DNA from: an uncultured Alphaproteobacteria bacterium | GTDB taxonomy: Bacteria > Pseudomonadota > Alphaproteobacteria > Rhizobiales > Methyloligellaceae | Length of the DNA stretch: 32,000 nucleotides | NCBI GenBank assembly: GCA_963742355.1 | Contig: CAVULQ010000005.1 | Location: 774,065-806,064, forward strand | Direction: 5' to 3' | Shown here: one piece after another, positions 1 through 32,000 of the stretch | Numbering within the stretch: the first letter of the stretch is position 1 | Layout: every line of letters starts with the position of its first letter | Position numbers and translations under genes: made by a program | Notes under the pieces: model-generated | Databases searched by the model: none | What the model was told of the DNA's origin: nothing | Seen by the model: the letters and a program-made list of their open reading frames with translations, nothing else

Positions 1-1073
1 CCCGAGGTGGCGATCGTGGTTTCGAGCGAATCCTCGGCCATCCTCTGCAGCCCGGTATCGACGGTGGTGCGGGCGACGAGGATATGGTCTTCCTGACCCT
101 TCATCAGCCGCTGCACCTGCTCGAAGGCCCAATCGAGAAAGTAGTCAGGCGTGTTGGTGTCGGTGCGCTCGACGATCTTTGCGGGATTCATGCGGGCGCC
201 ATAGACTTGGCCTTCGCTCATGTAGCCGGCCTCGACCATGTTGCTCAGCACTTCGTTGGCGCGGGCGCGTGAGGCGGCGAGGTTGACGTGCGGGGCATAG
301 CGCGTGGGCGCCTTGAACATGCCGGCAAGCATAGCGGCTTCGGCGAGGTTCACCTCGCGAATCGACTTGCCGAAATAATATTGGGCCGCAGCCTCGACCC
401 CGTAGGAACCGCCGCCGAGATAGGCGCGGTCGAAATAGAGCTTGAGGATCTCGGGCTTGGTGTAGTGGTTCTCGAGATAGATGGCGATGAACGCTTCCTT
501 GATCTTGCGGCTCAAGGAGCGCTCGGGGGAGAGGAACATGTTCTTGGCGAGCTGCTGGGTCAGCGAGCTACCACCCTGAACCACCGTGTCGTGCTGTGCA
601 TTGGCGGCAAGCGCGCGGAAGGTGCCCATGACGTCTACGCCGAAATGCTCGAAGAAGCGCCGGTCCTCGGTCGCGAGCGTCGCCTTGATCATGAAGTCGG
701 GAATTTCCTCGAGCGGCACCGAATCGTCGCGCAACAGGCCACGCTTGCCGATCTCATTGCCGTACCGGTCGAGGAAGGTGACGCTATACTCGTCGGACAG
801 GTTGATCTTGCCTTGGGCGACCTCGAAGGCCGGAAGGGCGAAGGCCGTGACCACGAGGAGTCCGCCGACGCTGAGCGTCAGCGCCTCGCAGGCGAGCTCG
901 TCGAGTGCGCGGACGAAGCCCTTGACCTCGAACTTTCCGAAGAAGGAGGAGTAGGCGCTCCACCAGTCGCGGAATCCTATCCAGGAGTTATAGAGGCCTG
1001 AATCGATCCAGGAATTGATCTTAAGCCAATCGATCAGCTTAGTCCTGCGACTGCCTTGGAAAATGTCCCGCAC
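1..1073 (-). CDS. Class A penicillin-binding protein (PBP1A family): N-terminal anchor plus GT51 transglycosylase domain. The 3' end lies beyond the window start.
   Basis: Absent from the ORF track because it has a GTG start at 1073 and runs off the left edge. My reverse translation reads VRDIFQGSRRTKLIDWLKINSW...IKATLATEDRRFFEHFGVDVM...QGGSSLTQQLAKNMFLSPERSLSRKIKEAFIAIYLE. EDxxFxxH and GGSxLTQQ are signature GT51 motifs. The + strand ORFs 288..1001 and 586..954 are antisense shadows. Confidence 0.8.
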   Translation of the reverse strand, partial: MRDIFQGSRRTKLIDWLKINSWIDSGLYNSWIGFRDWWSAYSSFFGKFEVKGFVRALDELACEALTLSVGGLLVVTAFALPAFEVAQGKINLSDEYSVTFLDRYGNEIGKRGLLRDDSVPLEEIPDFMIKATLATEDRRFFEHFGVDVMGTFRALAANAQHDTVVQGGSSLTQQLAKNMFLSPERSLSRKIKEAFIAIYLENHYTKPEILKLYFDRAYLGGGSYGVEAAAQYYFGKSIREVNLAEAAMLAGMFKAPTRYAPHVNLAASRARANEVLSNMVEAGYMSEGQVYGARMNPAKIVERTDTNTPDYFLDWAFEQVQRLMKGQEDHILVARTTVDTGLQRMAEDSLETTIATS

Positions 1074-1279
1074 CGTGCCCCGACCTCTCGCGCGCGCAAC
1101 CGCCCCGGCGGGCTGGCCTCACCCAATCAACCGCCTGGACGGGGATAACGAAGGCGAAAGTACACCGCGATTGAGGCGTTTTGTAGAGAATCTGAACGGG
1201 GGTGGCATAGGGCCGGCCCCAGAGGCCGGCTTAGGCACTCCCTGGTAGGTCGACAAATTCCAGTCCGAGAGGACGTCAC

Positions 1280-1570
1280 CTATTGCTGTACCTCGAAGCC
1301 GCGGCCCTTCATGCAGTCGATATAGTCCTGGTCAGCCGAACCCTTGCGGAAGCGGGAAAAAATGGCGGTGATGGAGGCAATGCCCTTGTTCGCGGTCTCC
1401 AACTTGCAAGCGGCCTCGGCCGCCTCCAGTGTATTGCCGCTCTCGGTAGCCTTTTCCGGCCGCTGGTTGACCTGGGTGAAGTCGCGCGCCGCCGGCTCGG
1501 TGTGGCTACAGCCCTGAAGCAAGGCCCCGAGCAGACAATAGACCAGCACCGCCCTTTGCACGTTCGCCAT
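1280..1570 (-). CDS. Small lipoprotein (hypothetical)
   Basis: 96-aa ORF. The signal peptide ends in a lipobox, LLQG-C (MANVQRAVLVYCLLGALLQGC). A GAGGG Shine-Dalgarno-like sequence lies just upstream. Confidence 0.6.
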   Translation of the reverse strand: MANVQRAVLVYCLLGALLQGCSHTEPAARDFTQVNQRPEKATESGNTLEAAEAACKLETANKGIASITAIFSRFRKGSADQDYIDCMKGRGFEVQQ

Positions 1571-1749
1571 ACCCTCGACCGGTCCCCTCCGGACAGTATC
1601 TCAGTGCGCACGCGCCATGGCGAGCCTAAGCGTCCCGGCGGAAATGCGCTCAACTCGAAGGGTCATTCGGCGAAAGTTAAGGCCGAAAGATGAAGGCGCG
1701 CTTGATCGGCGGGCAAGGCGCGACAGAAAAGCGCGCCTCACTGATGGCG

Positions 1750-2481
1750 TCACCAGAGATAGGGCACGAGGCGGTAGCGGACGCGGTTCGCGTAGTCGAC
1801 ATAGCCGGCAAGCTCGGCCTTGAGCATGCGCTCCTCCAGCACGGCGCGGACGCCGATCAAGACGGTGAACAGGGCCCCGGCAGCAAGCCCCCACCACGAG
1901 CCGAGGAGAAGCGGCGCGCCGATGTTGATCAGCAGCGCCCCGGCATACATCGGATGGCGAACATAGGCGTAAGGTCCGCTCGAGATGACCCGATGCGCGC
2001 GCTCTTTCTGGATCTTGACCACGGGCGCGGCGAAGCTGTTCGCCCTGAAGGTCAGCCACACGAGATAGCAGCCGAGGATAAGGAGGAGGAAACCGACGAT
2101 CTCCGCATAGAGCGGGACATGCGACCAGCGATAGCGGACATCGAGCCCCATCACAGCGATCCAGGCGAACCACAGCACCAGCATCATGGCCATGAACAGC
2201 TTGTCCCAACCCTTCTGGTCGCGCTGGATGAGAGACCCCAAGCGTTCGTTGAGCAACGCAGGGTCGTGGCGGGCGAGCCAAAAGCCTCCGCCGAAGCTGA
2301 TGATCGCGGCCCAGGCAAGATAGATCCAGGCTCCCGGCCAGTGAAAAGTCCCAGCCGTCGCGAACAGCAAGACGGCAAGCAGGACGAGCCAGATCGTCGT
2401 GCGGATGACGAACTTCCGCAGGAGACGGGCAGGGACCAAGGGCTCGGTCATGGATTGGCGTCGTGGCTCGGTTTGTTTCAC
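1750..2481 (-). CDS. Isoprenylcysteine carboxyl methyltransferase / phospholipid methyltransferase family membrane protein
   Basis: 243-aa polytopic membrane ORF with the C-terminal family motif SSGPYAYVRHPMYAGALL. The start may be the downstream Met (MTEPLV). Confidence 0.8.
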   Translation of the reverse strand: MKQTEPRRQSMTEPLVPARLLRKFVIRTTIWLVLLAVLLFATAGTFHWPGAWIYLAWAAIISFGGGFWLARHDPALLNERLGSLIQRDQKGWDKLFMAMMLVLWFAWIAVMGLDVRYRWSHVPLYAEIVGFLLLILGCYLVWLTFRANSFAAPVVKIQKERAHRVISSGPYAYVRHPMYAGALLINIGAPLLLGSWWGLAAGALFTVLIGVRAVLEERMLKAELAGYVDYANRVRYRLVPYLW

Positions 2482-2580
2482 GATGGCGTGAGGGGCGAGG
2501 CGTTTCCCTCGTCAAGCTACCCCCGCGCATCTAGCATCCCACATAATCTTCGCCTGGGACTTGGCAAGGAGGCTCTTCCG

Positions 2581-2952
2581 ATGAGGATTCTTTCGATTGG
2601 GGTAGGACTGGCGCGCGTGTCGCTGCTTGGCGTGTATGTCGCGGTGCTGATGGGGGCAGGGGTTGCGATGACGCAACGCGCCTCGGCAGCAGACTGCGAT
2701 TCCGGCAGCACCGACGAGCGCGTGGCCTGTCTCACCCAGAAGGTCGCAGATCTTCAGGCCAAGTTCGACGATCTGACCAAGGAGACGCTGAAGTGGAACG
2801 ATCGCATCGCGCTCCGCAATGAGGACATGCGCATCTTCCCCCGCTGCCTCGAGAATCCCGGACCGAACACGAAGGGCCTCACCGACGTGTTCGCCAATTC
2901 CTGCGCCAAGATTCCGGCGCAGACTTGGATGATCGCCAAGCCCTATCAATAG
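2581..2952 (+). CDS. Secreted hypothetical protein
   Basis: Internal ATG of track ORF 1690..2952, preceded by AAGGAGG. It has a signal-peptide-like N-terminus (MRILSIGVGLARVSLLGVYVAVLMGAGVAMTQRASA) and 4 Cys. The upstream part of the long ORF is antisense to the methyltransferase gene. Confidence 0.5.
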   Translation: MRILSIGVGLARVSLLGVYVAVLMGAGVAMTQRASAADCDSGSTDERVACLTQKVADLQAKFDDLTKETLKWNDRIALRNEDMRIFPRCLENPGPNTKGLTDVFANSCAKIPAQTWMIAKPYQ

Positions 2953-3091
2953 CGGTTTGCCGCCCCTGCGACATAAGCGCCGGTCTTGTCGCGGCGCGGA
3001 ACCGCCTTCGATCAGAGGCGTTGCCTCTTCGCCCTGGGGAGCTGGGCCAGATGGGACAGAACTGAACAGTTCACCAAGGAAGGTAAATCTC

Positions 3092-3364
3092 ATGATCAGG
3101 ACCTATGTCACGTCGGCGCTAGCCGGCGCGTTCGTGCTTGGCGCCGCCACCGTGGCGCTCGCCGCAACCGGCCAGTTCGACAATATGTGCAGCTGGGGCC
3201 TCGCCAATCACAAGGACGTGCAGACGGATTGCTCCATCAACGCGTCACTCAAAGGCAAGACGTACTGCTTCAGCAGCAACGACGCCAAAACGAACTTCAT
3301 GAAGAGTCCCGACGCCAATCTTGCCAAGGCCGAGACCTTCTACAAGAGCGAGCACAAAGGCTAA
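3092..3364 (+). CDS. Small periplasmic protein, possibly YHS/TRASH-like
   Basis: ATG at 3092 follows AAGGAAGG. The signal peptide is MIRTYVTSALAGAFVLGAATVALA. GKTYCFSSNDAKTNFMKSP resembles the YxFxSxxxxxxF core of YHS-type domains, from memory only. Confidence 0.55.
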   Translation: MIRTYVTSALAGAFVLGAATVALAATGQFDNMCSWGLANHKDVQTDCSINASLKGKTYCFSSNDAKTNFMKSPDANLAKAETFYKSEHKG

Positions 3365-3528
3365 GCGCCGGACGATTTGAGTTTGGGGCGCCCGCTCGCG
3401 GGCGTCCCAAGGGATGGCATCGAAGGGTCCGCCTGTGCGCGGGCCCTTCGCGCGTCTGGCCTCGCGCGCTATGCTACATTTCCCATGACACGCGGGAATG
3501 ATACCCGCGATTCCAGGGAGGAAGTGGC

Positions 3529-3951
3529 ATGTCGAATTATGCCTCGCTCGCGCGGTCCGCTCTCGGCGCGCTCGTCGTCGCGCTGCCGATCGTCGCGATC
3601 GAGGTCAGCGCCGCGGAGCCGTCGCAAGCGGCAGAGGCGGGATTGGCCAATGGCCAAGCGGCTGAAGCCACCGAGCCGGTCCGTCCGCCGGGCTTCGCCT
3701 GTGGCGATAAGGAGCTGACGGGAAGCGGGCCGGGCTTCGACAGCTCGCGCGAGCACTCGCAAGAGACGGCGAAGGCGGACTGGCTCGCCAAGGCCCGCGC
3801 CATCTATGCCGACGCGAGTTGGGAGACGGCGAAGGAGTTGAGTCTCACCTGCGCGCAGCAGGGGCTCTACTCAAAATGCTTCGCCAGCGCCATTCCCTGC
3901 GGCGTGCAGAAATCTTCCGCCGCAGCGGAGCCGCCGGCAAAGAGCAACTGA
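3529..3951 (+). CDS. Secreted hypothetical protein
   Basis: 140-aa ORF with GGGAGGA upstream, a hydrophobic N-terminal signal-like segment and 4 Cys in the mature part. Confidence 0.5.
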   Translation: MSNYASLARSALGALVVALPIVAIEVSAAEPSQAAEAGLANGQAAEATEPVRPPGFACGDKELTGSGPGFDSSREHSQETAKADWLAKARAIYADASWETAKELSLTCAQQGLYSKCFASAIPCGVQKSSAAAEPPAKSN

Positions 3952-4139
3952 CGCTTCGCGCAATTTCGAAATCTCGAAGTTTGGATTAGGTGTGCGTGAG
4001 CTCCGCTGCACTGGGGAACGCCATCGCAAGCGACGGCCATACTCTCAGGGGGTCACCCACGCACTAAGCAACAGTGCGCTCTTTCTGGTTATGAAGCGAG
4101 AACATTCGCTGCGTCGCTGCGACGCCGCTCGATTCAATA

Positions 4140-4328
4140 TTACCGGTTGCGCGGCTTGCGCTTGCCGAAGCCCTCGTCGCGGTGCGAGCGAGATGAGGTC
4201 TCGACTTTTTGCGATCTTGCGCCCGGTTGGGCAACGCGCGAGGGGTGCGCCTTCGGCGAGGTGCCGAGCAGCTTGCTCAAGCGCCCCAGCAAAGTTGCTT
4301 TGCCGCGCGGCTTCTTCTCGAATGCCAT
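4140..4328 (-). CDS. Possible small basic protein (62 aa)
   Basis: Third-codon positions are mostly G/C, unlike the overlapping frames. However, the SD (GAGGA) abuts the ATG and I recognise no family. Confidence 0.3.
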   Translation of the reverse strand: MAFEKKPRGKATLLGRLSKLLGTSPKAHPSRVAQPGARSQKVETSSRSHRDEGFGKRKPRNR

Positions 4329-4421
4329 TCCTCATTGGCGCAGAACTCTCTTAAGATATGTGCCGATGGCATAAGATATCTGCCGATGGCTTGCGGGGCC
4401 GGCGTAAACATGGAGAGCGTC

Positions 4422-4688
4422 ATGGTGAAGACGATCACGACAATCTTGCTCGGGCTCGCGGCTTTGGCCGGCCCGGCGCTGGCCGAGACCTCCACGGCGG
4501 CAGCACCGGCGAAATGCGAGGTGGCAGAGGTCAATCCCGTCACCGGCTATGTGGGCTGCATCAAGCCGCTCGGCGCTCCGGTCGATCCTCCGCCCGCCGA
4601 GGCCGCCGCGCCGTGCAATCCCGATCAAGCGCGCGGTCAGTGGACCTGGGGCCCGAACTGCACCGAGCTCGATCTCAAGGGCATGTGA
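4422..4688 (+). CDS. Small secreted Cys-containing protein
   Basis: ATG at 4422 follows GGAGAG. The signal peptide is MVKTITTILLGLAALAGPALA, and the mature part has 4 Cys. Confidence 0.55.
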   Translation: MVKTITTILLGLAALAGPALAETSTAAAPAKCEVAEVNPVTGYVGCIKPLGAPVDPPPAEAAAPCNPDQARGQWTWGPNCTELDLKGM

Positions 4689-4698
4689 GGCGGGAGGC

Positions 4699-4902
4699 AT
4701 GACCCTCGCCAAGCCGGGAGGCTGGTACTTCTTCGTGGCGTGCGCGAGCTGCGGCCGACGGATCATGTTTCGGGAAGCGTCCCCGCTCGCGGAGGACGAG
4801 CATCCGGCCGGCGGGACACTGATCTGTCCTCATTGCGGGGCCGAGCACAGCTACCTTGCCTCGCAAGTGCAGCGCGGCCAGGTCCGCGAGAAGGGCGCGT
4901 AG
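4699..4902 (+). CDS. Small zinc-ribbon protein
   Basis: ATG at 4699 follows GGGAGG. Two CxxC pairs are present (CASCGRR...CPHCGAE). It lies 11 nt after the preceding stop, which suggests an operon. Confidence 0.55.
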   Translation: MTLAKPGGWYFFVACASCGRRIMFREASPLAEDEHPAGGTLICPHCGAEHSYLASQVQRGQVREKGA

Positions 4903-4937
4903 CTCCGAAAAGACAGAGGTGCTTGGACGGCCGAACG

Positions 4938-5198
4938 CTATGAGTGCTGGTCGCGCTTTGCGTCGAAGATGAAGACGACGTTGGCGAGCTCGTCAGCGAT
5001 GCCGTCCGACGCTTCACGCAGAGGACGCGCGGGGATCTGCCAAAACCCTCGCATGGTGGTCGCTTCTTGCTGACAGTCCGAGCAGTGGACGGCGCCGTCG
5101 GAAGAGAGCCAGAAGGTGAAGCACCCGCAGCGGCACTGCCACACCTCTGGCTCGGGCCTGACGGGCTTCGCGGGCGTGTTGAATTCGATCACGGACAT
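4938..5198 (-). CDS. Hypothetical Cys-rich protein (86 aa)
   Basis: Track ORF with GGGGAG upstream and a CRCGC...CSDC putative metal-binding cluster. Confidence 0.5.
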   Translation of the reverse strand: MSVIEFNTPAKPVRPEPEVWQCRCGCFTFWLSSDGAVHCSDCQQEATTMRGFWQIPARPLREASDGIADELANVVFIFDAKRDQHS

Positions 5199-5327
5199 GG
5201 CCGCTCCCCCATGGCGTTAGCCGGCACGAGCGCGCGCGAATCACCTGATCGCTCGGGTGCAATGGTGAGGCGGAATTGGTGAAGCGAAGGTTAACGGCCG
5301 AGCAGACCAGACGCCTACGTAACTGTC

Positions 5328-5507
5328 TCAGCTAGGCTTATCGTCAATCGTCGCGGAAACGACTTTGGTGTCCCTGAAAGCCTTGCTGATTTCTTCTGTG
5401 GTCTCTTTGATGGCCTGCCGCAATGCTTCCGACATATCGGCTCGGCTATCACGCTCCTTCGGCTCCTCGTCGATGAAAAGCTGATCGCTATTGTTTCGGC
5501 CCATCAT
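5328..5507 (-). CDS. Unlisted 59-codon ORF overlapping the 3' end of the proteasome-like gene
   Basis: One codon under the track's apparent length cutoff. My translation is MMGRNNSDQLFIDEEPKERDSRADMSEALRQAIKETTEEISKAFRDTKVVSATIDDKPS, highly charged. It overlaps the upstream gene by 20 nt in another frame. An internal ATG (MSEALRQ...) is an alternative start. Confidence 0.3.
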   Translation of the reverse strand: MMGRNNSDQLFIDEEPKERDSRADMSEALRQAIKETTEEISKAFRDTKVVSATIDDKPS

Positions 5508-6795
5508 CCTTCTCCGCGGCTGGTGGTCTTCTAACGCGGTCGAAGTACCGAGCGTTCAGTTCTGGTGGGAAATAATGCTTCCTTTTCACCCAAACAAAGC
5601 CCTCTGCCTTAGATATCACCGCAACGTCGATCGGTCCGCCGACCGTTTCCATTCCCCGAGAAACTCGTCGCTTAATGGAGGTGAGTTCTACCAATGCCTC
5701 TGCCATCTTTGCGAGCTCCGGCTTCGGCATAAACTCTACCATATCTTCAATTTCCTTGCGTGACTGCTCTCTTATCGTCTTAAACGCTTTATCGTTCAAA
5801 CTAGCGAGAAATGAGGCCTCCGCAGTCTTGGCGCTTTTCTTTAAGGCATCTAATTTTGCTTTACTTCTTACTTTGACTTTATCGAAGATTTCATCCGATA
5901 TTTTTGACACGCCCTCCCGACAAAAATCCTTCACCCCCTTCTGTATTTCGTCGTCGAGGCCGTAAAGAAATCTGTCCACCATTTCTTTTTGAGCGAACGG
6001 AAGTACTGCCGCCTTCGCTCCTTCTCGATCAATATCGTATTTTCCAGTCACCCTGTATTTTACTGCGCTAATGAGTAAGCCATCTATTTCATTGGATATA
6101 AGCTTTGGGAAACGTTCCTTTGCTCCAAAACCAGCAACGACAATGCCAGTGCGAGAACTAGAAAAATAATCCTTAGTGATAACAAGCTCGCAAACTTTGA
6201 GCAATCTTCCGTCATCAAAGCTAGAAAATCTCGGATCGATCAGCCCTTCAAGGAACTCTCTATCTTCTTTCCTCAATATAATTTTCGCGGCATCAATAAA
6301 ATCTGCCTTCTTACGTTTTGATAGACTGGTTATAAACGGGTCAACTATGTGAGAAAAAACAATAGCCGCGATTTCGTCGACAGATTTTCCTGGAAACTCA
6401 TCATTGAACAGCGCCCCCATAAACTGGTCCTCATGCGCATCAGTTATATATTTCAGAACTGGGGTAACGTCCTTCAGTGAGCGCTCTAATACTTTTTCAG
6501 GGCTTTCCTGCCCTATTTCATTCAAATATTTTAGAAAAGAGCGAGCCGCCTGCTCAACGGTATCAAAGTTGTTATGGATCTCTCTGAAAGCTTTTATCAG
6601 TGAAGGTAGTGGCATTTCCATGAATGAAAGGCCATTATACACCATTATTCCAATGGGTTGAGTGAGAGAAAGCTCGAACAATTTGTCGGCTGTGTCGAAT
6701 ATCTTTTCCTGCTTCTGGCCCGCAGATATCGTGACCGCGTTGTCGGCAGCAAGGGCCACCGCAGTCTTATTCAAGATGGCTATCTCAGCCGTCAT
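5488..6795 (-). CDS. Orphan large proteasome-beta/HslV-like (Ntn hydrolase fold) protein with large helical insertions
   Basis: The track ORF is 440 aa from a TTG at 6810. I prefer the ATG at 6795, which gives MTAEIAILNKTAVALAADNAVT. Codon usage is visibly AT-rich, unlike all neighbours. Thr directly follows Met, Asp sits at +17, and Lys at +30 and +37 are followed by IF/LF. There is a central GIVVAGFG strand. The C-terminal GGPIDVAVISKAEGFVWV resembles the SGGxIxVxxIxKDG strands of proteasome subunits. Confidence 0.75.
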   Translation of the reverse strand: MTAEIAILNKTAVALAADNAVTISAGQKQEKIFDTADKLFELSLTQPIGIMVYNGLSFMEMPLPSLIKAFREIHNNFDTVEQAARSFLKYLNEIGQESPEKVLERSLKDVTPVLKYITDAHEDQFMGALFNDEFPGKSVDEIAAIVFSHIVDPFITSLSKRKKADFIDAAKIILRKEDREFLEGLIDPRFSSFDDGRLLKVCELVITKDYFSSSRTGIVVAGFGAKERFPKLISNEIDGLLISAVKYRVTGKYDIDREGAKAAVLPFAQKEMVDRFLYGLDDEIQKGVKDFCREGVSKISDEIFDKVKVRSKAKLDALKKSAKTAEASFLASLNDKAFKTIREQSRKEIEDMVEFMPKPELAKMAEALVELTSIKRRVSRGMETVGGPIDVAVISKAEGFVWVKRKHYFPPELNARYFDRVRRPPAAEKDDGPKQ

Positions 6796-6995
6796 TGATT
6801 TGACCAGCAAGTGAAAGCGACGCTAGTGGCAATCCCAGGCTCGCAGCTAGTGCCTCGGTTGGCGCAACTGCCCCCTTGTGCCCGAGTCGTGCCGAACCCC
6901 CAACAGGATTAGTTGTACCTTCTTTGATTTCCCTCGTTGCGACCAAGGGGAACAGCGCCCAAAGGTATGTGAAAAATAGCCTAGGAAAAAAGTCC

Positions 6996-7024
6996 TTGAC
7001 AGCGTGACGCTGTTTGGGTAGGGT
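6996..7024 (+). promoter_or_regulatory. Sigma-70-like promoter facing the GTA cluster
   Basis: TTGACA (6996-7001), a 17-nt spacer, then TAGGGT (7019-7024). The spacer contains the palindrome AGCGT-G-ACGCT (7001-7011). Confidence 0.45.
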
Positions 7025-7052
7025 TCAGCTACAACACGACAGTTGCGCGAGC

Positions 7053-7085
7053 CGCCGCTTCCGAAGGGAGGCGGCGTTTTTGTTT
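7053..7085 (+). terminator. Intrinsic terminator-like hairpin in the leader upstream of GTA g1
   Basis: A 10-bp stem (7053-7062 pairs with 7067-7076, one G-U pair) with a GAAG loop, followed by TTTTTGTTT. The T-run is present only on the + strand. Confidence 0.6.
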
Positions 7086-7129
7086 AAGGCTCGCGCGACG
7101 GCGGCCACACTTCCGACATCGGCAATGAC

Positions 7130-7714
7130 ATGGAGCAGGACGACCCTCAGCCCGAGGGCGAAGCGGATGCGCATGCGGCGCATCGCGACGGCGTCGACTG
7201 GGAGGAGATCAAGCACGCCGTCATCGACGGCGACTGGTCGCTGCAGCGGATCGCGGAAGCGCACGGCGTCGGCGAAACCACGATCAGAACCCGGATGCAG
7301 AAAGAGCGCTGGGTCCGCCTGGTCGGCACCAAGCCGTTGCCCTCGGGGCGGCGCGCGGGAGCACTGGGCGTGCCCAAAGAAAAGCGAGCGAAGCCCAAAC
7401 CGTTTCGCCGGCGGCAGATGGTGCAGCGGCTGTTCCAGGTGCTGGACGCCAAGTTGACGGAGATCGAGAAGCGCATGGCAGCAGGACAAAGCGGAGAGGC
7501 GACGGCGAGCGCGGCCGACGCCGAGCGCGACGCGCGCAGCCTCGCGGCGCTTGCGCGGCTTTACGCCAAGCTCGTCGAGCTTGACGAGGCGGCGAAGCAA
7601 GGAGGACAGGGCAGCACGCAAGAGAGCGCCAAGGAGACGAGCGAAGATGCGGACAGACTCCGCCAGGATCTTGCGCTCCGCCTTAAGCGCGTCGATCGAC
7701 CAGGGGACGCTTAG
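7130..7714 (+). CDS. GTA g1-like protein (HTH, putative small terminase or DNA-recognition subunit)
   Basis: 194-aa ORF immediately upstream of and overlapping TerL. It has an HTH-like segment (WSLQRIAEAHGVGETTIRTRMQKERW) and a charged coiled C-terminus. The call rests mainly on position. Confidence 0.6.
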   Translation: MEQDDPQPEGEADAHAAHRDGVDWEEIKHAVIDGDWSLQRIAEAHGVGETTIRTRMQKERWVRLVGTKPLPSGRRAGALGVPKEKRAKPKPFRRRQMVQRLFQVLDAKLTEIEKRMAAGQSGEATASAADAERDARSLAALARLYAKLVELDEAAKQGGQGSTQESAKETSEDADRLRQDLALRLKRVDRPGDA

Positions 7715-8996
7715 CCGATTCCTTGCAAGCCTTTCGCCTGGCGAGCTCAGCTTTCTTCACTACGATTTCGCGCTGTGGGCGCGCGACGACCAGTTGCCGC
7801 CGGAAGCGGCGCTTGGGGGAGGGGCGTGGACCATTTGGCTCATGCTCGGGGGCCGCGGCGCGGGCAAAACGCGCGCGGGCGCCGAGTGGGTGCGGAGCAT
7901 CGCGACGGCTTCTCGCGACGATCACCGCGGCGCGGCGCGGATCGCGCTCGTGGGAGAGACGCTCGCCGATGCGCGGAGCGTGATGGTCGAGGGCGTGTCG
8001 GGTCTGCTCGCCGTGCACGCGCCGGACGCGCGGCCGCTCTACGAGCCGTCGAAGCGCATGGTGAGCTGGGCGAACGGCGCGGTGGCGCAGCTCTTCTCGG
8101 CGGAGGACCCCGATTCTCTGCGCGGCCCGCAATTCTCCGCCGCCTGGTGCGACGAGCTCGGCAAATGGAAGAAGCCCGACGAGACCTGGGCCATGCTGCA
8201 ATTCTGCTTGAGGTTGGGGGAGCGCCCTCGCCAGGTGGTGACGACCACGCCGCGGCCGACGAAGCTGATCAAATCTCTGATCGCCGATCCGCTCGTGGCG
8301 GTGACGCGCGTCTCGACCGCGGCGAACGCCGCCAATCTCGCGCCTTCCTTCTTGGAGAGCGTGGTCGGGCGCTATCGCGGCACGCGGCTCGGGCGGCAAG
8401 AGCTCGACGCCGAGCTGCTGGAAGACCGCGCTGACGCGCTGTGGCCGCGCGCTTTGATCGAGGCTGCTCGCGTGAGCGCCGCGCCGGAGCTGACGCGCAT
8501 CGTCGTTGCGGTCGATCCGCCGGCCTCGTCGGGACCGCATGCCGATGCCTGCGGCATCGTCGTGGCGGGGCTTGGGGAGGATGCACGCGCCTATGTGCTT
8601 GGCGATGCGACGGTCGAGCATGCGCGGCCGCTCGACTGGGCGCGCGCGGTGATCCGCGCCTATCGGCGCTACGAGGCCGACCGCATCGTGGTCGAGATCA
8701 ATCAAGGGGGCGACCTCGTCGAGACGGTGCTGCGTCAGGTCGATGCAAGCGTGCCGGTGCGCGCGGTGCGTGCTTCGCGCGGCAAGTGGCTGCGCGCCGA
8801 GCCGGTCGCGGCGCTCTACGAGCAGGGCCGTGTCGCCCATGTCGGCGCGCTGCCAGAGCTCGAGGACGAGATGAGCGATTTCGGGCCCGACGGCTTGTCG
8901 GGCGGGCGCAGTCCCGACCGCGTCGACGCGCTCGTTTGGGCGCTGACCGAGCTTCTGTTGCGCGAGCGGCCAGAGCCCCGCGTGCGGTTCGTATGA
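7647..8996 (+). CDS. Terminase large subunit (GTA g2 / TerL)
   Basis: In frame with track ORF 7551..8996. ATG at 7647 follows AAGGAG. It carries LHYDFALWARDDQLPP, the Walker A GGRGAGKTRAGAEW, and a C-terminal nuclease region, as in RcGTA-type terminases. Confidence 0.9.
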   Translation: MRTDSARILRSALSASIDQGTLSRFLASLSPGELSFLHYDFALWARDDQLPPEAALGGGAWTIWLMLGGRGAGKTRAGAEWVRSIATASRDDHRGAARIALVGETLADARSVMVEGVSGLLAVHAPDARPLYEPSKRMVSWANGAVAQLFSAEDPDSLRGPQFSAAWCDELGKWKKPDETWAMLQFCLRLGERPRQVVTTTPRPTKLIKSLIADPLVAVTRVSTAANAANLAPSFLESVVGRYRGTRLGRQELDAELLEDRADALWPRALIEAARVSAAPELTRIVVAVDPPASSGPHADACGIVVAGLGEDARAYVLGDATVEHARPLDWARAVIRAYRRYEADRIVVEINQGGDLVETVLRQVDASVPVRAVRASRGKWLRAEPVAALYEQGRVAHVGALPELEDEMSDFGPDGLSGGRSPDRVDALVWALTELLLRERPEPRVRFV

Positions 8997-9015
8997 CCGT
9001 CGACAAAGGTGAATC

Positions 9016-10245
9016 ATGCCAATGACTTTGAGCGAGCGGCTCGTGCGATTCCTCGGGTTCGAAGGGAAGGCGAGCAAGACCGCCAAGCTCATCGCCTGGA
9101 CGACGGGCGGCCAGCCGGTGTGGACGCCGCGCGACCTCGCCGCACTCGCCCGCGAGGGCTTCACCAAGAACGCGATCGTCTATCGCGCCGTGCGCATGAT
9201 CGCCGAGGCCGCGGCATCCGTGCCGCTGTTCCTGTTCGATGGCGAGCGCGAAATCGACACCCACCCGCTGCTTGCGCTGCTCGCGCGGCCGAACCCGATG
9301 CAATGCGGGCCCGATCTGCTCGAGGCCTGGTACGGGCATCTCATGGTCGCGGGCAATTCCTATCTCGAGGCAGTATCGGTGGCAGGCGTTGTGCGCGAGC
9401 TGCATGTGCTTCGCCCCGACCGCATGAAGGTGGTGCCGGGGCCTGACGGCTGGCCCGAGGCTTACGACTATACGGTCGGAGGACAGACGGTGCGCTTCGA
9501 GCAGGATGCCGGGGAGGGCGTGCGCCCAATCCTGCATATGGGCCTGTTCCACCCGCTCAACGACCATTACGGCTTGAGCCCGCTCGAGCCGGCGGCGACC
9601 GGCATCGACCTGCACAATGCGTCAGGCGCATGGAACAAGGCGCTGCTCGACAATTCCGCCTGTCCCTCCGGCGCCCTCGTCTACACCGCCAAGGACGGAC
9701 AGCTCACGCCGGAACAATTCGACCGGCTCAAGGCCGAGCTCGAGGAGAGCTTCCAGGGGGCGAAGAACGCAGGCCGGCCGCTCCTGCTCGAAGGCGGCCT
9801 CGACTGGAAGGCGATGGCCTTCTCGCCGAAGGACATGGACTTCATCGCGGCGCGGAACGTTGCCGCGCGCGAGGTTGCGCTCGCTTTGGGCGTGCCGCCG
9901 ATGCTGCTCGGCATTCCCGGCGACAATACTTATTCCAATTACGCCGAGGCCAACCGCTCGTTCTGGCGCCAGACGGTGCTGCCAGTGGTGAAGCGCACCG
10001 CCAAGGCGCTGTCGGGATGGCTCGCGCCGTCCTTCGTCGGTTCAGAGCCGAGCGCAGTGCCGGAGCAGCCCGCGCTCGAGCTTCGTCCCGATCTCGACGC
10101 GATCGAGGCGCTGAGCACCGAGCGCGAGGCCTTGTGGGAGCGCGTGCGCCGCAGCGATTTCCTCACCGTCAACGAGAAGCGCGCCGCGGTCGGCTATGGC
10201 GCCATCGACGGCGGCGACCAGCTCGGTTCGGCTCCTCAAGGCTAA
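9016..10245 (+). CDS. HK97-family portal protein (GTA g3)
   Basis: 409 aa. Supporting segments are NAIVYRAVRMIAEAAASVP, AGNSYLE and NRSFWRQTVLP, plus the position between terminase and protease. Confidence 0.9.
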   Translation: MPMTLSERLVRFLGFEGKASKTAKLIAWTTGGQPVWTPRDLAALAREGFTKNAIVYRAVRMIAEAAASVPLFLFDGEREIDTHPLLALLARPNPMQCGPDLLEAWYGHLMVAGNSYLEAVSVAGVVRELHVLRPDRMKVVPGPDGWPEAYDYTVGGQTVRFEQDAGEGVRPILHMGLFHPLNDHYGLSPLEPAATGIDLHNASGAWNKALLDNSACPSGALVYTAKDGQLTPEQFDRLKAELEESFQGAKNAGRPLLLEGGLDWKAMAFSPKDMDFIAARNVAAREVALALGVPPMLLGIPGDNTYSNYAEANRSFWRQTVLPVVKRTAKALSGWLAPSFVGSEPSAVPEQPALELRPDLDAIEALSTEREALWERVRRSDFLTVNEKRAAVGYGAIDGGDQLGSAPQG

Positions 10246-10264
10246 TTTGCGAAAGACAGAACAC

Positions 10265-10861
10265 ATGCTGCAACGCTTCGGCGACACCTTGCCAGAGCGC
10301 GAGGTGAAGTTCGCGCCCTGCGACCTCAAATCGGTCGAGGCCGACGGCACCTTCACCGGTTATGCCAGCCTGTTCGGCGAGGTCGATCTCGGCCAGGACC
10401 TGGTCATGCCGGGCGCCTTCCGCGAGAGCCTTCGGCTCCGGGGTGCAAGAGGCGTGAAGCTCCTGTTCCAGCACGACCCCAACGAGCCGATCGGGGTGTG
10501 GCTCGAGCTTGCCGAGGACAGTCGTGGACTGTTCGCGCGAGGTCGGCTCATGCCGGAGGTGACGCGGGCACGTGAGGTGTTGTCGCTGATGCGGGCTGGA
10601 GCGCTTGACGGGCTCTCGATCGGCTTCCGCACGGTGAAGGGCCGCACCGACCCCGCCACCGGTGTGCGCCGTCTCGATCAGATCGATCTCTGGGAGATCT
10701 CGGTCGTGACCTTCCCGATGCTGCCGGAGGCGCGGGTGAGCGCGGTAAAGCGGCGGCAGGCACGCTTCGTGGCGGGATCGCGTCATGTGGCAGGGCAGGG
10801 GTCAGATCGCCTGCGACTGCTGCGCAGCATACGCCGCGCCGCGCGCCTGATGCGCAGCTAG
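10265..10861 (+). CDS. HK97-family prohead protease (GTA g4)
   Basis: ATG at 10265 within track ORF 10196..10861. Typical S78 prohead protease segments are GTFTGYASLFGEVDLGQDLVMPGAF, KLLFQHD, GLSIGF and LWEISVVTFP. Confidence 0.9.
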   Translation: MLQRFGDTLPEREVKFAPCDLKSVEADGTFTGYASLFGEVDLGQDLVMPGAFRESLRLRGARGVKLLFQHDPNEPIGVWLELAEDSRGLFARGRLMPEVTRAREVLSLMRAGALDGLSIGFRTVKGRTDPATGVRRLDQIDLWEISVVTFPMLPEARVSAVKRRQARFVAGSRHVAGQGSDRLRLLRSIRRAARLMRS

Positions 10862-10888
10862 CGAATTTCAGTCGGAGCAGCGGCCGTG

Positions 10889-11131
10889 ATGCCACAAGGC
10901 GTGAGCTGGCAGCTCAGCGCTTCGCTTCGACGAGTAAGCTGGCTCCTGCATGCCGAACTTGTCGAGGCGAGGCTGCGCGATCTCGAACGCGCCGTCAAAG
11001 CCGGCTTTGATCCCAATCAGCCTCGTGTGGCGGCCGGCAACCCCGACGGTGGCCAATGGACAGGCACGGGCGGTAGGGGCACAAGCGGTGGGCTGACTGA
11101 GGTCGCGCAAAACGACCCGCCGACCGCCTGA
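10889..11131 (+). CDS. Hypothetical 80-aa protein with a DPNQPR...GGQWT linker-like motif
   Basis: Track ORF 10886..11131 (GTG, then ATG at 10889). It has a short helical N-terminus, then FDPNQPRVAAGNPDGGQWTGTGGRGTSGG. A truncated diverged copy of its 5' part recurs at about 11820-11893. Confidence 0.4.
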   Translation: MPQGVSWQLSASLRRVSWLLHAELVEARLRDLERAVKAGFDPNQPRVAAGNPDGGQWTGTGGRGTSGGLTEVAQNDPPTA

Positions 11132-11235
11132 GGGACATTCAGCAGGAGAGGCCGCACGACGTCACGTGGTAAGAGTTGGGATGAGCGAACAAGAGTAGGC
11201 CTGGACGCGCTTATTGAAATGCGGGTTCTGAAGCC

Positions 11236-11607
11236 ATGACAGACGTCGGTCTGGCGAAGCTAACGATCGAGGAGTTGATCGAGCGCTTTGCAACGCTGGG
11301 CTTAGACCAGCACGAAGCGATCCTTGATGACGACAATGAACGGTTCGCTCGATTGTTTTGGCAGATGGAAGCAGTTGAGGACGAACTAAAGTCGCGTCAA
11401 GGAGATCAGCGCCGCGCGTTGACACGCCTGTACGACCACCGCAATGCGCAGGTCCGATTGTGTGCGGCGAAAGCGACCTTGGCCGTGGCACCCGAAGAGG
11501 CACGGAGGCTCATCGAGAAGATCGCGAAGTCACATGAGTTTCCCCAAGCGGGCGACGCAGGCATGACACTGCGGGCGCTCGACGAAGGTATCTTCAAACC
11601 GACCTAG
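11236..11607 (+). CDS. DUF2019-like helical-repeat protein (possible orphan immunity protein)
   Basis: 123 aa. TIEELIERFATLGLDQHEAIL...RFARLFWQMEAVEDELKSR...LYDHRNAQVRLCAAKATLAVAPEEAR...FPQAGDAGMTLRALDEGIFKP matches my recollection of the DUF2019 family pattern. Confidence 0.6.
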   Translation: MTDVGLAKLTIEELIERFATLGLDQHEAILDDDNERFARLFWQMEAVEDELKSRQGDQRRALTRLYDHRNAQVRLCAAKATLAVAPEEARRLIEKIAKSHEFPQAGDAGMTLRALDEGIFKPT

Positions 11608-11616
11608 ATCAAGTGC

Positions 11617-11893
11617 TTCGATCGTCACCTTCCCCCATGCTGCCCGAGGCCGCGGGTGAGCGCCGTGAAGCGGCGGCATGCACGCTTCGTGGCGGGATCG
11701 CGTCATGCCGCCGGGGAGGGGAGGGACACTTCGCGCCTTGTGCGGAGCATTCGCCGCGCCACGCAGCTGCTGCGCGGATAGCGAAATTCATTCAGAGCTC
11801 TGGTCGTGGTCTTGCCCGACGTGAGCTGGCTCATGCATGCGCGTGTCGTGGAAGCGAAGCTCAGCGATCTCCGCTGCGCGGTCAAAGCTGCCT
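11617..11893 (+). pseudogene. Diverged, frameshifted duplicate of the prohead-protease 3' end plus the start of the downstream small ORF
   Basis: It aligns by eye with 10700-11004. VSAVKRRHARFVAGSRHAAGEGRDTSRLVRSIRRATQLLRG* matches the protease C-terminus VSAVKRRQARFVAGSRHVAGQGSDRLRLLRSIRRAARLMRS*. Two extra nt upstream break the frame. DVSWLMHARVVEAKLSDLRCAVKAA* follows, matching VSWLLHAELVEARLRDLERAVKAG in copy 1. Confidence 0.75.
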
Positions 11894-11972
11894 AACCCGG
11901 ATGTCGTATTTTAAGTCTTGTTAACCTTCGGGTGAGCGAGTGAAAGATATCGCACCTATTGCAGAGGCCTGT

Positions 11973-11992
11973 TATTGACTTATATGTCAATA
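11973..11992. promoter_or_regulatory. Candidate operator palindrome over the start codon of the cassette's first gene
   Basis: TATTGAC-TTATAT-GTCAATA: perfect 7-bp inverted arms with a 6-nt spacer. The ATG at 11984 lies inside it. Confidence 0.4.
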
Positions 11993-12487
11993 GAGGATGA
12001 AATCAAGGCTAGGGTGGTCGAAGGCCGTCTCTGCCCGATCCAGCCAAAGTTGCCGTCTGACCCGATTCTTCGGCCAATGTATGTGACGCCGGAACTGAAC
12101 GCACTCGTAAACGGCCCGTGGGCCGACGCAAAGCAGGAGGCGCGCTTTAGCGCACTGAGAGCCGACCTGGACTTCTTCGTAGCAGGCGGCCTTGTTAACA
12201 AGGGCTATATGAAGCCGCTGAGAAAGCGTGCAGACGAAGTGTGGGAAATCAGGAGCCGCGCGCCGTCGCCCAGCATTCGCCTCTTCGGCCGGTTCGCTAT
12301 GCCCAATGTGTTCATTGGGACAAATTGGGAATATCGATCATTTCTAGAGCTATTTGATCGCTGGAGAAGGAATAAACGGCAGGCGCAGGCCATATGGCGT
12401 CAGCTGTTCACTAACTACCCACCATATAGTGGTCAAAACACTCAAGATTACCTTACTATGAACTGGGAGGGCAACTACGATGAGTAG
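11984..12487 (+). CDS. Cassette gene A: RelE/ParE-superfamily (Gp49/HigB-type) toxin-like protein with an N-terminal extension
   Basis: The track ORF starts at a TTG at 11975, and an in-frame ATG lies at 11984. The gene is AT-rich. EVWEIRSRAPSPSIRLFGRFAMPNVFIGTNWEYRS resembles the xWExR...xRxxxxF core of Gp49/HigB-like toxins. At about 167 aa it is longer than typical toxins. Confidence 0.6.
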   Translation: MSIEDEIKARVVEGRLCPIQPKLPSDPILRPMYVTPELNALVNGPWADAKQEARFSALRADLDFFVAGGLVNKGYMKPLRKRADEVWEIRSRAPSPSIRLFGRFAMPNVFIGTNWEYRSFLELFDRWRRNKRQAQAIWRQLFTNYPPYSGQNTQDYLTMNWEGNYDE

Positions 12488-12893
12488 CAATATTGGTGGG
12501 CTCTCTCCAGCCGATCTTTCTTACTTCCGAGCTCGCCAGAAGAACCGTGTCTACGAAACGGTCATTAAGGCGTTTAGATCGGCCAACATAAGCAAGGCCG
12601 AAATTGCTAGACGCTTGAACCGAAAGCCGGAACAGATCACCAGGTGGCTATCCGGTCCAGGTAACTGGACCTTGGACACAGTAAGCGACCTTTTGCTTTC
12701 CTGCGGGAAGGAATTGGCCTTTACCTCACTCGAGATTGATCGCCCCCTTGAGACAAATTACATCCATCCTTTGGCAGAAGCCACAAGCTTTCATCAGCTG
12801 CAGTGGCAGGTTTCGAGAGCTTCAGAGAGACCAGAAAGGCCTACAAAAACAGAAACAACTGAACCACAGATGCTAGAGATTGTTGATGGGTAA
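12480..12893 (+). CDS. Cassette gene B: XRE-family HTH protein (antitoxin-like) with a long acidic/polar C-terminal tail
   Basis: Its ATG overlaps the stop of gene A (ATGAGTAG). ISKAEIARRLNRKPEQITRWLSGPGNWTLDTVSDLL is a classic HTH_XRE pattern. About 60 further residues follow, likely disordered. Confidence 0.75.
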   Translation: MSSNIGGLSPADLSYFRARQKNRVYETVIKAFRSANISKAEIARRLNRKPEQITRWLSGPGNWTLDTVSDLLLSCGKELAFTSLEIDRPLETNYIHPLAEATSFHQLQWQVSRASERPERPTKTETTEPQMLEIVDG

Positions 12894-13293
12894 GCCTGTC
12901 ATTGAGTATACGCTAGTATGCGATGATACCCGTCGCGAAGACAACGGAAAACTCATCCTTATCGGTGTGTATGGTGCCAATATACTCGTTTCATCTTTCC
13001 CAGCCGCGCTCACACTATCTCTCGTTAGCTTCATACGAAGCGACAGCACATTTGAGGCCGCTAATGCGGTGCGGGCTGTTCTAGACGGCGAAACTCTGAC
13101 TGAGGGCGGGGGCGTCTTTAGAATTCAGCCTGGCAGAGGGATTTCCGTGATTCCTACCCTTCCCCTAACCGTCCCCCACGCGGGAGAGGTAATCTTCGAA
13201 CAGAAGATCGGTGAGGATGATTGGCAAACGCTTGTGAGGGTGCCCGTCGGGCAGAGGGCTACTTCTGCCAGCGTGTTACCGGTGCTTTCTTAG
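12886..13293 (+). CDS. Cassette gene C: unknown beta-rich protein
   Basis: ATG at 12886 overlaps the end of gene B by 8 nt. The protein begins MGKPVIEYTLVCDDTRREDNGKLILIGVYGANILVSSFP. I cannot place it in a family with confidence. It is AT-rich like A and B. Confidence 0.6.
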   Translation: MGKPVIEYTLVCDDTRREDNGKLILIGVYGANILVSSFPAALTLSLVSFIRSDSTFEAANAVRAVLDGETLTEGGGVFRIQPGRGISVIPTLPLTVPHAGEVIFEQKIGEDDWQTLVRVPVGQRATSASVLPVLS

Positions 13294-13434
13294 CTATCCG
13301 CGGCCCGTTTGACAGAGAGATTTCCCCCGTGAATAATTCCGCCCTTCTTACGACCTCGCCACTTGCGAAATCGAGCATGTGTTCTGATTGAGGTTGCGGG
13401 CGCAGACAGCACACACTGCAATTCCGATTTCGTC

Positions 13435-13469
13435 ATGCCCGTGGGTTCGCCCGCGGGCATTCGTGTTTT
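13435..13469 (+). terminator. Terminator-like hairpin upstream of the capsid gene
   Basis: An 11-bp stem, ATGCCCGTGGG pairing with CCCGCGGGCAT (one G-U pair), with a TTCG loop, then TCGTGTTTT. The left arm GTCATGCCCG also begins the repeat at 19081. Confidence 0.5.
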
Positions 13470-13562
13470 GAGACCAGCCCCGATCAAGACGCGGATGGCG
13501 CTTTCACGCGCCATGACGGCCAGCTGAGTGGGGCGACGACCGCCCCAAAGAAGAGGAACGAC

Positions 13563-14861
13563 ATGAGCGAATCTGCAGAGACTGAGATGATCGAGACCAA
13601 GGCCGCCAGCGGCCTCGCGAGCGATGCCGGCACGAGCACCGCGGCGACCGGCGACGACGTGGCCATCGCCTTCGACGACTTCATGCGCGCCTTCGAATCG
13701 TTCAAGGCCGAGAACGAGCAGCGCATCCAGCAGCTCGAGAAGCGGCTGCCGGTGGATGTGCTCACCACCGAGAAGCTCGACCGCATCAACCGCGCCATCG
13801 ACGAGCACAAATCGGTGGTCGACGAGCTCGTGCTGAAATCGGGGCGGCCGAAGCTTGGGCAGGCAAGCGTCTATCGCAGCGGCGCCGCTCTCCAGCACAA
13901 GGCCGCTTTCGAAACGTACGTCCGGCACGGCGAGGCGAACGGCCTGCATCTCCTGGAAGAGAAGGCGCTGTCGGTCGGCTCAGGTCCCGACGGCGGCTAT
14001 CTCGTGCCGGCCGAGACCGAGGCTGCGGTGATCAGAGGCGTTAAGGACATCTCGCCGATCCGCGCCATCGCCGGCAATCGCACGGTGAGTGCCTCCGTGT
14101 ACAAGAAACCTTTCGCCATCAGCGGACCGTCGACCGGATGGGTGGCCGAGACGGCGACGCGTCCAGAGACCAACTCGCCGACGCTCGCCGAGCTTTCCTT
14201 CCCGACCATGGAGCTCTATGCCATGCCGTCAGCGACGCAGGCTCTGCTCGACGACTCGGCGGTCAATATCGACGAGTGGCTCGCCGAGGAGATCCAGGTC
14301 GCCTTCGCCCAGCAGGAGGGCACCGCCTTCGTCTCGGGCGACGGCACCAACAAGCCGAAGGGCTTCCTCGCTTACACCAAGGTGGCCAACGGCTCCTGGT
14401 CGTGGGGCAATATCGGCTACGTGGCGACCGGCACCGACGGCGGCTTCGATGCCACGAACCCGTCGGACGACCTGATCGACTTCATCTATACGCTGAAGTC
14501 CGAGTATCGGGCGAACGCGCATTGGGCGATGAACCGCGCCACGCAGGCGACGATCCGCAAGTTCAAGGACGCCGACGGCAATTATCTGTGGGCCCCCCCG
14601 GAGCGTGCCGACCTCGCGCCCACGCTGATGAACTATCCGATCGCCGAGTCCGAGGACATGCCCGACGTCTCCTCGAACAGCTACTCGGTCGCCTTCGGCG
14701 ATTTCCAGCGCGGCTATCTCGTGGTCGATCGCGCCGGCATTCGCGTGCTGCGCGATCCTTATTCCGCCAAGCCTTACGTCTTGTTCTACACGACCAAGCG
14801 CGTGGGCGGCGGCGTGCAGGATTTCGACGCGATCAAGCTTATGAAGTTCGGCACGTCGTAG
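13563..14861 (+). CDS. HK97-family major capsid protein (GTA g5)
   Basis: 432 aa. It has an N-terminal coiled delta-like region, then typical HK97 MCP segments (GGYLVP, ELSFPTMELYAMPSATQALLDDS, SGDGTNKPKGF, YTTKRVGGGV). Confidence 0.95.
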   Translation: MSESAETEMIETKAASGLASDAGTSTAATGDDVAIAFDDFMRAFESFKAENEQRIQQLEKRLPVDVLTTEKLDRINRAIDEHKSVVDELVLKSGRPKLGQASVYRSGAALQHKAAFETYVRHGEANGLHLLEEKALSVGSGPDGGYLVPAETEAAVIRGVKDISPIRAIAGNRTVSASVYKKPFAISGPSTGWVAETATRPETNSPTLAELSFPTMELYAMPSATQALLDDSAVNIDEWLAEEIQVAFAQQEGTAFVSGDGTNKPKGFLAYTKVANGSWSWGNIGYVATGTDGGFDATNPSDDLIDFIYTLKSEYRANAHWAMNRATQATIRKFKDADGNYLWAPPERADLAPTLMNYPIAESEDMPDVSSNSYSVAFGDFQRGYLVVDRAGIRVLRDPYSAKPYVLFYTTKRVGGGVQDFDAIKLMKFGTS

Positions 14862-14880
14862 CAGAACGCACGTCGCGTCC

Positions 14881-14990
14881 CCCTCTCCCCAGTGGGGAGA
14901 GGGCTGGGGTGAGGGGGGCTCGGATGTCTGAAAACCCCTCACCCGCGCCGATGCAAAGCGTCGGCACGACCTCTCCCCAATGGGGAGAGG
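14881..14990. repeat. Composite REP-like element with three hairpins between the capsid gene and the antisense gene
   Basis: The three hairpins are CCCTCTCCCC-AGT-GGGGAGAGGG (14881-14903), GGGTGAGGGG...CCCCTCACCC, and CCTCTCCCC-AAT-GGGGAGAGG (14970-14990). Confidence 0.8.
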
Positions 14991-15103
14991 TGAAGAAAAG
15001 CCTGGCCGGGCCGGCGGGCGTGACGCGCCCCTCCCACGCGCACGCCCGCCACTTTCTTTGCCTGAAGGCGTGGCCGATGCTCGGGTCCCAGGTCGAGCAG
15101 AGC

Positions 15104-15430
15104 CTATTGCTGGTTCTGATTCTTCTTGTTGATGCCCATCGTTCCGATTGGATGCTTGTTGATCTTACCGCCGGAACTGCCGGAACCGCTGGAACTCTCG
15201 GCCTTCGCCTCCGTGCAAACGCAAGTGTTGTTGTCGTTGTTGCAACTGCCGCCGGTTGGCGCGCAATGATGCTCGAACATCTCATTGCAGTCTTTGTCCC
15301 CGCTACAATTGCAGTGGCCGCCGGCGCAGTGAATTTCGGCGTGGCTCGGTGCGCTGACGAAGAGCACTAGAACGAATGCAAGGGGGAACGCTGCGGCAAC
15401 GCAAAACGATACCCGTTTGGACTTGGTCAT
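15104..15430 (-). CDS. Secreted Cys/His-rich mini-protein (108 aa), antisense to the GTA operon
   Basis: Internal ATG of track ORF 15104..15688, preceded by GAAGGA. The signal peptide is MTKSKRVSFCVAAAFPLAFVLVLFVSAPSHA. The mature part is EIHCAGGHCNCSGDKDCNEMFEHHCAPTGGSCNNDNNTCVCTE (8 Cys, 4 His), then a Ser/Gly linker and an Asn/Gln/Lys tail. The gene is AT-rich. Confidence 0.6.
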   Translation of the reverse strand: MTKSKRVSFCVAAAFPLAFVLVLFVSAPSHAEIHCAGGHCNCSGDKDCNEMFEHHCAPTGGSCNNDNNTCVCTEAKAESSSGSGSSGGKINKHPIGTMGINKKNQNQQ

Positions 15431-15690
15431 TTCCTTCGCCCTTTGGTTGAAATCCCTGAGATCCACTAAGTAGCGCCGGACGATAGCAGAAGGCGGGGAG
15501 TTGCGGTGTGGATCAATATCGCCGCGATTGAAGTCTTGCTCGCCGAGATTCCGGGCTGGACCGTTTGGTGAATCGCAGGGGTTCTCCAGTCCCTTCTTGA
15601 AGGCGGGGCGCCTGCCGCAGATCGAGCCGGGATCGGCCGCTACGTCTCCGGCCATTAACCATTGCAACGATTCCGTAGAGGACGACACAG

Positions 15691-16266
15691 ATGACCGTTG
15701 TGTTGATGACGGCGCCCGCCGTCGAGCCCATTTCGCTCGCCGAAGCCAAGGCGCATCTCAGACTCGACGCAAGCGATGAGGACGCGCTGCTCACCGCCCT
15801 CATCACGGCGGCGCGGATGTTCGTCGAGCGGACCCTCGGGGTCGCGCTCATCACCCAGAGCTGGTCCTACTTTTTGGATTTCTGGCCGAGCGCGGGCTGC
15901 ATCACGCTGCCCATTCTGCCGGTCCAATCGGTGAGTGCAGTGAAGGTCCACGACGGTGCCGGTGGCTCCGTCACGCTCGACGCAGCGAGCTACGCCGTCG
16001 ATGCTCTGTCGGAGCCGGCGCGGCTTGTGCTGAAGGGCGCCGTTCCTTCGACGCAAGCGCGCGAGCTCAATGCGTTCGAGGTGGCGTTCGCCGCGGGCTA
16101 CGGCGACGAGGCAGATAATGTGCCGGGACCGATCCGCCACGCACTGAAACTCCTCGTCGCCCATTGGTTCGAACGGCGCGAGCCGGTCGCGCTCGGTCTC
16201 GTCGCGCAGGACGTGCCGACGACGATCGCGGCGCTTCTGCTTCCCTATCGCCGGTTACGGCTATGA
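15691..16266 (+). CDS. Head-tail connector (gp6-like, GTA g6)
   Basis: 191 aa. EPISLAEAKAHLRLDASDEDALLTALITAARMFVE is the typical gp6-like N-terminus. It ends in an ATGA overlap with the next gene. Confidence 0.85.
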   Translation: MTVVLMTAPAVEPISLAEAKAHLRLDASDEDALLTALITAARMFVERTLGVALITQSWSYFLDFWPSAGCITLPILPVQSVSAVKVHDGAGGSVTLDAASYAVDALSEPARLVLKGAVPSTQARELNAFEVAFAAGYGDEADNVPGPIRHALKLLVAHWFERREPVALGLVAQDVPTTIAALLLPYRRLRL

Positions 16267-16592
16267 CCGAGTTCCTGCCGAGCGAGCTCCGCCATCGTCT
16301 TATGCTCGAACAGCTCGAGCGGGTGGGCGATGACGGCGGCGGCTTCACCGAGAGTTGGGTCGAGGTGGCGACGCTGTGGTGCGACCTGCGCCCGCTTGCG
16401 GGCTCCGAGACGGTCGAAGCGGATCGCACCGCCGGCACCGTCAGCCACGAGATCGCGCTGCGCTATTTGCCCGGCGTCCTGCCTGCGATGCGCTTCCGCG
16501 AAGATGCGCGCGTATTTCACATCGTGAGCGTCATCAATGTCGATGAGCGCAATCGCTGGCTCAAATGTCTATGCGAGGAGCGCGACCTGTGA
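16263..16592 (+). CDS. Head-closure / head-tail adaptor protein (GTA g7)
   Basis: ATG at 16263 within track ORF 16164..16592. LRHRLMLEQ...GGGFTESWVEVATLWCDLRPLAGSE...SHEIALRY...RFREDARVFHIVSVINVDERNRWL is typical of the SPP1 gp16 / TIGR01563 family. Confidence 0.85.
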   Translation: MTEFLPSELRHRLMLEQLERVGDDGGGFTESWVEVATLWCDLRPLAGSETVEADRTAGTVSHEIALRYLPGVLPAMRFREDARVFHIVSVINVDERNRWLKCLCEERDL

Positions 16593-16939
16593 CGGCGGTC
16601 GAGATCACGGGGATCGAGGCGTTACGCCGGCGGTTCGAGGCCGCGAGCGCGACGGAAGCCTTCCAGAGCGCGTTGCGGGAAGAGGCCGAGGCAATTGCCG
16701 CCGAGGCCCGCCGCGAAGCGCCGGCTGCGTTCGCGCAAACCATCGCGGTCGAGGATGTGAGCCAAGGAGAGACGCTCGCGTTCGCCGTCGGTACGACCGA
16801 CCCGGCCGGCAGGGCGGCCGAGTTCGGCACGCTGATGCGGCCGGCCACGCCTTGGCTCTGGCCGATTGTTAAGGCCCGTTTACCGGCAATTAAGGACCGG
16901 CTCAGAAAACTGGCTCTTGCGGCTTCAAAGAGTCCCTGA
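16565..16939 (+). CDS. HK97 gp10-like tail-completion family protein
   Basis: Track ORF. Alternative in-frame starts are ATG 16571 and GTG 16589, the latter a GTGA overlap with the g7 stop. The C-terminal EFGTLMRPATPWLWP resembles the GTxxxPAxPFLxP motif of the gp10 family. Confidence 0.65.
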   Translation: MSMRGARPVTAVEITGIEALRRRFEAASATEAFQSALREEAEAIAAEARREAPAAFAQTIAVEDVSQGETLAFAVGTTDPAGRAAEFGTLMRPATPWLWPIVKARLPAIKDRLRKLALAASKSP

Positions 16940-17040
16940 GTCGGCGTGTGATCGCGAACTGGTGATGGGGGGCGGGGGGTTTTCAGCGTGCCGCACGCAC
17001 CCCATATGTTGGTTAACGCTTCTTACGTGGAGACCTGGCA

Positions 17041-17466
17041 ATGGCGGAAGTAGCAAGTTGGTCGCTCCAGCGCAGTGTCTATCAGGCGCTCGCCGGCTCC
17101 CCCGATCTGACGACGTTGCTCGGCGGGGCGCGGATCTATGACGACGCGCCGCAAGGCGCGGCCTTTCCCTTCATCACTCTCGGTCAGAGCGTGGTCCGCG
17201 ATTGGAGCAGGGGCACCGAGGACGGCGCCGAGCATGATCTTACGCTGCATGTCTGGTCGCGCGCCGGCGGCAAGAAGCAGGTGCACGAGATCATCGAGGC
17301 GATCAGGGCCGTGCTGCACGATCAGCCGCTCGTGCTGTCCGATCACTATCTGATCAACCTGCGCCACGAATTCTCCGAGGCACGGCTCGATCCTGACGGC
17401 GATACGTTTCACGGCATCGTGCGCTATCGCGCGGTGACCGAGCCCGAGCACGCGGTCGCGGCTTAG
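17041..17466 (+). CDS. DUF3168 tail terminator-like protein (GTA g8)
   Basis: 141 aa. VYQALAGSPDLTTLLGGARIYDDAPQGAAFPFITLG...LTLHVWSR is the typical DUF3168 pattern. Confidence 0.85.
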   Translation: MAEVASWSLQRSVYQALAGSPDLTTLLGGARIYDDAPQGAAFPFITLGQSVVRDWSRGTEDGAEHDLTLHVWSRAGGKKQVHEIIEAIRAVLHDQPLVLSDHYLINLRHEFSEARLDPDGDTFHGIVRYRAVTEPEHAVAA

Positions 17467-17527
17467 TCGCAGTCTCTTGCTTCATTCGTTCTAGCATGCT
17501 TCCTCTCGACCGAGTTCGAGGGGAGGG

Positions 17528-17998
17528 ATGCAGGGCGTGACCGTTTGGCGCAAAATAAAGGCTCTCGTCGATCACGTTCTGGGTGACGGCGAGCGCGCGG
17601 GCAATCTTCGCGAGGACGAGCTGCGGCTTGCCGCTGCAGCGCTTCTCATTCACGCCTCGATGATCGACGGCCATGTCGATCCCGAAGAAACCAAGAAGCT
17701 CAAGGCCCTGCTGCAATCGCGCTTTGCCATCGACGACGATGAGCTGCGCAAGACGTTGAAAGAGGCGGAAGCCAGGGAGCACGACTCGGTCGACCTCTAC
17801 AGTTTCACCAGCGTGCTCTGCCGGGGTCTCGACCAAGACGGTCGCCAGCGCATCGTCGAGATGCTGTGGGAGATCGTTCTGGCGGACGGTGTGCTGCATG
17901 AGTTCGAGTCGAACCTGGTGTGGCGCGCCTCCGAATTGCTCGGCGTCTCGACCCGTGACCGTGTGCGACTGAGGAAGCTCGTCGAGAGCCGGACGTAG
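17528..17998 (+). CDS. TerB-domain protein (tellurite-resistance TerB / DjlA-N-like) inserted in the tail module
   Basis: 156 aa with GGGGAGGG upstream. Two TerB-type repeats are present: AAALLIHASMIDGHVDPEE and IVEMLWEIVLADGVLHEFE. Confidence 0.8.
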   Translation: MQGVTVWRKIKALVDHVLGDGERAGNLREDELRLAAAALLIHASMIDGHVDPEETKKLKALLQSRFAIDDDELRKTLKEAEAREHDSVDLYSFTSVLCRGLDQDGRQRIVEMLWEIVLADGVLHEFESNLVWRASELLGVSTRDRVRLRKLVESRT

Positions 17999-18022
17999 CA
18001 GCGGGACAAGATCAGTGGATGA

Positions 18023-18051
18023 GGGCGGCCTCGAGCCGCCCTTTTTGTTTT
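18023..18051 (+). terminator. Strong intrinsic terminator after the TerB gene, 28 nt before the major tail gene
   Basis: GGGCGGC-CTCGA-GCCGCCC, followed by TTTTTGTTTT. Confidence 0.8.
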
Positions 18052-18078
18052 CGCGCTTCTCCAACATGAGGATCAGCC

Positions 18079-18495
18079 ATGACGGCGCAGAAGGGTAAGG
18101 ACCTTCTTCTCAAGGTCGATTCGAACGGGGCCGGGAGCTACTCGACGGTGGCGGGCTTGCGCGCCCGAACCGTCGCCTTCAACGCGGCCGCCGTCGACAT
18201 CACCGACCAGGAATCGACGGGACGCTGGCGCGAGCTCTTGGAAGGCGCCGGCATCAAGACGGCGCGCATCACGGGGAGCGGCATCTTCAAGGACGCCGCC
18301 TCCGACGAGACGCTGCGCTCTTATTTCTTCAATGGGACGATCCGCGCCTACCGCGTGATGGTGCCCGATCTCGGCACGGTCGAAGGCCTGTTCCAGATCG
18401 CGAGTCTCGAATATGGCGGCCAGCACGACGGCGAGGTGACGTTCGATTTGAGTCTCGAATCGGCAGGCGAGCTGACCTTCACGCCAGCAGCTTAG
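18079..18495 (+). CDS. Major tail (tube) protein, TP901-1 family (GTA g9)
   Basis: 138 aa. GKDLLLKVD...TVAGLRARTVAFNAAAVDITDQES..WRELL...ITGSGIF is the typical family pattern. Confidence 0.9.
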   Translation: MTAQKGKDLLLKVDSNGAGSYSTVAGLRARTVAFNAAAVDITDQESTGRWRELLEGAGIKTARITGSGIFKDAASDETLRSYFFNGTIRAYRVMVPDLGTVEGLFQIASLEYGGQHDGEVTFDLSLESAGELTFTPAA

Positions 18496-18506
18496 GGGAG
18501 GGGATC

Positions 18507-18863
18507 ATGGTCAATCGGCACAGGGGCGAGATCGAGGCCGTGCTCGACGGCAAGAGCTACCGGCTTTGCCTCACGCTCGGCGCGCTCGCCGAGCTCGAGC
18601 ACGCGTTCGGCGAGGACGACATGCTTGCGGTCGCTGAGCGCTTCGAGGCGGGCCGCATCGCCGCGCGCGATGCGATCAGGATGATCGGAGCTGGCCTGCG
18701 CGGCGCAGGCTACGAGATCGACGACGCGGCGGTCGCTGCCATGCGCGTCGAAGGAGGCGCCGCCGGCTTTGTCGACATCGTTGCCCGGCTACTCGCGGCG
18801 ACCTTCACCGCCGCCGCCCGCGAGGAGATCGGCCCTTTCGCAGGGAGCGCGCTCGCGGATTAG
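18507..18863 (+). CDS. GTA g10 tail assembly chaperone-like protein
   Basis: 118 aa. GEIEAVLDGKSYRLCLTLGALAELE is typical of GTA g10 family proteins, and the gene sits before the tape measure. Confidence 0.85.
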   Translation: MVNRHRGEIEAVLDGKSYRLCLTLGALAELEHAFGEDDMLAVAERFEAGRIAARDAIRMIGAGLRGAGYEIDDAAVAAMRVEGGAAGFVDIVARLLAATFTAAAREEIGPFAGSALAD

Positions 18864-18910
18864 AGGGGCAAGTTCACGCCAAGCCGGAGCCGTTCCCCTG
18901 GGATGAGGCG

Positions 18911-19072
18911 ATGGAGGCGGGACTTGGGGCCTTACGGCTTGCGCCTTGCGTGTTCTGGGCGATGACCCCGCGCGAGCTCGAGGCGGCGCTGCGCGGTGTC
19001 TTTGGCGTGCGCTCGCCGCTCATGTCACGGAGCGATCTCGCAGCGCTCATGGCTCTCTATCCAGATCAATAG
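18911..19072 (+). CDS. GTA g10.1 (rcc01693-like) small protein. The minimal ORF starts at the first ATG and may instead be made as a -1 frameshift extension of g10.
   Basis: Under the track cutoff. My translation is MEAGLGALRLAPCVFWAMTPRELEAALRGVFGVRSPLMSRSDLAALMALYPDQ. The family-like residues PFPWDEA lie upstream of this ATG in the same frame, and I found no ATG, GTG or TTG there. Confidence 0.65.
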   Translation: MEAGLGALRLAPCVFWAMTPRELEAALRGVFGVRSPLMSRSDLAALMALYPDQ

Positions 19073-19083
19073 AAACGCTCGTC

Positions 19084-19175
19084 ATGCCCGCGCAGGCGGG
19101 CATCCAGTAATCACTGACCCTCGCGATAGTGAAGCGTGGTGGTTACTGGATCGCCCGGTCAAGCCGGGCTATGAC
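19084..19175. repeat. Bipartite hairpin repeat (family 2), copy 1
   Basis: Hairpin ATGCCCGC-GCAG-GCGGGCAT, then CCAGTAA...TTACTGG, then hairpin GCCCGG-TCAA-CCGGGC, then TATGAC. Same architecture as 20457-20531. Confidence 0.7.
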
Positions 19176-19188
19176 AAAGGAAAAATCG

Positions 19189-19476
19189 ATGGCTGCGACA
19201 AACGATGGAATTTCCGTCCAGGTTGGCGCTGACATCGCGCCGCTTCGGAGCGCGCTCAGCGATGCGAGCCGGCTCAGCGGCAAGTTCGCCAACGACCTGA
19301 CGCGCGCATTCGAGGATGCTGCGATCAAGGGGCGCACTCTGTCCGACGTGCTCAAGCAGCTCGCTCTATCGCTATCGCGGCAGACGCTTCAAGCGGCGCT
19401 ATCGCCGATCACATCGATCTTCGCCAACGGCATCAGCTCTCTGTTAGGCGGTTTGGCGGCACCGCGCCCGTGGTAG
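19189..19476 (+). CDS. Tape measure protein (GTA g11), N-terminal segment
   Basis: ATG at 19189 follows AAAGGAAAAA. The protein begins MAATNDGISVQVGADIAPLRSALSDASRLSGKF. It ends at a TAG at 19474 where the reading frame of the second half begins. Confidence 0.7.
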   Translation: MAATNDGISVQVGADIAPLRSALSDASRLSGKFANDLTRAFEDAAIKGRTLSDVLKQLALSLSRQTLQAALSPITSIFANGISSLLGGLAAPRPW

Positions 19477-19748
19477 CGCATGCTCAAGGGGGCGTTATCG
19501 CTTCGCCCATCGCCTTCCCCTTGAGCGGGCAGAGATTAGGCGTCGCGGGCGAGGCGGGGCCGGAGGCGATCCTGCCGCTTACCCGCGGACGAGACGGGAG
19601 GCTCGGCGTCAGCGCCGACAGCGGCCAGCCGCCCGTCAACGTCACCTTCAACGTGACGGCGCAGGACGCCGAGAGCTTCCGCCGCTCGGAGGGCCAGATC
19701 GCGGCGATGCTTTCCCGCGTGGTCGGGCGCGGCAACCGGAATCTTTAA
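19470..19748 (+). CDS. Tape measure protein (GTA g11), C-terminal segment in the -1 frame
   Basis: The GTG start overlaps the upstream stop (GTGGTAG). GVAGEAGPEAILPLTRGRDGRLGV is the conserved GTA tape-measure core as I recall it. Confidence 0.7.
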   Translation: MVAHAQGGVIASPIAFPLSGQRLGVAGEAGPEAILPLTRGRDGRLGVSADSGQPPVNVTFNVTAQDAESFRRSEGQIAAMLSRVVGRGNRNL

Positions 19749-19753
19749 GTCCC

Positions 19754-19774
19754 CCTCTCCCCACTGGGGAGAGG
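19754..19774. repeat. REP-like hairpin (family 1)
   Basis: CCTCTCCCC-ACT-GGGGAGAGG followed by TGAAAC, between g11 and g12. Confidence 0.8.
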
Positions 19775-19795
19775 TGAAACAAGGTCTCGATAGCC

Positions 19796-20431
19796 ATGGC
19801 ATTTCATGAGGTGCGCTTTCCCGCGGGGATCTCACTTGGCGCAACGGGCGGGCCGGAGCGGCGCACGGAGATCGTCGTCGTCGGCTCGGGCGCCGAGGAG
19901 CGCAACAGCCGCTGGGCGGATTCGAAGCGCAGCTACAATGCCGGCTATGGCATCAAGAGCGCGAACGATCTGCACGACGTGATTGCCTTCTTCGAGGAGC
20001 GGCGCGGGCGGCTGCATGGCTTCCGCTGGAAGGATTGGTCGGATTACAAATCCTGCGCACCTTCCGCGACGCCGTCGACTGGCGACCAGGCGCTCGGCTT
20101 AGGAGACGGCGTCAACGCCTCGTTCCAGCTGGTAAAGATCTATGGCTCGAGCTTCGCGCCGTGGACGCGGACTATCGCGAAGCCCGTCGCAGCGGCCGTC
20201 ATGGTTGCGGTCGGCGGCGTCGCGGCCGATCCACTCGGCTACGTTGTCGACACGACGGCCGGCGTAGTGACGTTCACCGAGGCGCACATCCCGGGAAGCG
20301 GGCAGGCGGTGACGGCGGGGTTCGAGTTCGATGTGCCGGTGCGCTTCGACACCGACCAGTTCGAGATCAATCTCAACCAGATCGAGGCGGGCTCGATCCC
20401 ACATATTCCGATCGTCGAGATTCGCGTGTGA
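19796..20431 (+). CDS. GTA g12 (DUF2460 / TIGR02217 distal tail protein)
   Basis: 211 aa. MAFHEVRFP...GGPERRTEIV...SGAEERNSRW and the C-terminal FDVPVRFDTD are typical. Confidence 0.9.
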   Translation: MAFHEVRFPAGISLGATGGPERRTEIVVVGSGAEERNSRWADSKRSYNAGYGIKSANDLHDVIAFFEERRGRLHGFRWKDWSDYKSCAPSATPSTGDQALGLGDGVNASFQLVKIYGSSFAPWTRTIAKPVAAAVMVAVGGVAADPLGYVVDTTAGVVTFTEAHIPGSGQAVTAGFEFDVPVRFDTDQFEINLNQIEAGSIPHIPIVEIRV

Positions 20432-20456
20432 GGACCACGTTTCCAATCGTACGTCG

Positions 20457-20531
20457 CCCCGGCGGAAGCCGGGGTCCAGGGCGACATTCGGGGAGCTCGC
20501 GGTCCTGGATACCGGCTTTCGCCGGTATGAC
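20457..20531. repeat. Bipartite hairpin repeat (family 2), copy 2
   Basis: Hairpin CCCCGGC-GGAA-GCCGGGG, then TCCAGG...CCTGGA, then hairpin ACCGGC-TTTC-GCCGGT, then ATGAC. One frame reads ...IPAFAGMTE. Confidence 0.7.
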
Positions 20532-20547
20532 GGAGTAGGAGGCAAGC

Positions 20548-21444
20548 ATGAGGGTGCTTTCATCCGGATTGCAGGACCATCTCGATTCAGGCGCCACCAC
20601 GCTCTGCTGGTGTTGGCGCATCACCCGTAACGATGGCACCGGGCTCGGCTTCACCGACCACGACCGCGATCTCGATTTCGACGGAACGAGCTTCGAGGCC
20701 TCGACCGGCTTCACCGGTACCGAGATCGCGGGCTCGGTCGGCCTCAATGTCGATACGCTCGACGTCGAGGGCGCGCTCAAGTCCGAGCGGTTGAACGAGG
20801 CCAATCTCGCCGCCGGCCTTTACGACAATGCGCTGATCGAGATCTATCGGGTGAACTGGGAGGACCCGGCGCAGCGCGTGCTGATGCGCTACGGCAATCT
20901 CGGCGAGGTCAGCCGCGGGCAACATCATTTCAGCTGCGAGGTGAGGGGGCTTGCGCATGAGCTGCAGCAGCCCAAGGGCCGCATCGTGCAATATGGCTGC
21001 GATGCCGATCTCGGCGATCAGCGCTGCAGGATCAATCTCAACCAGCCGGCTTACCGCAGCGACGGCGGCGTGGTTGCGAACCTCAGTGGATCGTCCCGGC
21101 TGTTCGCGGCCTCGGGCCTCGACGCTTACGCCAACGATTGGTTCTCGCGCGGGCTCATCACCTGGCTCTCGGGCGCGAATGCGGGACGCACCGCTCAGGT
21201 GAAGGTGCACGTAAAGGCGAACGGCTCGGTCGGCATCGAGCTCTGGCAGCGCACGAGCGAGACGATCGCGCCTGGTGATCAGTTCAGCATCGTCGCGGGT
21301 TGCGACAAGCAATTTTCGACCTGCAAGGCGAAGTTCGACAATGTCGCCAACTTCCGCGGCTTCCCGCATGTGCCGGGCAACGACTTCATGCTGAGTGTCG
21401 CGACCCGGCAGGGCAAGAACGACGGCAACAGCCAATTCAGCTGA
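20548..21444 (+). CDS. GTA g13 (DUF2163 / BR0599-family hub protein)
   Basis: 298 aa. TTLCWCWRITRNDGTGLGFTDHDRDLDFDG and the C-terminal GCDKQFSTCKAKFDNVANFRGFPHVPG are hallmark segments. Confidence 0.9.
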   Translation: MRVLSSGLQDHLDSGATTLCWCWRITRNDGTGLGFTDHDRDLDFDGTSFEASTGFTGTEIAGSVGLNVDTLDVEGALKSERLNEANLAAGLYDNALIEIYRVNWEDPAQRVLMRYGNLGEVSRGQHHFSCEVRGLAHELQQPKGRIVQYGCDADLGDQRCRINLNQPAYRSDGGVVANLSGSSRLFAASGLDAYANDWFSRGLITWLSGANAGRTAQVKVHVKANGSVGIELWQRTSETIAPGDQFSIVAGCDKQFSTCKAKFDNVANFRGFPHVPGNDFMLSVATRQGKNDGNSQFS

Positions 21445-21452
21445 GTGTGGAC

Positions 21453-22145
21453 TCAAGTCCCCTTTTGCTTGGCGGGGAGGGGGAAGGTGCGGAGGTCTGC
21501 GGCGGCTTCCGGGTATTTGACAGCGAGCGCCTCGATATTGCCCATCTCGACATCTTGCGCCGGATCGACGCCAGGCCATTCGGTGCTCGCGCCTAGGAAC
21601 CAGCGCTTCTTGCCGGTGACGCGCGCGGTGTGGAACGTGCCGCCGGGTATGAAGAGCTGCACCAGCTCGCCGCCCGGGAGATTCGGCCCGACCACGACCA
21701 GCTCGCTCGTGCCGCCTTCGTGCAGCAACAACACCTCGATCGGGTCGCCGAGATAATAATGGTAGAGCTGATCGTTCTCGATGCGGTGGAGCTTCACCGG
21801 CGCCTCGGGCGTCACCATGAAATAGAGCGCCGAGCCTAACGGGCGTCCGCCCTCGAACGGGGCGGGCAATCCGCCCGGCGCGATGTTTAGCTCGCTCTTG
21901 TAGGTCTCGCGCACGAAGCCGCAGGTCGCATTCGGCTCGAGCTTGAGCAGCGTCCTGATCTCGTCGGCGGTGGTATTTTCGGGCACAGGCTTTTCCGGAT
22001 TGACGAGAGACGGCTGTTGATCGGGCGTCGGCACCGTAGCCCCGGCGCTGGCGAGCGTCGGCGTCAGCATAGCAGCACCGGCAACGCTCGCGCCCTTGAG
22101 AAAGTTGCGGCGCGCAATCGGGGTCTCGTCATCGCCTTCGAGCAT
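21453..22145 (-). CDS. Tat-exported DUF985 cupin protein, antisense between g13 and g14
   Basis: Track ORF 21453..22238. I prefer the Met at 22145 (MLEGDDETPIARRNFLKGASVAGAAML), which gives a twin-arginine signal. The cupin core is SALYFMV...LHRIENDQLYHYYLGDPIEVLLL...LFIPGGTFHTA. Confidence 0.75.
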   Translation of the reverse strand: MLEGDDETPIARRNFLKGASVAGAAMLTPTLASAGATVPTPDQQPSLVNPEKPVPENTTADEIRTLLKLEPNATCGFVRETYKSELNIAPGGLPAPFEGGRPLGSALYFMVTPEAPVKLHRIENDQLYHYYLGDPIEVLLLHEGGTSELVVVGPNLPGGELVQLFIPGGTFHTARVTGKKRWFLGASTEWPGVDPAQDVEMGNIEALAVKYPEAAADLRTFPLPAKQKGT

Positions 22146-22247
22146 GGCGGCAGCCCTCGCAAGCACTGGCTCGGCGCCGCCCTTATCCGACGGGCGGGGC
22201 GCCGAGGCAACGGCATGATGAAGTCTACCCCAAGTCATGTTGCAGTC

Positions 22248-22721
22248 ATGATTCTACGCAGCGCTATCGTTAAGGCCGCTCGCGGCTGGCTCGGCACGCC
22301 CTATCACCATCAGGCGAGCTTGCGCGGCGTGGGCTCAGACTGTCTCGGCCTTATCAGGGGAATCTGGCGCGAGCTGTACGGCGAAGAGCCGGAGGCCATG
22401 CCGCCCTACACGCAAGACTGGGGGAGTGCCACGGGCTCGGAGACTCTGCTCGCCGCCGCGTCACGGCATCTGGTGAAGCTCGCCGATGTGAGCGCCGCGG
22501 TGCCGGGCGACGTGCTGGTGTTTCGCATGCGCGATAGCGGCGTTGCCAAACGCGCGGGGATTCTCACCGGCCCTTCGCGGCTGGTGCACGCGCAAGAAGG
22601 GCTGGGCGTGGTCGAAATCTCGCTTGGACTTTGGTGGCGGCGACGCGCCGTTGCGGCCTTTCAGTTTCCTGGAGTTGAATTAACCTCTTCCCGCCGGGGA
22701 GAGGTCGGCGCGCAATCTTAG
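22248..22721 (+). CDS. GTA g14 NlpC/P60 cell-wall peptidase
   Basis: ATG at 22248 within track ORF 22017..22721. ARGWLGTPYHHQASLRGVGSDCLGLIRGIWREL carries the catalytic Cys motif. The C-terminal codons run into a REP hairpin. Confidence 0.85.
   Translation: MILRSAIVKAARGWLGTPYHHQASLRGVGSDCLGLIRGIWRELYGEEPEAMPPYTQDWGSATGSETLLAAASRHLVKLADVSAAVPGDVLVFRMRDSGVAKRAGILTGPSRLVHAQEGLGVVEISLGLWWRRRAVAAFQFPGVELTSSRRGEVGAQS
22684..22704. repeat. REP-like hairpin (family 1)
   Basis: CCTCTTCCC-GCC-GGGGAGAGG, at the very end of g14. Confidence 0.7.
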
Positions 22722-22760
22722 TTTGCGCTACCGCTTCGCTGCTTGAGCGCATCGCGCGCC

Positions 22761-22821
22761 GGGCGAGGGGGCTACCGACTCCCGATCCCTCACCCCAACC
22801 CTCTCCCCAGCGGGGAGAGGG
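22761..22821. repeat. Composite REP-like element (family 1), mirror arrangement of 14881-14944
   Basis: GGGCGAGGGG...CCCTCACCCC followed by CCCTCTCCCC-AGC-GGGGAGAGGG (22799-22821), just before the g15 start. Confidence 0.8.
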
Positions 22822-22833
22822 GGAGTCATTTTG

Positions 22834-25800
22834 ATGGCGACCTTGGTTCTTGGAGCGGTCGGGTCGGCGGTCGGCGGCGCGCTACTGCCGGGCGGCGTCA
22901 GCATTCTCGGCACGACGCTCTCCGGCGCGGCACTCGGCGGCGCGCTCGGCGCGATCGGCGGCTCGGTCATCGACCAGGCGCTGCTCGGTCCGCTCGCGAA
23001 CGCCTCGGGACAGACGCGTATCGACCAGGGCCCGCGCCTGTTCGACCTCAAGCTCGGCGCCTCGAGTGAGGGTGCACCGTTGCCTCGCGTCTATGGGCGT
23101 ATGCGACTGCCCGGTCAGCTCATCTGGGCGACGCGCTTCAAAGAGGATGTGATCGTCACCACCCAGACGACTGGCGGCGGCCAAGCGAAAGGCGGCAAGA
23201 ACGTCTTCGATCAGCCAGGCGCGCACGCGCAGGGCAAGAGCGAAACCGTGCAGAGCATCGAGTACCGCTATTACGCCAACGCGGCCTATGCCGTCTGCGA
23301 AGGGGAGATCACGCGCATCGGGCGCATCTGGGCCGACGGTCAGGAGCTCCACCAATCCGACTACACGATCAGGGTCTATCGCGGCGATGAGGACCAGGAC
23401 GCCGACGGGCTGATCGCGGGCAAGGAAGGCGGCAGCGACGAGACGCCGGCCTATCGCGGCACGGCCTATGTCGTGTTCGACACCATGCCGCTTGCCGATT
23501 TCGGCAACCGGCTGCCGCAACTCAATTTCGAGGTGTTCCGCGCCGTCGACGATTTCGAGAAGCTGGTGCGGGCGGTGACGCTCATCCCAAGCGCGGGCGA
23601 GTTCGTCTACGAGGACGACAGCGTCATCCGCGTCGATGCCGGCCAAACCATCTCCGAGAATCTGCACACGGCGCAGGGTGGCACCGACTGGAAGGTCGCG
23701 CTCAATCAGCTCAAGGATCAGCTGCCAAATGCCGGCCAGGTGTCGCTGGTGGTGAGCTGGTTCGGCACGGATTTGCGCATCGGCCATTGCGAGGTGAGGC
23801 CCGGCGTCGAGGTCCCGGAGAAGACGACGCAGCCTTATGCCTGGTCGGTGGGCGGCGTCGCGCGCGAGGACGCTTACGTCGTCTCGCAAGTCGACGGGAG
23901 ACCGGCCTATGGCGGGACTCCGGCGGATAAGGCCGTGGTCTCGGCGATCCAGGACCTCAAGGCGCGCGGGCTTAGCGTGACGTTCTACCCGTTCATCTCG
24001 ATGGACGTGGCCGCCGGCAATTCACTGCCCGATCCCTATAGCGGGGAGACCGGCCAGCCGCCTTATCCCTGGCGCGGGCGCATCACCTGCGATCCGGCGC
24101 CAGGCGCCGGCGGCAGCGTGGACAAGACGGCCGCCTGCGGCAGTCAGGTCGCGGCCTTTGCGGGCGATGCCGCGGTCGCCGACTTCGACATCGCCGGCGA
24201 CACGGTGCTCTATTCAGGTCCCGACGAATGGTCATTCCGCAGGTTTATTCTGCACTATGCGCATCTCTGCGAAGCGGCGGGAGGTGTCGACGCCTTCATC
24301 ATCGGCTCGGAGATGCGGGGCGCGACCACGCTCAGGTCGGACAGCTCGACCTTTCCCTTCGTCACCGCGCTTGCGGACCTCGCGGCAGACGTGCGGAGCG
24401 TGCTGTCGCCCGGCGCCAAGATCACCTATGGGGCAGATTGGACCGAGCATCGCGGGCATCAGCCGCAAGACGGCTCGGGCGACGTCTATTTCCATCTCGA
24501 TCCGCTGTGGGCCTCGAGCGCGATCGATGCGGTCGGCATCGACGTCTATTGGCCGCTGTCCGACTGGCGCGACGGCGAGGCGCATCTCGACCATCAGGCC
24601 GGCTGGCGGTCGATCTACGACCTCGATTATCTCCGCAGCAATATCAGGGGAGGCGAAGGGTTCGATTGGTACTATCCGGCCGCGGGTGTGACGGGCAACG
24701 AGGCGAGCGTAGAGCGCATCGCGCAAACGCGGCTCTCGATCGCCGATGGTGCCTACGGGAAGCCATGGATCTACAAGCCCAAGGCGCTGAAGGAGTGGTG
24801 GCAGAACTTGCACTACGATCGCCCCGGCGGCGTCGAGTCCGGAAGCCCCACGGCGTGGGCGCCGGAAGCGAAACCGGTGTGGTTCACCGAGGTCGGCTGC
24901 CCGGCGGTGGACAAGGGCGCGAACCAGCCAAACGTGTTCATCGACCCGAAAAGCTCTGAGTCCTTCGCGCCCTATTTTTCGCGCAGCGTCAGGGACGATT
25001 TGATCCAGCGCCGCTATCTCACCGCGATCTACACTTTCTTCGATCCGACACACGAGGACTACGTCGCGGGCTCAAATCCTGTCTCGGGCACGTATGGCGG
25101 GCGCATGGTCGATATCGACCGCATCTTCGCCTACACCTGGGACGCGCGGCCCTATCCCGCATTTCCCTACGCCTTGTCGGTGTGGGCCGATGGCGGCAAT
25201 TGGGAGCTCGGCCATTGGCTGACGGGCCGAGTTGGCGGTGGCGCGCTCGCCGCGATCGTGCGGCAGATCCTCGAGGATTACGCCTTCACCCGCTACGAGG
25301 TGAGCCATCTCTACGGCTTTCTCGACGGCTTCATCATCGATCGCATCATGTCGGCGCGCGAGGCGCTTCAGCCGCTCGGGCTCGCTTATCTATTCGATGC
25401 GACAGAGTTGGGTGGGTTGATCCAGTTCGCCCATCGCGGGCTGATCGGCTCTCTAGCGACGGTCGCGCCTGACGACCTCGTCGAGACGGATGCAGAGGCG
25501 CAGCTCTATACGCTGACGCGCGGGCAGGAGACCGAGCTGCCGCTCTCGGCCAAGGTCACGTATATCGACGCAAGCCAAGACTACGCGCAAGCCGCCGTCG
25601 AGGCGCGCAAGCTTGGCGTGAGGAGCGATCGCGTGGCGGGAGCCGAGCTGCCGATCGCAATGGGCCAGGGTGCGGCGCAGGCCATCGCCGAGAGCTGGCT
25701 GCAAGACAGCTGGGCCGCACGCGAGCGCGCGAGCTTCGCTCTGCCGTCGAGCCGGCTCGCGCTCGAGCCCGGCGATGTCGTCACGCTAGGAGTGGGCAGC

Positions 25801-26895
25801 AGGACCTATCCGCTTCGCATCACCGAAACCCGCGACAGCGCGTTCAAATCCATCGAGGCGCGCTCGGTCGAGCCGTTCAGCTTCGATGCGCTGCCGACGC
25901 CGCAGCGGCGGCGACCATTCGATGTCGTCACCGTCTATGGTCCGACATCGGCATTCTTCCTCGACCTGCCGCTACTGCGCGGCGATGAGGCGCCGCAGAC
26001 GGGCTATGTCACCGCCAACGCCGATCCGTGGCCGGGCGCGGTGGCCTTCTACCGCTCGCCCTCCTTGAGCGGTTACGAGCTCAACGCTATCGTTGGCGCG
26101 CGACCGACACTCGGCAAGACAGTGTTCGGCTTCTATTCGGGACCGCTCTATCGCTACGATAAGAGCAATGTGCTCCGCGTCACGCTCGACTATGGCGAGC
26201 TTGCCTCGGTCACCGAGGAGGCGCTTCTCAACGGCGCGAACTACGCGGCGATCGAGAATGAAGATGGTGAGTGGGAGCTGATTCAGTTTCAGACGGCGAC
26301 GCTGGTCGCGCCCGCCACTTACGATCTCGAGCTCCTATTGCGCGGGCAGGGAGGTACCGAGCACGCCATGCGCAATCCAGTGGCGGGAGGTGCCCGGTTC
26401 ATTCTGATCAACAGCGCGGTGACCCCAGTCAATCTCAGGCCCGACGAGGTGGGGCTCGCGCTCAACTACAAATACGGGCCGGCCAGCGAGGGGCTCGACG
26501 AGCCGTCTTATGGAGGGGAGGCGCACGCCTTTCAGGGACTCGGCTTGAGGCCGCTCTCGCCCGTGCATCTGCAAGGGAAGCGCAACCCTGCGACTGGCGA
26601 CTGGACCTTCGTATGGACACGGAGGGCTCGGATCGGCGGCGATAGCTGGATTGGTCTCGAGGTGCCGCTCGCCGAGGAGAGCGAACTCTATCAGCTCGAT
26701 ATCCTCGCTTCGCCCGGCGGGGCGGTGAAGCGGAGCGTGGAAACCACAGCGTCGAACTATCTCTATGCGGCAGCGATGCAGACGACCGATTTCGGATCGA
26801 CGCAATGGAACGTGTCCATTCGCGTAGCGCAGATCTCGCCGAGCTATGGCCCTGGCGTGCCGGCCGAGCAGCTGACCTGGGACTATCAACACTAG
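22834..26895 (+). CDS. GTA g15 giant baseplate / host-specificity protein
   Basis: About 1350 aa. The track starts at a TTG at 22831, and an ATG lies at 22834. It has a Gly/Ala-rich N-terminus (ATLVLGAVGSAVGGALLPGG). Its size and its position after g14 fit RcGTA g15. Confidence 0.9.
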   Translation: MATLVLGAVGSAVGGALLPGGVSILGTTLSGAALGGALGAIGGSVIDQALLGPLANASGQTRIDQGPRLFDLKLGASSEGAPLPRVYGRMRLPGQLIWATRFKEDVIVTTQTTGGGQAKGGKNVFDQPGAHAQGKSETVQSIEYRYYANAAYAVCEGEITRIGRIWADGQELHQSDYTIRVYRGDEDQDADGLIAGKEGGSDETPAYRGTAYVVFDTMPLADFGNRLPQLNFEVFRAVDDFEKLVRAVTLIPSAGEFVYEDDSVIRVDAGQTISENLHTAQGGTDWKVALNQLKDQLPNAGQVSLVVSWFGTDLRIGHCEVRPGVEVPEKTTQPYAWSVGGVAREDAYVVSQVDGRPAYGGTPADKAVVSAIQDLKARGLSVTFYPFISMDVAAGNSLPDPYSGETGQPPYPWRGRITCDPAPGAGGSVDKTAACGSQVAAFAGDAAVADFDIAGDTVLYSGPDEWSFRRFILHYAHLCEAAGGVDAFIIGSEMRGATTLRSDSSTFPFVTALADLAADVRSVLSPGAKITYGADWTEHRGHQPQDGSGDVYFHLDPLWASSAIDAVGIDVYWPLSDWRDGEAHLDHQAGWRSIYDLDYLRSNIRGGEGFDWYYPAAGVTGNEASVERIAQTRLSIADGAYGKPWIYKPKALKEWWQNLHYDRPGGVESGSPTAWAPEAKPVWFTEVGCPAVDKGANQPNVFIDPKSSESFAPYFSRSVRDDLIQRRYLTAIYTFFDPTHEDYVAGSNPVSGTYGGRMVDIDRIFAYTWDARPYPAFPYALSVWADGGNWELGHWLTGRVGGGALAAIVRQILEDYAFTRYEVSHLYGFLDGFIIDRIMSAREALQPLGLAYLFDATELGGLIQFAHRGLIGSLATVAPDDLVETDAEAQLYTLTRGQETELPLSAKVTYIDASQDYAQAAVEARKLGVRSDRVAGAELPIAMGQGAAQAIAESWLQDSWAARERASFALPSSRLALEPGDVVTLGVGSRTYPLRITETRDSAFKSIEARSVEPFSFDALPTPQRRRPFDVVTVYGPTSAFFLDLPLLRGDEAPQTGYVTANADPWPGAVAFYRSPSLSGYELNAIVGARPTLGKTVFGFYSGPLYRYDKSNVLRVTLDYGELASVTEEALLNGANYAAIENEDGEWELIQFQTATLVAPATYDLELLLRGQGGTEHAMRNPVAGGARFILINSAVTPVNLRPDEVGLALNYKYGPASEGLDEPSYGGEAHAFQGLGLRPLSPVHLQGKRNPATGDWTFVWTRRARIGGDSWIGLEVPLAEESELYQLDILASPGGAVKRSVETTASNYLYAAAMQTTDFGSTQWNVSIRVAQISPSYGPGVPAEQLTWDYQH

Positions 26896-26896
26896 C

Positions 26897-27052
26897 TTTC
26901 TGCCCCATCGCGCTACCGGCCTTTGGCCTGCTTGAGCGCGATGGGGACCCATTCCGAATTTCTGCCCCTAAGCGCTACCGGCCTCTGGCCTGCTTGAGCG
27001 CGTTTCTGCCCCGCGCCCCTATCGCGCTCTGCGCTACTTGAGGGACGCGGGG
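26897..27052 (+). repeat. Three tandem or near-tandem copies of a 44-nt unit forming long hairpins, between g15 and the fibre gene
   Basis: Unit 1 (26897-26940) is TTTCTGCCCCATCGCGCTACCGGCCTTTGGCCTGCTTGAGCGCG. Unit 2 (26959-27002) is nearly identical. Unit 3 starts at 27003 and is diverged. An 11-bp perfect stem joins CCCCATCGCGC (26903-13) to GCGCGATGGGG (26936-46). A 12-bp stem with one mismatch joins 27009-20 to 27041-52. Confidence 0.8.
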
Positions 27053-27076
27053 TCCCCCGCTTCGTGAGGATTTTAC

Positions 27077-28537
27077 ATGGCTGAGGAATTGGCGAAGCTT
27101 CGCATTCCCTATATCGCCGCGGCGCAGGCGCAGAAGCACGTCACCCACAACGAGGCGATGACGCTGCTCGACACGCTCGTGCAGCTCAGCGTGCTCGACA
27201 AAGACTTGACTGCGCCGCCCATGGGCCCGGCCGAGGGCGATTGCTACATCGTAGCGGCGAGCGCGACCGGCGCATGGACCGGCTGGGACAATCGCGTTGC
27301 GCGCTATATCGACGGCGAGTGGCGCTCTTATCTGCCGGGCGCAGGTTCGGGCGCCGGCTGGCTCGCTTATGTGATCGACGAAGCAGCGCTCTATAGCTTC
27401 AATGGCACGAGCTGGATCAAATCCGGCCTGCAGCTCGAGAGCTATCTCGACCTCAGCGAGATCTCCCCGCCGTCTAACCCGGGCGCCGACGTCGGCCGCC
27501 TCTATGTCAAGGATGTCGGCGGCACGACCAAGCTCGCCTTCAAGGACCATGCGGGCACAGAGACGGTGGTTGGCAGCGGCGGCGGCGCTATCGTGCCGCC
27601 GCAGGGCCGGCTCACGCTGACCTCTGCCGTGCCGGTCCTCACCGCCGACGCCACGGCGGCCACGACCATCTATTATACGCCCTACCGCGGTACGAGCGTC
27701 CCGCTCTACGATGGAAGCGCCTGGTCGAACAATGAGCTTGCCGAGATCAGTCTCGCGCTCGACAGCAGCTCCGGCCACACCGGCTACCACCAGTCCGGCA
27801 AGACTTTCGACCTGTTCGTGTTCGACGACGCGGGCACCAAGCGGCTCGGCTCGGGGCCGGCCTGGTCGAGCGACAGCTCGCGTGGCACCGGCGCCGGCAC
27901 CACGGAACTGACGCTGCGCAACGGCCTCCTGGTCAACGCCAATTCGATCACGGCCCGCTTCGGCGCCTCATCGGGCAACACGGTCTCGGTCGCCGCCAAC
28001 AAGGCCACCTATGTAGGAAGCTTCCGCGCCTCGGCCGACGGGCAGACCCAATTCAAGCTGGGGACGATCTCGTCCAGCGCAGCGGCCGCCGCGATCAATG
28101 TGTGGAATGCCTATAACCGGCGATCGATAAAAACAAAGTCAGGCACCACCACCGACACTTGGACCTATAACAGCACGACGCCGCGCCTGCCGAACGGGGA
28201 GGCGATCCAGGCCAGCGTGCTCCAGGGTTGGCTCGAGGAGCCGGTGAGCGCGAACTATCATGCGCGGGCCAATACGACGGCCAGCAGCTCCAGCATTATC
28301 GGCATCGGCATCAACTCGACCTCGGTCAATTCCGGCCTGCCCGTGGTCTCGTCCTATCTCGGCGGCGCGACCGGCGGCAATGCCATGATCTCGCGCCATG
28401 TCGGGTATCTGCCGCTCGGCTGGAACACGGTCTCCGCCCTCGAATGGTGCTTGACAGCATCGACCGTCGATTTCTTCGGCGATGCCGGAAGTCCCGGCAA
28501 CTACCAGAACGCCCTCATCGTGGATTGGGAGTGTTGA
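27077..28537 (+). CDS. DUF2793-domain tail fibre-like protein
   Basis: 486 aa. The N-terminus IPYIAAAQAQKHVTHNEAMTLLDTLVQLSV...GDCYIV...GAWTGWDNRVARYIDGEWRSYLP matches the DUF2793 pattern I know from genes downstream of GTA g15. The C-terminal two thirds are Ser/Thr/Gly/Ala-rich. Confidence 0.8.
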   Translation: MAEELAKLRIPYIAAAQAQKHVTHNEAMTLLDTLVQLSVLDKDLTAPPMGPAEGDCYIVAASATGAWTGWDNRVARYIDGEWRSYLPGAGSGAGWLAYVIDEAALYSFNGTSWIKSGLQLESYLDLSEISPPSNPGADVGRLYVKDVGGTTKLAFKDHAGTETVVGSGGGAIVPPQGRLTLTSAVPVLTADATAATTIYYTPYRGTSVPLYDGSAWSNNELAEISLALDSSSGHTGYHQSGKTFDLFVFDDAGTKRLGSGPAWSSDSSRGTGAGTTELTLRNGLLVNANSITARFGASSGNTVSVAANKATYVGSFRASADGQTQFKLGTISSSAAAAAINVWNAYNRRSIKTKSGTTTDTWTYNSTTPRLPNGEAIQASVLQGWLEEPVSANYHARANTTASSSSIIGIGINSTSVNSGLPVVSSYLGGATGGNAMISRHVGYLPLGWNTVSALEWCLTASTVDFFGDAGSPGNYQNALIVDWEC

Positions 28538-28538
28538 C

Positions 28539-28895
28539 ATGAGCCTTGCCGCGAAACTGCACGATGCGATCGAGGCGGTGTGCCCGATCGACGGCGTGTC
28601 GATCGGCCGGTCCGACGACGCGTCCAGTTGGCGCATCGCCTTCAGGCCCGAGGCCACGAAGGAGCAGAAAGATGCGGCGCTCGCCGTCCTCGCCGCCTTC
28701 GATCCCGCAGCGCCCGAAAACCAGCCGCCACCACTCATCGACGTCGATGCTGAACTGGCGGCCATCAAGGCGCAACTCGCCAACAGCGAGACTGCCGTCG
28801 CCGAGTCTAAAGCCACGATGGCGGCGTTGATCAAGAAAGGCGTGCTCACCACGGAAGAAATCGAGACCAAGAACGACGAGAAGGCTAAACCATGA
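28539..28895 (+). CDS. Hypothetical protein (118 aa), coupled to the fibre gene
   Basis: ATG lies 2 nt after the fibre stop. The C-terminus is coiled-coil-like (AELAAIKAQLANSETAVAESKATMAALIKKG). Confidence 0.55.
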   Translation: MSLAAKLHDAIEAVCPIDGVSIGRSDDASSWRIAFRPEATKEQKDAALAVLAAFDPAAPENQPPPLIDVDAELAAIKAQLANSETAVAESKATMAALIKKGVLTTEEIETKNDEKAKP

Positions 28896-29128
28896 CCCCC
28901 ATCAGCGCCATCTATCGCGGCGTGGAGCATATGAGCGCGACCAAGGCCGCCGCGACGGGGGGTGCCGGGGCAGGAATATCGGTCGCCGCCGCTGTCATCG
29001 ATCCCGGCTCCGTGGCCCCGTGGTTGCACGTCGCCACGCTCTGCGTCGGCGGCCTGACCGGGTTGGCCTCCCTCCTGCTCGTGGTGCTTAAGATCGTGCA
29101 GCAGTGGCGCGCGATGCGCTCCGGCTAA
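28892..29128 (+). CDS. Small membrane protein (holin-like, speculative)
   Basis: ATGA overlap with the previous gene. 78 aa with hydrophobic segments GAGISVAAAVI and WLHVATLCVGGLTGLASLLLVVLKIV and a basic C-terminus. Confidence 0.45.
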   Translation: MTPISAIYRGVEHMSATKAAATGGAGAGISVAAAVIDPGSVAPWLHVATLCVGGLTGLASLLLVVLKIVQQWRAMRSG

Positions 29129-29271
29129 GCGAAGTTCCGCCCATGAACGTCCGCTGCTGGCCGAGAGATCGGCCGCCGCCAACTTGCGTGCGCCGCGTCG
29201 TCGCGCAGGCCCCCACGCATCTCGTCGTCATCACCAACGTTTTTCCCAATCCCCAGCAAAGGAGACCATCC

Positions 29272-29508
29272 ATGAACATTCTCGGCTATCTTCTCAGCGG
29301 CGGCTTCGCCAAGGGCTACCGCACTCAGATTCTAGGGCTGGGTGCAGCGCTTTCCGTCGTCGCCATGTGGGCGGTCGGCGACATGTCGCTCACCGACCTC
29401 ATTGCCAAGATGCCGGCTTTGCTTGGAGGGCTTGGCCTCGCCGCGCTCGGCGCCAAAGTCGATGACGCGAAGACCTCGGCGGGAAGCAGCGCTACCAAGG
29501 GCAAATAG
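29272..29508 (+). CDS. Small two-TM membrane protein (78 aa)
   Basis: ATG at 29272 follows AAAGGAGA. The protein reads MNILGYLLSGGFAKGYRTQILGLGAALSVVAMWAV...MPALLGGLGLAALGAKV. Confidence 0.55.
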   Translation: MNILGYLLSGGFAKGYRTQILGLGAALSVVAMWAVGDMSLTDLIAKMPALLGGLGLAALGAKVDDAKTSAGSSATKGK

Positions 29509-29532
29509 GTCCCCGAATCGACTTTGTGATAA

Positions 29533-29565
29533 GCCCGCCTCGGAGGCCGCTTCTCCTTGGCGGGC
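29533..29565 (+). terminator. Hairpin after the small membrane-protein gene (weak terminator)
   Basis: GCCCGCC..GGAG-loop-CTCC..GGCGGGC with only a short T tract after it. Confidence 0.35.
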
Positions 29566-29640
29566 TTGCTCAAGCGTTCATGCGTCGTTCATGCGCTCTC
29601 GTTTAGTGTCCGGCGCAATAAGGATAAGGGACTGGGAACG

Positions 29641-29940
29641 ATGTGGCGGGTGCTTCAGCCAATTGTCATTGCAGCGCTTGCCGCAGCTCCGTTGACGGCG
29701 GCGGTCAGGGCCGGAGAGCCGGGCTGCATCGATTGGGGCTCGGCGGCCGCGATCATCGCGCAGAACTCGCTCCTTCCCGCCAGCGTCATTTACCAGAAGG
29801 TTCAGCAGCGGACCGGCGGCAAGATCGTCAATCAGGCCCTGTGCAAGCAGGGCAATCGTTATGTCTATAGGCTCGTCGTGCTCGGGCCGACGGGAGCGGT
29901 GACCAACCTCACCGTTGACGCTGCTACCGGGCAGTTTTAA
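29641..29940 (+). CDS. PepSY-domain periplasmic protein
   Basis: ATG at 29641 within track ORF 29557..29940. It has a signal peptide. QALCKQGNRYVYRLVVLGPTGAVTNLTVDAATGQ is the typical PepSY end. It lies directly upstream of a two-component system. Confidence 0.7.
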   Translation: MWRVLQPIVIAALAAAPLTAAVRAGEPGCIDWGSAAAIIAQNSLLPASVIYQKVQQRTGGKIVNQALCKQGNRYVYRLVVLGPTGAVTNLTVDAATGQF

Positions 29941-29974
29941 GGGACAAAGGTCCCAAGCCGGGAGGACATCGACT

Positions 29975-30646
29975 TTGCGACTTCTCGTCGTCGAGGACGA
30001 TCCAGACCTGAACCGCCAGCTCGTCACCGCGCTGAGCGATGCAGGCTATGCCGTCGACACGGCCTTCGACGGAGAGGAGGGGCAGTTCCTGGGCGACACC
30101 GAGCCCTACGACGCCGTCGTGCTCGATCTCGGCCTGCCCAAGAAAGACGGACTTAGCGTTCTCGAGCAATGGCGGCGCGATGAACGCAAGATGCCGGTGC
30201 TGATCCTCACCGCGCGCGAGCGGTGGAGCGACAAGGTTGCCGGCATGGATGCCGGCGCCGACGATTATGTCGCCAAGCCCTTCCACATGGAGGAGGTGCT
30301 GGCGCGCTTGCGCGCGCTGCTCCGGCGCGCGGCAGGGCACGCGAGCAACGAGATGGAATGCGGCCCGCTCCGTCTCGACACCAAGACGGCACGCGTCACC
30401 GTCGACGGCCAAGCGGTGAAGCTAACCTCGCACGAGTACCGCGTGCTCGCTTATCTCATGTTGCACCGGGCCCGCGTCGTGTCGCGCACCGAGCTCGTCG
30501 AGCATCTCTACGAGCAGGATTTCGACCGCGATTCGAACACGGTCGAAGTGTTCATCGGGCGGTTGCGCAAGAAGCTTCCCATGGATCTCATCAAGACTGT
30601 CCGCGGGCTTGGCTATCGCCTCTCGGACGCCGACGATGAGGTTTAA
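29975..30646 (+). CDS. OmpR-family response regulator
   Basis: TTG start follows GGGAGGA and gives (M)RLLVVEDDPDL. The receiver has VVLDLGLPKKDG. The winged-helix C-terminus has TVEVFIGRLRKKL and VRGLGYRL. Confidence 0.9.
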   Translation: MRLLVVEDDPDLNRQLVTALSDAGYAVDTAFDGEEGQFLGDTEPYDAVVLDLGLPKKDGLSVLEQWRRDERKMPVLILTARERWSDKVAGMDAGADDYVAKPFHMEEVLARLRALLRRAAGHASNEMECGPLRLDTKTARVTVDGQAVKLTSHEYRVLAYLMLHRARVVSRTELVEHLYEQDFDRDSNTVEVFIGRLRKKLPMDLIKTVRGLGYRLSDADDEV

Positions 30647-32000
30647 CTCCCTCGCGTTCCGGCTGTTCGCCTCGGCTGCCGTATGGACGCTGGTCGTCCT
30701 CCCGGTCACCGCCATCCTGCTCGTGTCGCTCTACCGCACCACGGTCGAGCGCAGTTTCGACGCGCGCCTCAACGTCTACATGACGAGCCTCGTCGCCTCG
30801 AGCACGACGGGCGGTGCGCGCCAACCGCAAGAGCCCGCCCCGCTCGGCGAGCCGATCTTCACCATCCCCTTCTCCGGCTGGTACTGGCAGATCAAACCTC
30901 TCGACGGGTCGGACCGTCCTCTCTACGTCTCCGACTCGCTCCTCGACCAGCAGCTTAAGCTGCCGAGCCAGAGCAAAGTCCTCCCCGACAACACCCTCAC
31001 CCGTAGCGCCTATGCGCCTGGTCCTGAAGGTCAGCACTTGCGCGTCCTCGAGCGCGAGATCAGGCCGGCCGGCCCGAACTCCACGCCCTATTCCTATGCG
31101 GTCGCGGGGGACGGCGCGGAGATCGCCCGCGATCTTTCCGAATTCACCCGCCTCCTCATCGCCGCGCTCGCCGTGCTCGGGCTCGGCCTCCTAGTCGCGA
31201 CCTATTTCCAAGTCCGCTTCGGGCTCTCGCCACTCAGCGGCATCCGCAAAAACCTTACCGCGATCAGATCGGGACAGGCCGAGAAGCTCGAGGGCGAGCT
31301 CCCCTACGAAATCAGACCGCTCCAGCAGGAGCTCAACGCGCTGATCCAGTCGAACCGCGAGATCGTCGACAGGGCGCGCACGCATGTCGGCAATCTCGCG
31401 CACGCGCTCAAGACTCCCCTCAGCGTGATCAGGAACGAGGCGCGCACCCAGGAAGGACCGCTCGCCGCGAAGGTGATCGAGCAAGCCGAGGTCATGCGCA
31501 CGCAGATCACGCATCATCTCGACCGCGCTCGCGTCGCGGCTCGCTCGAGCGTGATCGGCGACGTCACTGATGTCGATCAGGTCCTGCAAGGGTTGAAGAG
31601 GGCGCTCGACCGCATCCACGAGGAGCGCGAACTCGATATCGAGGTCGCGGCTACGCCCGGGCTCAAGTTCCAAGGAGAGAAGCAGGATTTCGAGGAGATG
31701 GTCGGCAACTTGCTCGACAATGCCTGCAAATGGGCGAGGTCGCGGGTGAGCGCGAGCGCCACGCGCGAAGACGGGGCGCGCCGCTTCACGGTGACGGTCG
31801 ATGACGACGGTCCCGGCCTGACCGAGGCCCAACGCAAGAAGGCGGTGAAGCGGGGGCAGAGGCTCGATGAGAGCAAGCCGGGCTCGGGCCTTGGCCTCTC
31901 AATCGTCGCCGACCTCGCACATCTATATAAGGGCCGCGTCGAGCTCGAGCCGTCGCCCGAAGGCGGCTTGCGCGCAAGGCTAGAGCTGCCTGCCGCCTGA
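30636..32000 (+). CDS. Sensor histidine kinase (two TM, HAMP, HisKA, HATPase_c)
   Basis: ATG at 30636 overlaps the regulator's 3' end. Motifs are H-box HVGNLAHALKTPLSV, N-box NLLDNACKWA, G1 DDDGPGL and G2 GSGLGLSIV. The stop is at 31998-32000. Confidence 0.9.
   Translation: MRFNSLAFRLFASAAVWTLVVLPVTAILLVSLYRTTVERSFDARLNVYMTSLVASSTTGGARQPQEPAPLGEPIFTIPFSGWYWQIKPLDGSDRPLYVSDSLLDQQLKLPSQSKVLPDNTLTRSAYAPGPEGQHLRVLEREIRPAGPNSTPYSYAVAGDGAEIARDLSEFTRLLIAALAVLGLGLLVATYFQVRFGLSPLSGIRKNLTAIRSGQAEKLEGELPYEIRPLQQELNALIQSNREIVDRARTHVGNLAHALKTPLSVIRNEARTQEGPLAAKVIEQAEVMRTQITHHLDRARVAARSSVIGDVTDVDQVLQGLKRALDRIHEERELDIEVAATPGLKFQGEKQDFEEMVGNLLDNACKWARSRVSASATREDGARRFTVTVDDDGPGLTEAQRKKAVKRGQRLDESKPGSGLGLSIVADLAHLYKGRVELEPSPEGGLRARLELPAA

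Follow-up and report, generated by a model that had tools for sequence, protein, structure and literature searches.

The window (the whole stretch of 32,000 nucleotides that was analyzed) carries an AT-rich inserted cassette of 1,670 nt at positions 5301–6970, the limits of which were set by homology with a syntenic contig together with the GC profile. Two genes are encoded in it, both on the reverse strand. The larger one (5488–6795) encodes a 435-aa hydrolase of the proteasome-type Ntn fold with a predicted Thr1, which on the evidence of the open reading frame, an AF2 model, Foldseek and phrog_5990 is assigned to PHROG 5990 and the Rrp/SP_1145 family and is probably of the PMI type. The smaller one (5328–5507) encodes a small partner protein of 59 aa, shares 20 nt with the 3′ end of the hydrolase gene and is preceded by a GGAG lying 7 nt before the ATG; it had been overlooked in the initial annotation, which placed the hydrolase gene correctly and regarded the islet as carrying essentially one gene. 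The 175 nt lying 5′ of the hydrolase gene (6796–6970, reverse strand) are part of the inserted segment and would be expected to carry the promoter of the cassette, and a sigma-70 scan of this region gave no convincing promoter match.

The drop in GC content which had been claimed at about 5300–7020 was confirmed, and its real limits lie at most 50 nt from those positions. In 500-nt windows the flanks of the islet have a GC content of 0.60–0.71 and the segment 5501–7000 gives 0.478, 0.416 and 0.490, while in 100-nt windows the value passes from 0.65 to 0.51–0.56 at about 5250–5400, stays at 0.36–0.45 in the gene body and is at least 0.61 from about 7000. The inserted segment 5301–6970 ranges from 0.36 to 0.53 against about 0.65 around it. 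At codon positions 1, 2 and 3 the hydrolase reading frame has a GC content of 0.53, 0.35 and 0.47, and the GC3 of the neighbouring gene transfer agent (GTA) genes is 0.80–0.87. A syntenic metagenome contig, L171, has the left-flank genes and g1/terL in common with the window at 73–79% nucleotide identity; the homology breaks off at 5300 and restarts at 6971, and an unrelated 409 nt stand at the same site of L171 in place of the 1,670 nt of the window. Because the homology is interrupted in this way, the islet represents a real insertion or replacement, and the foreign origin claimed earlier is borne out by this comparison and by the low GC of the genes of the family: the islet is a horizontally acquired two-gene cassette. 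No direct repeats beyond chance were found to flank the insertion, and no tRNA or Rfam family was found within the window. The cassette lies 26 nt ahead of a conserved promoter-like element which precedes GTA g1, and the anomalous composition of the window is explained as mobile cargo inserted beside a putative GTA promoter.

The hydrolase gene begins with ATG-ACG (6790–6795, reverse strand), coding for Met1-Thr2, and removal of the Met would bare the catalytic Thr1. The sequence details named in the initial annotation, i.e. the MT start at 6795, Asp17, Lys30, Lys37, GIVVAGFG, PFAQ and GGPIDVAVISKAEGFVWV, were all found as described, and the conservation check which it had proposed was carried out, with a positive outcome, in 111 representative loci along with an alignment of close relatives (A1) and an alignment of the wider family (A2). 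The start codon stands directly before Thr in 110 of the 111 loci and before Ser in the other one. Asp17 of the mature chain (Asp18 codon, 6742–6744, reverse strand) is kept in 111/111 and aligns with Glu17 of the Thermoplasma beta subunit. Lys37 of the mature chain (Lys38 codon, 6682–6684, reverse strand), which lies in the motif D-K-L-F and is the equivalent of Lys33, is invariant in A1 and A2 and shows no variation in a 108-sequence alignment, and Lys30 is kept in at least 90%. The KLF of the hydrolase aligns with the KKLF of Thermoplasma beta, with Lys37 on K33, and the S2–S3 loop is 4 residues longer than that of the proteasome. The TTG at 6810 was considered as start of the hydrolase and rejected in favour of the ATG at 6795, since an in-frame upstream start codon is absent in 84 of the 111 homologues. 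Judged from the aligned sequences, the hydrolase is predicted to be made without a propeptide, and the Met-Thr start along with Thr1/Asp17/Lys37 is conserved across the family.

Around the supporting residues Ser129, Asp166 and Ser169 of the proteasome, two motifs of the hydrolase depart from the proteasome pattern, with PFAQ in place of GSG and ETVGGP in place of DSASGG. The oxyanion-hole position Gly47 corresponds to Asn53/Gly54 and is not obviously conserved; Asn53 (mature numbering) is invariant in A1 and not in A2, and the residue following it varies. The lack of strict conservation at Gly47 and the truncated tandem copies of the hydrolase present in three loci (L046, L067 and L084) are features that could be expected of a scaffold without catalytic activity, of a protein akin to alpha subunits or of a pseudogene in decay, but the gene has an uninterrupted reading frame, its Thr, Asp and Lys do not vary in the family and the start position is kept over 111 loci which span 30–55% identity, and the pneumococcal relative Rrp is active in vitro, which makes an inactive protein scarcely credible.

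The AF2 monomer model of the hydrolase has a pLDDT of 81 and a pTM of 0.72, with pLDDT below 50 at residues 21–35 and 376–384, close to conserved residues. When this model was searched with Foldseek, the best 50 PDB matches were all 20S subunits with probability mostly 1.00 (best E 3.3e-4; target-normalised TM 0.33–0.54), and the top matches in BFVD were phage proteasome-like proteins. In a profile search against PDB the proteasome beta subunit appeared at E 0.013, with the Thr of the family landing on Thr1 of Thermoplasma beta. The comparison of the family profile with Thermoplasma beta by hhalign gave a local C-terminal match only, with probability 38% for A1 and 76% for A2, the latter falling on the GGxIDVAVI strand, and no match was given with the E. 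coli HslV sequence; both reference sequences were confirmed to belong to PF00227. PF00227 was the commonest sub-threshold Pfam match of the family, in 11 of 108 members (best E 2.4e-4), and one phage homologue has a weak match to the PHROG "peptidase HslV family". The window hydrolase on its own had no PF00227 match at E up to 10 and did not reach the gathering score, and direct searches of Pfam, NCBIfam, PADLOC and PDB with it returned no significant match. The proteasome/HslV-like Ntn fold proposed in the initial annotation is supported by the Foldseek result, the sub-threshold PF00227 matches and the Thr1 alignment, and the PF00227 profile check came out negative for the window protein alone.

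The two stretches of helical sequence which had been noted at H1/H2 and H3/H4 are found at those places in the model. The first, residues 63–207 (6175–6609, reverse strand), contains H1/H2 and about 100 inserted residues; it is modelled with pLDDT above 90 as six helices which lie between S4 and the GIVVAGFG strand, against two in beta subunits. Across the family this region varies greatly in sequence and gives no consensus columns in A1 or A2. The second, residues 270–373 (5677–5988, reverse strand), consists of H3/H4 plus an insertion of about 70 residues, with helices modelled at 270–278, 282–306, 312–354 and 358–373, where beta subunits have about 35 residues. The model thus gives the hydrolase an alpha-beta-beta-alpha proteasome Ntn fold, with the strands ordered as in proteasome subunits, in which two predicted helical insertions double the size of the protein.

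With the 20S beta and HslV subunits (PF00227) the hydrolase has in common the Ntn sandwich, the N-terminal Thr, the acidic residue 17, the Lys before S3 and the C-terminal GGxIDVAVI strand, whereas it is twice their size, has PFAQ for GSG, no propeptide and a score below the PF00227 gathering score, showed no adjacent AAA+ unfoldase or alpha-type partner among the neighbours examined, and carries its insertions at ring-contact sites. The HslVU system places an HslV of about 175 residues beside the AAA+ protein HslU, unlike the 435-aa window protein, which has no conserved larger neighbour. A closer likeness is provided by the PMI homologues of Fuchs, Alva and Lupas 2021 (PMC8665760), for which that paper gives insertions after H1/H2 and between H3/H4, a proteasome-like beta-sheet core, Thr1/Asp17/Lys33 and no propeptide. 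The long insertion after H1/H2 is as in PMI-3 and PMI-4 and the H3/H4 insertion as in PMI-2 to PMI-6, and PMI-4, the abundant type, is described there with the same distribution as the window family (Proteobacteria, Firmicutes, Actinobacteria, Bacteroidetes, PVC, Cyanobacteria, other bacteria, Euryarchaeota and phages). The window hydrolase is therefore probably of the PMI type and likely PMI-4, judged by modelled architecture and distribution. The PPH and AAH proteins of the same source are also proteasome-like and spread by phages, but both belong to a compact group I without insertions, PPH having about 140 residues, whereas the window family is group II-like, insertion-rich and of about 400–450 residues. 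A search of the literature for the PMI names, phrog_5990 and the E. coli protein WP_000123148 found nothing beyond Fuchs, Alva and Lupas 2021.

The only characterised member of the family is SP_1145, named Rrp ("Ribosome rescue protease"), of S. pneumoniae TIGR4, which was reported in August 2026 as an active protease with relaxed specificity (bioRxiv 10.64898/2026.08.10.744006) and was presented as a peculiarity of the pneumococcus by which the value of Prp as a drug target is undermined. The window hydrolase matches the pneumococcal SP_1145 orthologue over the full length with 31% identity (E 2e-49). The orthologue has 396 aa and a mass of 44.86 kDa (the paper gives 44.8 kDa for Rrp), lies within an int/rep/DnaD/DnaI element beside IS630 and rexBA, and is matched exactly by two published primers for TIGR4, "SP1145 F" and "SP1146 R" (PMC2045101), at sites within the gene and where the small ORF adjoins it; because mass, element context and primer matches agree, it was tied to SP_1145. 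Rrp and the window hydrolase have the same layout of motifs (MTAEI...D17...DKLF/KLF...GxVxAG[FY]G...PFAQ...ETVG[GD]P[IV]DV), a proteasome-like core with what the preprint calls "additional extended domains", a place on a horizontally acquired element (phage-like in the case of Rrp) and a small ORF next downstream, of 58 aa in the pneumococcus, at the position of SP_1146. They differ in that Rrp has 396 aa and belongs to a Firmicute satellite-like island, while the window protein has 435 aa and belongs to an alphaproteobacterial islet beside a GTA. According to the same preprint, Rrp cuts at multiple sites in vitro, elutes early in size-exclusion chromatography, co-purifies with ribosomes and trims the N-terminal extension of bL27. 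This last phenotype is seen when Prp is missing and cannot apply to the window protein; Gram-negative bL27 has no extension (bioRxiv 10.64898/2026.08.10.744006), so it is implausible that bL27 trimming is what the window protein natively does. In the preprint Rrp is placed in the Anbu/proteasome group; no mutant of the active site was made, Thr1, the PMI class and the partner gene are not discussed, and SP_1146 is absent from the text. The initial annotation had presented the hydrolase as an orphan of an architecture undescribed in bacteria, a claim to be dropped if its homologues were an already characterised family. PMI proteins with this architecture are described in PMC8665760, PHROG 5990 matches the protein end to end (residues 1–420, E 8e-91), and Rrp is a member of the family that has now been characterised; by the condition just given the claim of novelty falls, if narrowly and only of late.

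The small partner gene is the second constant feature of these loci. An ORF of 40–90 aa follows the hydrolase in 96 of 109 representative loci (about 88%), against 161 of 628 control ORF ends, and these small ORFs group into sequence families in which the motif E-[FWY]-x-[KR]-x-[FY]-[FY]-P precedes a helix. They had no match in Pfam and no recognisable DNA-binding domain. In pneumococcal assemblies the small ORF has been called as a gene, in a Providencia phage it is annotated, and at least one RefSeq genome of E. coli lacks an annotation for it. The partner is a fast-evolving, helical protein of about 60 residues, placed for translational coupling and present in bacteria, archaea and phages. 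Its conserved association with the hydrolase is apparently new, as are the GC below flanks across the family and the recurrent use of GTA head clusters and phage moron sites given below; the PMI paper (PMC8665760) gives no genomic context that is informative, and its available part does not mention the partner gene, whereas here a conserved partner gene is found.

The family comprises at least 5,783 clusters at 50% identity from bacteria, archaea and phages, which contradicts the "orphan" label, and it is among the largest prokaryotic proteasome-related families still without a Pfam model. In 102 of 105 loci the hydrolase gene has a lower GC content than its flanks, with a median difference of 10 points. 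In a Providencia phage the hydrolase lies in the late operon between Q/Dam and the holin gene, in the E. coli H3 lambdoid prophage it has Q on one side and Dam/tRNA/holin on the other, and in a Streptococcus satellite it stands at the accessory end near RelBE; the interval from Q to the lysis genes and the ends of satellites are classical moron sites. Some members are plasmid-borne, and in most cases the locus is an islet standing alone in a chromosome, away from phage genes. An all-against-all BLAST of 3,861 flanking ORFs revealed no conserved larger neighbour beyond lineage-specific synteny, the best neighbour cluster being present in just 7 of 111 loci. Among the nearest neighbours housekeeping genes predominate, and HTH, IS, integrase and methylase matches occur here and there. 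In a Pfam and PADLOC census of 150 such neighbours no family of mobile elements or of defence stood out, the PADLOC part giving scattered MTase, HTH and PDC matches only; the hydrolase itself matched 0 families of PADLOC-DB v2 at E up to 10. Because the censuses gave no dominant mobile or defence family, the idea of a defence island was given up for that of a solitary mobile cassette. The genes next to the hydrolase show no enrichment for defence functions and no signal of a defence island. The family is a patchily distributed, horizontally mobile cassette of temperate phages, satellites, plasmids and GTA head clusters, and Rrp-like proteases as a whole form a pan-prokaryotic cassette of this kind with the Thr1 codon right after the start throughout.

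The same distribution bears on whether the hydrolase is a host housekeeping or stress protease like HslV, Anbu or BPH which stands by chance in an AT-rich spot. The proteasome fold and catalytic triad would suit such a protein, and the authors of Rrp regard it as a general-purpose protease clearing aberrant proteins (bioRxiv 10.64898/2026.08.10.744006). It is however highly unlikely here: the cassette is absent from syntenic L171 and its GC is low throughout the family, the hydrolase occurs in just 22 of 5,426 complete E. coli genomes, with at least one copy within a lambdoid prophage, SP_1145 occurs in just 1 of the 18 pneumococcal genomes of PneumoBrowse (bioRxiv 10.64898/2026.08.10.744006), and no AAA+ unfoldase family was found among the Pfam families listed for 150 flanking ORFs or in the locus gene tables.

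The divergent neighbour of the hydrolase is an RcGTA-like cluster, as the claimed position beside a phage-derived cluster had implied, with a small-terminase-like g1, TerL, portal, S78 protease and capsid genes and a gene for a 1,354-aa protein with GTA_TIM and Rcc01698_C domains. In four further loci the cassette lies inside GTA head clusters, between terL and portal in L012 and L024, while in L026 and L088 it stands between prohead protease and capsid. At least three intergenic sites of RcGTA-like head clusters are used by it; two GTA papers that were checked make no mention of cargo insertions in GTA clusters, and this recurrent lodging is apparently new and raises the question whether GTA clusters carry morons. 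In these four loci the cassette is on the head-gene strand, so co-transcription with the head genes is possible. This orientation, the late-operon place of the Providencia copy and the behaviour of Rrp, which is ribosome-associated and cleaves a bL27 extension whose motif was found by the Dokland laboratory to recur on staphylococcal phage capsid and scaffold proteins (bioRxiv 10.64898/2026.08.10.744006), would fit a protease that serves its carrier element or GTA by processing virion, scaffold or lysis proteins or by remodelling host (e.g. ribosomal) proteins in the late phase. We consider this service rather unlikely, since most loci are solitary islets, the cassette is on the strand opposite to the GTA or late genes in the window and in the H3 prophage, an S78 prohead protease is already encoded by GTA clusters, L171 has the same g1-terL GTA start without the cassette, and the bL27 extension is missing in Gram-negative bacteria.

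The best explanation of the locus as a whole, to which we give a probability of roughly 60%, is that of an acquired cassette of a Thr1 hydrolase and a cognate partner which forms an accessory module of mobile elements. In this cassette, methionine aminopeptidase would expose Thr1, which would act as the nucleophile in peptide-bond cleavage. The helical insertions may cap the active site or replace ring contacts and so set substrate or partner specificity; according to PMC8665760, insertions at such sites could keep rings from stacking. The small protein would be a cognate regulator (inhibitor, antitoxin or activator) or a dedicated substrate of the protease.

A dedicated substrate is also central to a distinctly unlikely alternative, in which the hydrolase is a sequence-specific ligase/transpeptidase or dedicated maturase of the connectase kind and the partner is cleaved, cyclised or ligated by it. 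Connectase (PMC7980362) has the proteasome fold and, like the hydrolase, probably forms no degradation ring; PMC8665760 describes it as a monomeric homologue that owes its high specificity for the substrate to a helical insertion above the active site. Helical insertions and a small co-evolving partner with a conserved short motif are present here. Against it, connectase is a specific ligase of methanogens, whereas Rrp is a protease of relaxed specificity which makes multiple cuts in vitro and works without SP_1146. The insertion sites differ too (connectase has no H1/H2 and an insertion between S3 and S4, while the H1/H2 of the window hydrolase is expanded), and no conserved export, modification or immunity genes are nearby.

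Returning to the accessory cassette, the pair may form a self-contained module of the mobile element, of a toxin-antitoxin-like, exclusion or abortive-infection type, in place of a housekeeping protease. Its role may be a conflict or toxin-antitoxin-like one, and the defence or interference role suggested at the outset is speculative and compatible with the placement on phages, satellites and plasmids. In its more definite form, which we put forward tentatively and at well under even odds, the pair would be an undescribed two-component threonine-protease conflict module carried as a moron, in which the partner gates a promiscuous protease that hits ribosomal or virion proteins once the gate is lost. 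If so, the recurrent lodging in GTA clusters would mean that GTAs, like prophages, have cargo slots. Expression of Rrp without its downstream gene slows the growth of E. coli (bioRxiv 10.64898/2026.08.10.744006), and such over-expression toxicity is evidence of a non-specific kind. Set beside type II toxin-antitoxin systems, the locus has the layout of two genes placed for translational coupling, Rrp by itself slows growth, and the small protein, which would have to be the neutraliser, has no recognisable DNA-binding domain.

Both GC profiles bore out the low-GC islet that the initial annotation had placed at 5300-7020. Against a window background of 0.60-0.71, GC was 0.478, 0.416 and 0.490 in three successive 500-nt windows over 5501-7000, and in 100-nt windows the fall started at about 5250-5400 and values of at least 0.61 returned from about 7000. 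The islet was compared with L171, a metagenome contig syntenic with the window, in which six left-flank ORFs, g1 and terL have counterparts (50-78% amino-acid identity) and the flanks of the islet align at 73-79% nucleotide identity. Homology runs up to 5300 and resumes from 6971, and these breaks make the earlier limits good to within 50 nt. The 1,670 nt between them correspond to 409 unrelated nt in L171, and the islet is thus an insertion relative to that contig; the insertion site shows neither flanking direct repeats nor a tRNA or Rfam element. Since the L171 site is filled with unrelated sequence, the slot upstream of GTA g1 holds differing cargo between strains. The sole ORF of the L171 slot (L171:5234-5642) encodes 38 hydrophobic residues at 5435-5551(-), MTGMFERWKDLHVGEPIDQPVIFALLVIAIAITLYVFL, and is reminiscent of a small membrane toxin. 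Two small Cys-rich ORFs were also seen just to the left of the islet, at 4549-4902(+) and 4938-5198(-). One shows weak matches to Lar_restr_allev and zinc-ribbon families (E 1e-3), and the other is an 86-aa CxC...CxxC protein. The high GC of both, and the conservation of the 86-aa protein in L171 at 63% identity, assign them to the host flank rather than to the cassette.

The only long ORF of the islet encodes the hydrolase (5488-6795 from the ATG, 5488-6810 from the first TTG, minus strand), with GC by codon position of 0.53/0.35/0.47 versus a GC3 of 0.80-0.87 in neighbouring genes. Searched directly, the protein had no significant match in Pfam, NCBIfam, PADLOC or PDB sequences. An AF2 model was built from 46 homologues (pLDDT 81, pTM 0.72), in which four N-terminal strands lead to six helices (63-207); a second set of four strands (216-266) and a bundle of four helices at 270-373 come next, ahead of two strands (382-406) and a short helix. 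The best 50 Foldseek matches of this model in the PDB are all 20S proteasome alpha or beta subunits (probability mostly 1.00, best E 3.3e-4, target-normalised TM 0.33-0.54), and phage proteasome-like proteins rank top in BFVD. The sequence-level comparison was done with a profile of 108 diverse family members, which matches Thermoplasma proteasome beta in two collinear stretches (E 0.013). In the first, TAEIAILNK..LAADSAVT is aligned with TTTVGITLKDAVIMATERRVT, which pairs Thr with Thr1, Asp with Glu17 and KLF with KKLF; in the second, GGPIDVAVISKgdGF is aligned with GGMIDVAVITRKDGY, and hhalign gives 76% probability for this C-terminal stretch. PF00227 was the commonest sub-threshold Pfam family (11 of the 108 members, best E 2.4e-4; the runner-up was found in 4), and a phage homologue weakly matches the PHROG 'peptidase HslV family'. 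Model and profile together argue that the predicted proteasome Ntn fold holds. The initial annotation, which had proposed a proteasome/HslV-like fold with two insertions at the places of H1/H2 and H3/H4, and FAQ in place of the GSG loop, was largely right in its structural interpretation: the model places both insertions where it had put them, after H1/H2 and between H3/H4, the replacement of the GSG loop (by PFAQ) stands, and all sequence details quoted in it were found.

The start codon and catalytic positions were analyzed in 111 representative loci of 30-55% identity from bacteria and archaea. A start codon (ATG, GTG or TTG) stands directly before Thr in 110 of them and before Ser in one, Asp17 is present in all 111, and in the family alignment Lys37 is invariant and Lys30 at least 90% conserved, which agrees with the earlier expectation of a conserved Met-Thr start, Asp17 and Lys. 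The position of Gly47 is taken by Asn53/Gly54 without clear conservation. A start at the TTG at 6810 was ruled out, because the Met-Thr start is all but constant and 84 of the 111 loci have no in-frame upstream start codon ahead of a stop. The large protein has no propeptide. Thr at P1' is a standard substrate of methionine aminopeptidase, and Thr1 would thus be exposed in the mature chain.

The statement that the islet carries essentially one gene stood as far as the long ORF is concerned, and missed a second, 59-aa ORF (5328-5507, minus strand), which overlaps the last 20 nt of the hydrolase ORF in another frame and has GGAG 7 nt ahead of its ATG. For its distribution, 166 further hydrolase loci were gathered from GTDB genomes, IMG/VR and contigs encoding homologue-search matches, and dereplication at 80% identity gave the 111 representatives. 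Among the 109 with sufficient downstream sequence, 96 have a same-strand ORF of 40-90 aa starting between -80 and +60 nt of the hydrolase stop, compared with 161 of 628 when the test is applied at the ends of long ORFs other than the hydrolase; a 4-nt ATGA overlap is the commonest arrangement. Comparison by phmmer groups the small proteins into sequence families, and they matched no Pfam family. One group of 26 covers Nitrospirae, Planctomycetes, Firmicutes, Cyanobacteria, Chloroflexi and archaea, and a group of 16, window copy included, is alphaproteobacterial. A recurrent pattern is E-[FWY]-x-[KR]-x-[FY]-[FY]-P followed by G-x-x-L-A and an amphipathic helix; the alphaproteobacterial group has L-x-x-L-[LIV], [LI]-x-x-x-[IV]-x-x-T-x-x-x-I-x-x-A-F and a basic tail. 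Gene calls in pneumococcal assemblies include the small ORF, and it is annotated in a Providencia phage and left without annotation in E. coli RefSeq. The pair of hydrolase and small partner is the conserved unit; beyond it no neighbour is conserved, the best flanking cluster being present in just 7 of 111 loci.

Some loci depart from this arrangement or add to it. Small partners of seven loci (L099, L121, L123, L129, L135, L139 and L159) have a hydrophobic-aromatic C-terminus, such as ..LFCW, ..FSFSW, ..YFNW, ..SFTW or ..SFFSR. Activators dock onto proteasomes, and HslU onto HslV, by HbYX-type C-terminal tails, which these termini recall by analogy. In three loci (L046:7343-8017, L067:7303-8460, L084:~7280-8350) a further hydrolase copy stands directly downstream in place of the small partner, and as the ORF finder calls it, its N-terminal Thr segment is missing. 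This copy could be either a paralogue in tandem, perhaps serving as an inactive subunit of alpha-like kind, or a duplicate in decay. Six loci have an upstream same-strand ORF of 80-93 aa overlapping the hydrolase start (L001:7769-8011, ending in ...AEIARKAAAVRWRKDDG, and equivalents in L007, L013, L023, L039 and L046). It is absent from the window and may represent a regulator or else a third component confined to certain lineages.

The protein had been called an orphan of no described architecture, and neither claim survived. At least 2,514 homologues were found by word-indexed search, and at least 5,783 clusters at 50% identity by exhaustive HMM search with E up to 1e-3, 2,960 of them with E up to 1e-30; of the 150 best matches listed, nearly all start at profile position 1. 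The PHROG family phrog_5990 ('unknown function') covers the large protein end to end (E 8e-91). Confirmed loci number at least 564 in GTDB species genomes (Alpha- and Gammaproteobacteria, Nitrospirota, Gemmatimonadota, Planctomycetota, Firmicutes, Cyanobacteria, Actinobacteria, Bacteroidota, Chloroflexota, Acidobacteriota and several archaea) and 186 in IMG/VR. The architecture is matched by the PMI homologues of Fuchs, Alva and Lupas 2021 (PMC8665760) and by the Rrp preprint. The former paper describes 22 new proteasome-like subfamilies, PMI-1 to PMI-6 included, PMI standing for 'Proteasome homolog with Multiple Insertions'; propeptides are absent, PMI-2 to PMI-6 have insertions between H3/H4, and the abundant type PMI-4 (501 sequences at nr90) is spread over all major bacterial phyla, Euryarchaeota and phages. 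The window family is likely PMI-4, an assignment that follows the described architecture, abundance and spread. Fuchs et al. saw nothing informative in the genomic context. The partner gene, the systematic low-GC islet behaviour and the recurrent GTA/moron placement appear to be without earlier description in the literature cited here, and the remaining interest rests on these.

The Rrp preprint (11 August 2026; bioRxiv 10.64898/2026.08.10.744006) gives this name to SP_1145 of S. pneumoniae TIGR4 and describes it as an Ntn/proteasome-like protease of 44.8 kDa that has extra domains and is encoded on a phage-like element. Rrp was detected in purified ribosomes, it rescued prp deletion and its expression slowed the growth of E. 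coli; the preprint contains no active-site mutant and mentions neither SP_1146 nor Fuchs et al. The link to our family was made through streptococcal satellite phages, which carry 401-aa homologues; a search seeded with one of these found pneumococcal members of 396-397 aa. The pneumococcal locus L172 encodes a protein of 396 aa and 44.86 kDa at the end of an int/repressor/DnaD/DnaI element, adjoining IS630 and addB/addA-type helicase-nuclease genes, taken to be rexB/rexA. L172 is matched exactly by the primers 'SP1145 F' and 'SP1146 R' that were published for TIGR4 (PMC2045101), one inside the gene and the other at the junction with a downstream 58-aa ORF, so that Rrp, like the window hydrolase, is followed by a small ORF. 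Full-length alignment of the L172 and window proteins (31% identity, E 2e-49) identifies Rrp as a member of the window family. Protease activity of a family member is thus supplied by the literature, through Rrp.

As for mechanism, methionine aminopeptidase would expose Thr1, which would attack peptide bonds, and the variable helical insertions may form a cap controlling access to the active site. The cap probably binds the co-evolving small protein, which might regulate the protease or be processed by it. The pair would then be an accessory module of mobile elements, of a toxin-antitoxin-like, exclusion or abortive-infection kind. The growth defect of Rrp expressed without its partner fits this reading, short of proof. 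Four rival readings stand beside it: a function benefiting the phage or GTA, a connectase-like maturase, a housekeeping protease and a dead scaffold.

The cassette is horizontally mobile. In 102 of 105 representative loci the hydrolase gene has a lower GC than its flanks (median difference -10 points, largest -31). In Providencia phage PSTRCR_117lys the hydrolase lies between antiterminator Q/Dam and holin, and in a lambdoid prophage of E. coli H3 (WP_000123148.1) between Q and Dam/tRNAs/holin; the family is present in 22 of 5,426 complete E. coli genomes. Homologues are also carried by Stenotrophomonas and Porphyromonas phages, by Streptococcus satellites (near RelBE) and by Rhizobial, Pantoea, Ruegeria and Enterococcus plasmids. 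Chromosomal copies are mostly solitary islets amid housekeeping genes, with HTH, IS1, integrase or methylase neighbours only occasionally. Of the two settings that the initial annotation had asked about, prophages do hold homologues (E. coli H3), and for defence islands the PADLOC census of hydrolase neighbours showed no enrichment. The E. coli H3 copy (L170:6957-8413; NZ_CP010167.1, 2824399-2825855) is a 427-aa 'hypothetical protein'. It is followed by a 49-aa ORF (L170 8264-8413, MSLKQAYERTQPKSINDFFQLSTSGKSRRTVTSQSNFFTKLNKTLPAQS) without RefSeq annotation, which recurs identically in about 15 IMG/VR prophage loci.

In the window the gene right of the islet is divergent, as had been noticed, and starts an RcGTA-like cluster: g1, a small-terminase-like gene (phrog_1206 match), TerL, portal, S78 prohead protease, capsid, head-tail connector and a protein of 1,354 aa bearing GTA_TIM, Phage-tail_3 and Rcc01698_C domains. 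RcGTA-like head clusters of Sphingomonadales also house the cassette, which shares the strand of the head genes: two loci have it between terL and portal (L012, 4666-8670; L024, 2-3456) and two others between prohead protease and capsid (L026, 315-4923; L088, 3-6792), giving at least three distinct GTA-associated sites with the window counted. Three of about 34 alphaproteobacterial genome loci are GTA-embedded against about 0.2 expected if the GTA cluster makes up about 0.5% of the genome, a rough figure drawn from loci that are partly non-independent. Certain comparative GTA papers make no mention of inserted cargo in GTA clusters.

A second AT-rich islet was seen inside the GTA head cluster of the window at 10900-13550 (GC 0.49-0.60), between the S78 prohead protease (10196-10861) and capsid (13563-14861) genes. 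It carries DUF2019 (11236-11607), a 170-aa ORF of unknown kind (11975-12487), an HTH_3/XRE-like ORF (12480-12893) and a weak DUF6941 match (12880-13293). As this is the same gap that holds the cassette in L026 and L088, it suggests that the protease/capsid gap is a cargo slot of GTA clusters. Immediately right of the insertion junction a promoter-like element (6996-7086, plus strand), largely conserved in L171, was also found, with TTGACA at 6996-7001 and TAGGGT at 7019-7024 separated by a 17-nt spacer, within which lies the palindrome CAGCGTGACGCTG (7000-7012). A strong terminator-like hairpin follows at 7053-7076 (10 pairs, 8 of them GC), and its T-run (7077-7086) ends 44 nt ahead of the g1 ATG at 7130. 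Together these could serve as GTA promoter and leader terminator; in Caulobacter a GTA cluster is under anti-termination control (GafYZ).

Follow-up and report, generated by a model that had tools for sequence, protein, structure and literature searches.

A predicted HigBA-type toxin–antitoxin pair with an exchangeable third gene, carried within an RcGTA-like head gene cluster

The three-gene cassette analyzed here is best described as a HigBA-type toxin–antitoxin (TA) pair, encoded by genes A and B, that is followed by a modular accessory third protein, encoded by gene C; its layout is like that of the toxin–antitoxin–chaperone (TAC) systems, without the cassette being a member of them. The A–B pair recurs in many unrelated bacteria, on a plasmid and in phages, each time followed by a third gene drawn from three interchangeable ones in most loci, which suggests a relative of these systems that has not yet been described. 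As the best explanation overall we retain an acquired type II HigBA module, toxin gene first, with a translationally coupled accessory protein, a reading to which we would give about an even chance. The window, that is the whole stretch of DNA analyzed, comprises 32,000 nucleotides of contig CAVULQ010000005.1 from an uncultured alphaproteobacterium of the Methyloligellaceae, and the original observation of a three-gene cassette in it is confirmed. The elements of the window that are referred to below are the following:

10196–10861, flanking gene, Peptidase_S78 (Pfam, E = 4e-38)
10724–11006, + strand, first copy of a duplicated segment, in which the functional protease gene ends (3') and the ORF 10886–11131 starts (direct repeats)
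11644–11893, + strand, second, diverged copy (73–87% identity), comprising the 3' end of the protease gene together with the 5' end of the ORF behind it (direct repeats)
11972–11991, no strand assigned, 20-bp palindrome TATTGACTTATATGTCAATA that spans the ATG of gene A
11984–12487, + strand, gene A, predicted HigB/Gp49-type toxin of RelE/ParE fold, 167 residues, unannotated family (AF2 and Foldseek)
12480–12893, + strand, gene B, candidate antitoxin with XRE-type HTH, 137 residues (HTH_3, E = 4e-3; phrog_1373, E = 2e-7)
12886–13293 (from ATG), + strand, gene C, predicted DUF6941 all-β sandwich and putative accessory third component, 135 residues (PF22091, AF2)
13435–13460, + strand, terminator-like hairpin, GC-rich and with a T-run behind it, located between gene C and the capsid gene (consensus scan only)
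13563–14861, flanking gene, Phage_capsid (Pfam, E = 5e-91)

Genes A, B and C are three co-oriented ORFs on the + strand, and the overlaps of 8 nucleotides given for both junctions in the preliminary description can be read directly from the sequence, as ATGAGTAG for A/B and ATGGGTAA for B/C. The opposite strand contains no ORF longer than 73 residues, and an Rfam scan of the whole window gave zero family matches. The ORF of gene A extended to the TTG at 11975 (up to 12487) would encode 170 residues; the N-termini of its homologues ('MSI.DEI') place the real start at the ATG at 11984.

Sequence searches with protein A gave no match at E ≤ 1 in Pfam, NCBIfam, PHROGs or PADLOC, and the gathering thresholds of Pfam Gp49 (PF05973) and of the others of 13 BECR families were not reached; a profile of the A family, which comprises 1205 clusters at 50% identity, found no toxin among the PDB sequences, and Gp49 was matched weakly by 3 of 66 family members (best E = 0.004). 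The AF2 model (pLDDT 90, pTM 0.87) contains strands at residues 35–37, 79–81, 90–93, 101–109 and 112–120 and helices at residues 39–46, 52–69 and 129–144, and presents the N-terminal helices, the four-stranded antiparallel sheet and the long C-terminal helix of the RelE/ParE fold. Gp49-like toxins typically carry a long helix at the C-terminus (PMC9098466). Comparison of the model with the PDB by Foldseek places the TAC toxin HigB1 from Mycobacterium tuberculosis first (7awk, E = 1.3e-3, TM 0.61 by target), followed by HigB from S. pneumoniae, RelK, YoeB and ParE, and nine of the first ten non-redundant matches are RelE/ParE toxins; these E-values are modest (1e-3), which weighs against the explanation that we prefer. 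The HigB/Gp49-type core claimed earlier for A is thus reproduced by the predicted structure, whereas the extra N-terminal region of about 80 residues claimed along with it turns out to be, for the most part, the normal β1-α1-α2 portion of the RelE/ParE fold, no more than about 30 residues at the N-terminus and about 25 at the C-terminus lying outside the fold core.

Residues E91, R93, R102 and R121 of A are spaced by 2/9/19 positions and residues E66, R68, R77 and K95 of HigB1 by 2/9/18, a correspondence drawn from the spacing and not from a residue-level structural alignment. In the alignment of 25 homologues (A1) the first three of these residues are invariant and R121 reaches a conservation of at least 90%; among the 66 sequences of the broader set only R102 is invariant, R93 and R121 are conserved to at least 90%, and E91 to less than 90%. 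Frameshifts in gene A that leave B and C intact were seen in L005-7 (three samples) and, independently, in L026; they correspond to toxin-like decay, the usual pattern for a harmful gene. Judging from the predicted fold and the pattern of basic residues, A is most likely a ribosome-dependent mRNA endonuclease.

Protein B consists of a core (residues ~13–93), the segment 'ETNYIHPL', which is the version found in this window of the family motif RN[YF]..P.W, and a low-complexity tail of 44 residues; together with the HTH matches this substantiates the XRE HTH with C-terminal tail that had been proposed for it. The B family profile retrieved HipB (E = 3e-4), HicB (E = 8e-4) and HigA from S. pneumoniae (E = 9e-3) from the PDB, and among the PADLOC models B matched only the HTH parts of the candidate systems PDC-M64B and PDC-M64C (E = 3e-7).

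The palindrome TATTGACTTATATGTCAATA occurs at a single site in the window, where 0.01 are expected by chance, and strict matches were found in 40 of 65 distinct A loci, others presenting TTGAC-N6-GTCAA variants. Its sequence hardly varies among loci with A proteins of only 30–60% identity, and within it the wobble positions of codons 2 and 3 of A are fixed while later codons are free to vary. This conservation suggests that the palindrome is probably the operator of B, and possibly doubles as a start-codon hairpin. As an RNA it folds at −11.5 kcal/mol (z −1.2), no better than shuffled sequence, and a special RNA hairpin was therefore not retained; nor was a promoter, no consistent −35/−10 arrangement being compatible with translation from the conserved ATG. 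The promoter scan gave no convincing candidate, and the palindrome sits over the start codon and not over a recognisable promoter. Covariation between the palindrome and the recognition helix of B, examined in the divergent clade of L008, L010, L021 and L032, had no clear outcome. A palindrome on a viral contig (L150) was discarded as a chance occurrence, this contig having no A gene. An invariant palindrome over the start codon of a toxin gene would constitute an unusually clear and directly testable regulatory element.

Gene C, which the preliminary description had left unassigned, belongs by sequence to DUF6941 (PF22091), a family that is also found outside TA contexts. Its own score lies below the 27-bit gathering cut-off (23.4 bits, E = 8e-5), and 13 of its 16 homologues (E = 1e-24 to 1e-9) carry PF22091. 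The N-terminal hairpin (C12-D13-x2-R16-R17-E18-D19-N20-G21-K22...I26-G27-x-Y29-G30) is invariant, as is the motif CD..RREDNGK..IGVYG. DUF6941 proteins from outside TA contexts conserve the RREDNGK hairpin to the same degree, which excludes it as a specific site for the variable tail of B. The AF2 model (pLDDT 94.5) comprises nine strands and no helices, and resembles generic Ig-like sandwiches in the PDB (Wzt CBD, PDE6D/RhoGDI) with TM ~0.5; the best matches among viral structures are small uncharacterised phage proteins (TM 0.63–0.70). A SecB-like nature of C, already doubted at the outset, is ruled out by the all-β fold of the model and by the absence of SecB among the PDB matches listed, and the profile search of PDB sequences with C did not find SecB either. 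The idea of DUF3467 as a hidden SecB relative was likewise dropped, the profile search of the PDB giving no signal and a comparison with an E. coli SecB sequence giving an hhalign probability of 0.07 and no similarity. Many DUF6941 members stand alone or within trp operons and not behind a TA pair; in Planctomycetia and Omnitrophota homologues are placed between trpB and trpA, on which account C is probably benign. The literature searched contains no mention of DUF6941 and nothing relevant on DUF3467 or DUF2019.

Analysis of the A loci reveals that B directly follows A in 85 of 89 of them, the remaining four contigs ending too early, with A/B overlaps of mostly 8–35 nucleotides; B/C junctions range from a 14-nucleotide overlap to a 12-nucleotide gap, an overlap of 4 nucleotides being the commonest. 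The 8-nucleotide overlap, the A–B pairing and the antitoxin-like HTH make up the toxin-first HigBA arrangement of type II TA loci. Among the 36 evaluable A-anchored loci, the third gene encodes DUF6941 in 17, an unannotated family of ~220 residues (hereafter C2) in 13 and DUF3467 in three, with another gene or none in the last three. On the tree of A, loci of the different types are intermingled. Between L098 (DUF6941) and L001 (C2), for instance, identity is 69% for A and 82% for the core of B, and similarity ends directly after the RN..P.W motif of B. Two loci (L146 and L148) contain A and B only. The full triad was found beside integrases and IS elements on the Rhizobium tropici plasmid pRtrCIAT899b and in Synechococcus phage MinM1, where it adjoins an S24 repressor-like gene; A, B and DUF3467 occur on a viral contig beside a tail-tube gene. 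A failure of the three genes to co-occur elsewhere would have spoken against the preliminary description; the triad does recur in unrelated genomes, on a plasmid and in phages. The third position is variable, being occupied by any of three unrelated families, and two-gene forms exist.

Across the family the tail of B measures 24–134 residues. Its median length is 44 residues in loci with DUF6941 vs. 79 in loci with C2 (Mann–Whitney p = 5e-6, phylogeny being ignored), and its composition differs between the same two types, with 12% vs. 4% T and 3% vs. 8% Q; in the two-gene forms, of which there are only two loci, it measures 15 (L148) and 37 residues (L146). Co-inheritance of the distal tail with the third gene was not detectable, the distal tails being too divergent, even between loci of the same type, for it to be shown. 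A strand-like φ-x-φ-x-φ motif at the extreme C-terminus of B, which at first appeared specific for DUF6941 loci (12 of 37 vs. a background of 5%), was abandoned after a scored comparison with the C2-type tails proved non-significant (p = 0.27; Fisher p = 1.0). Towards their ends the tails of both types alike become more hydrophobic, and the comparison at this C-terminus is confounded by the ribosome-binding site of the following gene, which overlaps it.

Within the window the cassette is surrounded by a cluster in RcGTA order (7551–26895, from Pfam matches in the sequence): terminase (Terminase_6), portal, S78 protease, HK97 capsid, head–tail connector, head completion, tail completion (gp17), tail tube, DUF2460, BR0599 and GTA_TIM. 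Genes A–C have a GC content of 47–53% vs. 65–67% in the adjoining RcGTA-like head genes; over 12300–13050 the values are 0.47–0.53 vs. 0.65–0.69 in the portal, protease and capsid genes, in agreement with the foreign composition noted at first sight, and GC3 is 0.62 in gene A vs. 0.80–0.87 in the GTA genes. The cassette is foreign to the GTA cluster and was probably acquired horizontally. Its location between protease and capsid genes was correctly recognized as regards these flanks, but the protease gene is not directly abutted, being separated from the cassette by a DUF2019 gene and by a second, diverged copy of its own 3' end. The direct repeat families D1–D3 pair the segment 10724–11006 with 11644–11893, the latter forming the left border of the A-B-C insert, and translated fragments of the duplicate copy read 'SAVKRRHARFVAGSRH...' and 'DVSWLMHARVVEAKLSDLRCAVKAA*'. 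Downstream, the hairpin at 13435–13460 possibly marks the 3' end of the cassette transcript; the consensus scan that located it yielded three sites vs. 1.8 expected, and so lends it weak support. Further unrelated inserts are present in the same GTA cluster (DUF2019, TerB and a Cys-rich ORF).

In the mechanism that we propose, A would be a Gp49/HigB1-like toxin cleaving mRNA on ribosomes, and B would act as its antitoxin and as autorepressor, a dimer of its HTH presumably occupying the 20-bp palindrome, while contact with A would be made by the segment that immediately follows the HTH and contains the RN[YF]..P.W motif. The long, fast-evolving, low-complexity tail of B would provide a handle for the third protein; C (DUF6941 in this window) could bind or protect this tail and thereby set the stability or activity of the antitoxin, so that titration or loss of C would switch the module on. 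The third position is exchangeable, DUF6941, C2 and DUF3467 alternating behind closely related A–B pairs.

Part of the same evidence can be read differently. The locus could be an ordinary two-gene HigBA-like pair with a passenger, C, C2 or DUF3467 being functionally unrelated to it and linked only because compact cassettes travel together. The existence of the two-gene loci, the replacement of the third gene by unrelated families, the function of DUF6941 outside TA contexts (trpB-DUF6941-trpA) and the absence of detectable co-inheritance between distal B tails and third gene all speak for this view; however, random cargo would be expected to be more diverse and less tightly coupled, whereas the third gene of 33 of the 36 evaluable loci comes from just three recurrent families, it almost always overlaps B or starts within 12 nucleotides of the stop of B, and length and composition of the B tail track the type of third gene, with a short tail in L148, one of the two two-gene loci. 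We consider a mere passenger rather unlikely. The module could also be a TAC-type, phage-sensing abortive infection system, in which C, as a decoy or sensor, would normally hold the tail of B until a phage structural protein displaces it, B being then degraded and A freed, and the interchangeable third genes would represent alternative sensors. In TAC systems the chaperone does act as phage sensor (bioRxiv 10.1101/2024.02.24.581848; PMC11980606), the closest structure to A is that of a TAC toxin, one TA pair is joined by swappable third genes, and the module is found in a phage lysogeny region, in a plasmid island and, for L001, with an HsdR gene of type I restriction as its neighbour. This reading is nevertheless unlikely: neither A nor C is matched by the models of PADLOC-DB v2, which covers known anti-phage defence systems, most neighbourhoods of A loci consist of housekeeping genes or IS elements and not of defence islands, and the strongly conserved hairpin of C is hard to reconcile with a fast-evolving sensor.

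Very unlikely, in our opinion, is a catalytically dead A serving as RelE-fold co-repressor of B, with A-B-C as a small transcription-regulatory unit. It would fit the position of A outside all curated toxin families and the extraordinary conservation of the operator, and two M. tuberculosis proteins that share this fold, HigB2 and HigB3, lack toxicity (PMC9098466); but the HigB1-like E-x-R...R...R pattern is invariant or nearly so in A1, with the three arginines still at 90% or more in the larger set, and the independent frameshifts strike A while sparing B and C. Highly improbable, finally, is a co-option by the GTA, by which the cassette would, for instance, arrest translation in GTA-producing cells or sense capsid assembly and its position would be functional. 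The cassette does have the orientation of the GTA operon and immediately precedes the capsid gene, several metagenome contigs of the same lineage preserve this arrangement, and control of GTA release by an immune-type system has a precedent (PMC13236601). Against this, none of the ~65 other distinct A loci lies within a GTA, the composition is foreign, a diverged duplicate at the left border is typical of recombination-mediated cargo gain, and the cluster has received the DUF2019, TerB and Cys-rich insertions as well; no evidence was found for a function of the position within the GTA head module, which is seen in this lineage only. The location is best explained as insertion of cargo at a recombination-prone junction and not as part of GTA morphogenesis. 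For GTA evolution this means that a head–tail cluster supposed to be streamlined and vertically inherited can gather several foreign cargo genes at its junctions.

If the acquired HigBA module with a coupled accessory protein is the correct model, a family of about 1200 unannotated clusters would be recognized as HigB-type toxins, DUF6941 and DUF3467 would gain a first functional context, and the pairing of an antitoxin tail with a dedicated partner, until now associated with SecB-like chaperones, would appear as a general plug-in design with exchangeable partners, which matters for the way TA and abortive-infection systems sense their triggers. A bolder version, which we put forward tentatively and regard as somewhat doubtful, takes A–B as the constant 'warhead' of a new and widespread modular class whose disordered B tail plugs into non-SecB stabilisers or sensors (DUF6941, DUF3467, C2); for the copy in this window, a response to head assembly, be it of the GTA or of a phage, could come in addition. 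If true, it would generalise chaperone addiction beyond SecB and provide first functions for two DUF families. Experiments are feasible, the triad being present in a cultured strain (on the plasmid of R. tropici CIAT 899) and in an isolated phage (MinM1).

Comparison with known systems places the cassette as follows. With Pfam DUF6941 (PF22091), C shares the invariant N-terminal hairpin of the family, many members of which occur, unlike C, outside TA pairs and which is without known function. Three-component TA loci such as PasABC (pTF-FC2), PaaR2-PaaA2-ParE2 and omega-epsilon-zeta likewise combine toxin, antitoxin and a small modulating protein; their toxins belong to the RelE/ParE superfamily or to others, and the third protein, a regulator or enhancer of helical or DNA-binding fold, modulates neutralisation or regulation, the gene order being antitoxin-first or regulator-first. 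No use of DUF6941, DUF3467 or a swappable third slot is known among them. HigBA from S. pneumoniae (PDB 6af3/6af4) and the pairs of Gp49 (PF05973) and HTH_3 share with the cassette the toxin-first order and the overlapping genes; the predicted fold of A is similar to that of HigB, and the cognate HigA is among the matches of the B profile (E-value given above). In contrast to HigB, A is about 50 residues longer (N-terminal helix-strand and C-terminal extension) and stays below the Pfam thresholds, and the cassette has in addition a long B tail, a third gene and a putative operator spanning the start codon. The TAC systems (HigB1-HigA1-SecB-like, Rv1955-57, in M. tuberculosis; HigBAC in E. coli) present the same order of toxin, HTH antitoxin and third gene, a toxin of the Gp49/HigB1 fold, which A is predicted to share and for which HigB1 is its best PDB match, an antitoxin with a C-terminal extension past the HTH, and a modular architecture. 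Their third protein, however, is a SecB-like chaperone, whereas that of the cassette is a DUF6941 β-sandwich (C2 or DUF3467 elsewhere); the proposed relation between C and the tail of B would by analogy resemble that between the SecB-like chaperone and the ChAD tail of TAC, the fold of C being unrelated. Whereas in TAC systems the SecB-like chaperone is constant and the TA pair varies, in the A–B cassettes the TA pair is constant and the third gene varies.

The candidate cassette consists of three open reading frames:

11984-12487, + strand, gene A, ATG start (frame open from TTG 11975)
12480-12893, + strand, gene B, open reading frame
12886-13293, + strand, gene C, open reading frame

The ATG at 11984 is almost certainly the real start of A, since 'MSI.DEI' opens every homologue. 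Read from the window sequence, the A/B and B/C junctions are both overlaps of 8 nt (ATGAGTAG and ATGGGTAA, respectively). The GC content falls to 0.47-0.53 in the cassette versus 0.65-0.69 in the flanks, and GC3 is 0.62 in A versus 0.80-0.87 in the neighbouring genes. The opposite strand of the cassette contains no open frame longer than 73 aa, and a search of the whole window yielded no Rfam family match. The cassette is surrounded by a head-tail gene cluster in the order of the RcGTA gene-transfer agent (GTA):

7551-8996, terminase
9016-10245, portal
10196-10861, S78 protease
13563-14861, HK97-type capsid
15691-16266, connector
16164-16592, head completion
17041-17466, gp17 tail completion
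18079-18495, tail tube
19796-20431, DUF2460
20548-21444, BR0599-type hub
22831-26895, GTA_TIM protein

The frames, their overlaps, their composition and these flanking genes bear out the preliminary description of three coupled genes of foreign composition inside a GTA head block.

Searches with A in Pfam, NCBIfam, PHROGs and PADLOC gave no match even at E<=1, none of its 31 close homologues is named, and by sequence criteria the protein belongs to no curated family. An exhaustive profile search recovers 1205 cluster representatives (E<=1e-3), nearly all 160-190 aa long and matched end to end; among 66 family members, three match Pfam Gp49 weakly (best E 0.004). The AlphaFold2 model, built with 25 homologues in the alignment, is confident (pLDDT 90, pTM 0.87), and Foldseek places RelE/ParE toxins at the top of its PDB matches, first M. 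tuberculosis HigB1 (7awk, E 1.3e-3, TM 0.61 normalised by target) and S. pneumoniae HigB (6af3/6af4), then RelK, YoeB, ParE and HigB2. The model includes the long C-terminal helix typical of Gp49-like toxins (PMC9098466). Residues E91, R93, R102 and R121 of A are spaced 2/9/19, versus 2/9/18 for E66, R68, R77 and K95, which are among the catalytic residues of HigB1 (PMC9098466). Across the 25 homologues of the alignment, the first three are invariant and R121 reaches at least 90% conservation; in the broader set of 66 members only R102 is invariant, R93 and R121 being conserved at 90% or more and E91 below 90%. By predicted fold and motif A thus resembles a HigB/Gp49 toxin, and the Gp49/HigB-like core originally noticed is backed by the model and its best PDB match. 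The 80 extra N-terminal residues attributed to A turn out in the model to be mostly the ordinary beta1-alpha1-alpha2 of the RelE/ParE fold; what lies beyond the core is only about 30 residues at the N-terminus (helix 6-15 and a short strand) and about 25 at the C-terminus.

For B, matches to HTH_3 and related models are below threshold, and phrog_1373 ('transcriptional regulator') was matched. A profile of 20 family members retrieves from the PDB HipB (3e-4), the HicB HTH domain (8e-4), an XRE-family protein and S. pneumoniae HigA (9e-3), whose cognate toxin HigB is among the best structural matches of A. The core of about 85 residues is followed by a semi-conserved motif R(A/P)PRN[YF]..P.W ('ETNYIHPL' in the window) and a low-complexity tail rich in Ser, Thr and Pro, 44 residues long in the window and 24-134 across the family. 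The initial assignment as an HTH protein with a C-terminal extension therefore stands. The exact B sequence is missing from a collection of 15 billion proteins, and gene callers passed over it in this organism's public contigs; neither the public gene sets for this organism nor the R. tropici plasmid table includes B (window 12480-12893; L092 2595-3008; L159 3467-3925). A, moreover, has an annotated start at an internal Met (136 aa), so that toxin-antitoxin searches based on annotation cannot see the module.

The C protein scores 23.4 bits against Pfam DUF6941, just under the 27-bit cut-off, and 13 of 16 homologues carry PF22091; an N-terminal hairpin, CD..RREDNGK..IGVYG, is invariant in all of them. 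Its model is a nine-strand all-beta sandwich (pLDDT 94.5) that matches generic Ig-like sandwiches in the PDB at TM about 0.5 (Wzt carbohydrate-binding domain, PDE6D, RhoGDI, UNC119), the best viral matches being small uncharacterised phage proteins (TM 0.63-0.70). A SecB-like identity is rejected on this predicted fold, in agreement with the impression that C does not look like SecB. The family also has an unexplained housekeeping context: the order trpF-trpB-DUF6941-trpA occurs at L041 2196-5193 and about 30 further Planctomycetia and Omnitrophota loci (L042-L091), where the DUF6941 gene overlaps the trpA start by 1 nt and keeps the CDDVRREDNGK hairpin.

Gene-neighbourhood analysis recovers the triad in unrelated genomes, a phage and a plasmid. 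On three independent long contigs anchored on C homologues, genes of about 165 aa and about 130 aa, identified by HMM as A and B, precede DUF6941. From the A side, B follows directly in 85 of 89 loci, the remaining four contigs ending too early. In most loci A and B overlap by 8-35 nt. The spacing between B and C lies anywhere from a 14-nt overlap to a 12-nt gap, an overlap of 4 nt being the commonest arrangement. The third gene is exchanged.

Third gene at 36 evaluable, non-redundant, A-anchored loci
DUF6941: 17/36
C2 (unannotated family of about 220 aa): 13/36
DUF3467: 3/36
Other or none: 3/36 (unrelated 117-aa ORF in L119; true two-gene forms in L146 and L148)

In the tree of A these types are intermixed: a locus and its nearest neighbour agree in type in only 39 of 54 cases. 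L098 (DUF6941) and L001 (C2) are 69% identical in A and 82% identical in the core of B; directly beyond the RN..P.W motif the similarity stops. C2 (L001 5970-6635; L105-L107; L112; L115; L125; L138; L139; L152 6000-6650; L154 6265-7017) has no Pfam or PADLOC match and is recognised by an 'MKLL' start, 'RYGF' near residue 40 and a C-terminal 'ERR...PF..N.YFS.APL.T.DH...LE'. The complete DUF6941 triad occurs with the palindrome described below in two sources that are cultured or isolated, Synechococcus phage MinM1 (ON981384.1, 22210-23607), directly after an S24 repressor-like gene, and Rhizobium tropici CIAT 899 plasmid pRtrCIAT899b (NC_020061.1, 478106-479422), among integrases and IS elements; on a viral contig (L151) A-B-DUF3467 adjoins a tail-tube gene, TnpB and Bro-N. 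The rest of the neighbourhoods are diverse: some contain housekeeping genes, others transposases, and that of L001 includes the HsdR gene of a type I restriction system.

The start codon of A lies within a 20-bp palindrome, TATTGACTTATATGTCAATA (11972-11991), which occurs once in the window, 0.01 occurrences being expected by chance. A strict match is present at 40 of 65 distinct A loci, and TTGAC-N6-GTCAA variants at several more, phage and plasmid included; the element also lies at L159 2989-3008 and L160 3992-4007. It is almost invariant though the A proteins of those loci are only 30-60% identical, and the sequence 5' of it is unrelated between loci. Within the palindrome, codons 2-3 do not vary at their synonymous positions, whereas ordinary wobble variation sets in from codon 4 on; what is constrained is thus the nucleic acid. 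Folded as RNA, the hairpin is unexceptional (-11.5 kcal/mol, z -1.2). The palindrome is therefore best explained by sequence-specific recognition, for which the HTH of B, conserved to a like degree, would be the simplest candidate. No Shine-Dalgarno sequence lies upstream of the A ATG, and no promoter could be placed near the palindrome with confidence.

Together, these features give good support to a toxin-antitoxin core, in which A would be a ribosome-dependent mRNase and B would neutralise it and repress the operon at the palindrome. We read A as harmful because it is frameshifted, with B and DUF6941 intact, in two independent lineages (L005 4992-5551, also L006 and L007, three samples; L026 3003-3544), the decay expected of such a gene. 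The hypothetical role of the third protein would be exerted through the B tail, and the chances of this full model seem to us about even. It is argued for by tail length (median 44 aa with DUF6941 versus 79 aa with C2, p 5e-6, uncorrected for phylogeny), by composition (Thr 12% versus 4%, Gln 3% versus 8%), by the tails of the two-gene loci (only 15 residues in L148; 37 in L146) and by the homology breakpoint between relatives with different third genes, which falls within the tail. On the other hand, the RREDNGK hairpin is equally conserved in copies outside toxin-antitoxin contexts and so probably binds something universal rather than the variable tail. Since DUF6941 homologues sit translationally coupled between trpB and trpA, C would be a benign binder, not a second toxin.

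A role for the GTA location of the cassette is unlikely. None of the other A neighbourhoods is in a GTA, and the GTA position is repeated only in metagenome contigs of the window's own lineage. Just left of A, 11644-11893 is a second copy (direct repeat, 73-87% identity) of 10724-11006, which comprises the last 45 or so protease codons, a spacer and the first 40 or so codons of the next ORF. After the first copy comes a DUF2019 gene; after the second, a pseudo-fragment forming the left border of the insert, comes A-B-C. This arrangement suggests that two cargo cassettes were stacked at the protease-capsid junction by recombination through the shared segment, and fits passive cargo better than a morphogenetic function. 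Further features of the cluster and its surroundings are:

5488-6810, - strand, 440-aa ORF just upstream of the terminase region, no Pfam match, markedly low GC by codon position (0.53/0.35/0.47), probably another foreign insert
10886-11131, 81-aa ORF after the protease
11236-11607, + strand, DUF2019 protein, 123 aa (E 2e-35), GC below the flanks, inserted between protease and capsid genes
13309-13337, + strand, just past the C stop, strong sigma-70-like match TTGACA-17-AATAAT (11/12), by consensus only
13435-13460, + strand, about 100 nt 5' of the capsid gene, GC-rich hairpin with T-run, by consensus only
15104-15688, - strand, Cys-rich ORF of 194 aa between capsid and connector genes, no Pfam match, lower local GC (0.57-0.61)
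17528-17998, + strand, TerB-domain protein (E 1e-33), a further non-structural gene, inserted between tail completion and tail tube genes

The sigma-70-like match and the hairpin might influence read-through into the capsid gene. The TerB gene and the Cys-rich ORF are foreign-looking further inserts; for DUF2019 no relevant literature was found. The 81-aa ORF has a conserved N-terminus, 'SWL.HA.VVEAKLRDLERAVKAGFDP.QPRV..G..GGQWTG.GG', and looks truncated at its Gly-rich linker. Elsewhere this N-terminus heads proteins of 90-139 aa with variable C-termini (L155 562-1665; L156 4001-4915), followed outside any GTA by small genes (132, 80 and 147 aa), a layout that recalls polymorphic-toxin or cassette-exchange loci.

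The closest analogues of the cassette are the toxin-antitoxin-chaperone (TAC) systems HigB1-HigA1-SecB-like and E. coli HigBAC (PMC5105189, PMC9098466, bioRxiv 10.1101/2024.02.24.581848). [quoted passage not shown] At the level of the pair, A-B is similar to S. pneumoniae HigBA and to the Gp49+HTH pairs catalogued in a survey of 13 Pfam BECR families (PMC11980606), which would have missed A, a protein outside all 13; A and C also lack a PADLOC model. The cassette is more than a routine HigBA annotation: with its unannotated family of predicted toxins, its strikingly conserved operator-like palindrome and a third position that any of three unrelated families can occupy, it represents a modular variant, so far undescribed, of the three-part toxin-antitoxin systems.
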